Part shown: positions 1 to 64,000 of the stretch, one piece after another | Layout: the number at the start of each line of letters is the position of its first letter | Position numbering within the stretch: the stretch's first letter is position 1 | Position numbers and translations under genes: made by a program | Origin: an uncultured Bacilli bacterium | GTDB lineage: Bacteria > Bacillota_I > Bacilli_A > RF39 > UBA660 | DNA length: 64,000 nt | Direction of reading: 5' to 3' | Assembly: GCA_934087065.1 (NCBI GenBank) | Contig: CAKOIS010000002.1 | Location: 11,880-75,879 of the forward strand | The notes under the pieces: model-generated | What the model saw: only the letters and a program-made list of their open reading frames with translations | Told to the model about the DNA's origin: nothing | Database searches by the model: none

Positions 1-788
1 ACTTATTAAATAGTTTAAGTGTAAAAGAAGCTAAATTATCAGTGTTATTAGATAACTTATTAAATAGATTAAATGAAGAATATGGTATAACTTATGAAAA
101 AGCAAGAAATGACTTTGAACTAGATATAGACATAGAAGTAGCTAGAAATGAAATAAATGAGATAAAGAGAATTCTTAAAACTTTGGGAGAAGTAAACTTA
201 GCAAGTATAGACGAGTACGATAGAGTTAGTAAGAGATTTGAATTTTTGACTACTCAAAAAAGTGACTTAGAAAGTAGTGAGAAGAACTTACTAGAGATAA
301 TTAATAATATGGATGATATAATGATAGATAAGTTTGCAACTACATTTAAGAAAGTGAACACTGAATTTACTAAAGTATTTAAAGACTTATTTGGTGGAGG
401 AAATGCATATCTTGTTATGACAGATCCAACTAACGTGCTTGAAACTGGTATAGATATAATTGCAAACCCACCTGGAAAACGTCCAGGAAGCCTTAGTCTT
501 TTAAGTGGTGGAGAAAAAACTTTAACTGCAATAAGCTTGTTGTTTGCAATAATGAACTTAAAAGATGTTCCATTTGTTATACTAGACGAAGTAGAAAGTG
601 CGCTTGATGAAATCAACGTTGAAAAGTTTGGAGAATACATAAAACATTATAAAGGAAAAACACAACTTCTTGTAATAACACACAAAAAGAAAACTATGGA
701 ATTCTTAGACTTACTATATGGTATTACAATGCAAGAAAGTGGAGTAAGTAAATTAGTTAGTGTTAAATTAGAAGATATAAAAGAGTAA
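1..788 (+). CDS. smc: chromosome segregation protein SMC, C-terminal part (5' end of the gene lies outside the window)
   Basis: Frame open from the window start. ABC signature LSGGEKTLTAISLLFA and Walker B FVILDEVESALD are typical of the SMC C-terminal head. Confidence 0.8.
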   Translation, partial: LLNSLSVKEAKLSVLLDNLLNRLNEEYGITYEKARNDFELDIDIEVARNEINEIKRILKTLGEVNLASIDEYDRVSKRFEFLTTQKSDLESSEKNLLEIINNMDDIMIDKFATTFKKVNTEFTKVFKDLFGGGNAYLVMTDPTNVLETGIDIIANPPGKRPGSLSLLSGGEKTLTAISLLFAIMNLKDVPFVILDEVESALDEINVEKFGEYIKHYKGKTQLLVITHKKKTMEFLDLLYGITMQESGVSKLVSVKLEDIKE

Positions 789-857
789 ACACCTAAGTGG
801 TGTTCTTTTATTTGACTTATATTATAAAATAAACTATAATGATTAGGCAGGTGTATT

Positions 858-2711
858 ATGAATATAAAAGAAATAAAGAATGATAAATTTTTAAAGAAAA
901 TGAATGAAAGAGAGTTAACTCTTTTAGCGAGTGATATAAGAGAGTTTTTAATTAGTAACATATCTAAAACAGGTGGACATTTATCAAGTAATTTAGGTGT
1001 AGTAGAACTTACTATTATGTTACATAAAGTGTTTAATTTTAATAAAGATAAGCTTATATTTGATGTTTCTCACCAAAGTTATGTACACAAGATACTTTCT
1101 GGACGTGCTCTAAAGTTTGACACATTAAGAAAATTTAATGGCTTAAGTGGCTTTCAAAAAATATCTGAAGGAGACTCTTATGAAGCAGGACACTCTGGTA
1201 CAAGTTTAAGTGCAGGGCTAGGGCTTGCTTTATCAAGAGATATGAATAAAGAAAAATATAACGTAATTAGCGTTATAGGAGACGCATCTATTTCAAATGG
1301 ACTATGTTATGAAGCACTAAACCATATAGGTGAAGTTAAAACAAAATATATAATAATCTTAAATGATAATGAAATGAGTATAAATAAAAACGTAGGTGCA
1401 CTACATAACCACTTAGATAATATAAGAAGTAACAAACATTATGAAAGCACTAAAGATAAAACTAAAGGAGTGTTAAATAAAATTCCATTAATAGGTAAAC
1501 CACTAGTTAGAATCATTAAAAATGTTAAACTAAGTATTAAAAAACTTTACTTAAAAGAAGGTTTTATATTTGAAGAACTTGGGTTAGACTACTATGGGCC
1601 AATTAATGGACATGATTTTAACGAATTAGAAATGTACTTAAAAAGAGCTAAAGAAAGCACACATTCTGTTTTGCTTCACGTTATAACTGAAAAAGGAAAA
1701 GGGTATATTTATTCAGAAAAAGATACAACTGGTAAATGGCATGGAGTAGGACCTTTCAATAAAGAAACTGGTGTAATACTCTCTAGTGACACTAACCCAA
1801 CATGGAGTGAAGTAATATCAAATAACTTAATTAGACTTATGAAAAAGAATATTGTTGTAATAACTCCAGCAATGGAAAGTGGAAGTAAATTAACTAAATT
1901 TAAAAGTATGTTTCCTAAAAACTTTATAGATGTCGGTATAGCTGAAGAACACGCTTTAGTACTTGCTAATGCAATGAGTTTAAATAAGATAATTCCTTTT
2001 GTAAGTATATACTCAAGTTTCTTACAAAGAGGATACGACGAAGTATTACACGATATTGCTAGAATGAACTCTCACGTAATAATTGGAGTAGACAGATGTG
2101 GTTTAGTAGGACCTGATGGGTCAACACATCAAGGAGTGTTTGATGTAACATTCTTACTTCCTATCCCTAATCTTATTATAAGTGTACCAAAAGACTCAGT
2201 TGAAAGTGCGAATTTACTTAATACTGCTATTAAAACTAATAGTCCATTTGTAATAAGATACTCTAAAAAAAGAATAGAGTATAAAGAAGAAAAAATAACT
2301 AGTATACAAGTAGGTTCTTGGGAAAAAATAACTGATGGGTTAGATGCTACACTTATAACTTATGGAGACTTTGTAAATGAAAGTATTAGTGTTATTGATA
2401 AACTAAAAAGTGATGGGTACAACGTTTCTTTAGTAAACGCTAGATTCTTAAAACCAATAGACTTTCAAATGTTTAATGAAATAACTAAGAAAAATAAGCC
2501 TATATTTGTATATGAAGAAAGTATGCAAATAGGTAGTCTCGGGAGTTACTTAAGTAGTATAACTGATAAAGAAATAATTACTTATGCTATAAAAGATGAG
2601 TTTGTAAACGAAGGAACTAGAGAAGAATTACTAGAGTACTTAGGACTTGACACAGATACAATTTATAATAAAATGAAAGAGGTGATTACTAGTGCTAGAG
2701 TACGAAAATAA
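858..2711 (+). CDS. dxs: 1-deoxy-D-xylulose-5-phosphate synthase
   Basis: 617 aa. TPP-binding GDG/IGDASISNGLCYEALNH region and GHSGTSLSAGLG motif. RBS ggcaggtg upstream. Confidence 0.9.
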   Translation: MNIKEIKNDKFLKKMNERELTLLASDIREFLISNISKTGGHLSSNLGVVELTIMLHKVFNFNKDKLIFDVSHQSYVHKILSGRALKFDTLRKFNGLSGFQKISEGDSYEAGHSGTSLSAGLGLALSRDMNKEKYNVISVIGDASISNGLCYEALNHIGEVKTKYIIILNDNEMSINKNVGALHNHLDNIRSNKHYESTKDKTKGVLNKIPLIGKPLVRIIKNVKLSIKKLYLKEGFIFEELGLDYYGPINGHDFNELEMYLKRAKESTHSVLLHVITEKGKGYIYSEKDTTGKWHGVGPFNKETGVILSSDTNPTWSEVISNNLIRLMKKNIVVITPAMESGSKLTKFKSMFPKNFIDVGIAEEHALVLANAMSLNKIIPFVSIYSSFLQRGYDEVLHDIARMNSHVIIGVDRCGLVGPDGSTHQGVFDVTFLLPIPNLIISVPKDSVESANLLNTAIKTNSPFVIRYSKKRIEYKEEKITSIQVGSWEKITDGLDATLITYGDFVNESISVIDKLKSDGYNVSLVNARFLKPIDFQMFNEITKKNKPIFVYEESMQIGSLGSYLSSITDKEIITYAIKDEFVNEGTREELLEYLGLDTDTIYNKMKEVITSARVRK

Positions 2712-3327
2712 TCTATATAAAGAAGGCGTTACACTAGTCGCTGGTGTAGACGAAGTAGGACGTGGGCCTTTAATCGGTCCAGTAGTCGCATGTGCTTGTA
2801 TTCTTCCTGTAAACTTTTACCATAAAGACATCAAAGACAGTAAAAAGCTAAGTGAAAAGAAAAGAGAAGAAATGTACAAAATTATAAAAGAAAATGCTTT
2901 AGCTATAGGGCTTGGCATAGTAAGTGAGAAAGTAATAGATGAAATAAACATATATGAAGCAACAAAAATAGCTATGAAAGAAGCAATAGAAAATCTGAAT
3001 ATCACTCCTGAACATATATTAATAGACGCTATGAAACTCGAATTAAATATCCCGTCAACTTCAATAATAAAAGGGGACGCTAAAAGTGAGTCAATTGCAG
3101 CTGCTAGTATAATTGCTAAAGTAACAAGAGACCATATGCTAGATGAGATGGACAAAGAGTATCCAATGTATGACTTAAAAAATAATAAAGGATATGGTAC
3201 TAAAAAACATTTAGAAGCACTACAGACTTATGGCCCATGCAAATATCACCGAGTAAGTTATTCGCCTGTAAGAAATGCATTAAATGAAAAAAACACAAAA
3301 ACAATTGAAAATAAAGTAAATGTATAG
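2692..3327 (+). CDS. rnhB: ribonuclease HII
   Basis: VAGVDEVGRGPLIGPVVACA N-terminal motif and DSKKLS. Overlaps the dxs 3' end by 20 nt. Confidence 0.9.
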   Translation: MLEYENNLYKEGVTLVAGVDEVGRGPLIGPVVACACILPVNFYHKDIKDSKKLSEKKREEMYKIIKENALAIGLGIVSEKVIDEINIYEATKIAMKEAIENLNITPEHILIDAMKLELNIPSTSIIKGDAKSESIAAASIIAKVTRDHMLDEMDKEYPMYDLKNNKGYGTKKHLEALQTYGPCKYHRVSYSPVRNALNEKNTKTIENKVNV

Positions 3328-3350
3328 TAAAATGATTATGGAGGGTAAAC

Positions 3351-4322
3351 ATGAAAGAATTTTTTAAAACAAATGGAAAAGGAATAATTATAGGTTTAGT
3401 AGTAGGTGTACTAGTAATGTATATTTTCTGGCCTAAGAGAATTGCTAAGTTAGAAAATGGAGAAGAAGTATCAATTACTGTTAAAGATCAAACTATAACA
3501 GCAGACTCACTTTACAGTGGATTAAAACTAAAATATGGTGCTAGTGAAATAGTACAACAAGTAGATAAATTAATACTTGATAAGAAGTACGAATTAACAG
3601 AAAGTGATTTAGAAGAAATCAATAAATCAAAAGAAAATTACTATTCAACATATAAAAGCTATTATGGAATAACAAAAGAACAATTTTTAAAACAAAATAA
3701 CTTTGACTCAGAAGAAGACTTTGTAGAATACTTAAAATTAGAGTATAAAAGAAACCTTTTAGTAGAAGAATACTTAAAAGCAAAAGTAACAGACGAAGAT
3801 ATTAAAGAATATTACAAAGAAAACTATTTTGCCCCATTTAAAGTGGAACACATACTAGTTAAAACTTCTTCTAGTGTTACAAAAGATGAAGCTAAAGCTA
3901 CTGCAGAAAAAATACTAAAAGCACTTAAAGGTGGAAGTTCTTGGGAAGATGTTAAAACTAAATACAAAGATGATATAACAACAGAAAACTTTACAGTAGA
4001 GTTTGACTCTAGTTTAGAAGAAAATTTTGTAAAAGCTGCTAAAAAACTAAAAGATAATAAATATACTACAAGCTTAGTAGAAACATCTTATGGTTACCAT
4101 ATTATATTAAGAACAGAAACAAAAGAAAAAGAAAGTGTTTCTGACATAAAAGATAGAGTAATAACTAAAGTTGTATCTCAAGAAAAAAACAAAGATACTA
4201 ATTATTACCAAAAGACTTTAGTAATAATGAGAAAAGAAGCTGGAATGGAAATAAAAGATACAGAACTAAAAAAAGTATACGATAATTTTGTAAGTAGTTT
4301 AGAAACAACAAAAAGTGAGTAA
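3351..4322 (+). CDS. membrane-anchored PpiC/parvulin-type peptidyl-prolyl isomerase (PrsA-like foldase)
   Basis: N-terminal TM helix. Parvulin-like core (HILVK...SYGYHII). K/E-rich, similar to PrsA family proteins. Confidence 0.6.
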   Translation: MKEFFKTNGKGIIIGLVVGVLVMYIFWPKRIAKLENGEEVSITVKDQTITADSLYSGLKLKYGASEIVQQVDKLILDKKYELTESDLEEINKSKENYYSTYKSYYGITKEQFLKQNNFDSEEDFVEYLKLEYKRNLLVEEYLKAKVTDEDIKEYYKENYFAPFKVEHILVKTSSSVTKDEAKATAEKILKALKGGSSWEDVKTKYKDDITTENFTVEFDSSLEENFVKAAKKLKDNKYTTSLVETSYGYHIILRTETKEKESVSDIKDRVITKVVSQEKNKDTNYYQKTLVIMRKEAGMEIKDTELKKVYDNFVSSLETTKSE

Positions 4323-4359
4323 AATCTCACTTTTTATATTGACAATACCTACTAAAAAA

Positions 4360-4567
4360 TGATAACATTATCTTGTAATAGTGAGAGTAACAAAAATTCT
4401 CAAGTTTTAAAAAACAAAGGAGAGATACACATGAAAACAAAATACACTTTAAAACCTAGTATGGGGGGGGGTTATTTAACTAGCGTAAATAACTATAGTT
4501 TTCATGTGCAATTAAATGGATAGAATAATTCTACCCATTTTTTCGTGTGTAAGAAAAGAGGTAAGGT
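4360..4567 (+). promoter_or_regulatory. conserved leader, copy 1: palindrome gataacattatc, uORF (4431-4484) containing a G9 tract (4463-4471), and a hairpin plus T-run (about 4505-4535)
   Basis: About 80% nucleotide identity with the leaders at 23205-23405, 33855-34049 and 45105-45302. The G-tract length differs between copies. Confidence 0.6.
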
Positions 4568-4810
4568 ATGACAAATGAAGAATTAAAGAAAATTGTTGGA
4601 AGAAACGTAAAAAAGTATAGGCTTATATATAATGCGTACAACAAAGAAAAACTTACTCAGAAAGACTTAGCTGAAAAGATAGGTGCAAAGACACCTCTTA
4701 TAGGTGCTTTAGAAAGCGAGAACAACAACATGGGAATAAGTATATATAACTTATATATGATAAGTAAAGTACTAAATGTACCAATAGAAAAGTTTTTTGA
4801 GGAGGAATAA
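4568..4810 (+). CDS. XRE-family helix-turn-helix transcriptional regulator (80 aa)
   Basis: HTH_3-like segment LTQKDLAEKIGAKTPLIGALE. Lies between the conserved leader and paralog 1, and only in this copy. Confidence 0.55.
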   Translation: MTNEELKKIVGRNVKKYRLIYNAYNKEKLTQKDLAEKIGAKTPLIGALESENNNMGISIYNLYMISKVLNVPIEKFFEEE

Positions 4811-4815
4811 AGTAT

Positions 4816-7308
4816 ATGAAGAATAAAAAAGGAATGATATATGGAGTACTATTAATGACTTGTTTAGTAATAGGTTTATCTTATGGAGCATTTATATTTA
4901 GTACAGATAAATATAGAAGTAGTGAATTATTAATAAGTAAGTTAAACTATAGTATAGATATACAAGAAGACGGAAGTAATAAGTCTACAATTAATGGAAG
5001 TTCAGTAACAGTACCAGCTAGTACTAAAGTATATTTAAATATTACTTTAACAAGTGTAAATGAAATAGATAGTAAATATACTTTAGCATATAAAACTAGC
5101 ACAAACGCTAAAGTAGAGTACTCAGATAGAACACCATGGAACACACAAGGAGTAATAAAAGGAATAGACAGTAACACTTATTCAAAAAAGATAAGAGTAG
5201 TAATAGATAACACAAATATCTCAACACCATCTACAGTAAACTTTCAAGTATATGGTGGATACTCATTTAACTCATATGCAAATATAGAACTAACTGATGG
5301 ATATGTATCAGTAAGTGGACCATACACAGAAGTTGCAACAAACATAGGAAATAGACTAGTAGATATAATAGAAAGTGATACAAGTTGTTTAACAAGTAAT
5401 TCTAACACTTGCTTGTATGGTGGAGAGAACATTAAAAACTATGTACAATACCCAGAAGACAATGACAAAACAAAGAACTTATGGAGAATAATAGGAAGTT
5501 ATCAAATAGAAGATCAAACACTACCAAAACTAATAAGTCAAAGTACAAGTAGTACTAGTACTTCAACACTAACAACAGACTTAACAAGTTTCTATAACAC
5601 ATTAGAAGATAAAGAAGTATTAGTACAACAAACAAATAAATTTAATTGTTTTACTAATACTTGTGTAGAAAGCACTTACAACAATATTGGCTTACTAACA
5701 GACTATGAATATAATCAAATAGGTGGAGTAAACTCATACTTAGCAACTACAGAAAAATATTACATAAATAGTTCTAGCGGAATAAAAGAAGTAACATCAA
5801 GTGGGATAACAAACCCAAGTAATACAAGTGGACTAAAACCAACAATATACTTACAAACTGGAGTACAAGTAACAGGAAGTGGAACAGTGAGTGACCCATA
5901 CATCATAAGTCCAGCAAGTGATATAAATTTAGTTGCTTATACATTAAATGGACAAGCAACAGATAAAAATTATGCAGATTTACTTAAAACAAATGTAGTA
6001 GATAAAGTAACATGTAAAAACGGAACAACAGCAACATGGGACAATACAGATTTTTCAATAAAATTAAAGAATATACATACACCAGACTATTGTACAATTG
6101 ATTTTGGAGATGGATACAGTGTTAGTTTAACAGCAACAAATGGTACAGTAAGTCCATCAAATATAACTGTAGGATATAATGGAAGTGCAAGTTTTACTGT
6201 AACACCTAACAGTGGATATAAACTAGAACTTGAAACAAACACATGTGGCGGAACACTATCAGGAAGTACATATACAATAAGTAATGTAACAAGTGCAAAA
6301 AGTTGTAGTATAACATTCAAGTCTTCTACACAAACATTATATGCTAAACTGCTTGCTGATAAATCAACAGTATTAACAAGAACAGACTTTAGTAAAGTTT
6401 TAACAAATGACAATACAAACACATTATATACAGGAACAGAGAATGGAACAACAGTATATTATTTTGCAGGGAATGCAACAGATAATTGGGTAAAGTTTGG
6501 AAAGAATGCAACTAATCAAGACTTATACTGGAGAATAATAAGAACAAACTCAGATGGTGGAGTAAGACTACTATACCATGGAACAAGTACTACAGCAACA
6601 GATGCGGTTATAAACACAAGTACAGCATTTAATACAACATATAATAACCCAATGTATGTAGGATATATGTATGGAACAAGCGGTTCATTAGTAAATAATA
6701 GAACAAATACAAATAATAGTACAATAAAAGGAATAATAGATACATGGTATGAAAATAATCTAAAAACTAACTATACAAAATACTTAAGTACAACAGCAGT
6801 ATATTGCAATGATAGAAGTAACCCAGCAGGTGGATATAACACTGGAGGTACAACATTCTACTATGGTGGATATACACGATTAATAACAAATAAAACACCA
6901 ACATATGACTGTACAGACACTAACGATAAATTCACAGTAGACACAAGTACAGGAAACGGGAAACTAACATACCCAATAGCATTAATGACAGCAGACGAAG
7001 TAAGTTTTGCAGGTGGACTAGCGGGAACAAACGCACCAACATGGTATTATTATAATAGTGCAAAGGGTAGCTCAACAGGTGACACCAGGTGGTGGCTGTT
7101 GTCTCCTTACTATTGGAGTAGCGGCCACGCTTACGTGTTTCGCGTGTACGGTTCGTCCTACCCTGGCCGCTTGAACTACAACAACGTCAACTACACCGCT
7201 CTTGGTGTTCGTCCGGCAGTTTCTCTCAAATCTTGTATCAAGACAAGTGGAGGAGATGGCTCGGCAAACGCACCATACACAATAGAAGAAAGTACAAGTG
7301 GGTGCTAA
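4816..7308 (+). CDS. secreted/surface protein, paralog 1 (830 aa). N-terminal signal anchor and S/T-rich linker. The C-terminal half is homologous to paralogs 2-4 and ends in an adenine-depleted hypervariable domain (WWLLSP...GVRPAVSLKSC)
   Basis: RBS gaggagg. The C-terminal ~330 aa align with ORFs 23406, 34050 and 45303. Terminal CLec/DUF1566-like pattern (YW..S...AY.V.F.V.G....GVRP). Confidence 0.8.
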   Translation: MKNKKGMIYGVLLMTCLVIGLSYGAFIFSTDKYRSSELLISKLNYSIDIQEDGSNKSTINGSSVTVPASTKVYLNITLTSVNEIDSKYTLAYKTSTNAKVEYSDRTPWNTQGVIKGIDSNTYSKKIRVVIDNTNISTPSTVNFQVYGGYSFNSYANIELTDGYVSVSGPYTEVATNIGNRLVDIIESDTSCLTSNSNTCLYGGENIKNYVQYPEDNDKTKNLWRIIGSYQIEDQTLPKLISQSTSSTSTSTLTTDLTSFYNTLEDKEVLVQQTNKFNCFTNTCVESTYNNIGLLTDYEYNQIGGVNSYLATTEKYYINSSSGIKEVTSSGITNPSNTSGLKPTIYLQTGVQVTGSGTVSDPYIISPASDINLVAYTLNGQATDKNYADLLKTNVVDKVTCKNGTTATWDNTDFSIKLKNIHTPDYCTIDFGDGYSVSLTATNGTVSPSNITVGYNGSASFTVTPNSGYKLELETNTCGGTLSGSTYTISNVTSAKSCSITFKSSTQTLYAKLLADKSTVLTRTDFSKVLTNDNTNTLYTGTENGTTVYYFAGNATDNWVKFGKNATNQDLYWRIIRTNSDGGVRLLYHGTSTTATDAVINTSTAFNTTYNNPMYVGYMYGTSGSLVNNRTNTNNSTIKGIIDTWYENNLKTNYTKYLSTTAVYCNDRSNPAGGYNTGGTTFYYGGYTRLITNKTPTYDCTDTNDKFTVDTSTGNGKLTYPIALMTADEVSFAGGLAGTNAPTWYYYNSAKGSSTGDTRWWLLSPYYWSSGHAYVFRVYGSSYPGRLNYNNVNYTALGVRPAVSLKSCIKTSGGDGSANAPYTIEESTSGC
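7090..7227 (+). other. putative DGR variable region (VR) of paralog 1
   Basis: A-depleted, GC-rich stretch in an AT-rich gene. The codons that vary against paralogs 2-4 are NNC (tac, cac, cgc, aac, acc). Conserved scaffold codons lack A. A conserved 3' boundary (gtttctctcaaatcttgtgtcaagacaag) contains a small inverted repeat. Confidence 0.55.
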
Positions 7309-7427
7309 TGACCCCATTAACTTAACTGTGTCTAACGATTAATTTACTAATATAATTACTAATAAGTAATCTAAGAGTTAAATGATAGTTTATATAATAA
7401 GATATATGAGTAAAAAAGTCAACAAAA

Positions 7428-7468
7428 AATGAAATACTTTAGCAAAAAAGGCTGAAGTATTTTTTATG
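7428..7468. terminator. bidirectional hairpin between convergent genes (gaaatactt...aagtattttt)
   Basis: Inverted repeat flanked by an A-run and a T-run. Sits between the paralog 1 stop (7308) and the pilB stop (7493). Confidence 0.4.
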
Positions 7469-7492
7469 GTATACTAAATTAAAACAGTAGAA

Positions 7493-8845
7493 CTAAAACT
7501 CTACTGTTTCTACATTGCTTTGTATTTGATTATTTATTTGTTGTACTTGCTGTGTTACTTGTGGAGTAGGTTGCTGCTGTGGTGTTTCTTTTATACTGTG
7601 GGCTTTTTGTGCCATCTTTAGGTTTGCAACTAAGTTATCGTCTTTGTAAGCTGTCATATCATTTTCTAAGTCAACTATCTTTAGTATTTCTTCAAATGAT
7701 GTTTCTCCTTCAACAACTTTGTTTAACCCATCTTGTAATAGTGTAACAACTTCTCCAGTATAAACTAAATCTCTTAGAACGTGTTTAGGAGCATTATTAG
7801 TAATTGCGTCTTTTATTTTTTCATTCATTACTAGTACTTCTAGTATTGCAAGTCTTCCTCTATAACCATGGTTACATCTAGGACAGCCTTCTTTATTTGC
7901 AACATACATTTCATTTATATCTTTTCCTATAACTGTTTTAAATACTTGTTTTTCATATTCTGTAGTTTGTCTTTTAATCATACAGTTAGGACATAATTTT
8001 CTAGCAAGTCTTTGACTTATTATTCCTTCAAGTGAGCTACCAAGTAAGTATCTTTCTACATCCATATCAGTAAGTCTTTCAATAGTATTAAGTGAGTTAT
8101 TAGTGTGTAGTGTACTAAGAACTAAGTGTCCAGTAATTGAAGCACGTACGGCAATTCTAGCTGTTTCATCATCACGAATTTCTCCGATCATTATTATATT
8201 AGGGTCTTGTCTTAAAATACTTCTTAAAATAGTAGCAAATGTAAGACCAATTTCAGTTTGAGTTTGAACTTGGTTAATACCAGCAATATCCATTTCAACT
8301 GGGTCTTCAACTGTTATGATGTTAACTTCTTCAGTATTAAGCTTTTGAAGAATAGAGTACAAAGTAGTACTTTTACCAGTTCCAGTAGCACCAGTAACTA
8401 AGATAATTCCATTAGGTATTCTAATTAATTTATTAATCTTTTCCATCGCGTCTTTACTAAAGCCTAAGTTATCAAGTCCAGCTAAACTCATAGAGTAGTC
8501 TAGAATTCTTATAACTATTTTTTCTGCATTATTTGTAGGTAGTGTACTTACACGCAAATCAAGTAGTCTATCTCCAATTTTACTCTTAATCGCACCATCT
8601 TGAGGAAGACGCGTTTCCATTATATTCATACCGGCTATCATTTTGATACGACTTATCATATTTCTTTTATATTTACTAGGGACTATACTGTAATCACTTA
8701 ATATACCATCAATTCTAAAACGAATTTTCAAAGAGTCTTTAGATGGGTCAAAGTGAATATCACTTGCGCCCTTATTAACTGCGTCTATTATAATTTCATT
8801 TGCTATTTCAACAATAGGTAATTTTTCAAAATTAAATTCTTTCAT
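7493..8845 (-). CDS. pilB: type IV pilus assembly ATPase (PilB/GspE family)
   Basis: Walker A GATGTGKSTT. GspE-type Asp/His boxes. Tetracysteine C-x-x-C...C-x-x-C motif. 450 aa. Confidence 0.85.
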   Translation of the reverse strand: MKEFNFEKLPIVEIANEIIIDAVNKGASDIHFDPSKDSLKIRFRIDGILSDYSIVPSKYKRNMISRIKMIAGMNIMETRLPQDGAIKSKIGDRLLDLRVSTLPTNNAEKIVIRILDYSMSLAGLDNLGFSKDAMEKINKLIRIPNGIILVTGATGTGKSTTLYSILQKLNTEEVNIITVEDPVEMDIAGINQVQTQTEIGLTFATILRSILRQDPNIIMIGEIRDDETARIAVRASITGHLVLSTLHTNNSLNTIERLTDMDVERYLLGSSLEGIISQRLARKLCPNCMIKRQTTEYEKQVFKTVIGKDINEMYVANKEGCPRCNHGYRGRLAILEVLVMNEKIKDAITNNAPKHVLRDLVYTGEVVTLLQDGLNKVVEGETSFEEILKIVDLENDMTAYKDDNLVANLKMAQKAHSIKETPQQQPTPQVTQQVQQINNQIQSNVETVEF

Positions 8846-8965
8846 ATATAGCCCTCTCTATTCTAATAATTATTATACAATAAAACACTATATAAATACA
8901 AGTATTTTTTGAAAATTTTATGTAATGCAAAGTAAAATAAATTTAGAAAAACATCAAACAAAGAG

Positions 8966-8994
8966 TTGACAAACATATATACTTATGTTAAAAT
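8966..8994 (+). promoter_or_regulatory. sigma-A-type promoter (TTGACA-17-TAAAAT)
   Basis: Consensus -35 with 17-nt spacer. Upstream of the pilin gene at 9092. Confidence 0.5.
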
Positions 8995-9038
8995 TTGGTT
9001 GTAGCTAGGAGAAAATAAGCGTGATATGGATATTTGTG

Positions 9039-9067
9039 TTGACATCAATTTTTCTCTATAGTAAAAT
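9039..9067 (+). promoter_or_regulatory. second sigma-A-type promoter (TTGACA-17-TAAAAT)
   Basis: Same architecture, 25 nt upstream of the pilin start. Confidence 0.5.
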
Positions 9068-9091
9068 TAAGTATGTAAAGTAGGTGGAAAT

Positions 9092-9454
9092 ATGAAAAAT
9101 AAAGGTTTTACTTTAGTTGAAGTAATTGCAGTTATTGCTTTAATTGCAGCTTTGGTTTTACTAGTAGTCCCAAAACTAGCAGACATGGATACGAAAAGCA
9201 AAGAAAAGATGTATAATGCAAAAGTGACGGAAATTTTATCAGGTGCTTATAAGTATGGAACAGATAATATTGATAACTTAACAAATGAATGCTTAGATGT
9301 AACAGTTGGTACTTTACTAAAACTAGGATATGTTAAATCAGATGATAATTCTGGTTTCTATGTGACTAATCCTAAAAATAATGAGTCAATGAATAACTTA
9401 ATTATATGTGTTAAATATGAAAATGGGAAAGTAGTAACTAATGTTAGTAATTGA
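9092..9454 (+). CDS. type IV prepilin-like protein (class III signal, KGFTLVEV)
   Basis: N-terminus MKNKGFTLVEVIAVIALIA has a G-F-T-L-x-E prepilin peptidase site followed by a hydrophobic helix. 120 aa. Confidence 0.75.
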   Translation: MKNKGFTLVEVIAVIALIAALVLLVVPKLADMDTKSKEKMYNAKVTEILSGAYKYGTDNIDNLTNECLDVTVGTLLKLGYVKSDDNSGFYVTNPKNNESMNNLIICVKYENGKVVTNVSN

Positions 9455-10316
9455 TAACTTTTTAAGATATTTGAAAGAATATAAAAACTATAGCGATTTA
9501 ACCATAAAGAGTTATAGCATAGACTTAAGGGAGTTTAGTGAGTACGTAAAAAAAGATTTAACTAGTGTTACTAAGGAAGATATTAAAAAGTATTTAAATT
9601 ATTTATTTGTTAAAGAAGACAAAAATAAAACAGTAAGTAGGAAGATTAGTACTTTAAAAAGCTTTTATAAATTTTTAAAGGAAAACGATGTTATTACTAT
9701 TAACCCAGCATCAAATATAAAATATCCTAAAAAAGAAAAGTCTTTACCAAAGTTTATTCCTTATAATGAGTTAGAAAGTATGATTAATGTAAGTAAAGAA
9801 GGAAAGTTTGGGGTAAGAAATAACCTTATAATTGAGTTATTATATGCAACAGGTACTAGAGTTAGTGAACTTGTTAGTATTAAATTAAGTGATATTGATT
9901 ATGATAATAAAAGTATTAGGATATTAGGAAAAGGAAGCTATGAGAGAACTGTTTTTTATGGAGACTATGCATGCGAATTACTTGACATTTATATAAATGG
10001 TTTAAGAAAAGAACTATTAGGTGGTAAACAAAATGTCTACTTGTTACTTAATAAAAATGGTGATAATATAACTACTAGAGGTATAGCAAAGATAATAGAT
10101 AATATTATAAAGGAAACCTCTATTAAAGTAAAAGTTAGTCCACATACTTTAAGACATACTTTTGCAACACATTTACTTGATAATGGATGTGATTTAAGAA
10201 GTGTACAAGAACTTCTTGGACATAAGAATATCAATACAACAGAAGTGTATACTCATGTTACAAGTGAGAGGTTAAAGGATGTATATTTTAAAAGTCATCC
10301 AAGAGGGAGGTTATAA
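9441..10316 (+). CDS. tyrosine site-specific recombinase, XerC/XerD family
   Basis: C-terminal catalytic box HTLRHTFATHLL...LGHKNINTTEVYTHV with R-H-R-Y residues. 291 aa. Start overlaps the pilin gene by 14 nt. Confidence 0.8.
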   Translation: MLVIDNFLRYLKEYKNYSDLTIKSYSIDLREFSEYVKKDLTSVTKEDIKKYLNYLFVKEDKNKTVSRKISTLKSFYKFLKENDVITINPASNIKYPKKEKSLPKFIPYNELESMINVSKEGKFGVRNNLIIELLYATGTRVSELVSIKLSDIDYDNKSIRILGKGSYERTVFYGDYACELLDIYINGLRKELLGGKQNVYLLLNKNGDNITTRGIAKIIDNIIKETSIKVKVSPHTLRHTFATHLLDNGCDLRSVQELLGHKNINTTEVYTHVTSERLKDVYFKSHPRGRL

Positions 10317-10900
10317 TGAGTAAATTGTATTTTAGATATGGTGCGATGAACTGCGGGAAAACAACAAGTTTACTACAAGTTGCACATAATTATGAAGAAA
10401 GAGGAATGAAAGTGGTTTTAATTAAACCTAGCATTGATACTAAAGCAAATGATAGCGTATCAAGTAGAATTGGTGTAGAAAGAAAAGTTGATCATTTAGT
10501 AAGTCCAGAAGAAAACTTAAAAGGATACCTAAGCTTACTAGTTGGTAACACTAGCTGTGTACTAGTTGATGAAGCACAGTTCTTAAGTGAAAATCAAGTT
10601 GAAGAGTTATTTGTATTTAGTAAACTTACCAATATACCTGTTATATGTTTTGGTTTAAGGTGTGACTTTAGAACTAATCTATTTCCAGGAAGTAAAAGAC
10701 TATTTGAACTTGCTGATGAGATAGAAGAGTTGTATACAATATGTAGATGTGGTAGAAAAGCTAGATTTAATGCAAGAATAGTAAATGGGGAGTTTACTTT
10801 GGATGGAGACCAAGTTGCAATTGATGGAGACGTAGAATATGAAAGTTTATGTGGCAAATGCTATTTAACTAAAGTTAGAAAAATGAAAGGATGGAATTAA
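10316..10900 (+). CDS. tdk: thymidine kinase
   Basis: YGAMNCGKTTSLLQ P-loop. C-terminal zinc ribbon CRCG...CGKC. Confidence 0.9.
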   Translation: MSKLYFRYGAMNCGKTTSLLQVAHNYEERGMKVVLIKPSIDTKANDSVSSRIGVERKVDHLVSPEENLKGYLSLLVGNTSCVLVDEAQFLSENQVEELFVFSKLTNIPVICFGLRCDFRTNLFPGSKRLFELADEIEELYTICRCGRKARFNARIVNGEFTLDGDQVAIDGDVEYESLCGKCYLTKVRKMKGWN

Positions 10901-10903
10901 CTT

Positions 10904-13528
10904 ATGAAATATGTTTATTTATTTAGTGAAGGAAATAAAGATATGAAAAATTTACTTGGAGGAAAAGGAGCTAACTTAGCAGAAATGACTAAACTTGGTT
11001 TACCTGTTCCACAAGGTTTTACTATAACAACTGAAGCTTGTACAAAATATTATGAAGATGGAGAAGTTATCAGTAAAGAAATAGAAAGTGAAATACTAGA
11101 AAACATTAAAAAGATGGAAAGTATTACTGGAAAAAGTTTTGGTAGTACAACAAACCCACTTTTAGTTAGTGTTAGAAGTGGTGCAAGAGCAAGCATGCCT
11201 GGTATGATGGACACAATACTAAATTTAGGATTAAATGAAAGTGTTGTAGAAACTTTAGCAGAAAAAAGTGGAAACGCTAGATGGGCATGGGACTCTTATA
11301 GAAGATTTATTCAAATGTATTCTGATGTTGTAATGGAAGTTGGAAAGAAATACTTTGAAGTGTTAATAGATAAAATGAAAGAAAGTAAAGGTGTTAAACT
11401 AGATACTGAGTTAACTAGTGAAGATTTAAAAGAACTTGCTAATATGTTTAAAGCTGAATATAAAAGCAAAGTAGGAAGTGACTTCCCAACAGACCCAGTT
11501 GAGCAATTAATGGGTGCAGTAAAGGCAGTATTCCGTAGTTGGGATAACCCAAGAGCAAACGTTTATAGAAGAGATAATGATATACCATATTCTTGGGGAA
11601 CAGCTGTAAATGTTCAAATGATGGCATTTGGTAATATGGGTGAAACATCAGGGACTGGTGTTGCATTTACAAGAGACCCAGCAACTGGAGAAAAACATTT
11701 AATGGGAGAATTCTTAATGAATGCTCAAGGAGAAGACGTAGTAGCAGGAGTTCGTACACCTGAACCTATTAGTCACTTAAAAGATGTGATGCCTATAGTA
11801 TACGAAGAATTTGTTGGTATTTGTGAAAAACTAGAAAATCATTATCATGATATGCAAGATATGGAGTTTACTATAGAAGATAAACATTTATATATGTTAC
11901 AAACTAGAAATGGTAAAAGAACTGCTAAGGCTGCATTAAAAATCGCGTGTGATTTAGTAGATGAAGGAAAAATTACAGACAAAGAAGCTGTTTTAATGAT
12001 AGACCCAAGAAACTTAGATACATTACTTCACCCAACATTTGACCCAGCTGAGTTAAAGAATGCTACTGAAATAGGAAAAGGGTTAGCTGCATCTCCTGGG
12101 GCCGCTAGTGGAAAAGTTGTATTTACTGCAGGGGACGCTAAAAAAATGCATGAAAGTGGAGAAAAAGTAGTGCTTGTAAGACTAGAAACATCTCCTGAAG
12201 ATATAGAAGGAATGAAATCAAGTGAAGGAATTTTAACAGTACGAGGTGGAATGACTTCTCATGCTGCTGTAGTTGCTCGTGGAATGGGTTCATGCTGTGT
12301 AAGTGGATGCTCTAGTATTGTGATGGATGAAGAAAACAAAGTCTTCACATTAGGTGGTTATACTTTTCATGAAGGAGATGAAATTTCTATAGATGGTTCA
12401 ACTGGTAAAATTTATAAGGGACTTATTAATAAGGTAGATGCAACTATCACTGGAGAGTTTGGTCGTATCATGGCTTGGGCTGATAAATATAGACGTCTTG
12501 GTGTTAGAACTAATGCTGATACACCAAAAGATGCATTAAAAGCAAGAGAACTTGGTGCAGAAGGTATAGGACTATGCCGAACTGAACACATGTTCTTTGA
12601 AAAAGATAGAATAGCTGCAATTAGAGAAATGATAGTATCTGATACCGTGGAAGAAAGAAAGGCTGCTTTAGCTAAAATTGAACCAATGCAACAAAAAGAC
12701 TTTGAAGCACTTTATGAAGCAATGGAAGAATATAGTGTAACAATAAGATACTTAGACCCACCACTACATGAATTTGTGCCTACTACAGAAGAAGACATTA
12801 AATTACTTGCTGATACTCAAGGAAAGAGTGTTGAACAAGTTAAAAATATTATTGCTTCACTTCATGAATTTAACCCAATGATGGGACATCGTGGTTGTCG
12901 TCTTGCTGTTACTTTCCCTGAAATAGCAGAAATGCAAACTGAAGCTGTTATAAAAGCTGCAATTGAAGTTAGTAAGAGAACTGGTAAAATGGTAACTCCT
13001 GAAATAATGATACCTTTAGTTGGTGAAGTTAAAGAATTAAAATATGTTAAAAATATAGTAACTAAAACAGCTGATGAGATTATTAAGAATGAAGAAATAG
13101 ATATGACTTATCATGTTGGTACAATGATAGAAATTCCACGTGCTGCTTTAACTGCAGATGAAATAGCAAAAGAAGCTGACTTCTTCAGTTTTGGTACTAA
13201 CGATTTAACTCAAATGACATTTGGTTTTTCAAGAGATGACGCAGGTAAATTCTTAACTGACTATTATGATAAAAAGATATATGAGAATGATCCATTTGCT
13301 AAACTAGACCAAAAAGGTGTTGGAAAACTTGTTAAAATGGCTAGTACTTTAGGAAGGGAAGCAAATCCTAACATACATTTAGGAATATGTGGAGAGCATG
13401 GAGGAGATCCATCAAGCGTAGAGTTCTGTCATAATGTAGGACTAGATTACGTATCTTGCAGCCCTTACCGTGTTCCAATAGCAAGGCTTAGTGCTGCGCA
13501 AGCCGCAATCAATAACGGGGATAAATAA
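10904..13528 (+). CDS. ppdK: pyruvate, phosphate dikinase
   Basis: 874 aa. ATP-grasp N-terminal domain, phosphohistidine domain GGMTSHAAVVARGMG, PEP-utilising C-terminal TIM barrel. Confidence 0.9.
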   Translation: MKYVYLFSEGNKDMKNLLGGKGANLAEMTKLGLPVPQGFTITTEACTKYYEDGEVISKEIESEILENIKKMESITGKSFGSTTNPLLVSVRSGARASMPGMMDTILNLGLNESVVETLAEKSGNARWAWDSYRRFIQMYSDVVMEVGKKYFEVLIDKMKESKGVKLDTELTSEDLKELANMFKAEYKSKVGSDFPTDPVEQLMGAVKAVFRSWDNPRANVYRRDNDIPYSWGTAVNVQMMAFGNMGETSGTGVAFTRDPATGEKHLMGEFLMNAQGEDVVAGVRTPEPISHLKDVMPIVYEEFVGICEKLENHYHDMQDMEFTIEDKHLYMLQTRNGKRTAKAALKIACDLVDEGKITDKEAVLMIDPRNLDTLLHPTFDPAELKNATEIGKGLAASPGAASGKVVFTAGDAKKMHESGEKVVLVRLETSPEDIEGMKSSEGILTVRGGMTSHAAVVARGMGSCCVSGCSSIVMDEENKVFTLGGYTFHEGDEISIDGSTGKIYKGLINKVDATITGEFGRIMAWADKYRRLGVRTNADTPKDALKARELGAEGIGLCRTEHMFFEKDRIAAIREMIVSDTVEERKAALAKIEPMQQKDFEALYEAMEEYSVTIRYLDPPLHEFVPTTEEDIKLLADTQGKSVEQVKNIIASLHEFNPMMGHRGCRLAVTFPEIAEMQTEAVIKAAIEVSKRTGKMVTPEIMIPLVGEVKELKYVKNIVTKTADEIIKNEEIDMTYHVGTMIEIPRAALTADEIAKEADFFSFGTNDLTQMTFGFSRDDAGKFLTDYYDKKIYENDPFAKLDQKGVGKLVKMASTLGREANPNIHLGICGEHGGDPSSVEFCHNVGLDYVSCSPYRVPIARLSAAQAAINNGDK

Positions 13529-13546
13529 TTAATTAAAATTTATAAC

Positions 13547-13580
13547 CAAAAATCCTAGAAAAATCTAGGATTTTTTTGTT
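13547..13580 (+). terminator. rho-independent terminator (aaaaatcctag...ctaggattttttt)
   Basis: Perfect 11-bp stem followed by a T-run, 20 nt after the ppdK stop. Confidence 0.7.
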
Positions 13581-13719
13581 TTTGATATAAATTTATATTT
13601 AATTAATTTTTATATAAAATTAATATAAAATTTGAAAATTAGACTAAGATATTGATTAATGTCGCATATCCTTAGCTTTTTTTATACTTTTTTGCGACAG
13701 GAAAAAAGGAGGTGAGAGA

Positions 13720-14181
13720 GTGCGAAATCGAATATATTTAAGGCCTGAACTTTATGATTTATCACAAGGAACAAGAATTAAATTTGTAAGGATATTTAGA
13801 CATTTAACTCAAGATAATATTTCAGATGATTTAGGAATAACTGGAGAAAACAAAAGAAGAACTTTAACTAGATATGAAAAAGGAGATAGAAATCCAAGTA
13901 AATCTAGATTACAGGAATTATCTAAGATACTTTTAGTAAATGATAATTTAATTAAACAATATGAATTTAAATGTGTATCAGATATTTTGTATTTTCTTTT
14001 ATGGTTAGAAGAAATGTTTCCTAAAATTAGAATTGATTTAGGAACAAATGATGAAACAATTAATTTATTCTTTGACGAATGGAATAATATGAGAGATAAA
14101 AAACAAAAAATGATAATTAATTATGAAGAATATTTTGAATGGAAGATAAATTATAAAGTAAAGGAAGATAGTAATGAATGA
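13720..14181 (+). CDS. hypothetical protein with XRE-like HTH (GTG start)
   Basis: RBS aaggaggtgagag. HTH-like DNISDDLGITGENKRRTLTRYEKG. Sits in an AT-rich island. Confidence 0.4.
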   Translation: MRNRIYLRPELYDLSQGTRIKFVRIFRHLTQDNISDDLGITGENKRRTLTRYEKGDRNPSKSRLQELSKILLVNDNLIKQYEFKCVSDILYFLLWLEEMFPKIRIDLGTNDETINLFFDEWNNMRDKKQKMIINYEEYFEWKINYKVKEDSNE

Positions 14182-14431
14182 AATAATAAAAATTAAAATT
14201 AGTGAAATAGATGATTTTAAGAATCATCCATATAAAGTAGAGTTAGGCGATGAATTAAATGATTTAGTAGAAAGTATAAAATTAAATGGATTATTAGTAC
14301 CTATTGTAGTAAGAAGAAAAGAGAATGATAGATATGAATTGTTATCAGGTCATAGAAGAAAGAAAGTATATGAAATATTAGGGTTAGAAGAAATAGATGC
14401 AATTATTAAATTAATTTACAGTTTTAAATAA
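14174..14431 (+). pseudogene. ParB N-terminal (ParB/Srx) domain fragment, 85 aa, apparently truncated
   Basis: ParB-box-like GLLVPIVVRRKENDRYELLSGHRRKKV. Only ~85 aa where a full ParB is ~250-300 aa. Overlaps the previous ORF (ATGAATGA). Confidence 0.45.
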
Positions 14432-14575
14432 AAATTATTTTAACTATAATGTGTTAGAAACTAAAACTATTAATCACAAATGATTGAGGCAAGAGAAAAA
14501 TCTAGTCCTTTTAAATTTTATATTTATTAATTTATAAAAATATGGTATAATGTATTTGATGAGGAGGACAATAAT

Positions 14576-14842
14576 ATGAGTAAAAGATATGATGAATATA
14601 TAAATAAAGTTACAAATAAAATGAACAATAATTTTCTAGCTGAAGTAATACCAATGGTTCCAGATGTTGATCAAAAATTAGAAAGAGAAATTAGAGATAG
14701 AGCAATCATCGAATTGGTAAAAATGTCTATTAGCAAAGGAATGGAATTAACATATGGTGATATCTGTCTAATGATAGATGACGATCCTTCTGAAAAAGAA
14801 TATGAAAATATAAAAAATGAATTAACGCCTAGAACAAAGTAG
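14576..14842 (+). CDS. hypothetical protein (88 aa)
   Basis: RBS gaggagg. Upstream extended -10 promoter (tgGTATAAT) at about 14540-14553. Confidence 0.3.
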   Translation: MSKRYDEYINKVTNKMNNNFLAEVIPMVPDVDQKLEREIRDRAIIELVKMSISKGMELTYGDICLMIDDDPSEKEYENIKNELTPRTK

Positions 14843-15120
14843 TTTGAACTAATCAAATTGTATCTTTAAAATAATGATGGTATAATTATAATCATCATGT
14901 ATTAACGAGTAAGGTATCAAAACTTTTAAATAATATTTTTATAATGATTGGGATTTAATCTATTACCTTTATTGATTGCGGTATATACTATTGAAAGTTG
15001 GTAGTAGAAATCTATCCCCTATAAAGACGGTGGCACAAGCTGCTTTAAAAAGTGAATAGTTTATAGGCAATTAACTGTAATAAAAAAATAATTTCTGAAT
15101 AAAATATAAGTGTATGCTAT

Positions 15121-15149
15121 TTGACATTTTCTTAAAAATATAGTATACT
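15121..15149 (+). promoter_or_regulatory. sigma-A promoter TTGACA-17-TATACT driving the toxI-like repeats
   Basis: Consensus -35 TTGACA (15121-15126), 17-nt spacer, -10 TATACT (15144-15149). Confidence 0.6.
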
Positions 15150-15172
15150 TATAATGCACTGAGAAAGTGTGT

Positions 15173-15290
15173 AAATGTTTGCCGCTTATGGATGGCGCGG
15201 GTTATAAATGAGTCCAATCGCGAAATGTTAGTCGCTTCCGAGTGGTGCGAGTTATAAGTGATCTCGGTTGAAAATGTTTGAAAACTCCTA
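15173..15290 (+). ncRNA. putative type III antitoxin RNA (ToxI/antiQ-like): about 2.2 tandem ~50-nt repeats each starting AAATGTT
   Basis: Repeat 1 (15173-15222) and repeat 2 (15223-15272) match at 33 of 50 positions in register. A partial third repeat starts at 15273. The segment is GC-richer than its surroundings and lies between a promoter and a terminator directly upstream of the toxN-like CDS. Confidence 0.5.
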
Positions 15291-15312
15291 CATTTTGATG
15301 GAGTTTTCTTTT
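15281..15312 (+). terminator. rho-independent terminator/attenuator (aaaactcc...ggagttttcttttt)
   Basis: 8-bp stem plus a T-run, 35 nt upstream of the toxN start. Typical transcriptional attenuator of type III TA loci. Confidence 0.6.
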
Positions 15313-15346
15313 TCATTGTGATAAAATACTTTTAGGAGGCGATAAT

Positions 15347-15817
15347 ATGAAAGTACAAACCGGCTATATTTACCATATTAAAGACAAGTTTTTTGATGTT
15401 GTGAATGATGAAGGGCTAATGATAAATCATGAGAATTGTAAAACAAGACCAACATATTTTACTATTCGCGATAATGATATTTTATGGTTTATACCACTAA
15501 GTAGCAAAGTACAAAAATATCAGCCCATAATTGATAAAAAAATTAAAAAGTATGGAAGTTGTAAGTCTATATTAATAGGTCAAATTGCAAATAGAAAGTC
15601 AGCTATTTTACTACAAAATGCATTTCCAACTTTAGAAAAGTATATCGATCATGTACATACTATTAATGGTGCTCCCGTTAGAGTAGCTGATAATTTAAAA
15701 GATAAAATATTGGAAAACTTTAATTCTATGTTGGCTATGAAAAAAGAAGGTATTAATTTATTTTTTGCTGATATAGATACATTAAAACAAAAAATGTTGA
15801 ATGAGTTAAACGAATAA
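15347..15817 (+). CDS. toxN: type III toxin-antitoxin toxin, ToxN/AbiQ-family endoribonuclease
   Basis: 156 aa. The N-terminal YIYHIKDKFFDVVND and the TRPTYFTIRDNDILWFIPLSSKVQKY core resemble AbiQ/ToxN. The genomic context (promoter-repeats-terminator-CDS) is diagnostic. Confidence 0.65.
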   Translation: MKVQTGYIYHIKDKFFDVVNDEGLMINHENCKTRPTYFTIRDNDILWFIPLSSKVQKYQPIIDKKIKKYGSCKSILIGQIANRKSAILLQNAFPTLEKYIDHVHTINGAPVRVADNLKDKILENFNSMLAMKKEGINLFFADIDTLKQKMLNELNE

Positions 15818-15968
15818 CTAATTTAAAGAGAAATATTTAAAAATCAATTAAATTTTTCTCTTTTGTATTTATAAAAATACACTTAAAAATAAAGTTAAAA
15901 ATATTATAGAATTTCACTTGTAATATTTGCCCATTTAATATAAAATAGATTTATAGGAGGAATAGCTT

Positions 15969-17270
15969 ATGAATAAAGTAACACTTTTACCAGCAGACAT
16001 TTATCAAGTTATAAATAAGAGTTTACTAAGTGAAATGGATAAACTTGTTTTAAATATGCTTTATATGCCTATAATAGGAAATACTAGTGTTACTTTATAT
16101 AACATTTTATATAATGAATTAAAAGCTAACAATTATATCTCAAGTGAACTTACACATCACCACTTAATGACTAATTTAGGTGATACTTTAGAAAACATTA
16201 AAGAAGCAAGAATAAAACTAGAAGGAGTAGGTTTAATGAAAACTTACGTAAAAGAAGGAAATGTTAATTCATATGTTTATGAGTTATATAGTCCATTATC
16301 GGTAAGTGAGTTCTTTAACCATCCTATATTCAATATGGTGCTTTATAATAATGTTGGTAAAGAAGAATATTTAAGAATTAAATCTTATTTTAAATTGCCT
16401 ACTGTAAATTTAAGCAATTACACTGACATTACTAGTGCTTTTGATATGACTTTTAAAAGCAAAAATTATACAAGTTTTGAACTTAACTATGATAAAGAAC
16501 TTGTCAAAAAAGAAAAAAGACCACTTGAATATGAAATGATGTTTGACTTTGATGCGATGTTAAGTGGAATTCCAAAAAATCTTTTAAATGACAAAGCACT
16601 TATGAAAAGTTCTAAAGAACTTATTACAAACTTAGCTTTTCTATATAATTTAGACCCACTTACAATGGGGGATCTTGTTAAAATTAGTCTAAACGAAAAA
16701 GGTCTTATTGATAAAGAACTATTAAAAACAAATGTAAGAAAATACTATCAATTTAATAATGATGGCAGATTACCTAGCTTAATATTTAAATGCCAACCTG
16801 ATCATTTGAGAAGCCCAAGTGGAGATAATACTTTAAAAGGAAGAATTATTAAAGTATTTGAAACACTAAAACCTTATGACTTTTTAAAGAGCAAATATAA
16901 AGGTGTTAGACCAACTGAAAGAGATATGAAAATTCTTGAGATGCTTGTAGTTGACCTAAAACTTAACCCAGCAGTGGTAAATGTTTTAATTGATTATGTT
17001 TTAAAAACTCAAAATAATCGTTTAGTAAAAGCATATGTTGAAACAATTGCTGGTGAGTGGAAAAGAGCAAATATTGAAACAGCAAAAGAAGCAATGGAAT
17101 ACGCTGAAAAAGCACATAAGAGATTAAAAAAAATTAAAGAAACAAAAGTCTCACCTAAAGTGAAGAAAGAAGAAACAACACCAGACTGGTTTAATAAAAA
17201 TTTACAAAAAGAAGAAGTAAATGATGAAGCAAAAGAAGAAATAGAAAGTTTCTTAAAGGAGTATGTATGA
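15969..17270 (+). CDS. replication initiation and membrane attachment protein (DnaD-domain, B. subtilis DnaB-like)
   Basis: 433 aa. DnaB_2/DnaD-like domains. Translationally coupled to the downstream dnaI (ATGA overlap). Confidence 0.7.
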   Translation: MNKVTLLPADIYQVINKSLLSEMDKLVLNMLYMPIIGNTSVTLYNILYNELKANNYISSELTHHHLMTNLGDTLENIKEARIKLEGVGLMKTYVKEGNVNSYVYELYSPLSVSEFFNHPIFNMVLYNNVGKEEYLRIKSYFKLPTVNLSNYTDITSAFDMTFKSKNYTSFELNYDKELVKKEKRPLEYEMMFDFDAMLSGIPKNLLNDKALMKSSKELITNLAFLYNLDPLTMGDLVKISLNEKGLIDKELLKTNVRKYYQFNNDGRLPSLIFKCQPDHLRSPSGDNTLKGRIIKVFETLKPYDFLKSKYKGVRPTERDMKILEMLVVDLKLNPAVVNVLIDYVLKTQNNRLVKAYVETIAGEWKRANIETAKEAMEYAEKAHKRLKKIKETKVSPKVKKEETTPDWFNKNLQKEEVNDEAKEEIESFLKEYV

Positions 17271-18175
17271 GAAATGTAGAAAATTTAGTTTCAAGTAAAA
17301 AAGATTTAGCAGCAATTAATAGAAAAAATTTTAAATTATCTATGACAGACAATGATTTTGCAAATCTTGCATACAAGTTAGACTTAAGTGAAGACGTATT
17401 AATGAAATATACTACCAAACTAGAGCATACTGTTTGTGAACTTAAAAACTGTAAAAATTGTAAGGGCTTGAAGTTTTGCAAAAATGAAGTAAAAGGGTAT
17501 GTAAACTTTCCTTCAAAAAAAGATGAGGTACTTATATTTAGTTACACACCATGTAGGTTTAAAAAAGAATATGACAAATATAAAAGCAATACTGTATTTT
17601 ATGAAATGCCAACTAGTTTAATGAATGCGAGAATGAAAGATATTTATGTAGATGATAATGCTAGAGTAGAGCTCTTAAAGTACATCAAAAGTTTTATGAA
17701 GGAGTTTCCTAATAAAAAAGGAATATACTTAAGTGGTTCTTTTGGTAGTGGAAAAAGTTATATAATAAATGCCGTATTAAATGAGCTTAGTAGAAAAGGA
17801 TACACTTCAGTAAGTATTTACTATCCAACACTTCTAAAAAAGTTAAAAGACTCATTTAATAATAAAAATGAAAGTTTTGAGCAAATGTTTAACGAACTCC
17901 TTAACTCTGATTTGCTTTTAATAGACGATATTGGTGCAGAAAATAATACCCCTTGGGCAAGAGATGAAGTATTAGGTAGTTTATTACAAAGTAGAATGGA
18001 TAACAAAAAAATAACATTCTTTACTTCAAATTTTACACTTCAAGAATTAGAAAGTCATCTTAGTGAAACTTCTTCAAGCACAGATAAAATTAAAGCAAGA
18101 AGAATAATTGAAAGAATAAAAGAACTAACTGTGCCAATTAGTTTAATTGGTGAAGATAAGAGAAATAGGGAGTAG
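17267..18175 (+). CDS. dnaI: primosomal protein DnaI (helicase loader)
   Basis: N-terminal Cys-rich zinc module (CELKNCKNCKGLKFC). AAA+ Walker A LSGSFGSGKSY and Walker B LLLIDDIG. Confidence 0.8.
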   Translation: MRNVENLVSSKKDLAAINRKNFKLSMTDNDFANLAYKLDLSEDVLMKYTTKLEHTVCELKNCKNCKGLKFCKNEVKGYVNFPSKKDEVLIFSYTPCRFKKEYDKYKSNTVFYEMPTSLMNARMKDIYVDDNARVELLKYIKSFMKEFPNKKGIYLSGSFGSGKSYIINAVLNELSRKGYTSVSIYYPTLLKKLKDSFNNKNESFEQMFNELLNSDLLLIDDIGAENNTPWARDEVLGSLLQSRMDNKKITFFTSNFTLQELESHLSETSSSTDKIKARRIIERIKELTVPISLIGEDKRNRE

Positions 18176-18180
18176 TAGTT

Positions 18181-18378
18181 ATGAATGTAAAAGATATTGA
18201 TAACAAAATAAGTGAGTTAGTTAGGGAAAAACAACTATTAAATAAGAGTTTGAAAAGAACTAATGATATTAATGAAATAAAGGGTATAAAAAAGAGAATA
18301 ATTGAATTAAACGGTTTAATTAATATAGAAAAAAGTAAATATAATGAAGTAGAAAAAAGTTTGGAAGTAAATATTTGA
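18181..18378 (+). CDS. hypothetical coiled-coil protein (65 aa)
   Basis: ORF only. Tightly follows dnaI. Confidence 0.3.
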   Translation: MNVKDIDNKISELVREKQLLNKSLKRTNDINEIKGIKKRIIELNGLINIEKSKYNEVEKSLEVNI

Positions 18379-18547
18379 TATAATTAAAGTTACGTAATTA
18401 AGTAAAAATATCTATATATAAGAGGGGAAAAAGTGATAACCCTCTTTTTACTATTTAGTTAAATTGTGAAAACTTTAAAAATTGTTTTTTTGCTTGCAAA
18501 ATATACTTTTTTATTATAAAATATTAATAGAGAATAGAAGGGATAAT

Positions 18548-19441
18548 ATGGAAGTACTATGTATAGGTGAGTCTAGGGTAGACACAGTTATGTTTACAGA
18601 TGGTTTTATTAAAGAAAATACTAAAAATACTATAAAAGAAAAAATTGTGTGTCCTGGTGGATGTGCTTTAACTAGTAGCATATTACTTAGTAAATGGGGA
18701 CATGTTACTTACTTGTCTTCAATAGTTGGAAATGACGACAAATCTAAGTTAATAATTGATGCGTTAGATAATAACGAAGTAAATAGTGAGTATTTAATTA
18801 AAACAGACAAAGAAACATCTATATCATACATAGTAGTAAACAAGTATAATGCGAGTAGAACTGTATTAAATTCTATAGCAAAAGAAGAAAATGTAAAAGT
18901 AGACTTAAATATTAATCCTGATATAATTCTTATGGATGGTACAAACTATAATGTTGCAGCAATAGCTTGTAATAAATTTAAAGACAAAATAAAAGTACTA
19001 TCTGCAAGTGTAGTGAATGAAGAAACTACAAAACTATGTAAATTATCTGACTACATAATATGTGATAAAACATTTGCTGAAATTCTTGCAAGAGAAAGAA
19101 TAAATTACGATAAACCTGACACACTAAAAAGTGTACTAAATAAATTAGAAAGTATGTATAAAAGTAAAGTGATAATTACCCTTGGAGAAAAGGGCTCTCT
19201 TTACAAAATAGACGATAAAATCAAAGTAATGGGTGCTATTAAAGTAAAAGAGATAGACAAGTCTGGTGTAGGAGACATATATTTTGGGGCATTTGTTTAT
19301 GGTTTAGCTGAAAATCTAGATTTAGAAAAATGCTTAAAAATTGCTACAATAGCAGCAGGCTTATCTGTAAAGAAAGTGGGAGAGATATTTAGTATACCAG
19401 ATGTAAGAGAGGTACATAATATATATGGAAAGAACAAATAA
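18548..19441 (+). CDS. PfkB-family carbohydrate/nucleoside kinase (start moved to the internal ATG at 18548)
   Basis: N-terminal GGCALTSS motif and C-terminal DKSGVGDIYFGAFVYGL (PfkB signature 2). RBS gaaggga before 18548. Confidence 0.7.
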   Translation: MEVLCIGESRVDTVMFTDGFIKENTKNTIKEKIVCPGGCALTSSILLSKWGHVTYLSSIVGNDDKSKLIIDALDNNEVNSEYLIKTDKETSISYIVVNKYNASRTVLNSIAKEENVKVDLNINPDIILMDGTNYNVAAIACNKFKDKIKVLSASVVNEETTKLCKLSDYIICDKTFAEILARERINYDKPDTLKSVLNKLESMYKSKVIITLGEKGSLYKIDDKIKVMGAIKVKEIDKSGVGDIYFGAFVYGLAENLDLEKCLKIATIAAGLSVKKVGEIFSIPDVREVHNIYGKNK

Positions 19442-19694
19442 TCCATTTTATTACTATTATGAAAAAATAGATTTGCATGGCTTAGATGCATTAACAGCGT
19501 TAATAAAAGTAAATGAATTCATAAATGATAACATTAAACTAAAAAAATATGGTATAATAATTGTGCATGGTAAAGGAACAGGTGTTTTAAAGAAAGCTGT
19601 CCATGAATATTTAAGAAAAGATAAAAGAGTAGAAAAATATGAAATAGATATATATAATGATGGGGCTACCATTGTGAAGTTGAAGGAGGAATAA
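19425..19694 (+). CDS. Smr-domain protein (small MutS-related)
   Basis: IDLHGLDALTALIKV...IVHGKGTGVLKKAVHEYL Smr signature. Confidence 0.6.
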   Translation: MERTNNPFYYYYEKIDLHGLDALTALIKVNEFINDNIKLKKYGIIIVHGKGTGVLKKAVHEYLRKDKRVEKYEIDIYNDGATIVKLKEE

Positions 19695-19696
19695 AA

Positions 19697-20194
19697 ATGA
19701 AAAAGAAAGGATTTACACTAATTGAGGTTATTGCAGTAATTGCGCTTGTATCACTTTTACTACTTTTGGTAGTGCCAAATATAACTGAAAGTTATAAGAA
19801 AAGTCAAAAGAAAATATTCTATGATAACGTACTAGGTATATATAACACTGCTACACAGTCATTCTTATTAGAAGATACTAAAGTTAATAACTTTTGTCAT
19901 TCTGGTACTAAATTAAAAGCTGACTTAGGAGAAGATGTAGAATATAATGTTATATTAGACGACTTTGGGCAAGTTACTAGTTTAGCTGTAAGTAATGGAA
20001 GATTTTACTATTCTAAATCTAATTCAAGTGGAGTAAGTAGGTCAGACATTTCTATAGACGACATCCAAGAAAGCAAAATTAATATTAATTGTGACGGGAC
20101 AATAAGTTATCAAAATAACTGTATAATAACTGATTCAAATAGGTCTTGTCAAATATACGGTTTCACATTTTTTAGAAAAAATGCTACGATTTAG
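19697..20194 (+). CDS. type IV prepilin-like protein
   Basis: N-terminus MKKKGFTLIEVIAVIALVSLLLL with G-F-T-L-I-E. 165 aa. Cys pair near the C-terminus. Confidence 0.7.
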   Translation: MKKKGFTLIEVIAVIALVSLLLLLVVPNITESYKKSQKKIFYDNVLGIYNTATQSFLLEDTKVNNFCHSGTKLKADLGEDVEYNVILDDFGQVTSLAVSNGRFYYSKSNSSGVSRSDISIDDIQESKININCDGTISYQNNCIITDSNRSCQIYGFTFFRKNATI

Positions 20195-20242
20195 TAGCAT
20201 TTTTCTTTGTTTTATGGTATTATATTTCTGAGGTAACAAATT

Positions 20243-20731
20243 ATGAAAGAGAAAACAAATGATTTAAGCGAATTAAAAGGGTTAGGTAAGATAATATTAA
20301 TACTAGCGGGAGCATTCATTATAATGTATTTACTTACATTAGGCGCTACTAAACTAGGATGGTTTGATACAGGTTATACTAAACCTAATGTAGAAGATGC
20401 AGTAATTAGTTATGAAAAAATAATGGCAGGTAGTGTATTTGATAAGAAAGATGATAGTTACTATGTAGCTATTGCTAATTTTGAAAACACTAACAATATG
20501 TATTATCAGTCAATAGTAAGTTCTTATAAGAGTAAAGAAGAACATTTACCATTCTATGTAGTTGACTTGAGTGACGAGTTAAACAAAAGCATAATTGCTG
20601 ATACAAACAATACTAAAGCTACAAAGGCAAGTGAACTTAAAGTTAAAGACTTAACACTTATAAAAATAACTAATGGCAAAATAGAAAAATACATAACTGG
20701 TATAGAAAATATAGAGACAGAGCTAAAATAG
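20243..20731 (+). CDS. hypothetical membrane-anchored protein (162 aa)
   Basis: Single N-terminal TM. Follows the pilin gene and may be pilus-associated. Confidence 0.35.
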   Translation: MKEKTNDLSELKGLGKIILILAGAFIIMYLLTLGATKLGWFDTGYTKPNVEDAVISYEKIMAGSVFDKKDDSYYVAIANFENTNNMYYQSIVSSYKSKEEHLPFYVVDLSDELNKSIIADTNNTKATKASELKVKDLTLIKITNGKIEKYITGIENIETELK

Positions 20732-20747
20732 CAAGTCTCTTTTTTGT
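20713..20747 (+). terminator. rho-independent terminator (agagac...gtctcttttttg)
   Basis: Hairpin plus a T-run overlapping the end of the 20243 CDS. Confidence 0.5.
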
Positions 20748-20784
20748 ACGCAAATGAATAAAATAACTCACTAAAAAACCGAGG

Positions 20785-21516
20785 CTAGACAGTCTCGGTT
20801 TCAATATTAAAATTCTCTAAATACTTGTTATATGCTTTAACTTCATTAGTCTTACTGATAATCTTAAATTTATATTTAGGATTTTTTTCTTTCATAATAT
20901 TTTTTAAAATATAACTAGTGAAGTAGGGGTTTCTAATAAGAAGTGGTCCAAATACATAAGTAGCAAAGAAGTTTTTATAGTGTATTCCTTCAGTTTTAGA
21001 ATTAATAGAACTACCTGTACCACTAATAACTTTAAATAGAGGTTTATCAATATCGTTCATAATACCACATCTATTTTGAAAACCAATTATCTTTTCCTTA
21101 ATTAACTTAGTGCTAAAAGTAACACTACCTACAATTCTAAACGCTTCATGAACACTATTATAATTAAATACACCTAATGCATCATATTTAACACCATTAT
21201 CCACTATATATGAGCCAAATAACTCACTAGCATTACCTGTAATAATAAATGTTTTCCCACTTTCAATAGATGCTTTTATTTTATCCTTATACTTAATTAA
21301 ATCTTCTAAAACTAATAGTTCTGACTTTTCATCTCCTGAACCCATATAGTATATATCATAACTATTAAAATCTATTTTATCATTAATAGTCTTTAAACTA
21401 ACTTCACAAGTAATACCTTGATACTCACACATCTTTTCTATAGCTCTAATATTAGCATTCTCTCCATATAAATTCATTATATCATAATATAAATGACATA
21501 CTTTAATCTTACTCAT
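20785..21516 (-). CDS. gatD: lipid II isoglutaminyl synthase glutamine amidotransferase subunit GatD (CobQ/CobB-type GATase)
   Basis: 243 aa. N-terminus KVCHLYYDIMNLYGENANI is typical of GatD. Overlaps and is coupled with the upstream MurT. Confidence 0.7.
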   Translation of the reverse strand: MSKIKVCHLYYDIMNLYGENANIRAIEKMCEYQGITCEVSLKTINDKIDFNSYDIYYMGSGDEKSELLVLEDLIKYKDKIKASIESGKTFIITGNASELFGSYIVDNGVKYDALGVFNYNSVHEAFRIVGSVTFSTKLIKEKIIGFQNRCGIMNDIDKPLFKVISGTGSSINSKTEGIHYKNFFATYVFGPLLIRNPYFTSYILKNIMKEKNPKYKFKIISKTNEVKAYNKYLENFNIETETV

Positions 21517-22879
21517 TACTAATACCTTCTTTCTTTAAAATAGCTTTAAGTTCAATTTCTTTATCAAAACATACACAACTATAAATAGATCCTTTAGTTT
21601 TCTTTCTTAAAGTAGGTATTAATTCAGTATCTAAATCTTCTATTAAAATAATTTTACTCTTTGGTATACCTGTATAAGACATTCTTGTAAGCATATCATA
21701 CTTAAATCTTCCTACTAGTACTATTTTATCAATAGTCTTATTGTTTAACTCTTCAAAATCAATATCCCATATCCAACTTAAATCATTTTCAGAATATCTT
21801 CTACTAGAATTATCAAAACCAAGTACTACTGTTTTAATACCTTTTTCGTTAACTATAAAATCTAAACTCTGTTTATAACTTAAATTATTCTCGTTCTTAC
21901 TAGCAAGCATTTGCCACTTTCTACCGAAAAAGTTAAACACATTAAGTCTTTTAGGTTTAAATGTTTCATCATTAGTTACTTTTATTATGTCTTCATTACT
22001 TATTCCAAGAGTACTACATAAACTATATGCTGCAGTTACAAAATAAACTGAATACAAAAAGTTACTAGGCAAATGTACTTTATTCTTATTTATATAGATA
22101 TAACCCTTAGTAACATTTATGTTGTGGGCTAAAAAGTCAACATTACCTCTTTCAAAATCTCCTGTTGGACACTTGTAACACCCAATGTGTCCATATTGAT
22201 AAAATTTATACTTTAATTTACTATGGCATATTGGACAGTACTGAGCATCTATATTATTTAACTTAGTCTTAACACTATAATTATTTTTATCAAGTCCGTA
22301 AGTAGTAAGTTTACCTTTATGATTAATACTAAGTGACTTTACAAGTGGATCATCTGCATTAATAATCAAATGCACTTTATCTTTAACACTTTTAGAAATA
22401 ACACCCTTAATAAAGTCAGGATGTAAATTTCTAGGTGGTTGGTCTCTAGTAATATTGGTAACTACTAAATGAGTTAAATCAAAATTCTTTAGTGTACCTT
22501 CCATATATCTTTCATCCATTTCCATAAGAAGTACATCAGCATCTAGCTTGCCTTTTTTAGTATTATTAATTATTAAACTAGCAAGTCCATTTAAAACATT
22601 ACTACCATTTTTATTATAAACTACCTTATAACCGTTTTTACTAAGAATTCTAGCTACTAACTCAGTAGTACTTCCTTTACCACTTGAACCAGTTATCCCA
22701 ATAACATACTTAGGCATTTTAATTTTTTTTAAAACATTCTTATCTATCTTAAGAGCATAATACCCACCGATAACACTTCCATCATGTCCCATAAGCTTAC
22801 TCATTTTACTAACAAGCTTACAAGCTATTATTGATAAATTAAACATAAATATCACATCCTTATAAATATTATAAACCAA
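21509..22879 (-). CDS. murT: Mur ligase family protein MurT (lipid II isoglutaminyl synthase)
   Basis: GITGSSGKGSTT Mur ligase P-loop. C-terminal DUF1727-like Cys4 ribbon (CPICH...CYKC). Confidence 0.75.
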   Translation of the reverse strand: MVYNIYKDVIFMFNLSIIACKLVSKMSKLMGHDGSVIGGYYALKIDKNVLKKIKMPKYVIGITGSSGKGSTTELVARILSKNGYKVVYNKNGSNVLNGLASLIINNTKKGKLDADVLLMEMDERYMEGTLKNFDLTHLVVTNITRDQPPRNLHPDFIKGVISKSVKDKVHLIINADDPLVKSLSINHKGKLTTYGLDKNNYSVKTKLNNIDAQYCPICHSKLKYKFYQYGHIGCYKCPTGDFERGNVDFLAHNINVTKGYIYINKNKVHLPSNFLYSVYFVTAAYSLCSTLGISNEDIIKVTNDETFKPKRLNVFNFFGRKWQMLASKNENNLSYKQSLDFIVNEKGIKTVVLGFDNSSRRYSENDLSWIWDIDFEELNNKTIDKIVLVGRFKYDMLTRMSYTGIPKSKIILIEDLDTELIPTLRKKTKGSIYSCVCFDKEIELKAILKKEGISNE

Positions 22880-23002
22880 AAATATAAATAATAAAATATA
22901 CTTTAGTAAAAGAAGTGTAAAGAAAAATATATCTAGTTTTGTCGTATTTAATGAAATAAACTATTTTTAAGTTTATAATAAATATAGAAAAGAGGAAAAA
23001 CA

Positions 23003-23209
23003 ATGAATTTAACATATCAAAACAAAACTCTATATATAGATCTAGTAGGAGATGTGAACATAACAGAAGTAACAAAGAAAGTCACAAGTATTAGTGATAC
23101 ATACAAAATAAATAACTTAGTAGTTAATACAGATGAGGCATTCATTACTGACTACAAAAAAGCAAAACTAAAAAAAATAATAAGTAACACTCTTGACAAC
23201 CCTAATTAA
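23003..23209 (+). CDS. hypothetical small protein (68 aa)
   Basis: RBS agaggaaaa. No recognisable motif. Confidence 0.25.
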   Translation: MNLTYQNKTLYIDLVGDVNITEVTKKVTSISDTYKINNLVVNTDEAFITDYKKAKLKKIISNTLDNPN

Positions 23210-23405
23210 AAAATGATAAGATTATCTTGTAATAAAGATAGGAAGTGAAGCACATGGAAGTTAATTCTTTAGTACAAAACAAAGTACAAATTGGGGGGGG
23301 GTTATTTAAATAGTATAAATAACTATAGTTTTTCATGTGCAATTATATGGATAGAATAAGTCTACCCATTTTTTCGTGTCTTAAAAAGAAAGGAGTGCAT
23401 TAAAT
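23205..23405 (+). promoter_or_regulatory. conserved leader, copy 2: palindrome gataagattatc, uORF from ATG 23255, G10 tract 23293-23302, hairpin plus T-run about 23346-23372
   Basis: Homologous to the leaders at 4360, 33855 and 45105. Confidence 0.6.
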
Positions 23406-24905
23406 ATGCAAAGGAAACAATTAACACTTGTAATAGTAAGCTTACTAGTAGTAGTACTAAGTGTATCACTTGCTTACTTTACAGCACAAATAATAGGAAA
23501 GGGAAAAGATGTAAGTGTAACAAGCGCAAACCTACAAATAGTATTTACAGATAGTGATGGAGCTTTAACAGAAACTGATATAGAACCTGGCTGGACTAAA
23601 ACTAAAACATTTACTATTAAAAATGATACTAAGATAGAATACAAATATAATATAGTAATAAAAGACTTATTAAATACTTTTGTAACTAATGGATACTTAA
23701 AGTACAAGATAACTAGTACAAATAATGGATATAATATGACTGAGTTTAAAGATATTCCAAAGTCTAGTGCACCTAAAGATACAATATTAGCTTATAGTGT
23801 AGTAATACCTAATGGAGTAACACAAAGTTATACAATTGAATTTAAGTATGCAAACGATGAAAGTGTAGACCAAAGTGATGATATGGGTAAGAAACTAAGT
23901 GGAACACTATTTATAACTGAGGAAACAGAAGATCCAAACAAAACACTATATAATCAATTACTTGTAGACAAATCAAAAGTATTAACAAGAACAGACTTTA
24001 GTAAAGTTTTAATAGATAATAATACAAACACATTATATACTTCTACTGAAGATAGTAAAACAGTATATTATTTTGCAGGGAATGCAACAGATAACTGGGT
24101 AAAGTTTGGAAAGAATGCAAGTAATCAAGACTTGTACTGGAGAATAATAAGAACAAACTCAGATGGTAGTGTAAGACTTCTTTACCACGGAACAAGTACT
24201 ACAGCAACAGATGCATATATTGGTGAATCAGCATTTAATAATAGTAGTTATACTAATATAGCATATGTAAGTTATATGTACGGAAGTACAGGAAGTATAG
24301 CAAATGCTAGAACTAACCAAAAAAACTCTAGTACAATAAAAGACAAAATAGATAACTGGTATAAAATCAACTTAGAAGCAAAAGGTTATACAAAATACTT
24401 AAGTACAACAGCAGTATATTGTAATGATAGAACATATGCAGTATCTGGAGATACATACTTTGGAGCATACACAAGACTAATAACAAATAAAACACCAAGT
24501 TATGACTGTGCAACAACAGAAGACAAATTCACAGTAGACACAAGTACAGGTAACGGAAAACTAACATATCCAATAGCATTAATGACAGCAGACGAAGTAA
24601 GTTTTGCAGGTGGACGATATGGTACAAATGCACCAACATGGTATTATTATAATAGTGCAAATGGTAGTTCTACAGAATCAAATGCTTGGTGGTTGTTGTC
24701 TTCTCGCAATTGGAATGGCGGCGACGCTATTGTGTTCTTCGTGTATGGTTCGTCCGAACAACCTGGCAATTTGAGCAACAGTAGGGTTGACGGCACTTAC
24801 GGTGTGCGTCCAGCCTTATCACTAAAATCTTGTGTAAAATATGCAAGTGGAGATGGCTCAGCAAGTGACCCATACACAATAAAAGAAACTACAAATGGAT
24901 GCTAA
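23406..24905 (+). CDS. secreted/surface protein, paralog 2 (499 aa) with C-terminal A-depleted hypervariable domain
   Basis: N-terminal signal anchor MQRKQLTLVIVSLLVVVLSVSLA. First ~170 aa nearly identical to paralogs 3 and 4. C-terminus WWLLSS...GVRPALSLKSC. Confidence 0.85.
   Translation: MQRKQLTLVIVSLLVVVLSVSLAYFTAQIIGKGKDVSVTSANLQIVFTDSDGALTETDIEPGWTKTKTFTIKNDTKIEYKYNIVIKDLLNTFVTNGYLKYKITSTNNGYNMTEFKDIPKSSAPKDTILAYSVVIPNGVTQSYTIEFKYANDESVDQSDDMGKKLSGTLFITEETEDPNKTLYNQLLVDKSKVLTRTDFSKVLIDNNTNTLYTSTEDSKTVYYFAGNATDNWVKFGKNASNQDLYWRIIRTNSDGSVRLLYHGTSTTATDAYIGESAFNNSSYTNIAYVSYMYGSTGSIANARTNQKNSSTIKDKIDNWYKINLEAKGYTKYLSTTAVYCNDRTYAVSGDTYFGAYTRLITNKTPSYDCATTEDKFTVDTSTGNGKLTYPIALMTADEVSFAGGRYGTNAPTWYYYNSANGSSTESNAWWLLSSRNWNGGDAIVFFVYGSSEQPGNLSNSRVDGTYGVRPALSLKSCVKYASGDGSASDPYTIKETTNGC
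24687..24824 (+). other. putative DGR variable region (VR) of paralog 2
   Basis: A-depleted. Variable NNC/NNT codons (cgc, aat, ggc, gac, att, ttc, agc, aac, agt, gac, ggc, act, tac). One extra codon relative to copies 1 and 3. Confidence 0.5.
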
Positions 24906-24948
24906 CAATATATTAAAAATATGCCAAAATGGAATAAAATTTTGAAAA

Positions 24949-24986
24949 ATAAGTAATTTAATCTTTTTAAGTTACTTATTTTTTGA
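24949..24986 (+). terminator. rho-independent terminator (aaataagtaa...ttacttattttttg)
   Basis: 10-bp stem plus a T-run after paralog 2. Confidence 0.6.
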
Positions 24987-25014
24987 TACAATATACTTAT
25001 AAGGATGTGAGAAT

Positions 25015-27600
25015 ATGAAACGAGCAATTTTAATAGATGGTAATAACTTATTATTTAGAAGTTATTATGCAACAGCTTATAATGGTAATTTAATGAAGAA
25101 TAGTAAAGACTTTCCTACAAATGCTTTATTTGGTTTTGTTAATATGATTAATAAAATAATGTCTATAGAAAAGCCTGAATATATTATGGTAGCTTTTGAT
25201 AAAGGAAAGAACTTTAGACATGAAAAGTATACTGAATATAAAGCTGGAAGAATTGAAACACCTAATGACTTGAAAATTCAGTTTCCAATTGCCTATGATA
25301 TACTAGACGCGATGGGGATAACTGCAGTTGCAATTGACAACTATGAGGCTGACGATATAATTGGAACATTTGCTAAAATGGCTGATATAGATGACTTATA
25401 TGACGCGACTATTGTAAGCAGTGATAAAGACCTTTTGCAACTTATTAGCCATGATGTTAATGTAAAACTTCTTAAACAAAAAGATTATATCTTAATGGAC
25501 GAGAAAGTATTCTTTGATACATATGGCTTGGAACCTATAAGAATGATAGACATAAAAGCTCTTATGGGAGATGCATCAGACAATATTCCTGGAGTAAAAG
25601 GAATAGGTGAAAAAACAGCACTTAACTTATTACATGAGTATGACACAGTAGAAAACTTATACAATAACATTGATAATGTTAAAGGTAAAATTAAGGAAAA
25701 GTTAATTGAAGGAAAAGATAGTGCCTTTTTTAGTAAAGATATAGCAACTATTTATAAAGATGTTCCTCTTAATATGACATTTAATGATATTAAACTAAAA
25801 TCTAGAAATATGACTAAGTTAATGAGCATCTATAAAGATTTAGAGTTTTATAGTTTACTTAAAAAATTAGATACAGACATAATAGAAAACCCAAGAAATA
25901 CTAATGATGTTACTATTGTTAAAGATAAACTAGACATAGATAAAGATTTCTCATTCTATTTAGAAGTTTCTAATGATAATTATCATATGGCTGATTTTAT
26001 TGGTTTATCTATTTATGATGGTGAAAAGTGTTACTTTCTTGATGAAGAGGCAGTTATCTTAAACAAAGATATATTTACTCATGCAGTTAGTACTTATGAT
26101 TTAAAGAAAAGTATGTGCTTCTTAAGTAAATATGGAATAGTCTTAAATAATTGTAAATACGACACTATGATTAGTGTGTACTTGCTTAATTATAACACTA
26201 AAGAAGACATCTCATACATTGCTAATAGTTTGGGTTATGATATACCTTTTTATGATAGTATAATAAAAGACAATAACTTAGTAGTAGATGAAAGTACTCT
26301 TATAAATACTCTAGCTAGTAAAGCAAAGTTTATCTATGAAACAAAAGATAAATACATTGAAGAATTAACTACCGAAGGAATGCTTGAGTTATTTAACACT
26401 CTTGAAATGCCTTTAGTAGGCGTGCTTGCTAGGATGGAAATGAATGGTATTAGAGTAAGTGAAAGTGTAATTGATGAGTTAAAAGACGAGTTAGAGAGTA
26501 GAATATGTAACATTACTAAAGAAATATATAGTTATGCAGGATGTGAATTCAATATTCAAAGTGCTAAACAAACTGCAGAAATATTATTTGAAAAGTTAGA
26601 TTTACCACATGGTAAGAAAAAAGGAAGAAATGGTTATTCAACTGACAAAGATACTTTGATGAAGTATTATGATATGCATCCAATTATACCATGTTTACTA
26701 GAATATAGAAATTTAACTAAACTTACTAGTACATATACAGATAAACTAAAAAGTTATATCTTGGATGATGGTAAAATTCATACTATATTTAAACAAGCAA
26801 TCACTAGAACAGGTAGACTTTCTTCAGTTGAACCGAACTTACAAAATATTCCTATTAGAAGTGAAGAAGGTAGAAAAATTAGAGAAGCTTTTATTCCTGA
26901 AGAAGATAGTGTTATTTTAGACTGTGATTATTCGCAAATTGAGCTTAGATTAATGGCTCATATATCAAAAGATAAAAACTTAATAAATGCATTTTTAAGT
27001 AGTGAAGACATACATACTAAAGTTGCAAGTGACGTGTTTGGTGTTCCTATGAATGAAGTTACTAAAAATCAAAGAAGAACAGCAAAAGCTGTAATATTCG
27101 GTATAGTCTACGGAATAAGTGGTTTTGGGTTGGGAGAAAACCTTCATTTGAGCGCTACTGATGCTAAAAAGTATATTGATAAATACTTAGAGATGTATCC
27201 TGGAGTAAAAGAATACATGAATAACATAGTTGAAACAGCTAAGCAAACTGGTTATGTTAGAACTCTATTTAATAGAAAAAGAGTAATAGAAGAATTAAAA
27301 AACACAAACTATATAATAAGAAAAAGTGGAGAGAGAATAGCTTTAAATACGCCTTTACAAGGTACAGGTGCTGATATTATTAAAAAAGCTATGATAGAAA
27401 TAGATAAGGAACTTACAAAAAGAGACTTAAAAAGTAAAATGCTTATTCAAGTACATGATGAACTCGTGTTTACTGTACCAAAGAGTGAATTAAACATCAT
27501 GAAAGAACTTGTTACTAACATTATGGAAAATACATATACTTTAGAAGTACCATTAAAAGTTGAATGCGAAATGGGGGATAATTGGTATGAAGCAAAGTAG
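25015..27600 (+). CDS. polA: DNA polymerase I
   Basis: 861 aa. 5'-3' exonuclease N-terminal domain (GNNLLFRSYYA). Polymerase motifs A (DYSQIELR) and C (VHDEL). Confidence 0.9.
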   Translation: MKRAILIDGNNLLFRSYYATAYNGNLMKNSKDFPTNALFGFVNMINKIMSIEKPEYIMVAFDKGKNFRHEKYTEYKAGRIETPNDLKIQFPIAYDILDAMGITAVAIDNYEADDIIGTFAKMADIDDLYDATIVSSDKDLLQLISHDVNVKLLKQKDYILMDEKVFFDTYGLEPIRMIDIKALMGDASDNIPGVKGIGEKTALNLLHEYDTVENLYNNIDNVKGKIKEKLIEGKDSAFFSKDIATIYKDVPLNMTFNDIKLKSRNMTKLMSIYKDLEFYSLLKKLDTDIIENPRNTNDVTIVKDKLDIDKDFSFYLEVSNDNYHMADFIGLSIYDGEKCYFLDEEAVILNKDIFTHAVSTYDLKKSMCFLSKYGIVLNNCKYDTMISVYLLNYNTKEDISYIANSLGYDIPFYDSIIKDNNLVVDESTLINTLASKAKFIYETKDKYIEELTTEGMLELFNTLEMPLVGVLARMEMNGIRVSESVIDELKDELESRICNITKEIYSYAGCEFNIQSAKQTAEILFEKLDLPHGKKKGRNGYSTDKDTLMKYYDMHPIIPCLLEYRNLTKLTSTYTDKLKSYILDDGKIHTIFKQAITRTGRLSSVEPNLQNIPIRSEEGRKIREAFIPEEDSVILDCDYSQIELRLMAHISKDKNLINAFLSSEDIHTKVASDVFGVPMNEVTKNQRRTAKAVIFGIVYGISGFGLGENLHLSATDAKKYIDKYLEMYPGVKEYMNNIVETAKQTGYVRTLFNRKRVIEELKNTNYIIRKSGERIALNTPLQGTGADIIKKAMIEIDKELTKRDLKSKMLIQVHDELVFTVPKSELNIMKELVTNIMENTYTLEVPLKVECEMGDNWYEAK

Positions 27601-27605
27601 GGGAT

Positions 27606-28454
27606 TTGATGAATGTTTTAATTAAAAGTTTTCTTGTTAATTTATTTTTAACTATATTAAAATTACTAGGAAGTGTCGTGTCTAACTCTAAAACACTTCT
27701 AGCTGATAGTATTCACTGTATGAGTGATATGTCAACTGATTTAATAAGCATTATAGGTACTAAAATATCTAATAAAAAGCCAGACTTAAATCATCCGTAT
27801 GGACATGGTAAAATAGAATATTTAACTAGTATAATAATGAGTTTCTTTATAATAAGTTTAGGTATAAGTATTTTATTTAATTCATTTAATGGAAAAACTG
27901 TAGTACCTAATATGTATGCGATTATTGTATTACTAATAACTATAGTTGTAAAATATATATTAAGTTCTTATCTTTTTAAAAAGGGCAAACTACTTAATAG
28001 TAACATTATTAAAACAAATGCTATAGAAAGCAGATATGACACATATAATTCTATTTTAGCACTTATATTTATTATAATAACTATAATTGGAAGTGATAAT
28101 GATATACTAAAATACTTTGATAAAGTAGGTAGTGTAGTAATGAGTTTACTTACTATTAAAGTAGGAATAGAAGTACTATTAAAAAATACAAGTAGTATAC
28201 TAGGAGAAGTAGAAGAAGATAAGAGTATCTTATCAACTGTAGAAGATATTATTAAAAGTAAAGACTATAAAGTAAGAAGACTATCTTTACTTAAATATGG
28301 TTCATACTATGATGCTACTATAGATATATTATTAGATAAGAATATAACATTAGAAAATCTATATAATATAGAAAAGAAAATAAAAAGAGATCTAAAAAGA
28401 AGCGATATGTCTATTAGATATGTTACAGTAAACTTTAAACCAAAAAATAAATAA
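27606..28454 (+). CDS. cation diffusion facilitator family transporter
   Basis: HCMSDMSTDLISIIG...HPYGHGKIEYL CDF signature. Six predicted TM segments plus a cytoplasmic C-terminal domain. Confidence 0.7.
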   Translation: MMNVLIKSFLVNLFLTILKLLGSVVSNSKTLLADSIHCMSDMSTDLISIIGTKISNKKPDLNHPYGHGKIEYLTSIIMSFFIISLGISILFNSFNGKTVVPNMYAIIVLLITIVVKYILSSYLFKKGKLLNSNIIKTNAIESRYDTYNSILALIFIIITIIGSDNDILKYFDKVGSVVMSLLTIKVGIEVLLKNTSSILGEVEEDKSILSTVEDIIKSKDYKVRRLSLLKYGSYYDATIDILLDKNITLENLYNIEKKIKRDLKRSDMSIRYVTVNFKPKNK

Positions 28455-28473
28455 TGCACAGATATAATGTGCA

Positions 28474-29601
28474 TTATTTTGTTATTACATGACTAGTTAT
28501 TTCACTTTTAAATATAGATTTATCATTAACTATCAAACTATATAAATAACTTGCTTTTAATTCAGTATCCATAACATTCTTTTCAAACTTAGTATAAACG
28601 GGAATACTAATATTCTTTTTTATCTTTGAGTAGTACTTTTTTCCTTCACTAGATAAACCTAGTAACTTAATATAACTTAAATTTTTAGTGTTTTCCTTGT
28701 CTTTCTTAGTAAACCCTATAAATATATTAATAAGCATTCTATTTACTTTATTAATAGTAACTCTCTTATTACTTACATAACTTACTAATTCATCATAATT
28801 ATCACTCTTAAGAATAGCTTCATATATTCTTTTTTCTATACCTTCAGTTATTAAGTGATAATCATTTATTTTATCATACTCACTTATTACTTTATACTTA
28901 ATTAACAAGAACAACTTAGCATAGTCAATATTTCTAATATATTTCTTATTATATGGTATATACTTACTAATATTTATGTTACTTTTAAGTAATTCTCTTA
29001 TTTGATAAGCACTTATAATATCACTACTTATTATATTACTCTTAAAACTATTTGTTCTTTTAATAGGAACAACATTAATATTATAATTATTCTTTATTAT
29101 CTCTTTTATATAACTAACTGCTAAAATATCATTACTTTCTTTAATAGTGTAGCCAGTAATATCGTGTATGCTTTTTCCTAAACTAGTAGGGTAGTTATAA
29201 CCCTTATCTAAGTATTTCTTTACCAAACTATCAAACTCATTGTTATCTATTTGCACTTTGCTAATGGCTTTTAATTTATCTAAATTATTACTTTCACTTC
29301 CAAATACAAGAGTATCTATTTTAAAAGCACTGAGTATTTTTATAGCAGCATAACTAAATATATCACTAGACTGATTAGCATATATAAAAGGTATTTCTAA
29401 AACAATATCAATTCCATTCTCTAAACAAAGTTTAGTCTTAGTCCACTTATCTAAAACGCTTATTTCCCCACGCATAGTATAGTTAGCACTCATTGCAACT
29501 ACAATAATGCTATCTGGATACATTTCTTTAATTTTCTTAATTTGATAAATATGTCCATTATGTAGTGGGTTATACTCTGTAACAATTCCAATTACATTCA
29601 T
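28474..29601 (-). CDS. tmcAL: nucleotidyltransferase-superfamily protein, probably TmcAL (tRNA(Met) cytidine acetate ligase; YlbM/UPF0348 family)
   Basis: N-terminus GIVTEYNPLHNGHIYQI (HxGH-type). 375 aa. Confidence 0.6.
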   Translation of the reverse strand: MNVIGIVTEYNPLHNGHIYQIKKIKEMYPDSIIVVAMSANYTMRGEISVLDKWTKTKLCLENGIDIVLEIPFIYANQSSDIFSYAAIKILSAFKIDTLVFGSESNNLDKLKAISKVQIDNNEFDSLVKKYLDKGYNYPTSLGKSIHDITGYTIKESNDILAVSYIKEIIKNNYNINVVPIKRTNSFKSNIISSDIISAYQIRELLKSNINISKYIPYNKKYIRNIDYAKLFLLIKYKVISEYDKINDYHLITEGIEKRIYEAILKSDNYDELVSYVSNKRVTINKVNRMLINIFIGFTKKDKENTKNLSYIKLLGLSSEGKKYYSKIKKNISIPVYTKFEKNVMDTELKASYLYSLIVNDKSIFKSEITSHVITK

Positions 29602-29649
29602 TTTTCTTCACCAACAATATTTTACTAAAATAACACTCATTTTACAAGA

Positions 29650-31080
29650 TTAATTAAAACTTAATGTTCTAGGCTTCTTTAGTTCTATACTAAAGTCATC
29701 ACTTAGAACATCTTCAGTTAAAGTAATACTTTCTAATTCACCAGTCATAATAGGAATTAATAGTTTAGACTTAACTTCATTCATAATAGTAAGTAGTCCC
29801 CTTGCGCCTGTATCATTTTTAAGTGCAAGATAAACAACTTGATTAATAAACCCTTCTGTGTAGTCTATATCTACATCGTATAACTTACCAATTTGAATAA
29901 ATGACTTTAATGGACTAATATTCGAATTAAGTAAAATATCTAATAGAATATCTTTATTTAAATCATTTAACACTAGCTTTAAATTAAGCCTACCCATAAA
30001 TTCTCTATTCATACCAAATTCAATGTAATCTTTAGTATTTGATTTAACTATTTTAGTACTATTAAATCCAATTGAACTTTTGTTATCTTTAATTTTTGAG
30101 AATGCTCCTAAAAACACAAATGTAAGTAAACTTGTATCAAAAGAATATTCTTTTTTCCCAACGTTCACCTTAACACTAGTACCACTTATCCAAGTAAGCA
30201 ACTCTTGCATTAAACCTTTTCTAATTTCTAAAGTACTGTCCCCAAGTTTATCTATCTCGTCTAAACAAATAATACCTCTTTTAGCTCTAGATAAGTCTCC
30301 ACCTGTTTTTCTAATCAAATCAGCTAAAACTGTTTTTAAACTTTCTCCAACATATCCAACTGTACTATAGTTAGTCGCACTTCTTACAACTACAGGAATA
30401 TCTAAAATGCTAGATAACTCATTAACCATCAAAGTTTTACCTGTACCAGTACTACCATCAAGTAAAATATTAACTTTTTGAGTTCTAATTAAATCTATAT
30501 TTTCAGTTTCAACTATCTTTTGATTTAAGACTATATTAGGTACTAAACTCTCTAGTATTTTATCTTGTCCTTTAATCTTACACTCCATCTGTTCAATTAT
30601 ATCTAGTATATCAATTCTTTTATCAATGAAATTAGGATTCAAAACTTTTTCAAGTTCAGCCATTGCAGTATATATTTGAGTTCTATAATATTCCTTTATA
30701 ATTTCTGTTTTTCCCCCATTAAAATTCATACTATTAGTAGGGTGTTCAATGAAATTATTTTCTATCTTAATTTTATTGAAGTCTAAATTAGTGCAGTAAT
30801 TAACTAAACTTTCTAATTTCTCATCAATATTTGAAGTATAGTCTCCATTTATAATTTGAAATAACTTAGTATCAAATAACTTAATAGCATTAGTATTAAC
30901 TGTAGTTTCAAACTTAACATTAACCATTTTTAAATCAGACAAATTAGTATCCTTATATCTACCAGTTTTAATTACTTCGTCAACTGAAAAGAACACACTA
31001 TCTATGTCTAAATACAAATTCCTCGCGTCTAACTCACTTTCCTTAGCAATGAAAATAATTCCAAAATCTATCTTTGACAT
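29650..31080 (-). CDS. ClpX-like AAA+ ATPase lacking the N-terminal zinc-ribbon domain (476 aa)
   Basis: Walker A DGSTGTGKTL and Walker B ICLDEIDKL. The ATNYSTVGYVGESL and LTFVFLGAF blocks are colinear with ClpX/HslU. The N-terminal 190 aa have no recognisable motif. Confidence 0.6.
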   Translation of the reverse strand: MSKIDFGIIFIAKESELDARNLYLDIDSVFFSVDEVIKTGRYKDTNLSDLKMVNVKFETTVNTNAIKLFDTKLFQIINGDYTSNIDEKLESLVNYCTNLDFNKIKIENNFIEHPTNSMNFNGGKTEIIKEYYRTQIYTAMAELEKVLNPNFIDKRIDILDIIEQMECKIKGQDKILESLVPNIVLNQKIVETENIDLIRTQKVNILLDGSTGTGKTLMVNELSSILDIPVVVRSATNYSTVGYVGESLKTVLADLIRKTGGDLSRAKRGIICLDEIDKLGDSTLEIRKGLMQELLTWISGTSVKVNVGKKEYSFDTSLLTFVFLGAFSKIKDNKSSIGFNSTKIVKSNTKDYIEFGMNREFMGRLNLKLVLNDLNKDILLDILLNSNISPLKSFIQIGKLYDVDIDYTEGFINQVVYLALKNDTGARGLLTIMNEVKSKLLIPIMTGELESITLTEDVLSDDFSIELKKPRTLSFN

Positions 31081-31217
31081 AAAACCACTTCCTAAATGTC
31101 TTTTATTCTATCAAATATGATTTACAAAATCAAGAAAAAATCAAATTTTACTCTTTAAAAAAACTAATCTTTATGATATACTTAATTATAGTAGGAAAGG
31201 ACTAAAGAGGTGAAGGT

Positions 31218-33011
31218 ATGAAAAAGAATAAAAAGAACGTTCATAAAGTTTCATTATTTACTAATTTGTCCTATGTTCTTAAACAAATGGCAACTGAATT
31301 ATATAAAACAGCTAAGTTTGCTGGGTTAGGCTTATTTAAAGTTTTTGATTTTATAATGACTAACTTAATTACAATAGTAACATATATTTTCTATGCGATA
31401 TATTATATTAGTATGTATATTGGAAAATTTACTTATACTTTAGGTAAATTCATGTATTATAAAGTGTTTAAACCTATTGGTTTTGAAGTATATTATTTAT
31501 TTAAAGCAATGTACTTGGGTGCTTACAGGGTAGGTAAAATATTATTTTATGAAATTCCTTTATTTATATTTAACTCATTTAGTGACTTTTTTGACTTGAT
31601 AAGAAAAAAATTAAAACTATTAAAAGAAAGACTAATGTATTTCTTTAAACATACACCTAATACAGTTAAAAATTACTTCTTAGATAGATTTAACAATATT
31701 AGTATAGTAAAACACTATAGGAATAAGAAAGAAAGAGAATTAGAAGTTCTATTAATAGATAAGTTTGGTAAAGATGCTGAAAGGACCAGCAAAAAACAGA
31801 CTTATAAATACTTAGTAAGAAATGAAGAAGGTAAACTAATTACTGGATATTTTGCAGCTTTATCTAGGTTAGATGTGCATTCATACTTACTTGATGAAGG
31901 ATATGAAGTATACGAGATTAAAACAAACTGGTGGATAAATTTTGCACATGGAGAAAGTAAGTACTTAGAAAAGCAAATGAAAGCAAAAGACTTAATTTTC
32001 TGGTTAGCCCAGTTAAGTACTTATTTAAAAGCAGGAATACCACTTACTGATTCAGTTAAAATACTTGCTGAACAAGATAAAAGAAAAAAATATAAAAAGA
32101 TATATGACTCAGTTATATATGAGTTATCTATGGGTGAAGCATTTAGTGATGCTTTAAGAAAACAAGGAAGTGTGTTTCCACCTTTACTAATTAATATGAT
32201 TAAAGGTGCAGAACTAATAGGAGACTTAGAAAACACACTTGACGATATGAGTAAATACTATGAAGAAAGAGAATCAACTAGAAAACAATTAATAGGTTCA
32301 CTTGTATACCCAGCTGTAATACTAGTGTTCTCATTAGTTGTAGTAATATTTATGGTAGTATATATAATACCTCAATTTGAAGGAATATACTCAAGCTTAG
32401 GTGCAGAGTTAAACCCAATAGTATTATTCTTACTTAAATTTAGTGCATTCTTAAAAACTAATTATATGTTACTAATTGCAGGATTTATATTAGTAGTAGT
32501 ACTATTAACATTTATGTATAAAAAAGTTAAAGCTTTTAGAACACTAGTACAATATATAGCAATGCATCTACCATTAGTAGGGAAACTAATTATATATAAT
32601 GAAATGCACTTATTTGCAAAAACATTTAGTGTACTTAATAAAAATAATGTACTTTTAACTGATAGTATAGATATACTTAGTAAAATAACTAGTAATGAAT
32701 TTTATAAAATGATAATGTATGACACAATTAGTAACTTATTAAGAGGAGACAAAATAAGTTTATCATTTAAAGACAACTGGGCTGTTCCAACACTAGCTTA
32801 TTACATGATATCAACTGGTGAAGCAACAGGTGAATTAAGTGAAATGTTAGAAAAAGTAAGCGTTTATTATGAACAAGAACAAAGAAACTTGGGTAACTCA
32901 TTAAAAACGCTAATTGAACCAATACTTATGATTATATTAGCTGTTATAGTTGGTGGAATAATGATTTCTATAATCGTGCCAATGTATGATATAACAAAGA
33001 ACATCTTGTAG
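31218..33011 (+). CDS. pilC: type IV pilus inner-membrane platform protein (PilC/GspF family) with a ~190-aa N-terminal extension
   Basis: Two GspF-type domains. The canonical PilC N-terminus (TYKYLVRNEEGKLITGYFAALS) begins around aa 196. Strong RBS agaggtgaagg at 31218. Confidence 0.8.
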   Translation: MKKNKKNVHKVSLFTNLSYVLKQMATELYKTAKFAGLGLFKVFDFIMTNLITIVTYIFYAIYYISMYIGKFTYTLGKFMYYKVFKPIGFEVYYLFKAMYLGAYRVGKILFYEIPLFIFNSFSDFFDLIRKKLKLLKERLMYFFKHTPNTVKNYFLDRFNNISIVKHYRNKKERELEVLLIDKFGKDAERTSKKQTYKYLVRNEEGKLITGYFAALSRLDVHSYLLDEGYEVYEIKTNWWINFAHGESKYLEKQMKAKDLIFWLAQLSTYLKAGIPLTDSVKILAEQDKRKKYKKIYDSVIYELSMGEAFSDALRKQGSVFPPLLINMIKGAELIGDLENTLDDMSKYYEERESTRKQLIGSLVYPAVILVFSLVVVIFMVVYIIPQFEGIYSSLGAELNPIVLFLLKFSAFLKTNYMLLIAGFILVVVLLTFMYKKVKAFRTLVQYIAMHLPLVGKLIIYNEMHLFAKTFSVLNKNNVLLTDSIDILSKITSNEFYKMIMYDTISNLLRGDKISLSFKDNWAVPTLAYYMISTGEATGELSEMLEKVSVYYEQEQRNLGNSLKTLIEPILMIILAVIVGGIMISIIVPMYDITKNIL

Positions 33012-33022
33012 GGGGAAACAAA

Positions 33023-33760
33023 ATGATTTACGTATTTATATTTATAACTGGTGTATGCCTAGGAAGTTTTTATGCTTGTATAGGCTACAGAATTCCAAAC
33101 AAAATTAGTACAGTAAAACCTAGTAGTTTTTGTCCAAACTGTAAAAAAAGTTTAAAGTGGTATATGAATATACCACTTCTAAGCTATATATTTTTAAAAG
33201 GAAAATGCGCTTACTGTAAAGAAAAGATAAGTATAACTTACTTTCTAATAGAACTAACTACAGGAATACTTTTCTTAATAAGCTACATGATATTTGGATT
33301 AAACTATCAATTAATAGTAGTATTAACTCTAATAAGTGCCTTAATGGTTAGTTTAGTAACAGACTTAAAATATTACTACATTTCAGATAGAGTAATAGTA
33401 GTTTCTTCTATTTTAGTAGCGTTTACTTACTTAAAATTCTTAGGAGTTAACTCATTTTTAAGCCATATACTATCAGGCGCTTTGATGTTTATATTAATGT
33501 ATTTACTAAAAATAATAACTACAAAAATATTTAAAAAAGAGTCACTAGGTGACGGGGACATCAAACTAATGATACTTATTGGTTTAACACTAGGAGTGTT
33601 TAACTCGTTTATTTCTTTATTTATATCAAGCGTAACAGCGCTTATATATACAATACTATTTATAAAGAAGAAAGATGCACTTATCCCATTTGGACCTTTC
33701 CTTTTAATAGGTGCGATAGTTACATACATTCTAGTTTTTTATCAAATAACTATAATATAG
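33023..33760 (+). CDS. pilD: prepilin peptidase (A24 family)
   Basis: N-terminal CPNC...CAYC zinc-binding module. Catalytic-region motif GDGDIKLM. Polytopic membrane protein. Confidence 0.85.
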   Translation: MIYVFIFITGVCLGSFYACIGYRIPNKISTVKPSSFCPNCKKSLKWYMNIPLLSYIFLKGKCAYCKEKISITYFLIELTTGILFLISYMIFGLNYQLIVVLTLISALMVSLVTDLKYYYISDRVIVVSSILVAFTYLKFLGVNSFLSHILSGALMFILMYLLKIITTKIFKKESLGDGDIKLMILIGLTLGVFNSFISLFISSVTALIYTILFIKKKDALIPFGPFLLIGAIVTYILVFYQITII

Positions 33761-33854
33761 TCTCATTTCGTAAAAACTTGCAAATGCAGGAAAGTTCGGA
33801 ATGAGTTTTTATAAAATATGTAAAACATGTGAAAAAAACTTGAAATATAGTGCT

Positions 33855-34049
33855 TTTTTTGATAAGATTATCTTGTAATAAAGATAGGAAGTGAAGTACA
33901 TGAAAATTAACTCTTTAGTACAAAATAAAGTACAAAATGGGGGGGGGTTATTTAACTAGCATAAATAACTATAGTTTTTCATGTGCAATTAAATGGATAG
34001 AATAAGTCTATCCATTTTTCGTGTCTTAAAAAGAAAGGAGAGCATTAAT
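33855..34049 (+). promoter_or_regulatory. conserved leader, copy 3: palindrome gataagattatc, uORF from ATG 33900, G9 tract 33939-33947, perfect 11-bp hairpin plus T-run about 33991-34026
   Basis: Homologous to the other three leaders. The hairpin aaatggataga-ataag-tctatccattt is followed by tttcgtg. Confidence 0.6.
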
Positions 34050-35531
34050 ATGCAACGAAAACAATTAACACTTGTAATAGTAAGCTTACTTGTAGTAGTA
34101 CTAAGTGTATCACTAGCTTACTTTACAGCACAAATAATAGGAAAGGGGAAAACTGTAGACGTTAGTAGTGCTAACTTACAAATAGTATTTACAGATAGTG
34201 ATGGAGCTTTAACAGAAACTGATATAGAACCAGGCTGGAGTGCAACTAAAACATTTACTATTAAAAATGATACTAAGACAGAATACAAATATAATATAGT
34301 AATAAAAGACTTATTAAATACTTTTGTAACAGAAGGATATTTACAATACAAAATAACTAGTACAAACGATGGATATAATATGACTGAGTTTAAAGATATT
34401 CCAAAGTCTAGTATAGCAACAGATACAATACTAGCTTATAGTGTAGTAATACCTAATGGAGTAACACAAAGTTACACAATTGAATTTAAGTATGCAAACG
34501 ATGAAAGTGTAGACCAAAGTGATGATATGGGTAAGAAACTAAGTGGAACATTATTTATAACTGAAGGAACAGAAGATCCAAATAAAACACTATATAATCA
34601 ATTACTTGTAGACAAATCAACAGTATTAACAAGAACAGACTTTAGTAAAGTTTTAACAGATAATAATACAAACACATTATATACTTCTACTGAAGACAGT
34701 AAAACAGTATATTATTTTGCAGGGAATGCAACAGATAACTGGGTAAAGTTTGGAAAGAATGAAAGTAATCAAGATTTATACTGGAGAATAATAAGAACAA
34801 ACTCAGATGGTGGAGTAAGACTACTATATCATGGCACAAGTACTACAGCAACAGACGCATATATAGGAATATCAAAATTTAATACAGAATATAATGATCC
34901 AATGTATGTAGGATATATGTATGGAACAAGCGGATCACTAGTAAACAACAGAACAAATATAAGTGATAGTACAATAAAAACAACACTAGATAATTGGTAT
35001 AAAGATAATTTGAATACAAATTATGGAAAATACTTAAGTACAACAGCAGTATATTGTAACGATAGAAGTACATCAAATGATACATCCTTTGGAGCATTCA
35101 CAAGACTAAAAACAAATAAAACACCAAGTTATGACTGTGCAGCAACAGAAGACAAATTCACAGTAGATAATAGTACAGGCAACGGTAAACTAACATACCC
35201 AATAGCCTTAATGACAGCAGACGAAGTAAGTTTTGCAGGTGGACTATGGGCAACAAATGCTTCTACTTGGTATTATTATAATAGTGCAAACGGAAGCTCA
35301 ACAGGCTCAAACTGGTGGTGGTTGTTGTCTCCTCGCCTTTGGATTGGCGGCTACGCTAGCGTGTTCAACGTGAACGGTTCGTCCGGCCCTGGCCGCTTGT
35401 ACTTCGACGACGTCAACAACTCTTACGGTGTGCGTCCGTCAGTTTCTCTCAAATCTTGTGTCAAGACAAGTGGTGGAGATGGCTCAGCAAGCACACCATA
35501 CACAATAGAAGAAACTTCAAGTGGATGCTAA
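34050..35531 (+). CDS. secreted/surface protein, paralog 3 (493 aa; start moved from 33993 to the conserved MQRKQ ATG)
   Basis: RBS aaaggagag plus ATG 34050 is the position conserved in paralogs 2 and 4. C-terminus WWLLSP...GVRPSVSLKSC. Confidence 0.85.
   Translation: MQRKQLTLVIVSLLVVVLSVSLAYFTAQIIGKGKTVDVSSANLQIVFTDSDGALTETDIEPGWSATKTFTIKNDTKTEYKYNIVIKDLLNTFVTEGYLQYKITSTNDGYNMTEFKDIPKSSIATDTILAYSVVIPNGVTQSYTIEFKYANDESVDQSDDMGKKLSGTLFITEGTEDPNKTLYNQLLVDKSTVLTRTDFSKVLTDNNTNTLYTSTEDSKTVYYFAGNATDNWVKFGKNESNQDLYWRIIRTNSDGGVRLLYHGTSTTATDAYIGISKFNTEYNDPMYVGYMYGTSGSLVNNRTNISDSTIKTTLDNWYKDNLNTNYGKYLSTTAVYCNDRSTSNDTSFGAFTRLKTNKTPSYDCAATEDKFTVDNSTGNGKLTYPIALMTADEVSFAGGLWATNASTWYYYNSANGSSTGSNWWWLLSPRLWIGGYASVFNVNGSSGPGRLYFDDVNNSYGVRPSVSLKSCVKTSGGDGSASTPYTIEETSSGC
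35313..35450 (+). other. putative DGR variable region (VR) of paralog 3
   Basis: 17 A in about 138 nt within an AT-rich genome. All but one A lie in NNC codons (att, tac, agc, aac, aac, tac, gac, gac, aac, aac, tac). Scaffold codons (tgg tgg ttg ttg tct cct ... ggt tcg tcc ... cct ggc cgc ttg ... ggt gtg cgt ccg) are A-free. Confidence 0.55.
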
Positions 35532-35558
35532 TAGTATAAAATTAAATACTGAAAAGAA

Positions 35559-35590
35559 AGAGATAATTAAAAATATTATCTTTTTTCTAT
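35559..35590 (+). terminator. rho-independent terminator (agataat...attatcttttttc)
   Basis: Hairpin plus a T-run after paralog 3. Confidence 0.55.
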
Positions 35591-35670
35591 GTTTGGCTTT
35601 GCAAAAAGTAAAATCTTGTGATATGATTAAATGGTAAGAAAAGTAAAGACAGTGTATATATTTACACATT

Positions 35671-37590
35671 ATGTTAGGAAGTGAAAGAATGGCTTATGAT
35701 GATAAAAGCATAAAAATATTAGAAGGCTTGGAAGCAGTTAGAAAGCGTCCTGGTATGTATATAGGCTCTACTGATAAAAGAGGATTACATCATTTAGTTT
35801 GGGAAATTGTTGATAATGCAGTAGATGAAGCAATAAACGGATACGGTAATATAATTAAAGTGACTTTAACTAAAACTGGTAGTGTTATTGTTGAAGATGA
35901 AGGCCGTGGTGTACCATGTGGAATGCATGAAAGTGGAAAAAGTACACCTGAAGTAATTTATACAGTTTTACATGCTGGTGGTAAATTTGAAACTGATGGG
36001 TACAAAGTAAGTGGTGGCTTACATGGCGTTGGTGCAAGTGTTGTAAACGCATTATCCAAAAAGATGGTAGTTACTATTTGTAGAGATGGTAGTATAAGTG
36101 AAATTAGTTTTAAAAATGGTGGACACGTTGACGTGCCATTAAAGAAAATAGGTACAACTAGAAAAACTGGTACAAAGGTAGAATTTTGGCCTGACCCTGA
36201 AATATTTGATACAGTTAAATTTAGTTTTAGTACTATTGAAGAAAGAATGCAAGAAAGTGCATTTTTAATAAATGATTTAACAATTGAAATTAATGATGAA
36301 AATGAAGATAAACACGTGAACTTTCATTATGAAAATGGACTAGTTAGTTTTGTTGAATACATTAATGAAAATAAAACACCTTTACATAAAGTAATTGATA
36401 TGGAAGGGACTAAAAATGGAATAGAAGTTAAAATTGCAATGTGCTATACTGACTCATATAGTGAAAATATCATATCATTTGTAAATAATGTTAAAACAAT
36501 TGATGGAGGAACTCATGAAGTTGGTTTTAAAACAGCTGTTACTAAAGTGTTTAACGAGTATATTAAAAATAATAATTTATTAAAAGGAAAGAGTACTACT
36601 TTAGAAGGAAGTGATACTAGAGAAGGCTTAACTGCAGTAATAAGTGTTAATATTCCTGAAAATATGTTACAGTTTGAAGGACAAACTAAAGGGAAGTTGG
36701 GTACACCTCAAGCTAAAGCTGTAGTAGAAAGTATTGTTTATGAAAAATTAAGTTATTACTTAGAAGAAAATAAGAGTGTTGCTTCTTTAATAATGGATAA
36801 AGCACTTAAAAGTAAAGTTGCACGTGAAGCTGCTAGAAAAGCTAGAGAAGAAGCAAGAAGTGGTAAAACTAAAAGTGATAAAAATAAGATACTTAATGGT
36901 AAGCTTACTAAGGCTGCTGGAAAAGACCCAAGTAAGAATGAGTTATTCTTAGTAGAAGGAGACTCAGCTGGAGGTAGTGCTAAAACAGGAAGAAACCGTG
37001 AAACACAGGCTATTCTACCTTTAAGAGGTAAGGTTTTAAACTGTGAAAAAGCAAGTACTAATGATATAAATGGAAATGAAGAAATTAATCAAATTATTCA
37101 AACAATAGGTGCAGGTATTGGAAGTGATTTTGATCCTAAAGAAAGCAATTATGGTAAAGTTATAATTATGACCGATGCGGATGATGATGGGGCACATATT
37201 CAAATATTATTAATTACTTTCTTCTATAGATTTATGAAAGGTTTAATAGAAAATGGAATGCTATATATTGCGAATCCACCACTTTATAGTATTGAATACA
37301 ATAAAACAAAAGAGTATATTCAAACTGATGAAGAACTAGCTATTAAAAGAAAAGAAATTAAAGGTGCTTATAAAATAAACAGATTTAAGGGACTTGGTGA
37401 AATGGACGCTGAAGAGTTATTTGAGACAACTATGGATCCAAGACATAGAAGTTTAATAAAGGTTAATATAGAAGATGCGATGCTTGCTGAAAAAAGAGTA
37501 AGTGTGTTAATGGGAGATAAAGTTGAGCCTAGAAAAGACTGGATAAATGAGAATGTTGACTTTACTCTAGAAGATGATTTTAGGAGGTAA
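35671..37590 (+). CDS. type IIA topoisomerase ATPase subunit B (ParE or GyrB)
   Basis: LEGLEAVRKRPGMYIGS, GHKL ATPase, TOPRIM (EGDSAGGS) and PLRGK motifs. 639 aa. Confidence 0.85.
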   Translation: MLGSERMAYDDKSIKILEGLEAVRKRPGMYIGSTDKRGLHHLVWEIVDNAVDEAINGYGNIIKVTLTKTGSVIVEDEGRGVPCGMHESGKSTPEVIYTVLHAGGKFETDGYKVSGGLHGVGASVVNALSKKMVVTICRDGSISEISFKNGGHVDVPLKKIGTTRKTGTKVEFWPDPEIFDTVKFSFSTIEERMQESAFLINDLTIEINDENEDKHVNFHYENGLVSFVEYINENKTPLHKVIDMEGTKNGIEVKIAMCYTDSYSENIISFVNNVKTIDGGTHEVGFKTAVTKVFNEYIKNNNLLKGKSTTLEGSDTREGLTAVISVNIPENMLQFEGQTKGKLGTPQAKAVVESIVYEKLSYYLEENKSVASLIMDKALKSKVAREAARKAREEARSGKTKSDKNKILNGKLTKAAGKDPSKNELFLVEGDSAGGSAKTGRNRETQAILPLRGKVLNCEKASTNDINGNEEINQIIQTIGAGIGSDFDPKESNYGKVIIMTDADDDGAHIQILLITFFYRFMKGLIENGMLYIANPPLYSIEYNKTKEYIQTDEELAIKRKEIKGAYKINRFKGLGEMDAEELFETTMDPRHRSLIKVNIEDAMLAEKRVSVLMGDKVEPRKDWINENVDFTLEDDFRR

Positions 37591-37592
37591 TT

Positions 37593-40184
37593 ATGGCAAA
37601 AAAGAAAACTGAAGAAAATATTGTAGAAAAAATATATGATTACACTCTAGAAGAAATAATGGGAGATAGGTTTGGAAGATATGCAAAGAGTATTATACAA
37701 GACCGTGCTTTACCAGATGTTAGAGATGGCTTAAAGCCAGTTCAAAGAAGAATACTTTGGAGTATGTATGAAAGTCATAACACATATGATAAACCTTTTA
37801 GGAAAAGTGCTAAAGCAGTTGGAGATATCATGGGACATTATCACCCACATGGAGATAGTTCTATATATGATGCGTTAGTAAGGCTTAGTCAAAGATGGAA
37901 AATGCGTGAACCACTTGTAGAAATACACGGAAATAATGGTTCAATTGATGGAGATGGTCCAGCAGCAAGCCGTTATACTGAGGCAAGACTTTCTAAAATA
38001 GCAAATGTAATGCTATCAGATATAAATAAAGATGCTGTTAAAATGACGCTTAACTATAGTGATGAAGATTTAGAGCCTACTGTTTTACCAGCACACTTTC
38101 CAGCACTATTAGTTAATGGGTCTACTGGAATAAGTGCAGGTTATGCAACAAACATTCCACCACATAATTTATCTGAAGTAATAGATGCGACTATAAAAAG
38201 AATTGATAGTCCTAACTGCAGACTTGATACTATACTAGAAATAATAAAAGGACCTGACTTTCCAACAGGTGGAGTAGTTGAAGGTAAAGAAGGGCTTATT
38301 CAAGCATATACTACTGGTAAAGGGAAAGTAGTATTAAAAGCTAACTATGAAATTATAGAAGAAAAAGGTAAAAAACAAATTCTTATAAAAGAAATACCTT
38401 ATGAAGTGTTAAAAGAACAATTAAAGAAAAAGATAGAAGATATTAAGAGTGATAAAAAAATTGATGGTATAACTGATGTAATTGATGAGTCTGATAGAAC
38501 TAACATGGCTAGATTAGTAATTGAACTTAAAAAAGATACTGATGCTAACTTGATAATCAATTATTTACTAAAAAATACTGACTTACAAATAAACTATAAC
38601 TTTAATGTTGTTGCAATAGATAATAAAAGGCCTAAAACTTTAGGGCTTCTTGAAATATTAGATGCATTTATTCTTCATAAAGAAGAAGTTGTAATAAATA
38701 GAAGTAAGTTTGATTTAGAGCATTCTAAAAAAAGACTTCATATAGTAGAAGGCTTTATAAAAGCACTAGATATATTAGATGAAGTAATTAAAACTATTAG
38801 GAAAAGTAAGAATAAGGCTGATGCAATAGAAAACTTAGTTAAAGAGTATGATTTTACTACTGAACAGGCTACTGCTATTGTTATGATGCAGTTATATAAA
38901 CTTACTAATACTGATGTTACTGACTTACAAAATGAACATGCTAACTTACTTGAACTTATTAAATATTTAACAAGTGTAATAAATGATGAAAGTGTTCTAA
39001 AGGGAGTAATGAAAGATGAACTTAGGAGTATTAAAAAAGAGTTTGCAACTCCTAGAAGAACTATTATTAAAGATGAGATTACAGAAATTAAGATAGATGA
39101 GTTAAGTATGATACCTAAAGAAGACTTTATAGTAAGTGTAAGTAAAAGTGGATATATAAAGAAATTAAGTGTTAAAGTATATAATGCTAATAATGATAGT
39201 GAATACGTATTAAAAGAAAAAGATTATTTAATAGGTTTATACAAAATTAATAATATTGATACAATTATACTAATTACTAACTTAGGAAATTATTGTTATT
39301 TACCAGTAAGAGATATTACTGAATGTAAATATAAAGATATTGGTAAACATATAAGTAGTTATATTCCTTTATCTGAAGGAGAAACTATTATTGCAAGTTT
39401 TGGTATAAAGAATTTTGACTCAAGAACTATAACACTATTTAGTAAAGATGGTCTTGTAAAACAAACTGAATTATCTAATTTACCAGTTACAAGATACTCT
39501 AAACCTATGACTATATTTAAACTTAAAGATAATGATGAAGTGGTGAGTGCAAGTATAAATGATGGAGTGGTGTATATAGTTACAGAAAACGGGTTTGCTC
39601 TTAAGTTTAATAAAGAAGAAATACCTGTTGTTGGACTAAAAACGAGTGGAGTTAAAGGTATTAAACTAGTGAGTGATGCTGTAGTAAGTGCATTTGTAAC
39701 TAATGAGAACCACGAATACATTACTATATTTACTGATAAAAATACTGCTAAAAGAGTAAAACTTGAAGAAATAGATTATAGTAAGAGAAGTTTAAAAGGA
39801 GATAATATTTTACATAGTCCTAAATCAAAGAAATACAAAATAACTGAATGCTATGCAGGAAGTTCTAAAACTAATTATGGTCTTATAAGGGAAGAGACTG
39901 AAACAATTAAGTCAAGTGATATAAGCATAATGGATAAATCTAGTACGGGTAGTACAATATCTAAAAAAGACTTAACAGATGTGTTTAAAGAAGCAAGACT
40001 TAAAGTAATAGACGATGCACAACCAAGTACTGCTGAACATGAAGAAAACAGTAGTGGAGAAACGCCTAAAAAGGAAGAAAAAACTCAAGTAACAAAAGAA
40101 GAACCTAAAGAAGATAAAAAACAAGAAGAACAAGTTTATGAAACTTTAACAATGAGTGACTTCTTTGACGAATTCAAGATATAG
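37593..40184 (+). CDS. type IIA topoisomerase subunit A, probably ParC (topoisomerase IV); no GyrA box was found
   Basis: Catalytic Tyr region (AASRYTEARLS). The C-terminal beta-pinwheel lacks a QRGGKG-type GyrA box. Long K/E-rich C-terminal tail. Confidence 0.8.
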   Translation: MAKKKTEENIVEKIYDYTLEEIMGDRFGRYAKSIIQDRALPDVRDGLKPVQRRILWSMYESHNTYDKPFRKSAKAVGDIMGHYHPHGDSSIYDALVRLSQRWKMREPLVEIHGNNGSIDGDGPAASRYTEARLSKIANVMLSDINKDAVKMTLNYSDEDLEPTVLPAHFPALLVNGSTGISAGYATNIPPHNLSEVIDATIKRIDSPNCRLDTILEIIKGPDFPTGGVVEGKEGLIQAYTTGKGKVVLKANYEIIEEKGKKQILIKEIPYEVLKEQLKKKIEDIKSDKKIDGITDVIDESDRTNMARLVIELKKDTDANLIINYLLKNTDLQINYNFNVVAIDNKRPKTLGLLEILDAFILHKEEVVINRSKFDLEHSKKRLHIVEGFIKALDILDEVIKTIRKSKNKADAIENLVKEYDFTTEQATAIVMMQLYKLTNTDVTDLQNEHANLLELIKYLTSVINDESVLKGVMKDELRSIKKEFATPRRTIIKDEITEIKIDELSMIPKEDFIVSVSKSGYIKKLSVKVYNANNDSEYVLKEKDYLIGLYKINNIDTIILITNLGNYCYLPVRDITECKYKDIGKHISSYIPLSEGETIIASFGIKNFDSRTITLFSKDGLVKQTELSNLPVTRYSKPMTIFKLKDNDEVVSASINDGVVYIVTENGFALKFNKEEIPVVGLKTSGVKGIKLVSDAVVSAFVTNENHEYITIFTDKNTAKRVKLEEIDYSKRSLKGDNILHSPKSKKYKITECYAGSSKTNYGLIREETETIKSSDISIMDKSSTGSTISKKDLTDVFKEARLKVIDDAQPSTAEHEENSSGETPKKEEKTQVTKEEPKEDKKQEEQVYETLTMSDFFDEFKI

Positions 40185-40293
40185 TGCAAAATAAAGTACT
40201 TGATTTGATTAGCAAAATTTGTTATAATTAAATTGTCTTAAAGACATATAATATAATGGACAAACAAAAAGAGCAATACCTAGCTTTTGCCTG

Positions 40294-40551
40294 CTAGGTG
40301 TTCCTCAGTCCATATTGTGTTCTGAAGAACACCGTTTCATTAGTTGATACGGTGTTCGTTTTTGATTAAAAGTATTGGTTACTTTTAATCTCTGTGATTC
40401 GTATAGTGATCTAGCACAGTTATGATCACTACAAGTATAATTAAATACTCCATATTTGGGGTTAATTCCTTTCATATGACTCATACAGACCACCTCCATT
40501 CCTAAATTAATAGTAATTTTCGGACTGAGGAAAGACCACCTAACTACTAGG
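40294..40551. mobile_element. small (~260 bp) element bounded by ~18-20-bp imperfect inverted repeats (ctaggtg-ttcctcagtcc / ggactgaggaaagaccacctaactactag); possible MITE or IS remnant
   Basis: The terminal inverted repeats are visible directly. The interior has an atypical composition and a 64-aa minus-strand ORF with no clear function. It also shares the 19-mer gtatagtgatctagcacag with 40782-40800. Confidence 0.3.
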
Positions 40552-40867
40552 TATTACTCTGGTACTAATTATACCATATAGTAATAGGTTAAACAAGCAA
40601 ACAATGTGAAAATATTAAAAAATATTTTACAAAATATGGTTGACTAAGTGTGTAAACTTTGATACAATTAAGTTGTCATTAAGAAACAAAGTATTAATGA
40701 TAAAAAGTAGTATTAAGCATTGCAATGTTAGACGATATTGAATATTTACGTTTCTTTGCTAGAAACTACTTTCTGCTGTTTGTATAGTGATCTAGCACAG
40801 CTAGGTCATTTTTTATTTCATTTTAAGTCAAGAATTATATCTTTCCAAAAGATTTTCGCATTCACAC

Positions 40868-40896
40868 TTGCATTTCTAGGCATTTTATGGTAAAAT
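40868..40896 (+). promoter_or_regulatory. sigma-A promoter (TTGCAT-17-TAAAAT) plus ~100-nt leader upstream of rplU (possible L21 autoregulatory leader)
   Basis: Consensus spacing. A long 5' UTR precedes the L21 RBS aaaggaggt. Confidence 0.45.
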
Positions 40897-41004
40897 TTAT
40901 TTGTTTCTCAAGGCGTATTCACTTGAAAAACCGCTCAGAATAGGTTGTAAAAGGTTAAACCTTACCTCAATGGCGCGTCTTATTATTTAAAGGAGGTATG
41001 AAAA

Positions 41005-41307
41005 GTGAAAGCAATTATCGTTACTGGTGGAAAACAATATTTAGTTACAGAAGGAACTGTTTTATATGTTGAAAAACTTGATAATGAAGTTAATACAGAT
41101 GTTACTTTTAATGAAGTACTTTATGTTGATGGAAAAGTTGGAACACCTACAGTTAAAGGTGCAAGTGTTACTGCAACAGTTTTAAAGCATGGTAAACAAA
41201 AGAAGATTAGAGTATTTAAATATAAAAACAAAACTAAATCTTCAAGAGTAACTAAAGGACATAGACAACCATACACTAAAATAGAAATTAAGAAAATAGT
41301 TGGTTAA
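41005..41307 (+). CDS. rplU: 50S ribosomal protein L21
   Basis: [17 protein letters not shown]... is a canonical L21 N-terminus. GTG start with a strong RBS. Confidence 0.9.
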
Positions 41308-41614
41308 TATGATTAAAGTTAATATTAAACGAAAAGAAAATATAATAAAAGAAATAAAACTAACAGGACATGCAAAGTATGACGAATACGGCAAAGACAT
41401 TGTGTGTGCAGGAGTTAGTACGTCGCTTACTGTAACTATCAATGCTTGTTTATCTTTTGATAAAGAAAGTATTACTTATAACGAGAGTGACCCATTTATA
41501 TTAACTAATGTAAATGAAAGTGAAATAACTAATAAATTATTAGAAAACTTAGTTAGAACTCTTAAAGATATAGAAAGTGACTACAAGAAAAACATTACAA
41601 TTAAGGAGGAATAA
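41300..41614 (+). CDS. prp: ribosomal-processing cysteine protease Prp (YsxB family)
   Basis: Conserved position between rplU and rpmA. GHA...CAGVS catalytic His/Cys pattern. Confidence 0.7.
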
Positions 41615-41617
41615 ATA

Positions 41618-41905
41618 GTGAAATTTTTAAAATTAGATTTACAACTATTCGCATCCCACAAAGGTGTTGGTTCAACTAAAAACGGACGTGACTCTGCTGG
41701 TAGAAGACTTGGTGCTAAAGTTGCTGATGGACAATTTTGTACTGCAGGTTCTATTATTTATAGACAAAGAGGTACTAGAATTTATCCAGGTACTAACTGT
41801 GGAATGGGTAAAGACCACACATTATTCGCACTAGTTGATGGAGTAGTTAAATACGAAAGATTAGGAAGAGATAAGAAAAAAGCAAGTGTTTATGTTGTTG
41901 AATAA
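41618..41905 (+). CDS. rpmA: 50S ribosomal protein L27 (with Prp-cleaved N-terminal extension)
   Basis: The N-terminal extension [26 protein letters not shown] is the Prp cleavage motif typical of Firmicutes L27. Confidence 0.9.
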
Positions 41906-41942
41906 ACACTTTTCTTATGCTATAATTTATCTAGAGGTGCAT

Positions 41943-42347
41943 ATGGTGGAAAAATTATTTATATATAAATGTGAAAATGTAACAATGAAAAATGGCTTAG
42001 TAGCTGATTTTGTGTATGCCTATAATTTAACTAAAGATAAGTATATGTATTTATTAAATAGTGATTTAAAAGAATATAATGTAACATATTTAGATTGGTT
42101 AGTAAATGATTTCTATTATATATATGGACCAGTTATGCTTGAATTTACAGTTAAAAAGAATTATGTGGGAGAAGAACTTTTTAAAGAAGTTGCTACTCAT
42201 ATTAATGAAGTTGATAAAGAATACTTTCATATTATAAAAGAAAAACTCGGCGTACAACAAAGGTTTGAATGTGGTATAACTCATGAATATTTATTAGAAA
42301 TGATAGATGAGACTAATAGTCAAATTTTAAGATACATTAAAAAGTAA
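41943..42347 (+). CDS. hypothetical protein (start moved to the ATG at 41943, after a TATAAT at 41923)
   Basis: ORF with RBS gaggtg. No motif recognised. Confidence 0.35.
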   Translation: MVEKLFIYKCENVTMKNGLVADFVYAYNLTKDKYMYLLNSDLKEYNVTYLDWLVNDFYYIYGPVMLEFTVKKNYVGEELFKEVATHINEVDKEYFHIIKEKLGVQQRFECGITHEYLLEMIDETNSQILRYIKK

Positions 42348-42455
42348 TGTTTCTTTTTTTATTTTGTAAATTATTCCAAAACACGTTAAAAAACTTATGT
42401 AAATTAACTCTTTTTTCTTTTATGAAAATGTAGTATAATATTATCATTAAAGGAA

Positions 42456-42656
42456 GTGACTAGTATGACAGACAATAATAATGATAATAATAACAATTTT
42501 AATGACTTAGAATGGGTAGTTAGTGAAGAAATAAATAAATGTGATGGTTGTTCAGGAAGTTGCTTTTTAAGAGAACTTATAGAAGAACAAAGAAAAGGAC
42601 TAATTACAGAAGAAGAAATTGTAGAAAGATTAAAGGAGTACTATGGTGAAGAATGA
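42456..42656 (+). CDS. small acidic hypothetical protein (66 aa), overlapping and possibly partnered with the downstream Fic gene
   Basis: RBS aaaggaag. N/D-rich N-terminus. CDGCSGSC motif. The stop overlaps the Fic start by 14 nt. Confidence 0.35.
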   Translation: MTSMTDNNNDNNNNFNDLEWVVSEEINKCDGCSGSCFLRELIEEQRKGLITEEEIVERLKEYYGEE

Positions 42657-43293
42657 TCCGTATGTACAAAAGAATGGTGTTTTAAAAAATAAGCTAAATA
42701 TAAAGAATGAAGAAAAACTAAAACAAGCAGAAAGTGATATAGTAATAACTAGAATACATGAGTATTTTAGTAATATGTCGTTTTCAAGAACTAAAGAGTT
42801 TTATTTAGCTTTACATAAGCACTTATTTGGAGATATTTATCCTTTTGCAGGAGAAATAAGAACTATTAATATAGAAAAACAAGAAAGAGTACTTGCTTGG
42901 GATAGTGTTAAATATATTGATTGTGATAAAATAAATACTGAACTAGACGCAACATTTGAAATACTATCTCATACAGACTTTTTAAGTTTAGATATAGAAA
43001 TGCAAAAAGACTTTTTAACCTCTTTAATAAGTGACTTATGGGGAATACATGCTTTTAGAGAAGGAAATACTAGAACAGTGCTTGTTTTCTTAAGAGGATA
43101 CTTAAATAGTTATGGAATTAATTTTAATATAAATTTCTTTAAAAATAGTAATACTTATCAATATGCAAGAGATGCTTTAGTTGCTTCATACTTTGAAAGC
43201 GATATACTAGGCATTACTAGAAATTATACTTATTTAAGAAAACTTATTGGAGATATTATAGAAGAAGATTTGGAAAGGAAAAGAAATATATGA
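42643..43293 (+). CDS. Fic/Doc-family protein (216 aa)
   Basis: HAFREGNTRTVLVFL matches the Fic core HxFx(D/E)GN(G)R, with G->T at the second glycine. Size and layout are typical of small Fic proteins. Confidence 0.55.
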   Translation: MVKNDPYVQKNGVLKNKLNIKNEEKLKQAESDIVITRIHEYFSNMSFSRTKEFYLALHKHLFGDIYPFAGEIRTINIEKQERVLAWDSVKYIDCDKINTELDATFEILSHTDFLSLDIEMQKDFLTSLISDLWGIHAFREGNTRTVLVFLRGYLNSYGINFNINFFKNSNTYQYARDALVASYFESDILGITRNYTYLRKLIGDIIEEDLERKRNI

Positions 43294-44672
43294 AATTAGA
43301 TATTAAAGAATTACATGAAAAATATGAAAGTTTAATGGGAAAAGAAATAGAGTTAAATGGTTGGATAAAAAGTAATAGGGATCAATCATCTTTAGGATTT
43401 ATTGATTTAAATGATGGTACATCTTTTAAAGGAGTACAAGTGGTTTATACTCCTGAGTTAAAAGATTTTGATGATATTTGTAAATTACAAGTAGGTAGTA
43501 GTGTTAATGTTAAAGGTGTACTTGTTAAAAGTGAAGGAGCTAACCAAGAATACGAAGTAAAATTGGATGAAATTACTTTACTAGGTGGAGTTGATATAGA
43601 CTATCCATTACAAAGCAAAGGTAGGCCTACAAGAGAATTTTTAAGAGAAATTGCTTACTTAAGACCTAGAACAAACTTATTTAATGCAGTTTTTAGAGTA
43701 AGAAGTATAGCTGCGTTTGCAATACATAAATATTTTCAAGAAAGAGGATACGTTTACTTTCATGCACCACTTATAACAGCAAGTGACTGTGAAGGTGCTG
43801 GGGAAATGTTTCAAGTAACTACACTTGACTTAGACAGAGTAGCAAGTTCTGGTAAAGTAGACTACTCAAAAGACTTCTTTGGCAAGCAAGCTAATCTTAC
43901 AGTATCAGGTCAATTAGAAGCTGAAACTTTTGCAATGGCTTACAAGAAAGTTTACACTTTTGGGCCAACTTTCAGAGCAGAAAACTCAAACACTAAAACA
44001 CACGCTAATGAATTTTGGATGATAGAGCCTGAAATGGCATTCATGGACTTGCATGACGATATGGATGTGATGGAGGATATGCTAAAATACGTAGTTAAAT
44101 ACGTACTAGAAAACGCTAAAGATGAAATGGCTTTCTTTGATAAATTCGTTGAAAAAGGATTACTTGAAAAACTAAATAAATTAGTAAATAGTCATTTTAC
44201 AAGAATTACTCATGAAGAAGTAATAACTATTTTAAAACAAGCAGATGTTAAATGGGAGTTTACTCCTGAATATGGAGAAGATATAGCAAAAGAACATGAA
44301 AAATATATAACAGAATACTTTAATGGACCAGTATTTATTACTAATTGGCCTAAAGATATAAAAGCATTCTATATGAAACAAAATGATGATGGGAAAACTG
44401 TTGCAGCAGTTGATCTAGAAGTACCAGGTGCAGGAGAGTTAATGGGTGGAAGTCAAAGGGAAGAAGATTATACTAAACTACTTAACATAATGACTGAACT
44501 TGGTATGAAAGAAGAAGATATGAAGTGGTACTTAAATCTTAGAAGATTTGGTGGATGTGTTCACTCAGGATTTGGAATGGGATTTGAAAGACTACTAATA
44601 TATTTAACTGGTGTAGAAAACATTAGGGATGTTATACCATACCCTAGAACACCAGGAAACTGTGAATATTAA
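43290..44672 (+). CDS. asnS: asparagine--tRNA ligase
   Basis: Class II aaRS motifs. FRAENSNTKTHANEFWMIEPE is diagnostic of AsnRS. 460 aa. Confidence 0.9.
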   Translation: MKLDIKELHEKYESLMGKEIELNGWIKSNRDQSSLGFIDLNDGTSFKGVQVVYTPELKDFDDICKLQVGSSVNVKGVLVKSEGANQEYEVKLDEITLLGGVDIDYPLQSKGRPTREFLREIAYLRPRTNLFNAVFRVRSIAAFAIHKYFQERGYVYFHAPLITASDCEGAGEMFQVTTLDLDRVASSGKVDYSKDFFGKQANLTVSGQLEAETFAMAYKKVYTFGPTFRAENSNTKTHANEFWMIEPEMAFMDLHDDMDVMEDMLKYVVKYVLENAKDEMAFFDKFVEKGLLEKLNKLVNSHFTRITHEEVITILKQADVKWEFTPEYGEDIAKEHEKYITEYFNGPVFITNWPKDIKAFYMKQNDDGKTVAAVDLEVPGAGELMGGSQREEDYTKLLNIMTELGMKEEDMKWYLNLRRFGGCVHSGFGMGFERLLIYLTGVENIRDVIPYPRTPGNCEY

Positions 44673-44691
44673 TTAGAAAGGATGGGAGTTT

Positions 44692-45084
44692 ATGGAAATT
44701 ATAGAAACTAAAATACAAAAAATATACGTATCAAATAATTGTGTAACTTATGCTTTTATGGTAGACTGCAATAAAGGTTACGCTTTCAGTGTAGTAAACT
44801 ATTCAAGAGAATGTGACTTCATGTCAAATGCTTTTGGTGCATCAAAGAAATTAAAACTAGGTAAAACAGCATACATTACACTAACTAAAGATAACAAAAT
44901 ACTTAGTATATCAAACGAACTTGGTGAGACAATTATCACAACTTTAACTTACGATTATGCTTATGGTACAGTAGATACTAAGAACAGAGATTACATAATA
45001 AATGAACTTGGTACAACTATGGAAGAATATACTTTAGATGTAGCAAAAACTGTTAAAGGAAAAAGTTTAACAAAAACTATGTAA
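44692..45084 (+). CDS. hypothetical protein (130 aa)
   Basis: ORF with RBS ggatggga. No motif recognised. Confidence 0.35.
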   Translation: MEIIETKIQKIYVSNNCVTYAFMVDCNKGYAFSVVNYSRECDFMSNAFGASKKLKLGKTAYITLTKDNKILSISNELGETIITTLTYDYAYGTVDTKNRDYIINELGTTMEEYTLDVAKTVKGKSLTKTM

Positions 45085-45104
45085 AGGTACTTGAAAAGAG
45101 TATC

Positions 45105-45302
45105 TTTTTTTGATATCATTAATTATGTAATAAAGATAGGAAGTGAAGTACATGAAAATTAACTCTTTAGTACAAAATAAAGTACAATATGGGGGGGGTT
45201 ATTTAAATAGTATAAATAACTATAGTTTTTCATGTGCAATTAAATGGATAGAATAAGTCTATCCATTTTTTCGTGTCTTAAAAAGAAAGGAGAGCATTAA
45301 AT
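45105..45302 (+). promoter_or_regulatory. conserved leader, copy 4: uORF from ATG 45152, G8 tract 45191-45198, perfect hairpin plus T-run about 45239-45272
   Basis: Homologous to the other leaders. With 8 G the uORF stays in frame through the left arm of the hairpin and stops at the TAA in its loop. Confidence 0.6.
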
Positions 45303-46931
45303 ATGCAACGAAAACAATTAACACTTGTAATAGTAAGCTTACTTGTAGTAGTACTAACTGTATCACTAGCTTACTTTACCGTACAAATAATAGGAAAGGG
45401 GAAATCTGTAGACGTAACAAGTGCTAACTTACAAATAGTATTCACAGATAGTGATGGAGCTTTAACAGAAACTGATATAGAACCTGGCTGGACTAAAACT
45501 AAAACATTTACTATTAAAAATGATACTAAGATAGAATACAAATATAATATAGTAATAAAAGACTTATTAAATACTTTTGTAACTAATGGATACTTAAAGT
45601 ACAAGATAACTAGTACAAATAATGGATATAATATGACTGAGTTTAAAGATATTCCAAAGTCTAGTGCACCTAAAGATACAATATTAGCTTATAGTGTAGT
45701 AATACCTAATGGAGTAACACAAAGTTATACAATTGAATTTAAGTATGCAAACGATGAAAGTGTAGACCAAAGTGATGATATGGGTAAGAAACTAAGTGGA
45801 ACTCTTTATATAGAGAAAGGGACTTTACCAACGTTAAGTGAGAAACTTTTTGCTGATAACCCAACAATACAAACAAGAAGTTCATTTGATGCAGTATTTA
45901 CTGAAACAAACACAGGAACTTTATATAAAGCAACAGAAAGTATAGCAGGTAGTCCTGCAAAAGATGTGTATTACTTTGCAGGAGATGCAAAGAATAACTG
46001 GGTTAATTTTGGAAAATATCAAACAGATTATGTTGTCTATAGAGGTTATTCTGAAACAGGCAGTAAATACATAGATTATTTGACAATGGATGCATGTACT
46101 AGTGCCTCAAATTATAATATTAATTGTACTGAACAAATATATTGGAATAAGGGTAATGATATATACTGGAGAATAGTAAGAACAAACTACGATGGAAGTG
46201 TAAAACTTCTATATGCGGGAAATAGCCCTGATACAACAAGTGGATACATAGGAACAAGTGCATTCAATAGCACAAATAATGATTCAATGTATGTAGGATA
46301 TAAATATGGTACAAGTGGGACTCTAGCAAATAACAGATTAAATACAAATGATAGTACAATAAAAACTTTTATAGATAACTGGTATAGTAATAACTTAACA
46401 AGTTATACAAAATATATAAGTACAGAAGCAGTATATTGTAATGACAGAAAAGCACTAAGCTATAGTATAAGTAGTTCTTTTGATTACTATGTACAAACAA
46501 GACTAGGTGCAGGAAATCCAACATATGATTGTGAAGATAGTAGTGATGCATTTTCAGGAAGTAATAGTGAAGCAAAATTAACACACCCAATAGGACTAAT
46601 GACAGCAGATGAAATAACATATGCAGGTGGTAAAGATACTACAGGCTTAACAAGTCCATATGCATGGTATTATCTAAACAGTGCTGGGGAAAGTATAACC
46701 GGAACACAATGGTGGTGGTCCTTGTCACCTCGACTCTGGAATGGTGTCATTTCGTACGTTTGGTTCGTTTTTGGTTCTTCTATTCCGGGTGCCCTTTTGA
46801 GCACCGCCGATGTGAACTTTGAGAATGGTGTTCGCCCCGCCATTTCTCTCAAATCTTGTGTCAAGACAAGTGGTGGAGATGGTTCAGCTAGTAACCCATA
46901 CACAATACAAGAAACAGCAAGTGGTTGTTAA
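45303..46931 (+). CDS. secreted/surface protein, paralog 4 (542 aa), with a more divergent C-terminal half and an A-depleted hypervariable terminal domain
   Basis: The N-terminal 170 aa are nearly identical to paralogs 2 and 3. The C-terminal domain WWWSLSP...GVRPAISLKSC is related but more diverged. Confidence 0.85.
   Translation: MQRKQLTLVIVSLLVVVLTVSLAYFTVQIIGKGKSVDVTSANLQIVFTDSDGALTETDIEPGWTKTKTFTIKNDTKIEYKYNIVIKDLLNTFVTNGYLKYKITSTNNGYNMTEFKDIPKSSAPKDTILAYSVVIPNGVTQSYTIEFKYANDESVDQSDDMGKKLSGTLYIEKGTLPTLSEKLFADNPTIQTRSSFDAVFTETNTGTLYKATESIAGSPAKDVYYFAGDAKNNWVNFGKYQTDYVVYRGYSETGSKYIDYLTMDACTSASNYNINCTEQIYWNKGNDIYWRIVRTNYDGSVKLLYAGNSPDTTSGYIGTSAFNSTNNDSMYVGYKYGTSGTLANNRLNTNDSTIKTFIDNWYSNNLTSYTKYISTEAVYCNDRKALSYSISSSFDYYVQTRLGAGNPTYDCEDSSDAFSGSNSEAKLTHPIGLMTADEITYAGGKDTTGLTSPYAWYYLNSAGESITGTQWWWSLSPRLWNGVISYVWFVFGSSIPGALLSTADVNFENGVRPAISLKSCVKTSGGDGSASNPYTIQETASGC
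46710..46850 (+). other. putative DGR-type variable region (VR) of paralog 4, a divergent class
   Basis: About 12% A. The conserved 3' boundary tttctctcaaatcttgtgtcaagacaagtggtggagatgg is shared with copies 1 and 3. Confidence 0.45.
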
Positions 46932-46958
46932 GATACTTGAAAAAGTATCTTTTTTCTT
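46932..46958 (+). terminator. rho-independent terminator (agatactt gaaa aagtatcttttttc)
   Basis: 8-bp stem plus a T-run directly after the paralog 4 stop. Confidence 0.6.
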
Positions 46959-47004
46959 TGACAAAATTTCACGTAAATTTCACAAAATAATTAGCACTTA
47001 GGTA

Positions 47005-47033
47005 TTGACTTTGCTAATTATGCATAGTATAAT
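47005..47033 (+). promoter_or_regulatory. sigma-A promoter TTGACT-17-TATAAT of the hrcA operon
   Basis: Perfect -10 and a near-consensus -35 with 17-nt spacing. Confidence 0.65.
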
Positions 47034-47037
47034 ATTG

Positions 47038-47064
47038 TTAGCACTTGTAAAGAAAGAGTGCTAA
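47038..47064 (+). promoter_or_regulatory. CIRCE operator (TTAGCACTT-N9-GAGTGCTAA), the HrcA binding site
   Basis: Exact match to the CIRCE 9-N9-9 inverted repeat between the promoter and the hrcA RBS. A degenerate second half-site-like copy (ttagcactt...tttgctaa) lies at 46991-47017. Confidence 0.85.
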
Positions 47065-47074
47065 GGAGGTAAAT

Positions 47075-48082
47075 ATGTTAAGCGAAAGACAAGCATTACT
47101 TTTAAAAGAGATATGTAGTGAATATATAAAAACTGCTCATCCTATTGGAAGTAAGGCGTTAACTAAAAAGTTTAAGTGTTCTAGTGCAACATTAAGAAAT
47201 GACATGATGTTACTAGAAAGCATGGGATACTTAGAAAAGCAACATATTTCTTCTGGACGTATTCCTAGTGAAAAGGGATATCGTTATTATGTAGACCATT
47301 TAATGGAGCCTAAGAAAATAAGTGGAAGTGATATGTTAAAACTTCAAACAATATTTTCAAATAGGGAGTTAGACCTAAACGATGCAATAACAAAAAGTTT
47401 AGAGATAATTAGTGATATAACTAACTATACATCTGTAGTACTTGGTTCTGCTTCTAAAGAGAATAATCTAGAGAAAGTAGAAGTAATACCTATTACAGAT
47501 AATAGACTTATTGCAATAGTCGTAACTGATAAAGGACATGTTGAAAATAAGATAATTAACTTGGAAGAAAGCGTTGAAGCAAAAGAAGTTAGTAAAACAA
47601 GTGAGTTATTAAACAAGATGTTAAAGGGTACTCCAATAAGTGAAGTAAGTGCTAAATTAGAGTTTGAAATAAAGCCTATAATTGGTAACTACGTTAAGAA
47701 CTATGAAGTTTTATATAATGCGTTTTATGAAGCACTAAGTAATTTTCAAAATGAAAAAGATGTTCATTGGGAAGGTAAAAGCAATATATTAAAACAACCA
47801 GAATTTAGTACAGTTGATGATGTTAAAAATATCATTAGTAAATTTGAAAACAAAGAATTAGTAAGTAAAATTGAAGAAACTGATGATGAGGTTAAGGTAT
47901 ATATTGGTACAGAAACTTCACTAGATGATAACGTTACTGTTATTAAAACTAAGTATAAAGCACTTGGTAAAGTTGGAACTCTTGCAATAATCGGGCCTAA
48001 GAGAATGGACTATGAAAGAGTATTAAACTTACTTGAATATATAAAAAGTGAGATAGAAAAGAAAGGTGGCAGTAATGAATAA
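47075..48082 (+). CDS. hrcA: heat-inducible transcription repressor HrcA
   Basis: N-terminal winged helix (ERQALLLKEICSEYIKTAHPIGSKAL). 335 aa. First gene of the CIRCE-controlled operon. Confidence 0.85.
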   Translation: MLSERQALLLKEICSEYIKTAHPIGSKALTKKFKCSSATLRNDMMLLESMGYLEKQHISSGRIPSEKGYRYYVDHLMEPKKISGSDMLKLQTIFSNRELDLNDAITKSLEIISDITNYTSVVLGSASKENNLEKVEVIPITDNRLIAIVVTDKGHVENKIINLEESVEAKEVSKTSELLNKMLKGTPISEVSAKLEFEIKPIIGNYVKNYEVLYNAFYEALSNFQNEKDVHWEGKSNILKQPEFSTVDDVKNIISKFENKELVSKIEETDDEVKVYIGTETSLDDNVTVIKTKYKALGKVGTLAIIGPKRMDYERVLNLLEYIKSEIEKKGGSNE

Positions 48083-48587
48083 CGAGAGTAAAAAGAGTAA
48101 ACCTAAAAAAGAAAACAAAAATGAAAAACTGTATAATGAAATAAATGAACTTAAAGAAAAGGTTAGTTTATTAGAAGATAAAAACAAAAGAACTCAAGCA
48201 GAATTCATTAATTATATGACAAGAACTGATAAAGAAAAAGCAAGTCTCTTAAAATATGATGGAGAAAAGCTAATTAAAAAGATCTTAGATGTAACTGATG
48301 ACTTTGAACGAGCAATAATGATGGATGATAATGATTTATCTGATGAAGTGAGTAATTTCTTAAAAGGTTTTAAAATGATTTATACAAGACTTATTGGTTT
48401 ACTAGATGAAATGGAAGTAAAACCAATTGATGTTGAAGGTAAAGAGTTTGACCCTAGTATTTCTGAAGCAGTACTAACTGAACATGATGAAACTAAACCT
48501 GAAAATGTAGTTTTAGAAGTATTAAAGAAAGGATATACTTATAAGGATAAACTTGTAAGGCCAGCAATGGTAAAGGTAAATAAGTAA
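48066..48587 (+). CDS. grpE: nucleotide exchange factor GrpE
   Basis: Coiled-coil N-terminus. C-terminal GrpE core (KGFKMIYTRLIGLLDEMEVKPI...VLKKGYTYKDKLVRPAMVKV). Confidence 0.85.
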   Translation: MAVMNNESKKSKPKKENKNEKLYNEINELKEKVSLLEDKNKRTQAEFINYMTRTDKEKASLLKYDGEKLIKKILDVTDDFERAIMMDDNDLSDEVSNFLKGFKMIYTRLIGLLDEMEVKPIDVEGKEFDPSISEAVLTEHDETKPENVVLEVLKKGYTYKDKLVRPAMVKVNK

Positions 48588-48871
48588 TGGACAAAAAAGA
48601 CATTATGAGAACTCTGTTGTTTCCTGAGTTTGTTAAAAATTCTTGTTTAATAGAAGATATTAATAAAGATAATAATGATTTTGATAAGCTATATAGTAAT
48701 GCAAAATTAGATTTAATGGTGTATGTTGTATGCTTAGAAAATGATGGTAAAACAGATGAAGAAATAATAGAAGAAGTAACTAGTTATAATAAGAGTAAAC
48801 ATTTTAATGGTTTAGATGAAATAACTAGAACTAATTTAATTAAAAGTACATTAAAAACACTTAAGAGGTAG
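48587..48871 (+). CDS. hypothetical protein (94 aa) inserted in the heat-shock operon
   Basis: Start overlaps the grpE stop (TAATG). No recognised motif. Confidence 0.45.
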   Translation: MDKKDIMRTLLFPEFVKNSCLIEDINKDNNDFDKLYSNAKLDLMVYVVCLENDGKTDEEIIEEVTSYNKSKHFNGLDEITRTNLIKSTLKTLKR

Positions 48872-48874
48872 TTT

Positions 48875-49162
48875 ATGGATAATATTTATAAGTTTTTATT
48901 GTTTGGTGGTATGATTGGTCCTTATACAATGAGTATAGAAGAGTTATACTACTTAAATAAAGATGAAGTAAGAGACATGAGTATAGGGTTACTTCTTGAA
49001 ATGAGAGAACTTAAAAATAACGGATATACTATGGATGAAATACTTAAACTTATTGAAGAATGTTTTCCATTAAAAGACTTTAAAAGTGATGAAAGCGACT
49101 TTTTAAAGAAAGACGCGATAAAAAATTTAAAAATAATATATAGAAAAGAGAGGAATGATTAA
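48875..49162 (+). CDS. hypothetical protein (95 aa) inserted in the heat-shock operon
   Basis: Lies 3 nt after the previous ORF and 2 nt before dnaK, so it is translationally coupled. Confidence 0.45.
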
Positions 49163-49164
49163 TT

Positions 49165-50997
49165 ATGAGTAAAATTATAGGAATAGACCTTGGTACTACA
49201 AACTCATGTGTTGCAGTATTAGAAGGTGGTAAAGCAAGCGTTATTACAAACGCTGAAGGAGAAAGAACTACACCAAGTGTAGTAAGTTATAAGAATGGAG
49301 AAATTAAAGTAGGTACTGTTGCTAAAAACGAAGCTATTACTAGTAGTGACGTTGTAAGAAGTAACAAGAGATATATAGGAACAGACCATAAATTCCATGT
49401 AAATGGAAAAGATGTAACATCAGTAGAAGTAAGTGCCCAAATTCTTATGAAATTAAAGAAAGATGCTGAAGCTTATTTAAATGATAAAGTTACAAAAGCA
49501 GTTATTACTGTTCCAGCATACTTTAATGATGCACAAAGACAAGCTACAAAAGACGCTGGTAAAGTAGCAGGCTTAGAAGTAGAAAGAATAATAAACGAGC
49601 CTACAGCTGCTGCTATTGCTTATGGAATTGACAAACAAGACAAGAATCAAAAGATATTAGTATACGATTTAGGTGGAGGAACATTCGATGTATCTGTTCT
49701 AGAAATAGGTGATGGAGTGTATGAAGTACTTGCTACAGCTGGTAATAATAAACTAGGAGGAGACGATTTCGACCAAAGAGTAATTGATTACTTAGTAGAA
49801 GAATTCAAAAAAGCAAATGGAATAGATTTAAGTACAGATAAACTAGCTCTTCAAAGATTAAAAGATGCTGCAGAGAAAGCTAAGAAAGACTTAAGTAGTG
49901 CTGTTACAACTAATATTAGTTTACCATTTATTACACAAGGTGCTAATGGTCCACTACATTTAGATGTTACATTAACAAGAGCTAAATTTGAAGATTTAAT
50001 TAGAGATTTAGTAGAAAGTACAACTAAACAAGTAAAAGATGCTTTAAAAGAAGCTAACCTTAGTTCAAGTGACTTAGATAAAGTATTACTTGTAGGTGGT
50101 TCAACACGTATTCCATGTGTACAAGAACTTGTTAAACGTGAAACTGGTAAAGAACCAAGTAAAGAAGTTAATCCAGATGAAGTAGTTGCAATGGGTGCTG
50201 CTATACAAGGTGGAGTTTTAACTGGTGAAGTTGAAGACTTAGTACTACTTGATGTTACACCACTAAGTTTAGGTATTGAGACACTTGGTAATGTGATGAC
50301 TGTATTAATTCCAAGAAATACAACAATTCCAACAACAAAGAGTCAAGTATTTAGTACAGCCGTAGATAATCAACCTGCAGTAGATATTCATATCTTACAA
50401 GGTGAAAGACCAATGGCAGCTGATAATAAAACTCTTGGAAGATTCCAACTTTCAGATATCCCACCAGCACCAAGAGGTGTACCACAAATTGAAGTATCAT
50501 TTGATATAGATGCTAACGGAATAGTTAATGTTAAAGCAAAAGATTTAGGTACAAATAAAGAACAAAAGATAACTATTACTTCAAGTACTAACCTTACTGA
50601 AGAAGAAATAGATAAGATGATGAAAGAAGCTGAAGCAAATAAAGAAGCAGATGCTAAACGTAAAGAAGAAGCTGAAGTTAAAAATGAAACTGAACAAATG
50701 ATATTTACTGCTGAAAAAGCTATTAAAGATTTAGGGGATAAAGTAACTGAAAGTGAAAAAACTGAAATTAATGAGTTAATAGATGCTGCTAAGAAAGCTA
50801 TGGAAGGCTTAAACGTTGAAGAAATCAAAGCTGCAAAAGACAAACTTGCTGAAAAGGCTATGGCATTAAGTTCTAGAGTATATGAGGAAGCTGCTAAAGC
50901 ACAACAAGCACAAGCTGGAAATAATGCTGAACAAACAACTAGCGAAAATACAAGTAAAGACGACAATATAAAAGAAGCAAACTTTGAAGAAAAATAA
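49165..50997 (+). CDS. dnaK: molecular chaperone DnaK (Hsp70)
   Basis: [24 protein letters not shown] and [11 protein letters not shown] signatures. 610 aa. Confidence 0.95.
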
Positions 50998-51059
50998 TTA
51001 TTGAAAGTAGGCTAGTAAAATAACTAGTCTACTTATTCTTGAATAAAGAAGGAGTACGT

Positions 51060-52190
51060 ATGAATAAAAGAGATTACTATGAAGTATTAGGTGTTAGTAA
51101 AGATGCTTCAGCTGACGAAATTAAAAGTGCTTTTAGACGTCTTGCAAAAAAATACCATCCAGATGTATGTAAAGAAGAAGGTGGCGCTGAAAAGTTTAAA
51201 GAAGCACAAGAAGCTTATGCAGTATTAAGTAACCCTACAGAAAGAGCAAAATATGATAAATACGGCTTTAATGCATTTGATAACCCAGGAGCTAATGGAG
51301 GTCGTGGTGGATACGATTTTAGTGGTTTTGATTTTTCAGATATATTTGAAGATATGTTTGGAGGAAGAGACTTCTCTTCATTTAGCTGGGGAGACTTATT
51401 TGGTGGAAGCTCTAGAGCAGATAGACCATCACATGGTAGCGACTTACTTTATAGCATGAAAGTTGACTTTATGGAAGCAGCTCTTGGTACTAAAAAAGAC
51501 ATAACTTTAGATGTAGTTGAAAATTGTCCTGATTGTAACGGCATAGGTGGGTTTGATAAAACTACTTGTCCAGACTGTGGTGGTAAAGGAGTAGTAAACA
51601 AAACTCAAACTTCACTTTTCGGTCAAATCATGACAAGAGTGACATGTTCTACTTGTGGTGGTAAAGGATATACTTTCAAAACTAAATGTAAAGCATGTGG
51701 TGGTAAAGGAAGATACAAACAAAGAAAAACATATACTGTTGAAGTTCCAAAAGGCGTTGATACTGGAGACAGAGTTCGTATGAGTGGTAAAGGCGAGCCT
51801 GGTAAAAATGGCGGAGCTAATGGAGACTTATATATTGAGTTTACAGTTTCAGATAGTTCTCTATACAAAAGAGAAAAAGACGACTTATATATGGATGTAC
51901 CAGTTACTATTACTGAACTTGTTTTAGGCGGAAAGAAAACTATTAAAACACTTGACGGGGAAATAGAACTTAAAATACCATCAGGTAGTCAAACAGGAGA
52001 TGTGTTAAGAGCTAAAGGAAAAGGTATGACTAACGTAAGAACTGGCCGAGTAGGAGACTTATATTTAGTGCTTAACTTATATTTGCCAACTAAACTTACA
52101 AGAGAGCAAAAAGATTTATTTGAAGAATTAGCTAAAACAGATTTAACTAATAATGATGCTTTTAAAAAATTTGATAAAATGAATAGGTAA
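51060..52190 (+). CDS. dnaJ: molecular chaperone DnaJ (start moved to the ATG at 51060 after RBS aaggag)
   Basis: J-domain with HPD (KYHPDV). G/F-rich region. Four CxxCxGxG zinc-finger repeats. Confidence 0.9.
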
Positions 52191-52340
52191 ATTTTAATGT
52201 TTACCTATTTATTTTTAAGGTTGTGCATAAATGATTGAGTATAATTGTATTTATTTAGTTACCTAGTATAAACTTAGATAAATGTCAATACTTTTATTTA
52301 AGTTTTTTAATTGTTATAATAGTTAAGAAGGTGTATTAGT

Positions 52341-55300
52341 ATGGATAGTAAATTGGTGAGGTTTTTTAATAAGATTGGACTTAAAGAAGAAGAGTATTCT
52401 TGTTTTAGTGGTGCTAAACTAGAGAATGTTATAGTAGACAACAACGACCAAAGTTGGTCTTTATATATCAGTTTAGACAAAATGATAGATGTTAATACTT
52501 TTAATTTATTATGCACTAAAAGTGAAAACATTAAAGAAACTAGAAGAATATACTTCATTTTTAAACATGCTACAGATGAATATATTAACGATTACGTTAA
52601 TTACATATTTAAAATATATCAAGAAAAATGTCCTATGTTAAGTGGAGTATCAAATGAAGATATAACTATAAATGAAAACATAATAAATATTAAAGTAACG
52701 AGTAAAAGTGAAGAAGAAAAGATAAATACTATAAAACCTAAACTAATTGAATTCATGAGTAGGATGGGATACCTTAATTTGAAATTAGTGCCTATACTAG
52801 ACGAAGAAAAGCAAAAAGAAGTAACAGAAATGCTTAAGCAAAAAGACTATAAAATGGAAGAAGTGAACATTGGCAAAAAAGAAAGTACATTAATAATTGG
52901 TAACGAAATAAAAGGAAAACCGCTTGAACTTAAAAACATAATTGCTGAAATGAGTGACGTTGTAGTTGAAGTGTTTGTTTTTGGTGTAGAACTTAAGGAA
53001 ACTGCTAAAGGTTTCAACATAATTACATATAAAATAAGTGATTACTCTGATAGTTTGTTTGCAAAAATATTTACTAAAGATAAAGAAATTACTAAGACTT
53101 TAATGAAAAGGGTTACTGAAAGCTCTTGGTATAAAATGAGAGGTTATGTTAAAAATGATAGTTTTTCAGGAGAGTTAGTGTTTAATATAAGAGATATTGA
53201 AACGTTTGATAGAAATACTGTTAAAAGGGTAGATGAAGCAGAAGTTAAAAGAGTGGAGTTACACTGTCATACTACTATGAGTCAAATGGACGGTTTAATT
53301 GAGCCTAAGAAATTACTTAAAAAAGTAAGAAGTTTAGGTATGAGGGGTATTGGTATAACTGATAAAAATGGTATACAATGTTTTCCTAAAGTATATAAAG
53401 CTAAAGAAGACTTGGAAGTATATTTTGGTGTAGAACTTTTTGTAGTAGATGATGAAGTGTTAATAATAAATAAAGATAGTGATTATCCACTACTAGAGAG
53501 TACATACGTTGTATTTGATACAGAAACAACCGGTTTTAATGCTGCAGCTGGAGACCAAATGATAGAAATAGGTGCTGTTAAAATTAAAAATGGTGAAATT
53601 ATTGATAGATTTGATGAATTAATTAATCCTGGAATTAATTTAAGAAGTGAAATAGTTAATTTAACTAATATAACTGATGAGATGTTAAAGGATAAAGATA
53701 ATGAAGAAAATGTAACTAAGAGATTTAAAGAATGGATTAGTGACTTACCTATGGTCGCACAAAATGCTAGATTTGATATATCATTTATGGAAAGTGCTTA
53801 TAAAAAGTATAATTTAGGGGAATTTTCTAATGTAGTAATTGATACTATGGAAATAAGTAAAGCACAAAACCCTGATAGTGCAAAACATAATTTAACAGCA
53901 TTATCTAAAAGATATGGAGTACATTTTGATGAGTCAGGCCATCACCGTGCAGACTATGATGCTGAAGGGACAGCGTTAGTATTCTGGAAAATGATAGCTA
54001 ATTTAGGAAGTAACTATAAAACAATAAGTGATTTAAGAAATATGGTTGATCCAACTTTAGCTTTTAAAAATAATAGACCTTACCATTTAACTTGTTATGC
54101 AATTAATAATATAGGACTTAGAAATATGTTTCAAATAATAAGTTATGCTACAACTGAGTATTTCTATAAAACTCCTAGAACACCTAAAAGTTTGCTTAAT
54201 AAATTTAGAGATGGATTGATATTAGGTTCAGGGTGTGTGTTTGGTGAAGTATTTGAAGCAGCTAAGAGAAATACTGAAGAAGAGTTAATGGAAATTATGA
54301 AGTATTATGACTTTATAGAAATAAATCCACCTAGTATAATGGAATTTTTAGTTGAAAGTGGAGAAGTGTCTAGTAAGAGTGACTTGTATGCTTTAATTAA
54401 TAAGATTATAAGATGTGCTGATAAAATAGGAAAAATGGTTGTAGCAACGGGAGACGTGCATACACTTGACCCGGAAGACAATATATATAGAGAAATACTT
54501 GTTAGAACTAAACAAGCAGGAGGAGGATTACATCCCTTAAATAAACCTAGTATTAAAACTATACCTAATGCATACTTAATGACTACTAATGAAATGTTAA
54601 AAGAGTTTGACTTTTTACCTGAAGAAAAGGCTTATGAAATAGTAGTAACTAACTCTAATAAAGTTGCTGATATGTTTGGTACAGTAGAAATTGTCAAACC
54701 TGGACTTAACCCACCTAGAATGGAAAACTCAGTTCAAATAATAAAAGATACAGTTTATGGAAATGCTCATAGGTTGTATGGAAAAGAGCTTCCTGAGATA
54801 ATCGCAACAAGACTTGATAAAGAGCTTACCGGTATTATAAATGGTGGATACGATGTTATTTATTTGATCGCACAAAGACTAGTTGAAAACTCAAATGCAC
54901 ATGGTTATATAGTAGGATCTCGTGGTAGTGTAGGATCATCGTTGGTTGCAACATTCTGTGGTATTACTGAAGTTAATCCACTTCCTCCACATTATGTGTG
55001 TCCTAATTGTAAAAAGAGTTTATTTAATATAGACGGAGTTCCATTAGTAAACGACTATGACTCTGGTTTTGACCTTCCAGAAAGAACTTGCGAATGTGGT
55101 ACTCTTATGAAAAGACAAGGACAAAATATTCCATTTGAAACATTCTTAGGATTTAATGCTGATAAAACACCAGATATAGACCTTAACTTTAGTGGAGAAT
55201 ATCAAGCTGAAGCTCATAACTATACAAAAGTATTGTTTGGTGAAAAGAATGTATATCGTGCTGGAACGGTTTCAACTATTGCTGAAAAAACAGCATATGG

Positions 55301-56621
55301 TTTTGTTAAAGGGTATGCTGAAGACAAAGGTATTACTATGAGAAGATGTGAAATTGAACGTCTTGCAAAAGGTATTACAGGTATTAAAAGAACTAGTGGA
55401 CAACACCCTGGAGGAATTATTGTTATACCTGACTATAAAGATGTATTTGATTTTACACCATACCAATATCCTGCTGAAAATACAGAAGCAGCTTGGTTTA
55501 CAACACACTTTGAGTTCCATGATATTGAAGAAAACGTACTTAAACTAGATATACTTGGACACGATGATCCGACTGTATTAAAGTATTTAAGTGACGATGT
55601 TAAAATAGATATAAATGATATACCATTAGATGATAGAGGAGTAATAAGCTTGTTTAATAGTCCTGAAGCCTTAGGAGTTACTAGAGAACAAATTAAATGT
55701 TACTCTGGCACTCTTGGTGTACCAGAATTTGGTACAAACTTTGTAATAAACATGCTTCAAGAAATTAAGCCACAGAAGTTTGCAGACTTAATTAAGATAT
55801 CAGGATTATCTCATGGTACTGATGTTTGGAATGGTAATGCTAGAGACTTAATACTTGATGGAACTTGCGAATTTTCTAAAGTAATTGGGTGTCGTGATGA
55901 TATAATGAACTACTTTATATCTTGTGGAATTGATAAAGGCAAATCATTTAAAATGAGTGAGTTTATTCGTAAAGGTAAAGTAGGAAAAGAACCTGAAAAA
56001 TGGGTTGAATATAAGGCCCTTCTTAATGAGCATAAAGTACCAGAGTGGTATATCAAGTCTTGTGAAAAAATTAAGTACATGTTTCCTAAAGCTCATGCTG
56101 CTGCTTATGTTATCAATGGTATAAGAGTTGCTTGGTTTAAGTTGTATCATCCAATATATTACTATAGAGTCTACCTAAGTATTCGTGAGCATTCATTTGA
56201 TATAAATGCAATGAAAAATGGTTTAAACTCTGTAAAAGCACAAATAGAACTTTTAGAGAGCAAAGGATTTGATAGATCTAACAAAGAAGAAGATACATTA
56301 TCAAGTTTATATATGTGTAACGAAATGATAGAAAGAGGTTTCTATTTTACAAATATTAGTATTACTGAAAGTGATGCTTTGATGTTTAAAGTTACACCTG
56401 ATAAAAAAGGACTTATTCCACCATTTATAGCGCTTGATGGAATGGGAGATGTTGCTGCAAAGAAAATTGTTGAAGAAAGAAATAAAGGCGCTTTTGTAAG
56501 TATTGAAGATTTACAGATGAGAGGCAAAGTCAGTCAAGCATTAATTGATAAACTTAGGGGACTTGGTGCACTTGATGATATGCCTGAGAGCAGCCAATTA
56601 TCTCTTGACTTATTCATGTAG
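52341..56621 (+). CDS. polC: DNA polymerase III PolC-type (Gram-positive replicative polymerase)
   Basis: 1426 aa. PHP domain, DEDD 3'-5' exonuclease (YVVFDTETTG), and PolIII alpha core with its zinc module. Confidence 0.95.
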   Translation: MDSKLVRFFNKIGLKEEEYSCFSGAKLENVIVDNNDQSWSLYISLDKMIDVNTFNLLCTKSENIKETRRIYFIFKHATDEYINDYVNYIFKIYQEKCPMLSGVSNEDITINENIINIKVTSKSEEEKINTIKPKLIEFMSRMGYLNLKLVPILDEEKQKEVTEMLKQKDYKMEEVNIGKKESTLIIGNEIKGKPLELKNIIAEMSDVVVEVFVFGVELKETAKGFNIITYKISDYSDSLFAKIFTKDKEITKTLMKRVTESSWYKMRGYVKNDSFSGELVFNIRDIETFDRNTVKRVDEAEVKRVELHCHTTMSQMDGLIEPKKLLKKVRSLGMRGIGITDKNGIQCFPKVYKAKEDLEVYFGVELFVVDDEVLIINKDSDYPLLESTYVVFDTETTGFNAAAGDQMIEIGAVKIKNGEIIDRFDELINPGINLRSEIVNLTNITDEMLKDKDNEENVTKRFKEWISDLPMVAQNARFDISFMESAYKKYNLGEFSNVVIDTMEISKAQNPDSAKHNLTALSKRYGVHFDESGHHRADYDAEGTALVFWKMIANLGSNYKTISDLRNMVDPTLAFKNNRPYHLTCYAINNIGLRNMFQIISYATTEYFYKTPRTPKSLLNKFRDGLILGSGCVFGEVFEAAKRNTEEELMEIMKYYDFIEINPPSIMEFLVESGEVSSKSDLYALINKIIRCADKIGKMVVATGDVHTLDPEDNIYREILVRTKQAGGGLHPLNKPSIKTIPNAYLMTTNEMLKEFDFLPEEKAYEIVVTNSNKVADMFGTVEIVKPGLNPPRMENSVQIIKDTVYGNAHRLYGKELPEIIATRLDKELTGIINGGYDVIYLIAQRLVENSNAHGYIVGSRGSVGSSLVATFCGITEVNPLPPHYVCPNCKKSLFNIDGVPLVNDYDSGFDLPERTCECGTLMKRQGQNIPFETFLGFNADKTPDIDLNFSGEYQAEAHNYTKVLFGEKNVYRAGTVSTIAEKTAYGFVKGYAEDKGITMRRCEIERLAKGITGIKRTSGQHPGGIIVIPDYKDVFDFTPYQYPAENTEAAWFTTHFEFHDIEENVLKLDILGHDDPTVLKYLSDDVKIDINDIPLDDRGVISLFNSPEALGVTREQIKCYSGTLGVPEFGTNFVINMLQEIKPQKFADLIKISGLSHGTDVWNGNARDLILDGTCEFSKVIGCRDDIMNYFISCGIDKGKSFKMSEFIRKGKVGKEPEKWVEYKALLNEHKVPEWYIKSCEKIKYMFPKAHAAAYVINGIRVAWFKLYHPIYYYRVYLSIREHSFDINAMKNGLNSVKAQIELLESKGFDRSNKEEDTLSSLYMCNEMIERGFYFTNISITESDALMFKVTPDKKGLIPPFIALDGMGDVAAKKIVEERNKGAFVSIEDLQMRGKVSQALIDKLRGLGALDDMPESSQLSLDLFM

Positions 56622-56643
56622 TTTGTGCTACAATTCTTACATA

Positions 56644-56684
56644 AGAAGTGGTCCCGCCGTTAATCGGAGGGGTCACTTCTTTTA
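56644..56684 (+). terminator. GC-rich imperfect hairpin terminator after polC
   Basis: agaagtggtcccgccg ttaat cggaggggtcacttcttttaaa. Confidence 0.5.
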
Positions 56685-56794
56685 AATTGTATTTTTATAA
56701 TTAAAGTAAGGCACCTTATGAAAAAATTAAAAACATCACTATTGACAAACAAATGTGTTTGGTGTAAAATTATATATAGGTGGAGGTGAAGAGA

Positions 56795-57730
56795 ATGTTT
56801 TATATTCTATATGGAGAAAACGCAGTGATGTTAGATGACTTTATAGAAGAGTTAATGAAGAGTAAAGATATTTCTGATAAGATAGTATATGATTATAATG
56901 AAAGTAATATTAAAGATGTAATAGAAGAGTGTTCATATAATGATTTATTTGGTTCAAAGAAAATGGTAGTATTAGATAACTCCGTATTTTTAACAAGTAA
57001 AGGTAGTTTAGAAGATAAAGCATTTGATAGTTATATATCATCTCCAAATGAAAACACTGTACTAGTGTTTAAAGTGATATGTGAAAAGTTAGATGAAAGA
57101 AAGAAATTAGTAAAAGATTTAAAAAGTAAAAGTATAGTAAAAGAGTTTAAAGATTTAGATAAGACCAATATAAATGGGTATATAAATAGTTATTTTACAA
57201 ATTTAGGTTATAAAATTGAGTATAATGCAGTTAGTGAAATTATTAGTAGAATTGGAGAAACTAGAAGAGCATTATATAGTGAACTAGAAAAACTAGAACT
57301 ATATAAAATTAAAGATAAACACATAACTATAGAAGATGTTAAAAAGGTAGTTACTAAATATGAAGAAGATAATATTTTTAAATTAGTAGACGCAGTTATA
57401 CAAAGAGACAAAAAGCTTATATTTAATACGTATAAGAAATTAGTTGATGATAAAGAAGAACCAGCAGTAATAATAAGTTTGCTAGCTAACAATATCATGC
57501 TTATTCTAGAATGTTCTATTCTTACTAAAGAAGGAATGAGTAGTAAAGATATTGCTAGTAAACTAAAAGAACACCCTTATAGAGTTGGCCTAGCAATAAA
57601 TAATAGTTATAAGGTTAAAAAGGAAGAATTAATTGATAATCTAAACAAATTAGCAGAATTAGATTATCAAATAAAAACTGGTGAAGTAGATAGATTTAAA
57701 GGACTTGAAGCCTACTTCATAAATCTGTAG
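56795..57730 (+). CDS. holA: DNA polymerase III delta subunit (HolA-like); start moved to the ATG at 56795 after RBS ggaggtg
   Basis: N-terminus YILYGENAVMLDDFIEEL with the overall ~310-aa delta architecture. Positioned near polC. Confidence 0.55.
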   Translation: MFYILYGENAVMLDDFIEELMKSKDISDKIVYDYNESNIKDVIEECSYNDLFGSKKMVVLDNSVFLTSKGSLEDKAFDSYISSPNENTVLVFKVICEKLDERKKLVKDLKSKSIVKEFKDLDKTNINGYINSYFTNLGYKIEYNAVSEIISRIGETRRALYSELEKLELYKIKDKHITIEDVKKVVTKYEEDNIFKLVDAVIQRDKKLIFNTYKKLVDDKEEPAVIISLLANNIMLILECSILTKEGMSSKDIASKLKEHPYRVGLAINNSYKVKKEELIDNLNKLAELDYQIKTGEVDRFKGLEAYFINL

Positions 57731-57837
57731 TGTAGCTTAAAAAATACGAGTAAAAATTTTCATTAAAAAAACTTAAAAAAGGGTAGACAAAAGTTTAAAA
57801 ACTCATTATAATAATAAGCCATACGGAGGTGAAATAC

Positions 57838-60189
57838 ATGTCTAAAAGTAACTTACCAGTAATACTACTGAAGAACCTTGTATTATTCCCTCTTGGAGAC
57901 GCTAGAATTGAATTAAATAATAATATTACAAAGAAAATAATGGATATATCAAGAGAATATTTTGATAATAAAGTTTTAATTGTAACTCCACTTAATGATT
58001 TAGAAGAAGTGCCAGATACAAATGATTTGCCTAAAGTTGGAGTAGTAGCAAATATTGCTAGTAGAATTGATTTACCTAATGGTAACACTAGAATTGTTTT
58101 AAATGGTTTAAACAGGGTAAGAGTACTTAAATATATGTATTATTCTAGCAATAAAGATATATTAGAAAGTGAAGTGATTACTTTCCCTGAAGTTCAATAT
58201 AATGAAATAGAAGAAACAGCATTATTAAGAAAACTACTTGAAACTTTAGAAACTTTTATCTCAGTAAATCCATTTTTGTCTAATGCAGTTTTAAATAAAA
58301 TAAAAGGAATAAATGATTTAGATAAACTAACTGATATTGTATGTAACTTTGTTAACTTTAGCACTCAAAAAAAACTAAAACTCGTAGTTGAGCCTAATAG
58401 AATTAGCCGTGCTAAAAGATTAATTACAGAACTTAATGTAGAACTTGCTATATTGAAATTAGAAAATAAGATAGAAAATGATCTAAAAAGAGATTTAGAT
58501 GAAATGCAAAAAGAAATGCTTTTAAAAGAAAAGATTAAAATAATCAAAAAAGAACTTGGAGAAGTAGACAATAAATCTATTTATATTGATAAAGTAAATG
58601 AAGTGCTTAAAAATAGGCATATACCATTACATATCAAGGAAAAATTAAAAAGCGAAGTAAACAAGTATGAAAGTACACTAGAAACTAGTCCAGAACTAGG
58701 AGTAATTAAGTCATATATTGATTATTTATTAAGTATTCCTTTTGGTAAAATTACAAAAGATGAAACTGACTTAAATAAAGTGAGTGAAAGCTTAAATAAA
58801 ACTCACTATGGACTAGATGAAGTTAAAACAAGAATACTAGAATATGTAGCAGTTGAAACTAACAAAGAGAGTAATAATCCTATTATCTGTTTAGTTGGTC
58901 CACCAGGTGTTGGTAAAACAACTTTAGCAGAAAGTATTGCGAATAGTTTAAATAAAAAGTTTGTTAAAATAAGTTTAGGTGGACTAAACGATCCTGCTGA
59001 ACTTCTAGGTCACAGAAAAACCTATATAGGTAGTGCACCTGGTAAAATAATTGCATCTTTAATTAAGAGTAATGTAATGAACCCAGTTATATTATTAGAT
59101 GAAATTGATAAAATGAGTAAAGATTATAAAGGAGACCCAGTAAATGCTTTACTTGATATTTTAGATAGCAAGCAAAATAGAGATTTTATTGATAACTATA
59201 TTGAAGAAAAAATAGATTTATCTAATGTTACATGGATACTAACTGCAAATGACAGAACATCAATTCCTATGGTGCTTCAAGATAGATTAGATATAATTGA
59301 ATTAAATTCATACCTTGATTATGAAAAAATATCTATTGCAAAAGATTATCTAATTAATAACTCATTAAAGAAAAATGGAGTAAAGAGTAATATTACATTT
59401 ACCAATAAAGCTATACTTAAATTAATTCAAGATTACACTAAAGAAAGTGGTGTTCGTGAACTAGATAGACTTATTAATAGAATAATTAGAAAAGTTGTAA
59501 CTGAACACAAATTAAAAAACACAGAACTTACTGACTTAGTTATTACACCTAGTTTGGTAAGAGAATATATTGGTATTGAAAAATATTCAAGTAATGTGAA
59601 ACTTGGAACATCTACTATAGGATATGTAAAAGGATTAGCTTATACTCCATATGGTGGAGAGACTTTAGAAATAGAAGTTACTGGTTATGCTGGAAAAGAA
59701 TCGTTTTTTACTTCAGGACATCTTGGTGAAACTTTAAAAGAAAGTATCATGGTATCTTTGGGGTACATTAAATCTAATAAAGATTTGTTTAAAATAAATG
59801 ATGAAATGTTTAATAGTACTCTTCATATTAACTTTAGAGAGGGTGGTATTCCTAAAGAAGGCCCATCAGCTGGCGCGATTATAACGACTGCATTGCTAAG
59901 CTATTTGTTAAAAAAAGAAGTGCCTTCTACTATCAGTGCAAGTGGAGAAATTACTCTTTTAGGTGATATTCTTCCAGTTGGTGGTATAAGAGAAAAAAGT
60001 TTAGCTGCTATAAAAGATGGCATAACTAAAGTATACGTTTCAGTATTAAATAAAAGAGATGTTGAATATTTAGATAAAGAAATAAAAGATAAAATTAAAT
60101 TTGTTTTTGTTAAAAATTATATAGAAATTTATAATGATATTTTTGAAGGTGACAATAATGGTAGAAACAGAAAGAATGAAAATGATTAA
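57838..60189 (+). CDS. lon: ATP-dependent Lon protease (start moved to the ATG at 57838 after ggaggtg)
   Basis: LON N-terminal domain. AAA+ (GPPGVGKTT, ILLDEIDKM). C-terminal S16 protease with catalytic PKEGPSAG. Confidence 0.9.
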   Translation: MSKSNLPVILLKNLVLFPLGDARIELNNNITKKIMDISREYFDNKVLIVTPLNDLEEVPDTNDLPKVGVVANIASRIDLPNGNTRIVLNGLNRVRVLKYMYYSSNKDILESEVITFPEVQYNEIEETALLRKLLETLETFISVNPFLSNAVLNKIKGINDLDKLTDIVCNFVNFSTQKKLKLVVEPNRISRAKRLITELNVELAILKLENKIENDLKRDLDEMQKEMLLKEKIKIIKKELGEVDNKSIYIDKVNEVLKNRHIPLHIKEKLKSEVNKYESTLETSPELGVIKSYIDYLLSIPFGKITKDETDLNKVSESLNKTHYGLDEVKTRILEYVAVETNKESNNPIICLVGPPGVGKTTLAESIANSLNKKFVKISLGGLNDPAELLGHRKTYIGSAPGKIIASLIKSNVMNPVILLDEIDKMSKDYKGDPVNALLDILDSKQNRDFIDNYIEEKIDLSNVTWILTANDRTSIPMVLQDRLDIIELNSYLDYEKISIAKDYLINNSLKKNGVKSNITFTNKAILKLIQDYTKESGVRELDRLINRIIRKVVTEHKLKNTELTDLVITPSLVREYIGIEKYSSNVKLGTSTIGYVKGLAYTPYGGETLEIEVTGYAGKESFFTSGHLGETLKESIMVSLGYIKSNKDLFKINDEMFNSTLHINFREGGIPKEGPSAGAIITTALLSYLLKKEVPSTISASGEITLLGDILPVGGIREKSLAAIKDGITKVYVSVLNKRDVEYLDKEIKDKIKFVFVKNYIEIYNDIFEGDNNGRNRKNEND

Positions 60190-60388
60190 AAGTTTATATC
60201 AAGGTGAAATAAAAGAACTTTGCTATGATGAGATAAAAAGAGAAGACGGGATAACTCTTATTAATGTATATATTAAATTAGATGATGGGTTTGACACAAA
60301 ACTAAACTTGGGAATTATTGGTGTGTCAACTGAAGAAAAAAAGAAAGAGCTAGAAAGTCTTGGATATAAAAGAATACTTAAAAAATAG
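60158..60388 (+). CDS. hypothetical small protein overlapping the 3' end of lon
   Basis: ORF only. Start choice is uncertain (ATG 60134, 60158 or 60176). Confidence 0.25.
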   Translation: MVETERMKMIKSLYQGEIKELCYDEIKREDGITLINVYIKLDDGFDTKLNLGIIGVSTEEKKKELESLGYKRILKK

Positions 60389-60439
60389 TAATAAAATAAA
60401 CACTTCTTCATATTTATTAAATGAAAGGAGTGTTTTATT

Positions 60440-61135
60440 ATGAAAGAAACAATAGAATTTAAAAAAGACTGTATGTTAAAAACGTACGCATCAAGTATTA
60501 GTGATATCACTTTATCACACGACTACAAAATATTAGAAGACACTATAGAAGGATATTTTGATGTAGCAGGTTCATATAAAGCTACTATATCAAGCGTAGA
60601 AACTGAAGACTTCTTTTATACAATTCCATTTACTATTGCTTTATCAAGTTTAATTGACAAAGATAGTATTAACCTAAGCATACATGACTTTAGTTATGAA
60701 ACTGAAAAAGATGTATTACACTTAAAAATGGTACTAGATATGGAATATACTAAATTGCCAGAAGAAGTTAATAATGAAGAAACGGAGGAAAATGAAATGG
60801 AAGAAGTTAACGATGTAATAGATGATTACATTAATGAGAAAGACCTTCTTAGTCCAAAAGACTTTCACGATGAAGTAATGCTTGACAAAACAACTACTAT
60901 TAAAGAAACTAATAATGAAATAACAGATAATAATATGAAAACAATTTTTAATAATGTAACAGAAAAAGAATATTCTAAATTTAAAGTATACATTATGAGA
61001 GAAGAAGATACATTAGATAGTATTTTACTTAAGTATAACGTAAAAATGGATGAGATTACAGAATATAACGACGTAGAAAACATTCATGTTGGAGACAAGA
61101 TAATTATTCCTATTATTAAAAATGAAGAAAATTAA
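60440..61135 (+). CDS. LysM-domain protein (231 aa), possibly a SpoVID/SipL-like spore morphogenesis protein
   Basis: C-terminal LysM (YIMREEDTLDSILLKYNVKMDEITEYNDV...VGDKIIIP). Followed by a YsxE/CotS-like gene, as in B. subtilis spoVID-ysxE. Confidence 0.4.
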   Translation: MKETIEFKKDCMLKTYASSISDITLSHDYKILEDTIEGYFDVAGSYKATISSVETEDFFYTIPFTIALSSLIDKDSINLSIHDFSYETEKDVLHLKMVLDMEYTKLPEEVNNEETEENEMEEVNDVIDDYINEKDLLSPKDFHDEVMLDKTTTIKETNNEITDNNMKTIFNNVTEKEYSKFKVYIMREEDTLDSILLKYNVKMDEITEYNDVENIHVGDKIIIPIIKNEEN

Positions 61136-62003
61136 AAAAATAAAAATAATTGGAAAAGCTAAAATATATGAAACAGATGATGGTAAATATGTAGTTAAAA
61201 AAGAAAAGAAAGACTTAACTAACTTGTTTGATTATCTTAGTTCTAGGGGGATTACCACATTCGCAAATAGAACTAACACTACTGATAATCTTACAAGGTA
61301 CGAGTACGTTGAAAACTCTACTTTTACAAACGATGCTGACTATATAGAATTCATAAAAAATGTAGCTATACTACACTATAAAACTGCATACTTTAAAACA
61401 GAAAGTAGAAAAGTTTTTAAAGATATTTATAACAAACTAATAGATAAAGTTGACTATCTAAAAGATTACTATAATAAATTAATTGAAAAAATTGATAATG
61501 AACACTTTATGAGCCCATCTAGTTATTTAATTGCAAGAAATTATACTATAATAAGTTCCAATTTATATTTTATTGAAAGAGAATTAAATAGTTGGTATAA
61601 TTTAGTAAAAGATCAAACTAAAACTAGGGTATGTATAGTTAACAATAATCTTAAATTTGATAATTTTATAAAAGGGGATAAATTAATATTTACAAGTTGG
61701 GATAATTATTTGGTTGATACACCTATCATTGACATATATAAAATATATAGAAATGAATATAAAAGTACTGATATGACTACATTATTTAAAGAATATAATA
61801 GTGTATTTAAACTTAACAATGAAGAAATAAAACTATTTAATATAATGATAAGTTTTCCTATTAGTATAAACTTAGAATGTAGTGAGTACAATAAAGTAAG
61901 GTCAGTAAAAGAAATGCTAGACTATACTTATAGAACTAGTAAGTTTATATCTTCAGGAGTCTTTAAAGAGTTGATACACGAGAGCGCTGATCAAAATGAG
62001 TAA
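61122..62003 (+). CDS. CotS/YsxE-family (phosphotransferase-like) spore-coat-associated protein
   Basis: 293 aa. K/Y-rich with the general CotS family layout. Synteny with the upstream LysM protein. Confidence 0.4.
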   Translation: MKKIKKIKIIGKAKIYETDDGKYVVKKEKKDLTNLFDYLSSRGITTFANRTNTTDNLTRYEYVENSTFTNDADYIEFIKNVAILHYKTAYFKTESRKVFKDIYNKLIDKVDYLKDYYNKLIEKIDNEHFMSPSSYLIARNYTIISSNLYFIERELNSWYNLVKDQTKTRVCIVNNNLKFDNFIKGDKLIFTSWDNYLVDTPIIDIYKIYRNEYKSTDMTTLFKEYNSVFKLNNEEIKLFNIMISFPISINLECSEYNKVRSVKEMLDYTYRTSKFISSGVFKELIHESADQNE

Positions 62004-62247
62004 AAGAACGACATTGCTTCTTGATGGACTAATAAGAGAGAAAATAGCTTGCCAAAATATCAAGACAATATTAACTAATACCAAAAGAGTATTAAATAAA
62101 TGTCTATTATTTTTATAAAGATTTTTAATATCATTTAATTTATTCATACTATATATTATGATAAAAGAGACTATTTGTGAGTTTCTTTTATTTTTCTAGT
62201 GAAATATATTTATTTTTATGTTATACTTATAATAGGAGTGAGACAAT

Positions 62248-62412
62248 ATGAAAAAAGGGTTTGTATCAATGGCTACTGTGTATACATTTTTAATAGTATT
62301 CTTATTAATATTATCGTCTATATTATCTAAATATGTAATGAGAAATAGACTAATTAATAGTCTTAATGAAACAGTAAAAAATGAACTTAATGAGAGGTAT
62401 AACAGTGAATAA
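62248..62412 (+). CDS. small pseudopilin-like membrane protein (54 aa; not in the supplied ORF track)
   Basis: RBS ataggagtgag plus ATG. N-terminus MKKGFVSMATVYTFLIVFLL. First gene of a pseudopilin cluster. Confidence 0.3.
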   Translation: MKKGFVSMATVYTFLIVFLLILSSILSKYVMRNRLINSLNETVKNELNERYNSE

Positions 62413-62857
62413 GAATGGTTTTGTATTTATAGAAACAATAATAGTAATTGTCTTACTTAGTGTTGGTATTGCTAGTATGTACTCTTTAATGACTAATATA
62501 ACAACTGATATAAAATCAAGAAAATACTTTGATAATATAAGTGATTTATATAAAACTAATATTATAAGAGATAATGTAAGTAAAAATTTAACTGGTACAA
62601 CATACTTAGAGATTACAAAAGATAACTGTACTTCATACATGAGTAGTACATGTTATAGTTTACTTACTGACTTAGAAGTAGAAAGAGTAGTAGTTAACTT
62701 TGCAAGTTTAGATAACATAATAAATAGTGATACAACCATCCCTAACAGTATGAATGAATACCTAAAAACAATTAATACATATAAAACAAACAAATACATA
62801 ATAGTAAACTACAAATACAATAACAAAAACTATTATGCTTCCCTAGAGGTGAAATAA
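62381..62857 (+). CDS. prepilin-type pseudopilin (likely true start GTG 62405: VNKNGFVFIETIIVIVLL)
   Basis: G-F-V-F-I-E-T class III signal. RBS gagagg before the GTG. Confidence 0.6.
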   Translation: MNLMRGITVNKNGFVFIETIIVIVLLSVGIASMYSLMTNITTDIKSRKYFDNISDLYKTNIIRDNVSKNLTGTTYLEITKDNCTSYMSSTCYSLLTDLEVERVVVNFASLDNIINSDTTIPNSMNEYLKTINTYKTNKYIIVNYKYNNKNYYASLEVK

Positions 62858-63297
62858 TGAAAAAAAATGGATTTACCTTAGTTGAACTAACTATTAGTAT
62901 TGCTCTATTATCAGTAGTAATGGTCTTCTTACTAAACTTTCTAACACTTGTTAAAAAAGAAGATGTAGGAATAGAAGAAACTACAAGCATGGAAATAGAT
63001 AAAAGTGTAATTTCTAAAACTATTAATAGTGATATCTTAAAAGAAAACTATATAAGTACTCTGTCTTGTACAGATGTGTTATGTAGTGTAACCTTAAAAA
63101 GTGGGGCTAAAAGAACTATTACTATAGACGGTAATATCGTTAAATACACCGATACTACAAACAATAAAGTACTCATGTCTAGAAAGACTAACTTATCATA
63201 CACTTTAAAAAGTACTAGCTTAACCACTATTGATAAAATAACACTTGTCACAGAAAACTCAGAATACAATATAGAAATAATATCTAGTAAAATCTAG
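62857..63297 (+). CDS. prepilin-type pseudopilin
   Basis: N-terminus MKKNGFTLVELTISIALLSVV. Start overlaps the previous stop (TAATG). Confidence 0.65.
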   Translation: MKKNGFTLVELTISIALLSVVMVFLLNFLTLVKKEDVGIEETTSMEIDKSVISKTINSDILKENYISTLSCTDVLCSVTLKSGAKRTITIDGNIVKYTDTTNNKVLMSRKTNLSYTLKSTSLTTIDKITLVTENSEYNIEIISSKI

Positions 63298-64000
63298 ATA
63301 TTTTTAAATACAATAAAAGTTAAGAATACACTAATGAGTACTAATAGAGCCTTGTTTTTTATAAATATTTTGTAGTCTATCTTAGTGCCTGATAATATTC
63401 CAAACGCTTGCATTATCACTGACATTCCACTTGTGCTTAGCCCTAGAGCTAATAATGTATATTTATAAACTAAAGAAATATTAAGGATGCTTATGCTTTT
63501 AACACCAGTAGTTAGTTCTAAAAAACTATTTATAACTGCAAGAATAACTGGGTTTACTCTTAAATAATACTTAATAATATTTATAATTATACTAAAAACT
63601 ACTATTATTCCAAGTATAATTAAAAGAGTAGAAAAACTATTTTGTATACTTTTTTTTAAAAGAGTGAAAAAGTTTATAGTGTTATTTTTATTTATATAGT
63701 CTTTATCTTCTAGTTTTTTATAATTAATTAAATAAACTATGAAACTACTAAGATATATGATACCTAAAACAATAACAGGATACACCTTGCTTTTAAATAG
63801 CATTGCAACACTACCTATAACAAACATCGGGTTAGGGAAAAATGAAAAAGCTAAAACTCTTGACGTGTCACTCACACTAATGCTATTATTTTTAATCATG
63901 TCAGACAAATATTTCGCATTACTGGGTAGTCCACTTATCATACTAACTATCAAAAAGTTTATATACTTAAACTTAAAAATGCGCTTTAGATTATCAAAAT
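63294..64000 (-). CDS. polytopic membrane protein (N-terminus outside the window)
   Basis: The minus-strand frame remains open to the window end. The 63953 'start' in the ORF track is a TTG. Multiple predicted TM helices. Confidence 0.4.
   Translation of the reverse strand, partial: FDNLKRIFKFKYINFLIVSMISGLPSNAKYLSDMIKNNSISVSDTSRVLAFSFFPNPMFVIGSVAMLFKSKVYPVIVLGIIYLSSFIVYLINYKKLEDKDYINKNNTINFFTLLKKSIQNSFSTLLIILGIIVVFSIIINIIKYYLRVNPVILAVINSFLELTTGVKSISILNISLVYKYTLLALGLSTSGMSVIMQAFGILSGTKIDYKIFIKNKALLVLISVFLTFIVFKNI

Follow-up and report, generated by a model that had tools for sequence, protein, structure and literature searches.

A candidate phase-variable leader-peptide attenuator with a G tract upstream of secreted-protein genes in an uncultured gut Bacillota bacterium

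The window analyzed here, a stretch of 64,000 nucleotides with a G+C content of ~29%, contains a conserved leader (copy 2, ~23193-23405) that aligns with three other copies in the same DNA. We consider it likely that copy 2 is a phase-variable leader-peptide transcription attenuator of a type present four times in the window and hundreds of times in public gut assemblies. In this attenuator, a G run within a tiny upstream open reading frame (uORF) probably acts as a slippage-prone on/off switch. This reading is built on observed features of the DNA, namely the anatomy of the leader, the frame logic across its relatives, and a length polymorphism of the tract at the same locus. A 30-nt core (TTTTCATGTGCAATTANATGGATAGAATAA) occurs four times in the window against 0 expected, and G runs of at least 8 are confined to the four leaders (7 overlapping matches versus 0.03 expected in the window). 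In all four, this simple-sequence repeat falls within a leader ORF equipped with a start codon and a ribosome-binding site of its own. Copy 2 and the gene that it precedes are composed of the following features:

23193-23222, plus strand: predicted promoter of copy 2 (TGATAAGAT), with TTGACA, an 18-nt spacer, TAAGAT, and an extended -10 TG
23240-23248, plus strand: Shine-Dalgarno-like AGGAAGTGA of the uORF, 5 nt 5′ of its ATG, read from the sequence
23254-23313, plus strand: uORF in its G9 form, encoding MEVNSLVQNKVQIGGGLFK, with ATG at 23254 and stop TAG at 23311-23313, from translation and a frame simulation of G6 to G12
23293-23301, plus strand: homopolymeric G9 tract inside the uORF, the proposed slipped-strand switch
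23307-23313, plus strand: two out-of-frame stops directly 3′ of the tract, from frame simulation
23301-23323, plus strand: small hairpin P2, GTTATTTA / AATAGTA / TAAATAAC, folded at -4.1 kcal/mol
23250-23340, plus strand: long-range helix P1, in which GCACATGGAA (23250-23259) pairs with TTTTCATGTGC (23330-23340) in the minimum-free-energy fold
23348-23374, plus strand: intrinsic-terminator-like hairpin with T6, from folding and sequence
23390-23395, plus strand: Shine-Dalgarno sequence AAGGAG of the regulated gene, read from the sequence
23406-24905, plus strand: regulated gene, encoding a 499-aa protein with an N-terminal hydrophobic signal/anchor (..SLAYFTAQ..), a beta-sandwich, and a C-terminal DUF6273-like region

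The promoter of copy 2 scores 10/12 matches plus the TG in a promoter scan; its -10 region is aligned across all four copies, and equivalent promoters precede copies 3 and 4. Ribosome-binding sites of the AGGAAGTGA type are kept in copies 2 to 4 and in most metagenome leaders. The original prediction that copy 2 shares the elements of the other leaders thus stands for the aligned leader but not for the tract, which had been counted as 10 G (23293-23302) and comprises 9, position 23302 being T. The frame of the window reads ...ATT GGG GGG GGG TTA TTT AAA TAG, so that the uORF ends at the TAG at 23311-23313 and not, as previously proposed, at gtt att taa, which belongs to the G10 frame. In the copy 2 simulation, the TAA at 23307-23309 is used by G7 and G10 and the TAG by G6, G9, and G12, whereas the frame reaching the hairpin (G8/G11) stops at the loop TAA at 23357-23359. 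As the uORF stop still lies 38 nt 5′ of the 5′ arm, the assignment of copy 2 to a "hairpin-intact" state holds, although the reasons given for it (G10, TAA) were wrong. The hairpin is formed by (T)GGATAGA (23349-23355), the loop ATAAG, and TCTACCC(A) (23361-23367), followed by T6 at 23369-23374. Its single A.C mismatch had been correctly noted, but TCTACCC is the family norm (57/68 leaders, with the perfectly pairing TCTATCC in 5/68) rather than a deviation.

The remaining copies of the window are as follows:

4339-4543, plus strand: leader copy 1, with promoter 4339-4368, uORF 4431-4523, G9 tract 4463-4471, and terminator 4518-4543
33840-34019, plus strand: leader copy 3, with promoter 33840-33868, uORF 33900-33959, and a perfect terminator 33995-34019
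45091-45271, plus strand: leader copy 4, with promoter 45091-45119, uORF 45152-45256, and a perfect terminator 45242-45271

The uORF of copy 1 reaches the hairpin, its stop TAG (4521-4523) falling inside the 5′ arm. This copy has a different 5′ module with the ribosome-binding site AAAGGAGA and precedes a helix-turn-helix (HTH) gene (4568-4810), which is followed by a gene for an 830-aa protein (4816-7308). The two 5′ modules are unrelated, and each provides a ribosome-binding site and has its ATG 32-39 nt upstream of the tract. Copy 3 has a G9 tract (33939-33947) with an early TAG, and its regulated gene starts at 34050. Copy 4 has a full-length 34-aa uORF with a stop TAA in the loop, upstream of a regulated gene at 45303-46931; its tract is G8 (45191-45198), as originally read. 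The contrast formerly drawn between copies 2 and 4 as G10 versus G8 is therefore one of G9 versus G8, and it is confounded because the terminator of copy 2 is much weaker than that of copy 4 (-5.7 and -11.8 kcal/mol, respectively).

In the mechanism that we propose, the sigma-70-type promoter at 23193-23222 would start a leader of ~180 nt whose short ORF (ATG at 23254), served by a separate ribosome-binding site, houses the G8-G10 tract and is presumably translated. The hairpin and U tract (23348-23374), placed ~50 nt past the G tract and only 31 nt before the ATG of the secreted-protein gene, would act as a transcription terminator. During replication, slipped-strand mispairing within the G run would shift the reading frame. 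In one frame of three (G8/G11), a peptide of 34-35 aa would be translated and the ribosome would stop at the loop TAA, covering both arms; it would thereby prevent terminator formation and allow RNA polymerase to read through, so that this hairpin-reaching frame would correspond to the ON state. With G9, as in the window, or G10, translation would end at one of the two stops just past the tract (TAG or TAA, respectively), leaving 38-42 nt to the hairpin. The terminator would then form and end most transcripts, so that the gene is OFF or low. Copy 2 is thus predicted to be OFF and copy 3 likewise, with copies 1 and 4 predicted to be ON. Since the hairpin of copy 2 is weak, as it is in most relatives, its OFF state may be leaky; the hairpins of copies 2 and 3 fail a terminator scan that the copy 4 hairpin passes. 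RNA polymerase has been reported to outrun ribosomes in Bacillus subtilis, making ribosome-mediated attenuation less common in Bacillota, with bmrCD and vmlR as exceptions. This behavior of the polymerase counts against an attenuation model.

We recovered 68 related leaders, nearly all from human-gut metagenomes (the 4 window copies plus 64 from GTDB genomes and gut metagenomes); many are closely related, and counts among them do not represent independent events. The search for relatives used an exact match to 20 bases of the 3′ module, whose invariance is therefore partly an artifact. Changing the number of G from 6 to 12 in simulation moves the uORF stop between positions well upstream of the hairpin and positions within or beside it. 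Exactly one of the three frames reaches the hairpin in 50/51 tract-bearing leaders, usually ending at the TAA in the loop, and the other two stop 38-49 nt upstream. Comparative sequence thus supports well the general attenuation model put forward originally, in which tract length sets the frame that reaches the hairpin, its individual steps being inferred. Leaders without a long G tract are all in the hairpin-reaching frame (12/12, falling into ~3 sequence types: 35-aa, 20-aa, and G4 forms), and two divergent leaders found by nhmmer outside the search pattern end at a loop TGA or 2 nt before the arm. Among leaders with at least G6, 21/47 are full-length and 26/47 truncated, as would be expected if a switch had been sampled in either state; the full-length share is not significantly above one third in this set (21/47, p = 0.07). 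A scan of a genome collection gave matches in one GTDB species only (MAG UBA11492, 4 copies) and in one other MAG, with a Citrobacter match and a marine match discarded as chance. Contigs of this lineage reach 1.2 Mb.

The tract-less leaders, all in the long frame before intact genes, hint indirectly that the long peptide gives high expression. These "locked" leaders retain the terminator, for which the attenuation model gives no explanation.

The small ORF could instead encode a peptide with a function of its own, the hairpin being the terminator of that gene and the tract switching the peptide independently of the downstream gene. We regard this as improbable. The full-length 34-aa product is indeed called as a gene on hundreds of contigs, with one exact sequence on 454 of them, and a C-terminal ..NNYSFSCAIKWIE is common to several leader types. 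However, this common C terminus mostly follows from the search pattern and the hairpin, whose 5′ arm encodes KWIE and the stop, and the N-terminal half varies freely. The divergent leader L053 ends in ..NNFLHKIKWIE, and copy 1 enters the hairpin in another frame to end in ..SFHVQLNG and a stop; it is thus the position of the stop, and not the peptide sequence, that is conserved. Furthermore, the gap between the U tract and the next gene is 15-34 nt, too small for a promoter, and a gene from one of a few recurring classes always follows the module directly. The 3′ module is conserved exactly as far as the U tract, and the sequence from there to the gene differs between gene classes. A conserved arrest peptide was considered and rejected: with KWIE and the stop encoded by the hairpin arm and the remainder differing in L053 and copy 1, the peptide offers no independent evidence for one.

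Even less probable, in our view, is that the tract acts as DNA, tuning the strength of an additional promoter inside the leader (TTTTCA, 16 nt, TAGAAT; 23330-23357) or the phasing of an activator. Phase-variable promoters with tracts upstream or inside are known from Neisseria nadA and Bordetella fim, and the scan finds a promoter-like site with 9/12 matches in copies 2, 3, and 4. The match is nevertheless weak, 8 such sites being found against 5.2 expected in shuffled sequence, and the tract lies ~30 nt upstream of the -35 and outside the spacer. Such a promoter would leave unexplained the ribosome-binding site and ATG, the one-in-three frame rule, the in-frame tract-less leaders, and the fact that conservation continues past the putative -10 into the 3′ arm and U tract.

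Tract length varies at the copy 2 locus itself, which was found in three assemblies as G8 (L068, 34-aa uORF), G9 (the window), and G10 (L069); the gtt att taa ending of the original prediction thus exists at this locus in another sample. Metagenomes with this locus include ERZ4559409 and ERZ4560783. Locus identity is established by the adjacent 861-aa PolA, which is identical, and by the 499-aa protein, identical or nearly so. Other near-identical sets of leaders also vary in G length. Sequencing errors in the homopolymer could account for some of the differences in length between assemblies. That all such differences represent assembly or sequencing noise, with the leader serving as a fixed 5′ untranslated structure or a constitutive attenuator that does not switch, seems to us slightly less probable again than an internal promoter. 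G homopolymers of 8-10 are error prone on short-read platforms, and contigs break or carry an N run at the tract (L006, L029, L017, L038, L055), but genuine heterogeneity within a sample predicts such breaks equally well. Noise would hardly keep a G8-G10 tract in one and the same place across dozens of independent assemblies of a genome this poor in G+C or place stops for both other frames with precision in 50/51 leaders. Moreover, the G8 and G10 forms at the one locus are assembly consensus calls from 8x and 37x coverage.

At the RNA level, the predicted fold and the pairing probability of the terminator are unchanged from G7 to G11, which rejects an effect of tract length on RNA structure alone and means that the tract must act through the reading frame. 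The P1 helix, whose 5′ strand GCACATGGAA contains the uORF start codon, shows 9 pairs in the consensus, and all changes in them are one-sided G-U changes. RNAalifold detected no compensatory covariation for P1 or the terminator, in a test of low power because the 3′ strands are fixed by the search pattern. By eye, the divergent L053 leader retains a short P1 (U-AUG-U / A-CAU-A) via two double changes. The position of P2 is occupied in relatives by hairpins from three unrelated sequences, and P2 might be a pause or spacer element. The folds contain no antiterminator helix competing with the terminator, which coexists with P1 and P2; a candidate pairing between AAAUGGG at the tract start and CCCAUUU in the 3′ arm was rejected, as the bases before the tract vary among leaders (ATG, ATT, ATA, AAG, ACG) and no fold uses it. 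A structured RNA under ligand or factor control (a riboswitch, a leader bound by a protein, or a small RNA with its 3′ end at the terminator), in which the tract would be a structural element, is the least probable of the readings considered: folding of the leader is more stable than that of shuffled sequence (z = -3.6), and a conserved P1 and a hairpin P2 are present, but Rfam 15 gives no match at gathering score (permissive search at chance level only, E >= 0.38), covariation of the compensatory kind is not seen, P2 is missing in short tract-less leaders, and neither a dependence of the predicted structure on tract length nor an alternative antiterminator pairing is found.

The phase-variable attenuator that we favor has a counterpart in the pil1 and pil3 pilus loci of Streptococcus gallolyticus, where GCAGA repeats lie in a leader-peptide gene followed by a terminator (2014, PMC3894217). 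Mutagenesis has proven the pil1 mechanism (PMC3894217): leader peptides of the OFF state stop 39 bp upstream of the terminator, those of the ON state inside it or alongside. Both systems combine a slippage-prone repeat in a leader ORF, a stem-loop terminator (putative in the gut leader), and a gene for a surface structure, and both occupy more than one locus per genome of a Gram-positive gut host. Short pil1/pil3 peptides, stopping ~39 bp before the hairpin, give low expression, and the gut leader has its early stops 38-42 nt before; stops within or beside the hairpin give high expression in pil1/pil3, to which the gut leader offers an equivalent stop position, as judged from its sequence. The systems differ in the repeat (13-22 copies of the GCAGA pentanucleotide versus a G8-G10 homopolymer), in the frames (two of three long and ON in pil1/pil3 versus one of three reaching the hairpin), in the terminator (-28 kcal/mol for pil3 versus -5.7 to -11.8 kcal/mol in the gut leaders), and in the regulated genes (sortase pili versus DUF6273-type secreted paralogues and an HTH regulator). 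With no sequence relationship seen, no GCAGA array in the window, and a single G as the repeat unit, the gut leader looks like an analogue rather than a homologue of pil1/pil3, the resemblance being one of mechanism and not of ancestry.

Other leader-dependent systems illustrate parts of the proposed mechanism. In Escherichia coli pyrBI, the leader ORF runs through the terminator hairpin, which a closely following ribosome masks with no need for an antiterminator helix. The pyrBI leader senses UTP via polymerase pausing, whereas in the gut leader the reading frame would vary with heritable changes in the length of the DNA. In bmrCD and vmlR, a leader peptide is coupled to an intrinsic terminator in Gram-positive bacteria, and ribosome position decides termination. 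Both rely on drug-induced stalling and alternative RNA pairings, in contrast to the genetic input and lack of predicted alternative pairing in the gut leader. The vmlR leader is cited in PMC11955535 (reference 75). Attenuators of the trp/his type differ in having regulatory codon runs and an antiterminator helix; translation of the gut leader shows no codon runs except for the tract-derived Gly, and its folds provide no such helix. Homopolymer phase variation inside coding regions occurs in Neisseria and Haemophilus. It is also documented for the poly-G tracts of Campylobacter jejuni (PMC11955535). The gut leader resembles these homopolymer systems in its G8-G10 tract, low-G+C genome, frame-set on/off logic, and surface-exposed targets. 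In Campylobacter, Neisseria, and Haemophilus, however, the tract lies in the regulated gene and the output is a truncated product, whereas in the gut case it lies in a separate leader ORF, the structural gene is intact, and the proposed output is transcription read-through.

The regulated 499-aa protein belongs to a family with >7,600 relatives. Its ..SLAYFTAQ.. motif only resembles the SipW class, and searches of Pfam and NCBIfam gave no match to the TasA/camelysin-like, SipW signal, or Peptidase_M73 families. The AlphaFold model is mediocre (pLDDT 60.8), with a confident beta-sandwich at residues 41-170. Foldseek returned weak generic matches only, the TasA fiber 8aur ranking 19th (E = 1.9e-3), and a PDB sequence search with the regulated protein was empty. 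On the strength of these models, the protein can be described only as a secreted beta-sandwich plus a DUF6273-like region. Genes resembling pilB, pilC, and pilD neighbor the locus. The type IV pilin identity that they suggest was rejected, since by eye the N termini lack the G/FxxxE prepilin signature.

In the literature searched, phase variation through a leader-peptide attenuator was found for S. gallolyticus pili only, with pentanucleotide repeats. By comparison, the element described here has a homopolymer repeat, sits at at least four loci per genome, and lies before genes of a large secreted-protein family in an uncultured gut Bacillota bacterium. A broader scenario, which we put forward as possible but rather doubtful, is that this lineage, which is prevalent in the human gut, runs genome-wide combinatorial surface variation. 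Its basis would be a single portable cassette, comprising the G tract, the two out-of-frame stops, and the terminator whose loop holds a stop codon, that has been recombined before many secreted-protein paralogues and an HTH regulator; each cell would display a random subset of the proteins, and the regulator, itself phase-variable, would add control at the regulon level. The cassette would have evolved independently, as a homopolymer counterpart of a mechanism so far known from one streptococcal species, and its P1 and P2 may synchronize the ribosome with RNA polymerase.

To conclude, attenuator phase variation would, if our reading is true, be no curiosity but a mechanism that arose independently with a homopolymer, operates at at least four loci per genome, is present on hundreds of public gut contigs, and controls a very large and fast-diversifying secreted-protein family in an uncultured commensal of Hadza and other human guts. 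For annotation, the element carries a warning, since the 34-aa "hypothetical proteins" on such contigs are probably regulatory readouts and not genes with their own product. Tract length modulo 3 would serve as a sequence rule giving the on/off state of each locus from metagenomes and would thus open surface-variation dynamics in an uncultured gut bacterium to testing with existing reads.

The copy 2 leader, one of four copies in the window, contains a short upstream ORF (uORF) with a G tract and a terminator-like hairpin, arranged as follows:

23193-23222, good sigma-70-type promoter (TTGACA, 18-nt spacer, extended -10 TGATAAGAT)
23240-23248, uORF ribosome-binding site AGGAAGTGA
23254, uORF start codon ATG
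23293-23301, G9 tract
23301-23323, small hairpin P2
23330-23340, TTTTCATGTGC, complementary to GCACATGGAA (23250-23259) around the uORF start and predicted to pair with it in the long-range helix P1
23349-23367, hairpin GGATAGA/ATAAG/TCTACCC, then A and T6 (23369-23374)
23406-24905, putatively regulated ORF of 499 aa, with AAGGAG within the 31 nt between the T tract and the ORF

The original prediction had counted ten G and ended the uORF at gtt att taa. Position 23302 is a T and the tract (23293-23301) thus holds nine G, so that the uORF product is MEVNSLVQNKVQIGGGLFK with the stop codon TAG at 23311-23313; gtt att taa belongs to the G10 frame. The hairpin-intact state predicted for copy 2 still follows from the sequence, as the G9 stop lies 38 nt before the hairpin arm. 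The single hairpin mismatch claimed earlier is real (A.C), and the TCTACCC arm that creates it is typical of the family, occurring in 57 of 68 leaders. Folding gives this hairpin -5.7 kcal/mol versus -11.8 kcal/mol for those of copies 3 and 4; on this modeling, termination at a copy 2-type hairpin is probably partial and the "off" state leaky. A direct repeat in the uORF (AGTACAAAA twice, 23270-23292 and equivalents) lacks one unit in the related leader L061, and the A run ahead of the tract varies (A3 or A4, with A8 in L030); therefore, frame shifts are possible outside the tract as well. A conserved ORF of 68 aa that matches no family (23003-23209), also called as a gene in contigs from Hadza gut samples, ends at the copy 2 leader promoter.

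The leader is beyond chance. G runs of at least 8 occur in the window (~29% G+C) only at 4463, 23293, 33939, and 45191, against 0.03 matches expected, and all four occupy the equivalent position within four aligned leader copies, which bears out the earlier claim that copy 2 has elements in common with the other leaders. Likewise, the 30-nt core from tract to hairpin occurs four times versus none expected. Copies 2 to 4 are similar from the -10 box into the start of paralogous genes, the products of copies 3 and 4 having 84% and 69% protein identity to that of copy 2. Copy 1 is a mosaic: it has the promoter and the 3' module (G tract to U tract) in common with copies 2 to 4, with a different 5' half of the uORF and its own ribosome-binding site AAAGGAGA. 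In a mechanical ORF list, the copy 3 gene (33993-35531) begins at an ATG inside the terminator 5' arm (MDRISLSIF...); its real start is ATG 34050 (MQRKQL...), after AAAGGAG. This annotation trap concerns copy 3 only; its T tract is T5, not T6.

Relatives were sought by scanning for exact matches to a 20-base pattern taken from the 3' module. Among GTDB genomes (one per species), the MAG "Bacillota bacterium UBA11492" has four copies and a MAG labelled "uncultured Eubacteriales" a single one; metagenome contigs, nearly all from human gut, added 60 loci. One genome match and one metagenome match from the scan were rejected as chance. The resulting 68 leaders (54 distinct sequences) are kin to one another, so that counts overstate independent events; their tracts are G8, G9, or G10 except for one each of G6, G5, and G4, and 12 of the 68 have no long tract. 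Because the search pattern lies inside the 3' module, the invariance of this module and the shared peptide end FSCAIKWIE are partly due to it. An nhmmer search of all fetched DNA recovered two further divergent tract-less leaders from which the pattern is absent, so the cassette family extends beyond the exact-pattern set. These leaders (L053, 13697-13805; L032, 11566-11673, minus strand), with the uORF MSSTIVQNKVLNKWYY...KWIE followed by a stop, front other genes on contigs that also bear standard leaders. Gene calls for one full-length uORF peptide exist on 454 contigs of up to ~1.2 Mb.

Each leader was translated from the ATG proximal to the ribosome-binding site. Of 51 tract-bearing leaders, 50 have exactly one frame out of three that extends past the tract to the hairpin, the sole exception (L037) carrying an insertion. 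Hairpin-reaching uORFs have 20 to 35 codons and stop at TAA (or TGA) in the hairpin loop or, in the copy 1 type, at TAG inside the 5' arm; truncated uORFs end at TAA or TAG right after the tract, 38 to 49 nt before the hairpin. The hairpin-reaching frame is found in each of the 12 leaders lacking a long tract and in the divergent ones (TGA in the loop in L053, TAA 2 nt before the arm in L032), and the 47 leaders with at least G6 divide into 21 full-length and 26 truncated. When tract length was simulated in copy 2, G8 and G11 gave a peptide of 34 to 35 aa with its stop in the loop (23357-23359), G6, G9, and G12 gave TAG 38 nt before the arm, and G7 and G10 gave TAA 42 nt before it. Of the window leaders, copy 4 (G8) and copy 1 (G9, with the other 5' module) are in the hairpin-reaching frame, unlike copies 2 and 3, each with G9.

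Tract length varies between sequences that otherwise hardly differ. A protein 100% identical to that of copy 2 is encoded on a Hadza gut contig with a G8 tract, where the gene caller reports the 34-aa uORF. A second Hadza sample, found via the identical 861-aa neighboring PolA, has G10 at this locus; together with G9 in the window, a single locus therefore has three tract lengths. Near-identical leaders elsewhere also differ in length: L009 (G8) and L047 (G9), with which L032 (G10) groups by leader sequence; L010 and L052 (G9) and L056 (G10); L023 (G9) and L059 (G10); and L025 (G8) and L042 and L060 (G9). Between the window and L067/L068 (the latter the Hadza G8 contig), the entire 499-aa protein and the 195 nt preceding the tract are identical; the four other differences (23347, 23360, 23397, and ~23402) all fall between tract and start codon, a clustering that looks like gene conversion between leader copies. 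Contig breaks at or just past the tract, or N runs there, in six related contigs (L006, ~4724-4970; the starts of L029, L017, L018, L038, and L055) fit both length heterogeneity within samples and unreliable sequencing through the tract.

This anatomy most likely reflects a leader-peptide attenuator with a heritable frameshift as its input. In the hairpin-reaching frame, a ribosome terminating at the loop codon would cover both arms, so that the hairpin could not form behind RNA polymerase and transcription would extend to the gene; in either other frame, the ribosome would depart ~40 nt earlier and the hairpin would form. We argue that the hairpin-reaching frame is the predicted ON state because the tract-less "locked" leaders are always in it, fronting intact genes, and because a long leader peptide is the ON state in the experimentally dissected pil1 system of Streptococcus gallolyticus (PMC3894217). 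No effect of tract length on the predicted RNA fold was found across G7 to G11 (-31.1 to -31.2 kcal/mol, terminator pair probabilities of at least 0.91); therefore, length would act only via frame or at the DNA level. P1 is a nine-pair RNAalifold consensus, and the P2 position is held by three unrelated hairpin-forming sequences and is missing from the shortest leaders; a pausing or synchronising role for P1/P2 is speculation. The TTATTT directly after the tract (23302-23307), which we take to fit the TTNTTT motif of NusG-dependent pausing in Bacillus subtilis, could help synchronise ribosome and polymerase. This motif is common in A+T-rich DNA. A weak point of the attenuation model is that ribosomes and polymerase may be only loosely coupled in some Bacillota.

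Other readings each explain some features. The sequence TTTTCA, 16 nt, TAGAAT (23330-23357) might be an internal promoter tuned by the upstream tract, and a promoter scan found such a promoter-like site in copies 2, 3, and 4. Alternatively, the uORF might encode a small functional peptide, the hairpin being that gene's own terminator, or the RNA might be under the control of a ligand or factor. Sequencing noise on a fixed leader would likewise account for part of the data. None of the four accounts at once for the one-in-three rule, the in-frame state of tract-less leaders, and the precise end of conservation at the U tract.

The nearest parallel is pil1/pil3 of S. gallolyticus (Danne et al. 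2014, PMC3894217), with the same logic and nearly the same distances, here read from sequence. It differs in its repeat, which is GCAGA rather than a G homopolymer (no GCAGA array occurs in the window), and in ON:OFF frame ratio, terminator strength, regulated genes, and host; the mechanisms appear alike, with no sign of common ancestry. Like pyrBI, the cassette has no antiterminator helix; unlike in ordinary poly-G phase variation, the structural gene is not itself frameshifted. The literature searched, which did not span all journals, yielded no second described case of such a switch, nor any homopolymer one. The original prediction is right on the leader and hairpin but misassigned tract length and stop codon; its interpretation is partly supported, with a correct state call and a proposed attenuation model that is well supported by comparison. 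The copy 2 element would thus be a variant of a switch type that is known but rare.

Genes behind the cassette fall into three classes: MQRKQLTLVIV... proteins of 430 to 640 aa, MKK(L/F)D(I/L)G... proteins of 510 to 944 aa, and an 80-aa HTH protein followed by an 830-aa protein. All large proteins carry a beta-sandwich domain and an N-terminal hydrophobic segment that ends in ..SLA(Y/W/F)F.., together with a module weakly matching DUF6273 in one or two copies. The family is very large (more than 7,600 matches in a saturated search); the AlphaFold model of the 499-aa protein is confident for residues 41 to 170 alone, and a structure search with this protein gave generic matches. The window members stand singly among housekeeping genes (polA, gyrase/topoisomerase IV subunits, hrcA-grpE, murT-gatD) and also near type IV pilus-like genes. 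Type IV pilus/type II secretion-like genes close to leaders 1 and 3 (7493-8845, minus strand; 31218-33011 and 33023-33760, plus strand) encode a T2SSE ATPase, a T2SSF platform protein, and an A24 prepilin peptidase, immediately past whose gene leader 3 begins; prepilin-like N-termini were not seen in the regulated proteins. The sole Rfam match in the window, a ribosomal protein L21 leader (RF00559, 37.9 bits, 40919-40990), is consistent with a Bacillota origin. Copy 1 fronts a different gene from the other copies, that of the 80-aa HTH protein (4568-4810, XRE-like by eye), followed by the 830-aa family relative (4816-7308). In other strains, the same HTH gene lies behind tract-less, permanently in-frame leaders (L008, L024, L040, L041, and L046). 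With copy 1 in front of an HTH gene, a transcription regulator may itself be phase-variable.

Follow-up and report, generated by a model that had tools for sequence, protein, structure and literature searches.

The block near the 3' end of the paralog 2 gene (copy 2) is, to judge from its letters, a DGR variable region (VR). It is likely the VR of a remote (non-cassette) chromosomal DGR target that is now a static, slightly decayed relic, with the class A element absent or inactive. The window (the whole stretch of 64,000 nucleotides that was analysed) holds four such VRs, in copies 1 to 4, and on the simplest reading they are fossils of differing age, of which copy 3 would be the youngest, followed by copy 1, copy 2 and copy 4.

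The copy 2 block opens with tggtggttgttgtct at 24687 and closes with cta at 24824, and the scaffold strings ggttcgtcc (24747-24755) and ggtgtgcgtcc (24801-24811) lie within it. Its GC content is 50.7% and its A content 18.1%, against 30.3% and 43.8% in the remainder of the gene. Among 63,862 sliding 138-nt windows, the combination of A<=25 and GC>=70 was reached only by those overlapping the four paralog blocks. The letters and scaffold given for this block in the earlier note were confirmed, with corrections to the codon list, the length and the hairpin. The NNC/NNT codons listed there are present, but gaa (24756-24758), caa (24759-24761) and agg, which do not follow this pattern, and one aat had been omitted. 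The description of the block as one codon longer holds relative to copy 3 and the template repeat (TR; 45 codons), but not relative to copies 1 and 4, which have 46 codons like copy 2; in these three copies the extra codons sit at differing places. The gaa caa insertion is found in copy 2 alone among 117 aligned family members, and was kept in all five other fetched contigs that carry copy 2. The features are collected in Table 1.

Table 1. Position of the copy 2 block, its parts and the related features in the window
Feature	Position	Strand	Remarks
VR of copy 1	7090..7227	+	46 codons; against the class A TR of L117, 17/36 adenine and 4/95 non-adenine sites changed, 3-nt insertion
G9 homopolymer	23293..23301	+	in the conserved leader, ~110 nt before the start codon
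Copy 2 gene (paralog 2, 499 aa)	23406..24905	+	encloses the VR block
VR-like block of copy 2	24687..24824	+	138 nt, 46 codons; basis: TR alignment and composition
VR body up to the GC-rich ggtgtgcgtcc	24690..24811	+	basis: TR alignment and mismatch density; probably the part replaced by the cDNA copy
gaa caa (Glu-Gln) replacing a single TR AAC codon	24756..24761	+	private 3-nt insertion, A at third codon positions
Variant 3' end of the TR homology, where divergence sets in	24810..24828	+	ccagccttatcactaaaat; in copies 1 and 3: ccg.ca.tttctctcaaat
Degenerate boundary of the earlier note, cttgtgtaaaatatgcaag	24829..24847	+	encodes part of S-C-V-K-Y-A-S
VR of copy 3	35316..35450	+	45 codons, equal to TR length; against the class A TR, 20/36 adenine and 2/95 non-adenine sites changed; best preserved
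VR of copy 4	46713..46850	+	other scaffold class (WWSLSP..VW..), nearest to class B TRs; 25 non-adenine mismatches plus gaps

The class A TR was found within complete cassettes on two related gut metagenome contigs, L115 (2015-2155) and L117 (1665-1805); its core is AACGTGTTCAACGTGAACGGTTCGTCCAACCCTGGCAACTTG, and the first base of the copy 2 block homologous to it is 24690. Aligned with the L115 TR, with two small gaps of 3 nt in total, copy 2 has changes at 17 of 36 adenines and at 9 of 95 non-adenines (odds ratio 8.5, p=5.8e-6). This concentration of differences at TR adenines bears out the DGR-type identity that had been proposed for the block. The substitutions at non-adenine sites, up to 9 in number and mostly toward A/T, include six in the VR body (tct, att, tat, aat, agg and gtt); the reference TR comes from other metagenome contigs and not from this genome. 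TR variants differ at third codon positions (AAT in L115, AAC in L117). A cognate TR with AAT for AAC at some codons would erase up to 4 of the 9. The bias toward TR adenines is strong in every copy (p from 3e-4 to 6e-12), and two cis-targets compared with their own TRs show 17 and 15 changes at adenine sites against 0 and 1 at other sites. Over 14 class A VRs, non-adenine mismatches are sparser in the first 113 nt (0.059 per site) than in the last 18 nt (0.179 per site). The hypervariable positions of the family mostly carry residues reachable from AAY, AGC or ACT codons, and the GC-rich synonymous sites of the scaffold are conserved across species in spite of a genome GC of 29%. The earlier suggestion that copy 2 might be decayed was upheld to the extent that it strays further from the TR scaffold than copies 3 and 1: its 9 non-adenine mismatches and 3-nt insertion compare with 2 mismatches in copy 3 and with 4 and an insertion in copy 1. 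Because of these mismatches and the length difference, copy 2 falls outside a definition of non-adjacent DGR targets that, minor exceptions aside, admits only A-to-N differences at TR length (PMC5758913); the cis-targets have 0-1 non-adenine mismatches.

The product of paralog 2 carries a hydrophobic anchor at its N-terminus and further comprises a beta-sandwich domain and a C-terminal module of ~320 aa. This module terminates in a C-type-lectin fold that bears the VR at the C-terminus of the target; an AF2 model from a shallow alignment, with pLDDT below 50 for the C-terminal domain, was discarded in favour of one from a diverse alignment. Copy 2 matches Pfam DUF6273 (PF19789) with 22.0 bits (E=1.6e-4), below the gathering threshold of 23.5 bits. 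PF19789 is matched by 18 of 29 relatives at E<=0.01 (best 2.1e-7), and precomputed matches exist for many relatives. A sequence search of the PDB gave nothing relevant, NCBIfam gave no match for the paralogs, and a look-up of a fifth paralog, P0079, on the same 123.7-kb contig returned no record. The length of the G9 homopolymer in the leader varies between near-identical strains. The sole match in a scan for an intrinsic terminator near the gene was a chance match inside the VR.

Neither an RT nor a TR was found in the 64-kb window or in 10-kb flanks on each side, a genome stretch of ~84 kb (64 kb plus about 20 kb). A blastn search of the window (word size 7) with all four VRs as queries returned just the four copies; matches at 12889 and 52436, inside PPDK and upstream of PolC, were rejected as TR candidates and attributed to chance. 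On related contigs, the cassettes consist of target, leader, TR, spacer, MutS-like ORF (MSL), Avd and RT. The RT shows the motifs IGxxxSQ and YMDD and matches PF00078, Avd was weakly confirmed, and the spacer motif is AGAGAAACAAGTTTATTTCCTA. The class A TR core had 0 matches in the GTDB species representatives; the query was a guessed core, and the result is informative because the guess later proved exactly right. The closest GTDB genome, UBA11492 (88-93% nucleotide identity), contains two decayed cassettes. IMG/VR gave 0 matches for the spacer motif and for a generic VR scaffold, the latter with a pattern that began with TGGTGG, which is absent from TRs. A class B DGR with RT P0135, present in two samples that also hold the strain, was considered as part of the same genome, but its coverage in ERZ4560700 (27.7x versus 133.8x) argues against this. 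On the simplest reading, this lineage would lack the class A element or carry it in inactive form.

The earlier note had suggested comparing the copies in population data; a frozen copy 2 beside varying copies 1, 3 and 4 would have implicated the inverted repeat. Copy 2 is not alone in being frozen, and equal absence of variability in all four copies is the outcome that the note had named as speaking against its proposal. All four VRs had 0 differences in syntenic contigs from other samples, whose flanks were 99.1-100% identical and contained SNPs. The VR of copy 2 was the same in five further contigs, drawn from four samples, that of copy 1 in L002 and L003, that of copy 3 in L019, L020 and L022, and that of copy 4 in L019. 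Because the compared strains are very close (0-0.9% divergent), "static" spans a short time only, and low-level diversification within samples would be missed because consensus assemblies hide minority variants. As a positive control, the active cis-target of a related lineage (L107 versus L110) showed 28 VR differences, all at TR adenines, against 6 elsewhere in 9 kb.

A hypothesis drawn from the earlier note is that the cttgtgtcaagacaag inverted repeat downstream of the VR is needed for homing, and that copy 2, having lost the repeat, alone stopped diversifying while the other copies continue. The downstream string of copy 2 does differ from that at the matching place in copies 3 and 4 (cttgtgtcaagacaag, at 46855-46870 in copy 4), and copy 1 has cttgtatcaagacaag. 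As a structure, however, the hairpin of copy 2 can hardly be called more degenerate, because the variant string still forms a small one (-1.9 kcal/mol, z -0.96, with 37 of 200 shuffles folding at least equally well). The repeat of copy 3 (-3.6 kcal/mol, z -0.36) folds at shuffle level, and none of eight 3' flanks with or without the repeat beats shuffled sequence (z -0.96 to +1.19). The repeat begins 6 nt past the last base of TR homology, which is the position of the BPP-1 stem-loop (PMC3240598) and within the 4-34 bp downstream of the VR reported for stem-loops of DGR targets; it is also present at the L115 cis-target, and copy 2 has decayed more than copies 1 and 3. Against this, its CTTGT/ACAAG stem of 5 bp with 2 GC pairs and its 6-nt loop (GTCAAG in copies 3 and 4, ATCAAG in copy 1) depart from the published GC-rich stem of 7-10 bp and 4-nt GRNA loop (PMC3240598). 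The cis-targets of L117, L107 and L087 lack the repeat, and yet those of L117 and L107 are almost perfect matches to their own TRs (1 and no non-adenine mismatches; 5 in L087); the 3' flank of L107 forms essentially no hairpin (-0.2 kcal/mol). Copy 4 has an intact repeat and the most decayed VR, and the IKYSTG-type proteins P0111 and P0108 have 5 differences before the VR and 17 within it. With all four copies equally invariant, a role of the repeat in homing is highly improbable. The 5-bp repeat probably arises simply because these bases encode S-C-V-K-T-S, and is not a homing signal.

The sequence downstream of copy 2 is instead an old and widespread allele block of the family, not a private lesion. 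By its place, and judging from BPP-1 (PMC12875486), the variant 3' end at 24810..24828 may be the counterpart of the IMH known from studied DGRs; the downstream VKY(A/S)xG codons belong to the same block. The linkage of "AL" to VKY[AS]xG was seen in 15 cases, and the block also occurs in L118, L119 and L028. The linked alleles at the 3' end of TR homology (ccagccttatcacta for ccggcaNtttctctc, IMH-like) could lower homing without abolishing it, so that the attached VRs age more, an explanation that we hold to be unlikely. It agrees with the linkage just described, with the requirement for the IMH in BPP-1 (PMC12875486), with the 9-15 non-adenine mismatches of copy 2, L028 and L032 on this block, with a mean of 1.75 adenine-unreachable residues versus 0.53 and 0.47 (Mann-Whitney p=0.004 and 0.002) and with indels in 5/16 versus 2/17 and 4/19, the protein sample being phylogenetically non-independent and selected by similarity to copy 2. 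In L118 and L119, however, which have the same block, the first 113 nt contain just 2-3 non-adenine mismatches, which indicates that their VRs were written recently. TLYSTG-type VRs, whose 3' end is canonical, likewise have a mean of 1.52 forbidden residues. Some effect of the block on target efficiency is possible, because VRs on the copy 2 boundary class decay somewhat more.

Other explanations concern the way in which the VRs of the paralogs are, or were, rewritten. The remote paralogs may never have been direct homing targets: the element would rewrite the cassette-adjacent target only, and recombination between paralogs would spread the VRs, which then age. A candidate mark of such a target is a GC hairpin, CCGTCCGAAAACCCTTTCGGACGG, 3' of the cis-target stop codons (10-11 bp stem, 4-nt loop, -11.9 kcal/mol, z -5.9, compensatory changes in L087). 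It is present in the cassettes of L087, L098, L107-111, L115 and L117 and in the remnant L049, half-deleted in L036, absent from L054 and absent from the window. Strain differences in the paralogs form patchy tracts, the whole C-terminal allele is swapped at the copy-3 locus in L021, and boundary alleles at one locus differ between genomes (L068, L119). Yet the hairpin lies about 110 nt past the VR, beyond the 4-34 bp range, and could serve as a terminator or belong to the leader of the DGR RNA. Other DGRs are established to home in trans to remote targets, and direct signs of VR transfer by recombination were not found here. We regard this scheme as distinctly unlikely. Its extension to a two-tier system, in which hypermutation is joined to a phase-variable library, is quite doubtful: here the element would rewrite only a "master" target marked by the GC hairpin, the remote paralogs would be a recombination-fed frozen archive with the poly-G leaders as an on/off switch, and the 3' block of copy 2 would be a natural IMH variant of an older archive lineage. 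It is very unlikely that copy 2 is still an active remote target, diversified rarely or in minority subpopulations that consensus assemblies hide, with a cognate RT elsewhere in the genome and a TR of its own length and AAT codons. For chromosomal DGRs, distances of more than 100 kb between a remote target and the RT are on record (PMC5758913), TR variants at third codon positions exist, and the genome was examined over about 84 kb only; but gaa, caa and agg are not derivable from AAY codons, the insertion is shared by none of the 117 aligned proteins, the VR does not vary between samples, contig breaks fall in the repeated mid-gene region rather than at the VR, the nearly pristine copy 3 is likewise static, and the class A TR core is in no GTDB species representative. 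Finally, the lack of an RT or TR in the window and the recombination patches would fit a hypervariable loop produced by ordinary mutation, selection and gene conversion, but this is hardly credible given the adenine bias in all copies and the conserved GC-rich synonymous sites, and is effectively refuted by TRs of exactly the same scaffold that adjoin DGR RTs.

If copy 2 is a relic of a remote DGR target, its history could be as follows. A chromosomal DGR family occurs in small-genome, AT-rich gut Bacilli, and its cassette would produce TR RNA, as expected from established DGR biology. The RT would copy this RNA with random misincorporation opposite adenines, and the cDNA would replace the homologous stretch of the target as far as the GC-rich GGTGTGCGTCC, near which we place the transfer boundary. 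In the C-type-lectin fold, the ligand-binding face would thus have about 17 of its AAY codons rewritten. Because the adenine signature is present, copy 2 presumably descends from such a TR-templated copy; it would not have been rewritten for long, and would since have gained the gaa caa insertion and the non-adenine substitutions.

Remote DGR targets with C-type-lectin proteins are known from the TvpA family of Treponema denticola and from Legionella (Wu et al., 2018, PMC5758913), and MSL-containing DGRs correspond to architecture D of the same survey. As in these systems, several paralogous surface-protein genes are scattered over the chromosome, the last ~45 codons of the C-type-lectin end equal the TR except at adenines, and related cassettes have the order target, TR, MSL, Avd and RT. 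Copy 2 differs from them in that no TR or RT lies within a distance of at least 30 kb to either side (20 kb downstream) in the searched window and 10-kb flanks, and in its mismatches, its length difference and its static state in populations. In BPP-1, target recognition involves (GC)14, the IMH and a downstream stem-loop (Guo et al., 2011, PMC3240598; PMC12875486), the last of which raises efficiency and is not strictly required. The present family resembles BPP-1 in the GC-rich ggtgtgcgtcc at the VR 3' end, followed by a segment nearly identical between TR and VR, and in an inverted repeat starting a few bases downstream; it differs in that this repeat is short, AT-rich and folds at shuffle level, and in that active targets of the family itself do not conserve it. 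DUF6273 occurs in DGR-diversified phage receptor-binding proteins, namely Tentaclins (PMC10743442) and proteins of Faecalibacterium prophages (PMC11792537), which share the C-type-lectin-like domain holding the VR and the weak Pfam match. In contrast to those phage tail proteins, the genes studied here are chromosomal and lie among housekeeping genes, have no IMG/VR matches for scaffold or spacer motif, and copy 2 scores under the Pfam cut-off.

The mechanism and components are those already known, and copy 2 adds to a known kind of system. An adenine-poor, VR-like scaffold far from a retroelement need not be an active target, and its age can be gauged from the non-adenine mismatches to the TR of relatives. 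A cis-element hypothesis that was tempting but lacked support is also removed by the analysis. The very large lectin-fold surface family of these uncultured, small-genome gut Bacilli, together with MSL-type DGR cassettes in complete and in decayed form and with fossil VRs that differ in age by degrees, may be of use for studies of DGR loss and target decay.

The copy 2 block, at the 3' end of the paralog 2 ORF, begins with tggtggttgttgtct at 24687 and closes with cta at 24824, exactly where the earlier note had placed it. It has 50.7% GC and 18.1% A, compared with 30.3% GC and 43.8% A in the remainder of the gene and 28.8% GC in the window overall. On this strand, a 138-nt window reached such a low A and high GC content only where it overlapped a block of one of the four paralogs, which align across this region. 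The description of the block needed some correction. The codon list had left out gaa, caa and agg, none of which is an NNY codon. Copy 3 is the only copy that the block exceeds by one codon, as copies 1 and 4 likewise count 46, their additional codon lying elsewhere. The string downstream of copy 2 does differ as described, but the repeat of copy 1 is already one base off.

Coordinates of features in the window and in loci (L-numbers) from other genomes or samples
Feature	Sequence	Positions	Remarks
Copy 2 VR block	window	24687-24824	46 codons
Paralog 1 ORF	window	4816-7308	
Paralog 2 ORF	window	23406-24905	499 aa
Paralog 3 ORF	window	33993-35531	
Paralog 4 ORF	window	45303-46931	
Strain-difference patches, paralog 1	window	4844-5610, 6432-6512, 6675-6720	near-identical strains
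Strain-difference patch, paralog 3	window	34015-34279	near-identical strains
G8-G9 homopolymers	window	4463-4471, 23293-23301, 33939-33947, 45191-45198	~110 nt upstream of each paralog
Prepilin-type (N_methyl), PilB-like, PilC-like and prepilin peptidase genes	window	9092-9454, 19697-20194, 62381-63297; 7493-8845; 31218-33760	interleaved with paralogs
MutS-like (MSL) ORF	L115; L117; L107; L112	2467-2868; 2112-2513; 5285-5671; 4290-4673	between TR spacer and bAvd
Cis-target hairpin	L115; L117; L107; L087; L049	1822-1845; 1456-1479; ~4702-4725; ~1381-1404; 1369-1392	3' of stop codon
Decayed cassettes of UBA11492	L036; L049	1495-2180; 1350-1660	

In 117 close homologues, the flanks of the block were nearly invariant, and about 17 fixed positions, almost exclusively residues with NNY codons, were hypervariable. 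When loci fetched from GTDB were scanned for motifs, a DGR-type reverse transcriptase (IGNMSSQ...YMDD) turned up in L087, where it lies 3' of a paralog, a TR and an Avd-like ORF. A search with this enzyme returned 1,747 relatives, and all four look-ups (4/4) gave one cassette layout: target, leader, TR, spacer, MutS_I-like ORF, bAvd and RT. The MutS-like ORF (127-133 aa, weak match to MutS domain I) was present in every related cassette, with the equivalent reading frame interrupted in L087. It is the MSL accessory gene of architecture D, the DGRs with MutS-like accessory genes (Wu et al. 2018, PMC5758913). The non-adenine bases of the L115 and L117 TRs are the scaffold of copies 1-3.

VRs were compared with the TR at 36 adenine and 95 non-adenine sites, using their own TRs for the cassette-adjacent targets (cis-targets). 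The cis-targets of L115 (17/36 adenine and 0/95 non-adenine sites changed, p=9.2e-12) and L117 (15/36 and 1/95, p=3.9e-9) had no indels, and neither did copy 3 (20/36 and 2/95, p=6e-12). Copy 1 (17/36 and 4/95, p=3e-8) and copy 2 (17/36 and 9/95, p=5.8e-6) each carried a 3-nt insertion. The scaffold of copy 4 is of a different class, with the class B TRs of L087 and L107 as its nearest match, and this copy showed 25 non-adenine mismatches plus gaps. In copy 2, eight of the nine non-adenine mismatches were toward A or T. In four of the nine, a former AAC codon had changed from C to T at its third position, and these could also stem from a TR variant with AAT. The gaa-caa insertion, seen in no other of the 117 aligned proteins, and the agg codon cannot have originated from AAY codons. 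The copy 2 block is a genuine DGR-type VR carried by a remote paralog, and a fossil of intermediate age is its best reading.

Across 14 class A VRs, the density of non-adenine mismatches was threefold higher in the last 18 nt (0.179 per site) than in the first 113 nt (0.059), which points to GGTGTGCGTCC as the approximate end of the copied stretch, an inferred boundary. The segment 3' of GGTGTGCGTCC would then evolve as ordinary sequence, just like the IMH in BPP-1.

The earlier note had named a frozen copy 2 beside varying copies 1, 3 and 4 as the pattern that would implicate the inverted repeat downstream of the VR in homing. In syntenic contigs from other samples, picked via exact neighbouring proteins, the flanks were 99.1-100% identical to the window, with SNPs present, and all VRs were identical: copy 1 in L002 and L003, copy 2 in L001/L010, L011, L012 and L013, copy 3 in L019, L020 and L022, and copy 4 in L019. 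No variability was thus seen in any of the four copies, and equal or absent variability in all four was the outcome that the note had named as refuting its idea. The cis-target of the P0135 cassette served as positive control: L107 and L110 differed in it at 28 sites, 28/28 of them TR adenine sites, and at only 6 across the remaining 9 kb. In a less closely related strain (L021, 96.8% identical), another allele spanned the entire C-terminal 816 nt of copy 3, not the VR only. The paralog differences that do occur form patchy tracts within the N-terminal and middle portions or concern poly-G length; the clustering of patches in the paralogs suggests mosaic recombination or gene conversion among them. 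Metagenome contig breaks also tended to fall inside paralog genes.

Among relatives of paralog 2, about 20 clusters at 90% identity (P0003, P0005-P0016, P0018-P0021, P0023, P0025 and P0036), drawn from many contigs, shared one nearly identical VR, WWWLLSPYNWDGR-ARVFNVYGSSNPGYLDRNIVDGTYGVRP, a few with a single-residue difference. At TR length minus one codon, it is another frozen, widespread VR carrying an indel.

In view of the altered boundary of copy 2, the inverted repeat CTTGT-N6-ACAAG, downstream of the VR, had been put forward as a possible cis element required for homing. In published DGR target stem-loops, a GC-rich stem of 7-10 bp carries a 4-nt GRNA loop (PMC3240598), and the element raises efficiency without being strictly required (PMC12875486). 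As DNA, the repeat folds at -2.8 to -3.6 kcal/mol, equalled by shuffles, and the copy 2 variant at -1.9 kcal/mol. The repeat is missing at the cis-targets of L117 (IKYSTG) and L107 (VQWKSG), both near-perfect matches to their own TRs, and likewise at that of L087 (ALWTSG; 5 non-adenine mismatches), yet it is intact in copy 4, the most decayed copy. These observations leave the proposed role unsupported. The copy 2 boundary is one of several family alleles, linked to the 'AL' 3' end, and also adjoins VRs with only 2-3 non-adenine mismatches (L118, L119). Boundary alleles move between loci, since L068, found in UBA11492 at the position matching copy 2, has the canonical end and L119, the copy-3 locus of another genome, the variant end. 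In a phylogenetically non-independent sample, VRs of AL-VKY[AS]xG blocks exceeded those of VKTSGG or IKYSTG blocks in indels and in residues that adenine mutagenesis cannot reach; a modest effect of the IMH-like segment is possible.

A strong hairpin (10-11 bp stem, 4-nt loop ACCC; -11.9 kcal/mol, z -5.9) follows the cis-target stop codon in most cassettes and is not present in the window or its paralogs. Its sequence is CCGTCCGAAA-ACCC-TTTCGGACGG in L115 and GCCTGTGAAA-ACCC-TTTCACAGGC in L087, which shows compensatory changes in the stem. It may act as a terminator, an RNA leader element or a target signal.

The window is ordinary chromosome, with genes for Dxs, type IV pilus and competence-like functions, PPDK, DnaB/DnaI, MurT/GatD, PolA, topoisomerase subunits, AsnRS, HrcA-DnaK-DnaJ, PolC and Lon. 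No RT was found in it or in the 10 kb past either end, and no fifth, adenine-rich copy of the block in the window. The G8-G9 tracts lie within a tiny ORF in a conserved leader of ~180 nt. Their length differed among near-identical strains (paralog 1, G9 vs G10; paralog 2, G9 vs G8; paralog 4, G8 vs G9), making the tract a candidate slipped-strand phase-variation switch, or else a homopolymer assembly error.

The protein family is very large (>7,600 close relatives; the C-terminal module forms 4,742 clusters at 50% identity). Contigs from human gut metagenomes, Hadza ones among them, encode the identical paralog 2 protein, and further relatives bear the labels Clostridium sp. CAG:628, uncultured Tenericutes and uncultured Bacilli. 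The nearest GTDB genome, the MAG 'Bacillota bacterium UBA11492', shares only 88-93% nucleotide identity and is therefore a different species. This closest species representative carries two decayed DGR cassettes: L036 has a half-deleted hairpin and an intact TR and spacer motif, without MSL, Avd or RT and with RmuC following, and L049 keeps hairpin and leader and lacks the TR. In L054, the TR is directly followed by pgk. The class A TR core was found in no GTDB representative, which, together with the decayed UBA11492 cassettes, is consistent with loss of the element in parts of the clade.

Follow-up and report, generated by a model that had tools for sequence, protein, structure and literature searches.

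Switching of a surface structure by changes in repeat number within a leader-peptide gene has been described for the pil1 and pil3 loci of Streptococcus gallolyticus, in which GCAGA repeats form part of an experimentally proven attenuator (Danne et al. 2014, PMC3894217). A change in repeat number moves the leader stop codon from 39-49 nt upstream of the terminator to a position adjacent to or inside it; expression is low when the stop is 28 nt or more upstream and high when it abuts the terminator or falls within it (PMC3894217). The effect is ribosome-dependent and needs the leader Shine-Dalgarno sequence (SD), the ATG and the stem-loop; it operates at more than one locus in a genome, and strains differ in the number of repeats (PMC3894217). 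To date, this repeat-plus-terminator type of leader-peptide switch has been documented for two pilus operons in one streptococcal species, and a literature search covering UBA11492, the species in which the present element occurs, and precedents for a homopolymer in a leader ORF returned nothing besides S. gallolyticus.

Here, we analyzed a 64-kb stretch of DNA (the window, 29% GC) from an uncultured human-gut Bacillota (Firmicute). It carries four leader cassettes of ~200 bp, each composed of a promoter, a tiny upstream ORF with a poly-G run, a hairpin followed by a T-run, and the SD of the main gene. As in pil1/pil3, a promoter precedes an SD-ATG leader ORF that contains a simple repeat, followed by a stem-loop and the SD of a gene for a (here putative) surface structure, and out-of-frame changes shift the leader stop, which ends either 31-35 nt short of the hairpin or 10-15 nt into it. 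The two systems are analogues rather than homologues, as the cassettes lack both sequence homology to the streptococcal leaders and GCAGA repeats. A G homopolymer of 6-12 nt takes the place of the 13-26 GCAGA pentamers, the distance from AUG to hairpin is 91 nt in a leader of much smaller size, and the hairpin is considerably weaker, with a predicted energy of -7 to -11.7 kcal/mol as compared to -18.7 and -28.2 in S. gallolyticus. Unlike the streptococcal leaders, the cassettes also contain two extra conserved helices, termed P1 (over the AUG) and P3, are modular, and precede targets that are not sortase pili.

Parallels with other regulatory systems are more partial. In pyrBI- and trp-type attenuation of E. 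coli, the position of the leader ribosome relative to the terminator decides read-through, as proposed here, and the hairpin preceding the terminator in our cassettes could pause polymerase to synchronize the ribosome in the manner of the trp 1:2 hairpin; the signal in those systems is metabolic (charged tRNA or UTP supply), whereas here it would be genetic, namely a heritable reading frame. The tracts resemble the poly-G/C loci of Campylobacter, Neisseria, Haemophilus and Helicobacter in being uninterrupted runs (G8-G12) in an AT-rich genome that are hypervariable between strains and associated with surface molecules. In those loci the tract lies within the structural gene or in a promoter spacer, while here it lies in a separate upstream ORF with a proposed effect on termination. 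The homopolymers of Neisseria porA/opc and Mycoplasma vlp are located between the -35 and -10 elements. Mycoplasma vlp-type families share with ours a homogenized 5' block, variable C-termini and a separate homopolymer switch for each gene, but use poly-A in the promoter spacer rather than a tract in a leader ORF, and the host here is walled. Finally, Clostridioides difficile cwpV also encodes a gut-Firmicute surface protein behind a leader intrinsic terminator that forms or does not form, depending on site-specific DNA inversion in that case and, as proposed here, on repeat slippage plus translation.

Organization of the leader cassettes

All features described lie on the forward strand. In cassette 3, a promoter (33840..33868) comprises the -35 element TTGAAA (33840-33845), a 17-nt spacer, a TG dinucleotide (33860-33861) and the -10 element TAAGAT (33863-33868), from whose position transcription is predicted to start near 33875. 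The leader ORF (33887..33959) has the strong SD AGGAAGTGA (33887-33895), which is separated by a 5-nt gap from the ATG at 33900, and ends after 19 codons with TAG (33957-33959), in agreement with the earlier claim of an upstream ORF (33900-33959) with its own ribosome-binding site. A G9 tract (33939..33947), the putative hypermutable element, is directly followed by the P3 hairpin (33947..33969), with arms GUUAUUUA and UAAAUAAC and the loop ACUAGCA. The 5' strand of P1, GUACAUGAAAA (33896..33906), overlaps the leader AUG, and its 3' strand, GUUUUUCAUGUGC (33974..33986), lies immediately 5' of a putative attenuator or terminator hairpin (33991..34019) of the form AAAUGGAUAGA-AUAAG-UCUAUCCAUUU, which is perfect, has a predicted energy of -11.7 kcal/mol and has its T-run reaching 34019. 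The underlying inverted repeat, 11 bp and perfect (33991-34001 / 34007-34017, loop ATAAG), is followed by the T-run, CGTG and the main SD AAAGGAG; just TT separates the 11-bp stem from CGTG, one T fewer than had been reported. A TAA at 34003-34005, within the hairpin loop, is the hypothetical stop of the long reading frame. The main gene (34034..35531; SD 34034-34040, ATG 34050) encodes 493 aa.

Cassette 2 (23193..23405; -35 TTGACA 23193-23198, -10 TAAGAT 23217-23222) contains a 19-aa leader ORF in the short frame (23254-23313), a G9 tract (23293-23301) and a mismatched hairpin of -5.7 kcal/mol (23345-23371, T-run to 23374), and is followed by a 499-aa paralog (23406..24905). Cassette 4 (45091..45302; -35 TTGAAA 45091-45096, -10 TATCAT 45114-45119) contains a G8 tract (45191-45198), a 34-aa leader ORF in the long frame (45152-45256) whose TAA (45254-45256) falls in the loop of a perfect hairpin (45242-45268, T-run to 45271), and a 542-aa paralog downstream (45303..46931). 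Cassette 1 (4339..4567; -35 TTGACA 4339-4344, -10 TAACAT 4363-4368) has a G9 tract (4463-4471), a 30-aa leader ORF in the long frame (4431-4523) that ends with a TAG in the left arm of the hairpin, and an A.C mismatch in that hairpin (4514-4540, T-run to 4543).

The original prediction held that four paralogs share a ~200-bp leader of about 80% identity. Four leaders are indeed present, with a mean column identity across the alignment of all four of 78%, but copy 1 departs from this description. Copies 2-4 are mutually much closer than any is to copy 1, in which the 5' leader is unrelated in sequence to the others while SD, ATG and P1 are retained. Nor is copy 1 followed by a paralog of ~500 aa; the genes downstream are instead an 80-aa HTH_3/XRE regulator (4568-4810) and an 830-aa DUF6273-related relative (4816-7308). 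The cassette is modular, being found 5' of at least three gene types and at no fewer than four loci. Within the window, the cassettes are interspersed with housekeeping genes (polA, parE/parC, aspS and hrcA-grpE-dnaK).

Promoter

All four copies have the same promoter type, consisting of TTGAAA or TTGACA, a 17/18-nt spacer and a TG-extended -10 element (TGnTAAGAT), which matches the consensus; in copy 3, nine of 12 consensus positions are matched in addition to the TG extension. Since this promoter lies upstream of the leader ORF, the repeat is predicted to be transcribed. The sequence gataagattatc, previously described as a palindrome, turned out to be an imperfect dyad that is this extended -10 element. 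Dyads spanning the -10/+1 region take the forms AAGATTATCTT and ATCTT-N6-AAGAT.

From the hairpin to the main gene, a promoter scan gave no match better than chance, which indicates that the large gene depends on read-through from the leader. One internal candidate, TTTTCA-16-TAGAAT at 33976-34003, was rejected because such matches occur at chance density (126 found as compared to 129 expected per 20 kb). A homopolymer switch in a promoter spacer was likewise rejected: the tract is not located between -35 and -10 elements, the best promoter being 70-100 nt upstream of it, and the scan yielded no promoter-like hexamer pair flanking the tract.

Rarity and length variation of the poly-G tract

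Apart from the four tracts, the window has no G or C run of six or more. A G8 search gave seven overlapping matches, all at the four tracts, as compared to 0.03 expected in shuffles, and in 368 kb of related loci every G or C run of at least seven lies in a leader, with none outside. The earlier remark that a G8-G10 run is atypical in such A/T-rich DNA is therefore borne out. The lengths then listed for copies 1-4 (G9, G10, G9 and G8) were correct for copies 1, 3 and 4, but copy 2 has G9.

To extend the comparison, an exact-pattern scan of metagenomes provided 28 loci, and nine more came from queries with the copy-4 protein and with leader peptides called in assemblies, the latter as a concatenated query. 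Searching the collected loci with nhmmer produced 45 leaders from human-gut assemblies, 40 of them complete, and a search of the flanks of these loci for second, unbiased diverged leaders found none. Tracts in the complete leaders range from 6 to 12 G, and the 45 leaders comprise lengths of 6, 8 (n = 12), 9 (n = 24), 10 (n = 3), 11 (n = 3) and 12, together with one interrupted tract. The latter, GGGAGGGGG in L024, carries a synonymous change (GGG to GGA), and the hairpin of that leader is degenerate.

Length differences also occur at the same chromosomal site, as defined by shared upstream genes, with combinations of G9/G10/G11, G8/G9 and G9/G8. The locus of cassette 4 has G9 in L001 and G8 in L002 (source samples ERZ4560700 and ERZ27287082), which are 99.94% identical over 4.8 kb, the tract being the sole indel. 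The tract is again the sole indel between L001 and the window, where 86 substitutions are found over 7.6 kb. Variation in tract length, which had been proposed from the four copies, thus extends to strains that are 99.9% identical. A single indel separating near-identical strains marks the tract as an indel hotspot, and it is nevertheless kept uninterrupted, a combination that is the signature of a contingency repeat.

Reading frames of the leader ORF

From the conserved SD and ATG, the leader ORF is open up to the tract. In one register, translation would continue as GGU UAU UUA ... UGG AUA GAA UAA, with the stop in the hairpin loop, or, in leaders with one T fewer, with a UAG in the left arm. 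The remaining two registers encounter a UAG or UAA within 6-12 nt after the tract. Of the 40 complete leaders, 14 have a stop that ends 31-35 nt before the hairpin (short class) and 26 have it inside or beyond the hairpin, with 25 of these ending 10-15 nt inside and one running through. The stop classes are therefore bimodal and fall on matching sides of the low/high threshold of S. gallolyticus. After removal of the seven leaders found via the long peptide, 19 long and 14 short leaders remain. What the leaders say about conservation of the long frame is limited, as they are highly similar to one another and those with a diverged middle (n = 3) were detected by way of the long peptide. In addition, 14% of composition-matched shuffles show a geometry in which one frame reaches the hairpin and the other two end 28 nt or more before it; at 0.14, frame geometry alone was discarded as statistical evidence, as it is not significant.

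Within the window, copies 1 and 4 are in the long and copies 2 and 3 in the short frame, and the coexistence of both states in single genomes agrees with the original prediction. Its frame analysis was right for copy 3, in which the G9 tract leads to a TAG ending 12 nt past the tract and 31 nt before the hairpin (a short frame, predicted to be OFF), and for copy 4, in which G8 leads to the TAA in the loop. It failed for copy 1, where G9 corresponds to the long frame because the register ahead of the tract differs.

Does the small ORF instead encode a functional peptide of 30-36 aa that the tract toggles, with the downstream gene expressed by incidental read-through? Promoter, SD, ORF and a terminator over the stop codon are the layout of an ordinary gene, gene callers annotated the leader peptide in public assemblies, and the segment GGGYL(N/T)S(I/V)NNYSF recurs. 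The peptide as a whole is, on alignment of the variants, not conserved. Its N-terminus is replaced in copy 1 and L009, its middle in L035-L037, and its C-terminus is frame-shifted in TTTT variants that still end in the hairpin, so that each part is replaced somewhere, in contrast to the features of the RNA and the position of the stop, which are preserved. The unrelated 5' leaders of window copy 1, L009, L015 and L035 likewise retain an SD, an ATG and a frame that is open as far as the tract. Retention of these elements together with a non-conserved peptide points to a role of translation in cis. Moreover, 42% of the unbiased leader copies are out of frame, and loss of frame is thus tolerated, unlike in an ordinary gene; a leader-peptide search matched this lineage only; and the large gene, with no above-chance promoter of its own after the hairpin, depends on read-through. 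We therefore consider a dedicated peptide gene to be very unlikely.

Two related candidates were rejected outright. A double-glycine-type or quorum peptide was set aside by reasoning, since the leader is a misfit, the peptide is not conserved and the adjacent 80-aa HTH protein is too small for an RRNPP receptor. A classical intragenic poly-G contingency gene does not fit either, as the main ATG lies ~100 nt past the tract, whose ORF is separate, being neither in frame nor fused with the main gene.

RNA structure of the leader

The copy-3 leader folds with a predicted energy of -42.9 kcal/mol (z = -5.1 as compared to shuffles). The hairpin of copies 3 and 4 (-11.7 kcal/mol, 11 bp with three GC pairs, U-run) resembles the gene-end terminators in the window, which have the same build and energies of -10 to -13 kcal/mol. 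The perfect inverted repeat noted originally is present in these two copies, but copies 1 and 2 contain an A.C mismatch, as do nearly all copies elsewhere. Across the collection, the hairpin is perfect, A.C-mismatched or of the form AAAUAGAUAGA; its energy is -7 kcal/mol in most copies and -1.8 to -2.4 in five, all of which are in the long frame and one of which carries the interrupted tract. A simple terminator scanner did not flag the leader hairpin. Given the weak hairpin in most copies, termination may be weak or factor-dependent.

Upstream of this hairpin, P1 forms between the region of the leader AUG and the sequence UUUU(U)CAUGUGC, which immediately precedes the hairpin. The duplex has a predicted energy of -10 to -16 kcal/mol in all 5' variants, the unrelated ones included, as compared to about -4 in shuffles, and once formed would sequester the leader AUG. 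P3 is a hairpin of 7-9 bp that starts 0-2 nt after the tract, holds both short-frame stop codons and is followed by UAUAGUUUUU. It is present in four different sequence versions, including those of L035, L036 and L037, and variable positions are located in its loop. One guess is that P3 acts as a polymerase pause hairpin. A third helix, P2, in which the tract is paired, is weak and missing from copy 1 and L009, which argues that the Gs are not a conserved structural partner. P1 and P3 were assessed from duplex and hairpin folds of each variant in place of RNAalifold, which for 33 leaders yielded two covarying pairs, as the sequences are too similar and the 5'-divergent copies are misaligned; the exact-pattern scan of 185,579 species genomes supplied no distant relatives usable for covariation.

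A closed three-way junction (P1/P2/P3) followed by a terminator is riboswitch-like, and with the conserved P1 would suit an RNA that binds a ligand or protein, in which tract variation is neutral noise or sequencing error. P3 is wholly replaceable in both sequence and length and its loop varies, P2 is not conserved, and a precise binding pocket would hardly accommodate a tract that varies from 6 to 12 nt. At the gathering threshold the leader matched no Rfam family, and with E raised up to 10 the sole hits were chance matches to snoRNAs. As for sequencing error, the assemblies are independent and of Illumina type, and the difference between near-identical strains is confined to the tract. Such a binding RNA is in our view highly improbable. 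A model in which the G-tract serves as an antiterminator strand, pairing with CCC in the right arm of the hairpin, was rejected since this pairing is weak and not kept and the AAAU next to the tract is missing from some leaders; the leader folds offered no other antiterminator helix.

The same structures bear on a further possibility, that the tract is phase-variable but acts by a route other than ribosome occlusion of the terminator, such as RNA folding or stability that varies with tract length, slippage or pausing of RNA polymerase on the C9 template, Rho-type polarity following an early stop of translation, or frameshifting stimulated by P3. In its favor, the leader folds far better than its shuffles, the terminator is weak in most copies, and P1 and P3 are conserved, yet a simple occlusion model needs neither. 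A hairpin directly after a slippery run is also the usual layout of frameshift sites, but the tract-P3 spacing of 0-2 nt contrasts with the 5-9 nt usual for stimulators. Tract pairing, moreover, is weak and absent from copy 1 and L009, and the bimodal stop positions and the retained SD and ATG would have to be a coincidence. We regard action by such a route as distinctly unlikely.

Proposed switch

The best explanation for these observations, and probably the correct one, is a leader-peptide frame switch in which tract length sets the stop position, stop position sets hairpin occlusion, and occlusion sets read-through. The attenuator reading in the original prediction, which mentioned neither the pil1/pil3 precedent nor P1 and P3, is thus supported in silico, and all of its predictions open to checking by sequence held; it is plausible and, given pil1/pil3, not new. 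Each cassette would constitute an insulated, self-contained stochastic switch. A sigma-A-type promoter would produce a leader RNA containing a short ORF with a strong SD, and the poly-G tract would gain or lose a G by slipped-strand mispairing at replication. In two of three registers, the ribosome would meet a TAG or TAA 6-12 nt past the tract and leave the RNA 31-35 nt before the hairpin. With the ribosome gone, the hairpin and U-run would form, most transcripts would end, and the surface-protein gene would be OFF or low. In the third register, the ribosome would stop inside the hairpin, in its left arm or loop, and occlude it, and polymerase would then continue to the main gene, itself equipped with an SD (ON). 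With a separate tract in every copy, three to four genes or more should switch independently. Transcription start, hairpin termination, translation of the ORF and the direction of the switch (long ORF = ON) are each inferred.

Timing is a point of interest for this frame switch, as only 91 nt separate AUG and hairpin. In E. coli, a terminator remains functional when it lies in the first 100 bp of a coding region, and B. subtilis largely lacks transcription-translation coupling. Taken together, the short distance, working early terminators and weak coupling suggest that a pause is needed, although this is conjecture. P3 with the following U-run, P1, or both could help the ribosome meet the polymerase within this distance, the conjecture being that the ribosome catches up while polymerase pauses at P3 and that P1 restricts each leader to a single round of translation.

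A more elaborate version, which we consider rather unlikely, treats AUG sequestration by P1 together with P3 as a kinetic device, either a pause plus a timer for single-round translation or a frameshift stimulator. Under this version, a short leader with a deliberately weak terminator would give graded, frame-dependent output, and the dyad spanning the -10/+1 region common to the cassettes may be a target of the cassette-driven XRE regulator. If so, the stochastic switches would become parts of a network by which combinatorial surface phenotypes are set.

Returning to the simpler frame switch, the cassette is most likely a random on/off switch of the kind already proven for S. gallolyticus pili, here homopolymer-based and multi-copy. 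In silico evidence supports its being a homopolymer version of the leader-peptide attenuation switch that evolved independently and is portable. Confirmation would mean that this type of switch arose independently with a mononucleotide tract, as a portable cassette in an uncultured, prevalent gut Firmicute, and that it gates a very diverse putative surface or binding family plus a small transcription factor. Tract length at each locus would also serve as a sequence-readable marker of stochastic surface variation that can be scored in metagenomes and metatranscriptomes, and upstream ORFs would be added to scans for phase variation, which normally cover coding regions and promoters.

Host and downstream proteins

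In the exact-pattern scan of 185,579 species genomes, the leader pattern was found in a single species, represented by MAG UBA11492, with four copies. Searches of plasmid and phage collections with the element gave no match. Related contigs encode PBP, MraY, MurG, FtsW and SpoVIF, which indicates that the host has a cell wall.

The cassettes drive monocistronic genes for TM-helix/beta-sandwich proteins. A low-confidence model (AlphaFold, pLDDT 45) of the 493-aa product of copy 3 shows a TM helix at the N-terminus and a beta-sandwich, and the C-terminal region is variable; the exact copy-3 protein had no record, a PDB sequence search with the paralog was empty and NCBIfam gave no match. The first ~175 aa of the window paralogs are 97-100% identical, while their C-terminal halves diverge. 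The family carries a weak DUF6273 signature, and the downstream products are putative surface or binding proteins with a lectin-like DUF6273 C-terminus. DUF6273 has been discussed in the literature as a target of diversity-generating retroelements, and the protein family is hyper-diverse, its members from gut metagenomes forming more than 7,963 clusters at 90% identity.

Genes downstream of the leader

One cassette is followed by a gene for an 80-aa XRE/HTH_3 regulator and then by an 830-aa family member (window 4568-7308), an arrangement also found behind the cassette in L004, L009 and L037 (L numbers denote related loci from human-gut metagenome assemblies that carry the same leader). As the cassette lies upstream of the XRE/HTH_3 gene, the transcription factor would itself be subject to the proposed stochastic switch. 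Common to all cassettes are dyads in the -10/+1 region, AAGATTATCTT and ATCTT-N6-AAGAT, which could serve as an operator.

The three paralogous main genes of the other cassettes (window 23406-24905, 34050-35531 and 45303-46931) encode proteins that are 97-100% identical over the first ~175 aa and variable in their C-terminal halves, a pattern that suggests a homogenised 5' block with diversifying 3' ends. The C-terminal halves carry a weak DUF6273 signature (lectin-like, DGR-target-type). Grouped at 90% identity, the family to which the paralogs belong forms over 7,963 clusters in public data. Cassette 3 is immediately preceded by a gene for a type IV prepilin peptidase of the A24 class (window 33023-33760); the N-termini of the paralogs lack a clear class III signal, so any connection with the peptidase is tentative. 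In L036, L008, L020, L031 and L039, the leader precedes a third gene type that is unrelated to the other two; the L036 copy (5936-8770) encodes a 944-aa protein beginning MKKFDLGIIVTTLII, with no match in Pfam or NCBIfam. The type of downstream gene differs between strains at one and the same chromosomal site.

Variation at the tract and hairpin

The leader hairpin is degenerate in L007, L015, L023, L024 and L039, where it reads AAAUAGAUAGA or GGAUAUAA (-1.8 to -2.4 kcal/mol). All five are in the long frame, with the leader ORF stop inside or beyond the hairpin (predicted ON), and may be 'locked-on' alleles; in L024 the tract is also interrupted, synonymously (GGGAGGGGG). The tract region is a general indel hotspot: L040/L041 (10039-10053), L038 (10040-10090) and L017 show other in-frame remodelling there, namely G9+AGGAGG, a 12-nt duplication in P3 (the hairpin directly 3' of the poly-G tract) and a AAAAAAGGAGA insertion 5' of the tract. 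Metagenome contigs often end in or beside the leader (L002, L005, L010, L016, L017, L022 and L030), as expected of a multi-copy repeat, and tract states are therefore under-sampled in the assemblies.

Cassette boundaries

In cassettes 3 and 4, the -35 element TTGAAA falls within the loop of a terminator-like hairpin of the preceding gene (window 33830-33860 and 45085-45112), a placement by which the cassette is predicted to be insulated from upstream transcription. L003 provides a further example of such a hairpin around the match, AAAAAGCACT-TGAAATAT-AGTGCTTTTTT. Elsewhere in the window, rplU is preceded by an ordinary ribosomal protein L21 leader (40919-40990), which matches Rfam RF00559 at 37.9 bits.

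Follow-up and report, generated by a model that had tools for sequence, protein, structure and literature searches.

The window, as we call the whole stretch of DNA analysed here (64,000 nt from an uncultured Bacilli bacterium), contains four paralogous genes, p1 to p4. The analysis centred on p3 and refers to the following features, named in the terms of diversity-generating retroelements (DGRs; VR, variable region; TR, template repeat; RT, reverse transcriptase).

4816-7308, plus strand: p1 gene (830 aa).
7093-7226, plus strand: VR-like block of p1; compared with the best TR it has 17 mismatches at adenines, 4 non-A mismatches and a 3-nt insertion (one extra codon).
24690-24814, plus strand: degenerate VR-like block of p2 (gene at 23406-24905); compared with the TR, 17 mismatches at adenines, 10 non-A mismatches and a 3-nt insertion.
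33900-34022, plus strand: conserved p3 leader, an uORF with a G9 tract (33939-33947) and then a terminator-like hairpin from 33994.
34050-35531, plus strand: p3 gene, the probable DGR target, encoding a secreted or anchored protein of 493 aa.
35319-35438, plus strand: probable VR of p3, the TR-homologous part (TGGTTG...CGTCCG).
35427-35450, plus strand: GC-rich 3' end of this VR and the boundary at which homology decays in the p3/TR alignment, IMH-like.
35455-35470, plus strand: small inverted repeat cttgtgtcaagacaag, proposed earlier as the target hairpin.
46716-46850, plus strand: degenerate VR-like block of p4 (gene at 45303-46931); compared with the TR, 23 mismatches at adenines, 29 non-A mismatches and a 3-nt insertion.

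The p3 protein starts with a hydrophobic helix, followed by a beta-sandwich domain and, at the C-terminus, a C-type-lectin-like (DUF6273-type) module of about 300 aa. Its type of N-terminus was considered as a type IV prepilin signal and rejected, since it is without G(-1) and E(+5), both of which are present in the true pseudopilins of the window (KGFTLVE).

A preliminary description of the window, made from the sequence, had drawn attention to the low adenine content at 35313-35450. The depletion is real, with a count of 16 A in 138 nt instead of the 17 given there: sliding windows of 138 nt on the plus strand contain on average 55.6 A (sd 8.3), and this block is the minimum of the whole 64-kb window on that strand. 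Counts of 22 A or fewer per 138 nt are found on the plus strand only in the tails of p1, p3 and p4 and at one unrelated spot. The GC content of the p3 block is 0.57 compared to 0.288 for the whole window, and the matching blocks of p1 (0.53), p2 (0.50) and p4 (0.50) confirm that a GC-rich island lies at the same position in all four paralogs. Searching for the scaffold motif TGGTGGTTGTTGTCTCCT with up to three mismatches returned one match per paralog (chance expectation 0.02). The codon pattern described earlier, A-free invariant scaffold codons interspersed with variable codons of the form NNC/NNT, is a genuine split in p1 and p3; p2 and p4, however, deviate at scaffold positions too and carry 3-nt indels, and to speak of four equivalent VRs is therefore an overstatement. 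In a comparison of 120 homologues, residues 429-459 were the most variable (highest-entropy) columns of the entire protein, with 9-14 residue types apiece, nearly all of them AAC-reachable; the variable sites show an enrichment of Tyr, Ser, Asn and Gly.

Such a pattern had been read as the mark of a DGR with its RT and TR outside the window. An A-tolerant scan detected no TR within the 64 kb, and no RT is among the 10 ORFs of 280-385 aa, the other larger ORFs in the window being housekeeping genes; the two checks agree with the stated absence of both elements. A first DNA pattern, GGTTCGTCCNNCCCTGGCCGCTTG, had zero matches in genomes and viral contigs; the CGC codon fixed in it is a variable position. 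With N at the variable codons, the VR pattern matched eight loci in GTDB representative genomes (Bacillota bacterium UBA11492, Clostridium sp. CAG:628 and an uncultured Eubacteriales MAG), all of which are VRs and none a TR. These three representatives, which carry several VRs each, may be incomplete MAGs. The same pattern had no match in viral contigs, and a phage-borne DGR is therefore unsupported.

A TR-specific pattern matched 11 contigs from human gut metagenomes, in which the flanks are common to all and unlike the target gene. The TR stands apart from any target coding sequence and occurs in several variants. It reads TGGTTGTTGTCTCCT-AAC-AAT-TGG-AAT-GGC-AGC-AAC-GCT-AAC-GTG-TTC-AAC-GTG-AAC-GGTTCGTCC and it continues -AAC-CCTGGC-AAC-TTG-AAC-AAC-AAC-AAC-GTC-AAC-AAC-ACT-AAC-GGTGTGCGTCCG, to which the TR predicted beforehand from the window comes very close. 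For the p3 VR we used as reference the L018-type TR, which is from a related strain's contig and not from the source genome. Over 120 nt the two differ at 19 positions, every one of them among the 34 TR adenines and none among the 86 other bases (hypergeometric P = 3e-13). Over 131 nt, 20/21 mismatches are at A, and the lone exception agrees with another TR variant. The best-matching TR for p3 is that of another strain than the conspecific L037: compared with the L037 TR, p3 has five non-A mismatches and lacks the L037 marker codons (ACG twice, GGC). The cognate TR in the source genome is predicted to read ...AACAACAACAACGTCAACAACACTAACGGTGTGCGTCCGTCAATTTCTCT.

DGR-type RTs have an RVT_1 domain with the motifs (I/L/V)GxxxSQ and YxDD. 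In the related strains the order of elements at the TR is target, TR, MutS-like (MSL) ORF, 118-aa ORF, Avd-like ORF and RT; in L018, L037 and L040 about 1.5 kb separates the TR from the start of the RT. The RT of L018 matches RVT_1 at 1.2e-14, and RT P0262 contains IGNYSSQ and YMDD. The MSL ORF (133-156 aa) is kept across L037-L049 and matches Pfam MutS_I (5.4e-6; 27 bits, above the cut-off of 20.6), while the 118-aa ORF between it and the Avd-like ORF is conserved and without a family match. The 114-aa Avd-like ORF, at the position expected in a cassette, has two independent weak matches, both below the curated cut-offs: Pfam bAvd (1.6e-6; 29 bits, cut-off 40) and, in L037, NCBIfam DivGenRetAVD (3.3e-6; 27 bits, cut-off 80). 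A small MutS-like ORF and the Avd-like ORF are thus combined in one cassette, which is what characterizes the MSL type (Architecture D). The anticipated RT and TR were found together, beside the Avd-like gene, in contigs of relatives.

One of these contigs links the cassette to the locus studied here. NODE_4 from a Hadza sample (701,950 bp) and the window encode identical GyrB proteins and share 98.1% DNA identity over the p3 gene tail and gyrBA. NODE_4 also carries the DGR cassette about 135 kb from gyrB, and p3 would therefore be a remote target. A second sample contains both the gyrB locus and the cassette (L028, L038). The source genome itself probably carries the cassette as well. Cassette and targets lie among housekeeping genes (gyrBA, the dnaK operon, polC, folD, uvrB, sepF) and not in a prophage.

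The proposal that all four paralogs are DGR targets was only partly upheld. It applies to p3, a clean A-only derivative of the TR, and less simply to p1, which has four non-A mismatches and the extra codon; the p1 block is probably a former or variant VR. DNA identity between p1 with its upstream region and the target region beside the TR of the conspecific strain is 90% (blastn, L037 5400-8265 versus window 4430-7308); the aligned segment stops at the stop codon, and no DGR cassette is located 3' of p1. With 10 and 29 non-A mismatches, respectively, and indels in both, p2 and p4 do not qualify, although the p4 block is still low in A (19 A in 147 nt, 46710-46856).

Modelling placed the p3 VR with confidence in a C-type-lectin-like (DUF6273-type) domain, in line with the suggestion of a C-type-lectin/DUF1566-like fold. 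In the model the VR occupies the C-terminal end of this ligand-binding domain, and DGR VRs are typically located at this end of a C-type-lectin-fold or Ig-like domain. The best structural match is 9qa6_A, the IgA peptidase of T. ramosa, and the paper on this peptidase mentions DUF6273. Scores for PF19789 (DUF6273) are 21.4 bits for p1 and 22.0 bits for p2, below the gathering threshold of 23.5, and p3 and p4 have no match to this Pfam family; precomputed PF19789 matches exist for many homologues that are 82-88% identical. A profile search of PDB sequences had no match, and NCBIfam returned no meaningful family for the target proteins. A first full-length AF2 model from a shallow alignment (pLDDT 50) was discarded together with its Foldseek matches, which were generic beta-sandwiches.

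At the boundary at 35427-35450 the VR reads GGTGTGCGTCCGTCAGTTTCTCTC and the TR GGTGTGCGTCCGGCAATTTCTCTAGAG. This p3 sequence recurs, nearly identical, after the TR-adjacent VR of L037, and on sequence grounds it may act as an IMH. The downstream repeat cttgtgtcaagacaag did not hold up as the hairpin accompanying it: it folds into a 5-bp AT-rich stem with a 6-nt loop (-3.6 kcal/mol) that is no stabler than shuffled sequences (z = -0.17). Described DGR hairpins have GC-rich stems of 7-10 bp and 4-nt GRNA loops, lie 4-34 bp downstream of the VR and are nearly always present there, although they are outside the definition of a DGR (PMC3240598). No canonical GC-rich hairpin with a GRNA loop was found directly 3' of the p3 VR, and other targets, including the demonstrably diversifying pair L013/L015, have a different sequence there.

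The DGR is active in the relatives, where TR-adjacent VRs change only at TR adenines. L013 and L015 differ at 8 positions in 2017 nt, all of them in the VR, at TR adenines and clustered in the 3' half. L040 and L043, which have an identical RT protein, differ at 17/131 positions in the VR and at 19/3428 outside it. Mismatches between a TR-adjacent VR and its own TR are at adenines in 20/20 cases in L037 and in 18/19 cases (131 nt) in L018. The hypervariability expected at p3 and p1 was not seen. Six other assemblies from near-identical strains (L029-L034) have a p3 VR without a single difference, although one of them has 10 gyrBA differences and another a tract of 17 differences upstream in p3, and the homologue P0002 has essentially the same VR despite 88% overall identity. 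For p1, two assemblies (L020, L021) have the same VR, while 43-50 differences cluster elsewhere in the gene. The p3 VR appears to be fixed in the sampled strains, and homing into the remote copy would therefore be rare or have stopped.

These observations lend support to a rival reading in which p3 (and p1) were written by the DGR in the past, homing has since ended or become very rare, and the block now evolves as ordinary DNA that spreads across strains and paralogs by recombination. The clear decay of p2 and p4 fits this, as does the Hadza strain, in which the adjacent VR is an A-only copy of its own TR while the remote VR at the gyrB locus has nine non-A mismatches. However, p3 has no non-A substitution even at synonymous sites when compared with another strain's TR, which argues for a recent write, and it has the 3' flank of the L037 VR, itself a perfect A-only copy. 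The assemblies that share the p3 VR are mostly near-clonal, with 0 differences over several kb, so that little time has elapsed, and consensus assemblies conceal minority variants. We consider this reading a serious one, with a probability slightly below even.

Gene conversion among family copies could alternatively be the main source of VR diversity, the contribution of the DGR being restricted to the copy beside the TR and the remote ones receiving their VRs second-hand by recombination. Mosaic blocks do alternate between homologues, many contigs end within these genes, the p1 region resembles the L037 target region as described above, and the gene at the p3 locus is wholly different in L026-L028 (about 280 differences before the VR) despite an identical GyrB. 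The p3 VR, however, copies none of the adjacent VRs found while keeping the 3' flank of one; homing in trans at remote sites is documented for other cellular DGRs, and gene conversion is compatible with the DGR as the writer of the sequence. As the main source of diversity we regard it as rather doubtful. Divergence of the paralogs without a retroelement, under diversifying selection on lectin-loop codons and codon bias in a conserved GC-rich segment, would account for paralogs that recombine and diverge elsewhere in the gene and for the enrichment of Tyr, Ser, Asn and Gly, which selection on binding loops also predicts, but it is extremely improbable because it leaves unexplained the 19/19 mismatches at A, the near-identical contigs that differ only at TR adenines, and a separate copy, not part of any target coding sequence, that has A at precisely those positions that vary and lies next to an RT and an Avd-like ORF.

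Given the adenine-only relationship of TR and VR, the cassette and RT motifs in conspecific and related contigs, and the fold, positions 35319-35438 are very probably the VR of a gene that a chromosomal DGR targets remotely. The source genome would contain a TR of about 131 nt elsewhere, with a paralogous target gene immediately on its 5' side and an MSL ORF on its 3' side, followed by the 118-aa ORF, the Avd-like ORF and a 371-aa RT. The TR would be transcribed and, by analogy with the Bordetella BPP-1 paradigm, the RT with Avd would make cDNA from it, misincorporating opposite template adenines; the cDNA would then take the place of the homologous 3'-terminal VR of a target gene. We infer that p3 was written in this way in trans from the cassette of its own genome. 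TR adenines are almost confined to AAC/AAT codons, so that randomisation is restricted to ligand-facing residues of the C-type-lectin-like (DUF6273-type) domain and creates no stop codons. Randomised AAC/AAT codons together with faithful copying of the A-free scaffold explain the A depletion and the GC-rich island in a genome of 29% GC. Additional diversity of the family comes from recombination between paralogs.

The genes also share a leader. The p3 leader hairpin consists of TGGATAGA/TCTATCCA and a T run, and the RNA fold of the leader has z = -4.9. Similar leaders lie upstream of p1 (via an 80-aa HTH gene; tract at 4463), p2 (tract at 23293) and p4 (tract at 45191). The poly-G tracts of the leader uORFs are the only G/C homopolymers of at least 7 nt in the window. 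Tract length varies between near-identical strains and decides which of two forms the uORF takes, short or long; in the window p1 and p4 are in the long state, p2 and p3 in the short one. Rfam contained no convincing family for the leader element (the only relaxed match over it was RsaOG, E = 0.74), and a scan of the window at gathering thresholds detected only an L21 leader away from the p3-type leaders. A change in poly-G length moves the uORF stop between a position about 35 nt upstream of the terminator-like hairpin and one inside it; that this regulates expression, switching paralogs individually on and off by translation-coupled attenuation, is conjecture. Tentatively, the four paralogs may thus form a multi-layer contingency-locus family combining rewriting of the lectin tip by the DGR, recombination between paralogs and a slipped-strand switch in the leader. 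A connection with the neighbouring type IV pilus/T2SS-like genes is conceivable at most.

The locus is a clear example, from an uncultured AT-rich Bacillota lineage of the human gut, of a cellular DGR that has remote targets. The C-terminal module belongs to a family of about 8000 close homologues (4894 clusters at 50% identity), and contigs of related strains reach about 1.2 Mb; so large a family is good material for questions on DGRs, such as how often they act in trans compared to on the adjacent target, and how DGR diversification, paralog recombination and possible phase variation interplay on one adhesin family. For annotation, the finding accounts for the GC-rich, A-poor islands and for the assembly breaks in these genes. 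Cassettes that combine MSL with Avd have been described for DGRs, as have remote targets at distances of more than 100 kb (PMC5758913), and large metagenome surveys overlook remote targets by design because they require a VR next to the RT (PMC8144416).

It is well supported that this is a new example of a known system, and no new mechanism is revealed. The DGR of Treponema denticola TvpA (PDB 2Y3C) is likewise cellular with several remote targets; its cassette has the HRDC architecture instead of MSL plus an Avd-like ORF and its target domain is of the FGE-sulfatase type instead of the DUF6273 type, and the remote copies here, in contrast, look static, two of the four being degenerate. The MSL-containing DGRs of Architecture D, including that of Legionella, combine a small MutS-like accessory ORF, Avd and a DGR RT with the TR upstream (Wu et al., 2017), as does the present cassette with its Avd-like ORF; the additional conserved 118-aa ORF and the host, an uncultured AT-rich gut Bacillota lineage, set the present cassette apart. 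DUF6273 targets of gut-phage DGRs (tentaclins; Faecalibacterium prophages) also have the VR in the C-terminal part of a DUF6273/C-type-lectin-like domain (PMC10743442, PMC11792537), whereas here the setting is one of housekeeping genes, without matches in viral contigs. With the Mtd DGR of Bordetella phage BPP-1 the system shares adenine-specific transfer from TR to VR, an AAC-rich TR, a GC-rich 3' end of the VR, an Avd or Avd-like protein and an RT with the (I/L/V)GxxxSQ motif. It differs from BPP-1 in lacking the 8-bp GC-rich hairpin with a GRNA loop after the VR, in its order (target-TR-MSL-ORF-avd-RT instead of target-avd-TR-RT), and in having a cellular host and several paralogous targets.

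An adenine-depleted block at the 3' end of the third of four surface-protein genes (paralogs p1 to p4) had been noticed in the preliminary description and was confirmed: positions 35313-35450 contain 16 adenines in 138 nt, the plus-strand minimum of the 64-kb window, for which the mean is 55.6 adenines per 138 nt (sd 8.3). GC content reaches up to 0.56 at the p3 block (150-nt window), compared to 28.8% for the window. The motif TGGTGGTTGTTGTCTCCT (with at most 3 mismatches) is present in one copy per paralog, with a chance expectation of 0.02 matches.

4816-7308, plus strand: p1, paralog with the same motif at the equal relative position
23406-24905, plus strand: p2, paralog with the same motif at the equal relative position
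34050-35531, plus strand: p3, 493-aa ORF with an RBS upstream and the A-poor block at its 3' end
45303-46931, plus strand: p4, paralog with the same motif at the equal relative position

A-free scaffold codons interleaved with NNC or NNT codons, variable at their first two bases, had been described for all four copies. This pattern is found in p1 and p3; in p2 and p4 the scaffold positions differ too and 3-nt indels are present, and the copies are not equivalent.

The earlier statement that the window lacks a template repeat (TR) and a reverse transcriptase (RT) held. A scan allowing a match or an A at each position of the variable region (VR) returned VRs only, and no RT was found among the ten ORFs of 280-385 aa, which encode housekeeping proteins or a XerC/D-like integrase. 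The other larger ORFs of the window are polA, polC, dnaK/dnaJ/hrcA, lon, gyrBA, dxs, asnS, murT/gatD and type IV pilus/T2SS-like components. Both elements of a diversity-generating retroelement (DGR) were found outside the window, in related human-gut contigs. Public metagenomes contain about 8000 close homologues of p3, typically 82-88% identical and mostly in singleton clusters, with C-termini that fit WWLLSPxxWxxxxAxVFxVxGSSxPGxLxxxxVxxxxGVRP. Template AAY codons were inferred from these C-termini and eight VRs of GTDB genomes, and metagenome contigs were searched with the resulting pattern GTGTTYAAYGTGAAYGGTTCGTCCAAYCCTGGCAAY, which matched eleven human-gut contigs. All eleven carry a TR of about 131 nt, TGG(T/C)TGTTGTCTCCTAACAATTGGAATGGCAGCAACGCTAACGTGTTCAACGTGAACGGTTCGTCCAA(C/T)CCTGGCAACTTGAACAACAACAACGTCAACAACACTAACGG(T/G)GT(G/T)CG(T/C)CCG...TTTCTCT, with flanks unrelated to the target gene. 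It is followed on its 3' side by four ORFs, in this order:

MutS-like (MSL) ORF: MutS_I domain at 5.4e-6, exceeding the Pfam cut-off
118-aa ORF (ORF118): no Pfam or NCBIfam match
Avd-like ORF, 114 aa: Pfam bAvd at 1.6e-6 and NCBIfam DivGenRetAVD at 3.3e-6, both under the curated cut-offs
RT, 371 aa, last ORF of the cassette: RVT_1 at 1.2e-14

The RT contains the motifs IGNYSSQ and YMDD; an IGNYSSQ-type motif 4 is the signature that sets DGR RTs apart. Upstream of the TR lies a paralog of the window genes with its own VR, and the cassette neighbours are chromosomal (whiA, sepF, divIVA, folD, uvrB, clpP, gap); viral contigs showed no match to the VR patterns. The 118-aa ORF (L018 1569-1925, L037 9324-9680) is kept in every cassette seen, also in L038-L049, and may represent a further accessory gene not yet described for DGRs. 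In L037, a spacer of about 200 nt (8266-8470) separates the target stop codon from the TR; within it, several short inverted repeats of high GC content follow one another (CCGTCCGAAAACCCTTTCGGACGG, CCACCGACTGTAAGTTGGTGG, AATCACGTAAGTGATT, CTGACGCGTGAGTGTCAG). They are conspicuous in an AT-rich genome and could represent a terminator together with a structured 5' region of the DGR RNA.

Mapping of the TR/VR mismatches clearly separated the four paralogs.

p3 VR, 35319-35438 (120 nt): 19 mismatches at TR adenines, 0 at other bases, no indel
p1 VR-like block: 17 at TR adenines, 4 at other bases, 3-nt insertion
p2 VR-like block: 17 at TR adenines, 10 at other bases, 3-nt insertion
p4 VR-like block: 23 at TR adenines, 29 at other bases, 3-nt insertion

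Over the 120 nt the TR consists of 34 adenines and 86 other bases (hypergeometric P = 3e-13 for p3). Over 131 nt, 20 of 21 p3 mismatches fall on TR adenines, and the sole exception agrees with another TR variant. Judged by this comparison, p3 presents as a textbook VR, and its A-poor block was very probably written by a DGR. The p1 block is probably a variant or former VR. Since adenines account for 63% of the mismatches in p2 and 44% in p4, exceeding their 27% share of TR positions, these two blocks are still VR descendants, although degenerate ones. The proposal that all four paralogs are DGR targets thus applies to p3, more weakly to p1, and not to the remnants in p2 and p4.

Parts of the window recur at 99.6-100% identity in contigs of several samples. 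A Hadza contig of 701,950 bp encodes a GyrB identical to that of the window and shares 98.1% DNA identity with it across the p3 gene tail and gyrBA. The same contig encodes P0262, a member of the RT cluster, in a locus about 135 kb from gyrB that comprises an HTH gene, an 824-aa target, the TR, MSL, ORF118, avd and RT. A second sample yielded both loci, each on its own contig (L028, L038). The DGR is therefore present in this species, and we infer that the strain of the window has it as well. The paralog next to gyrB, more than 100 kb from the cassette, counts as a remote target by the definition of Wu et al. (PMC5758913).

VRs adjacent to a TR diversify. L013 and L015, from different samples, differ at 8 of 2017 nt, all eight within the VR and at TR adenines; the differences are concentrated in the 3' half of the VR, as expected if cDNA integration starts 3' and crosses over within the VR. 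L040 and L043, whose RT proteins are identical, show 17 differences in the 131 VR positions compared to 19 in the 3428 positions outside. Mismatches of adjacent VRs to their own TR over 131 nt are at A sites in 20 of 20 (L037) and 18 of 19 cases (L018). The window's own VRs look static, and the hypervariability implied for the p3 locus was not borne out by the strain comparison: six further assemblies (L029-L034) share the p3 VR without a single change; several are near-clonal, but one differs at 10 gyrBA positions and another has a tract with 17 differences within the 5' portion of p3. The homologue P0002 has essentially the p3 VR although its overall identity is 88%, and the p1 VR recurs unchanged in L020 and L021, which show 50 and 55 differences to the window in an aligned 12.7 kb, concentrated in N-terminal and middle p1. 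Against the TR of the Hadza strain, its remote VR has 9 mismatches at non-A positions and is out of step, whereas its adjacent VR departs from this TR at A sites only; p3 lacks the marker codons of the conspecific TR (ACG twice, and GGC). We read these data as remote homing being rare or stopped. We give somewhat less than an even chance to the reading that the p3 VR has become a fossil, homing having ended or occurring only very rarely. The p3 VR shows zero drift at non-A positions, and its DGR write is therefore read as fairly recent; its 3' flank is the same as that of a TR-adjacent VR. The contrast between active adjacent and static remote VRs is a detail of moderate interest.

The 3' end of the VR is GC-rich (GGTGTGCGTCCG), and TR/VR homology decays past TTTCTCT; both features resemble an IMH/IMH* boundary. 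The hairpin proposed downstream was not accepted as shown, because the inverted repeat at 35455-35470 (5-bp stem, 6-nt loop) is no more stable than shuffled sequence (-3.6 kcal/mol, z = -0.17), the equivalent sequence differs in the demonstrably diversifying targets L013/L015, and stem and loop are noncanonical: known DGR hairpins have GC-rich stems of 7-10 bp and GRNA loops of 4 nt (PMC3240598).

Differences between strains at least 99.6% identical are grouped in short tracts that fall in the N-terminal and central portions of the paralogs and not in the VR (p1 4844-5610 and 6432-6720, p3 34148-34253; window compared to L020, L021 and L030), and in L026-L028 the p3 locus holds an entirely different gene. 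Together these observations suggest that family members often recombine or undergo gene conversion, and we read much of the family's diversity as redistributed in this way. Many metagenome contigs break inside paralog genes.

Each paralog is preceded by a conserved leader of about 125 nt with a poly-G tract, which is located within a short uORF with a separate RBS; these tracts are the only G/C homopolymers of at least 7 nt in the window.

~4431-4545: leader of p1, G9 at 4463-4471
~23254-23375: leader of p2, G9 at 23293-23301
~33900-34022: leader of p3, G9 at 33939-33947
~45152-45275: leader of p4, G8 at 45191-45198

A terminator-like hairpin, TGGATAGA-ATAAG-TCTATCCA followed by T5-6, is located 5' of the main RBS. 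The leader RNA folds with z = -4.9, and Rfam gave no convincing match. Near-identical strains have tracts of different length (L020 G9, L021 G10; L026 G10, L027 G9), and L017 has G12; homopolymer assembly errors could be an alternative source of these differences. Because tract length shifts the uORF stop from about 35 nt upstream of the hairpin (short form) to inside it (long form), we conjecture that each paralog is a candidate for phase-variable (slipped-strand), attenuation-type control.

The first full-length p3 model was of low quality (pLDDT 50), and the Foldseek hits obtained with it were discarded as meaningless. The N-terminus of p3 comprises a basic stretch, a hydrophobic helix and then a beta-sandwich. 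With a second, more diverse alignment of representatives of 50%-identity clusters, the C-terminal 308 aa reached pLDDT 96 and pTM 0.94. The module search returned 4894 clusters at E <= 1e-3, with up to 11 module copies per protein. Residues 429-459 contain the highest-entropy columns among 120 homologues, with 9-14 residue types each, nearly all AAC-reachable. DUF6273 matches of p1 and p2 were sub-threshold; this lectin-like domain is a described DGR target with the VR in its C-terminal part (PMC10743442, PMC11792537).

Type IV pilus/T2SS-like genes are interspersed with the paralogs (7493-8845 on the minus strand, 9092-9454, 19697-20194, 31218-33011, 33023-33760, 62857-63297) and adjoin p1 and p3; they comprise a T2SSE ATPase, a T2SSF platform protein, an A24 prepilin peptidase directly 5' of p3 and several N_methyl pseudopilins with KGFTL(V/I)E. 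The N-termini of the paralogs have neither the G(-1) nor the E(+5) seen in these true pseudopilins. Elsewhere in the window, an L21 leader (RF00559; 40919-40990, plus strand; 37.9 bits, gathering score 36) precedes small ribosomal-protein ORFs (41005-41905), and a Fic/DOC-family gene (42643-43293, plus strand; 6.6e-8) lies directly 5' of a class II aminoacyl-tRNA synthetase gene (43290-44672), overlapping it by 4 nt.

Each element of the p3 DGR system has precedent: the A-specific TR-to-VR transfer of BPP-1 for the p3 VR/TR pattern, Treponema TvpA for a cellular DGR with remote paralogous targets, Architecture D cassettes with MSL and Avd (Wu et al., 2017) for the cassette, and DUF6273/lectin-fold DGR targets for the target domain.
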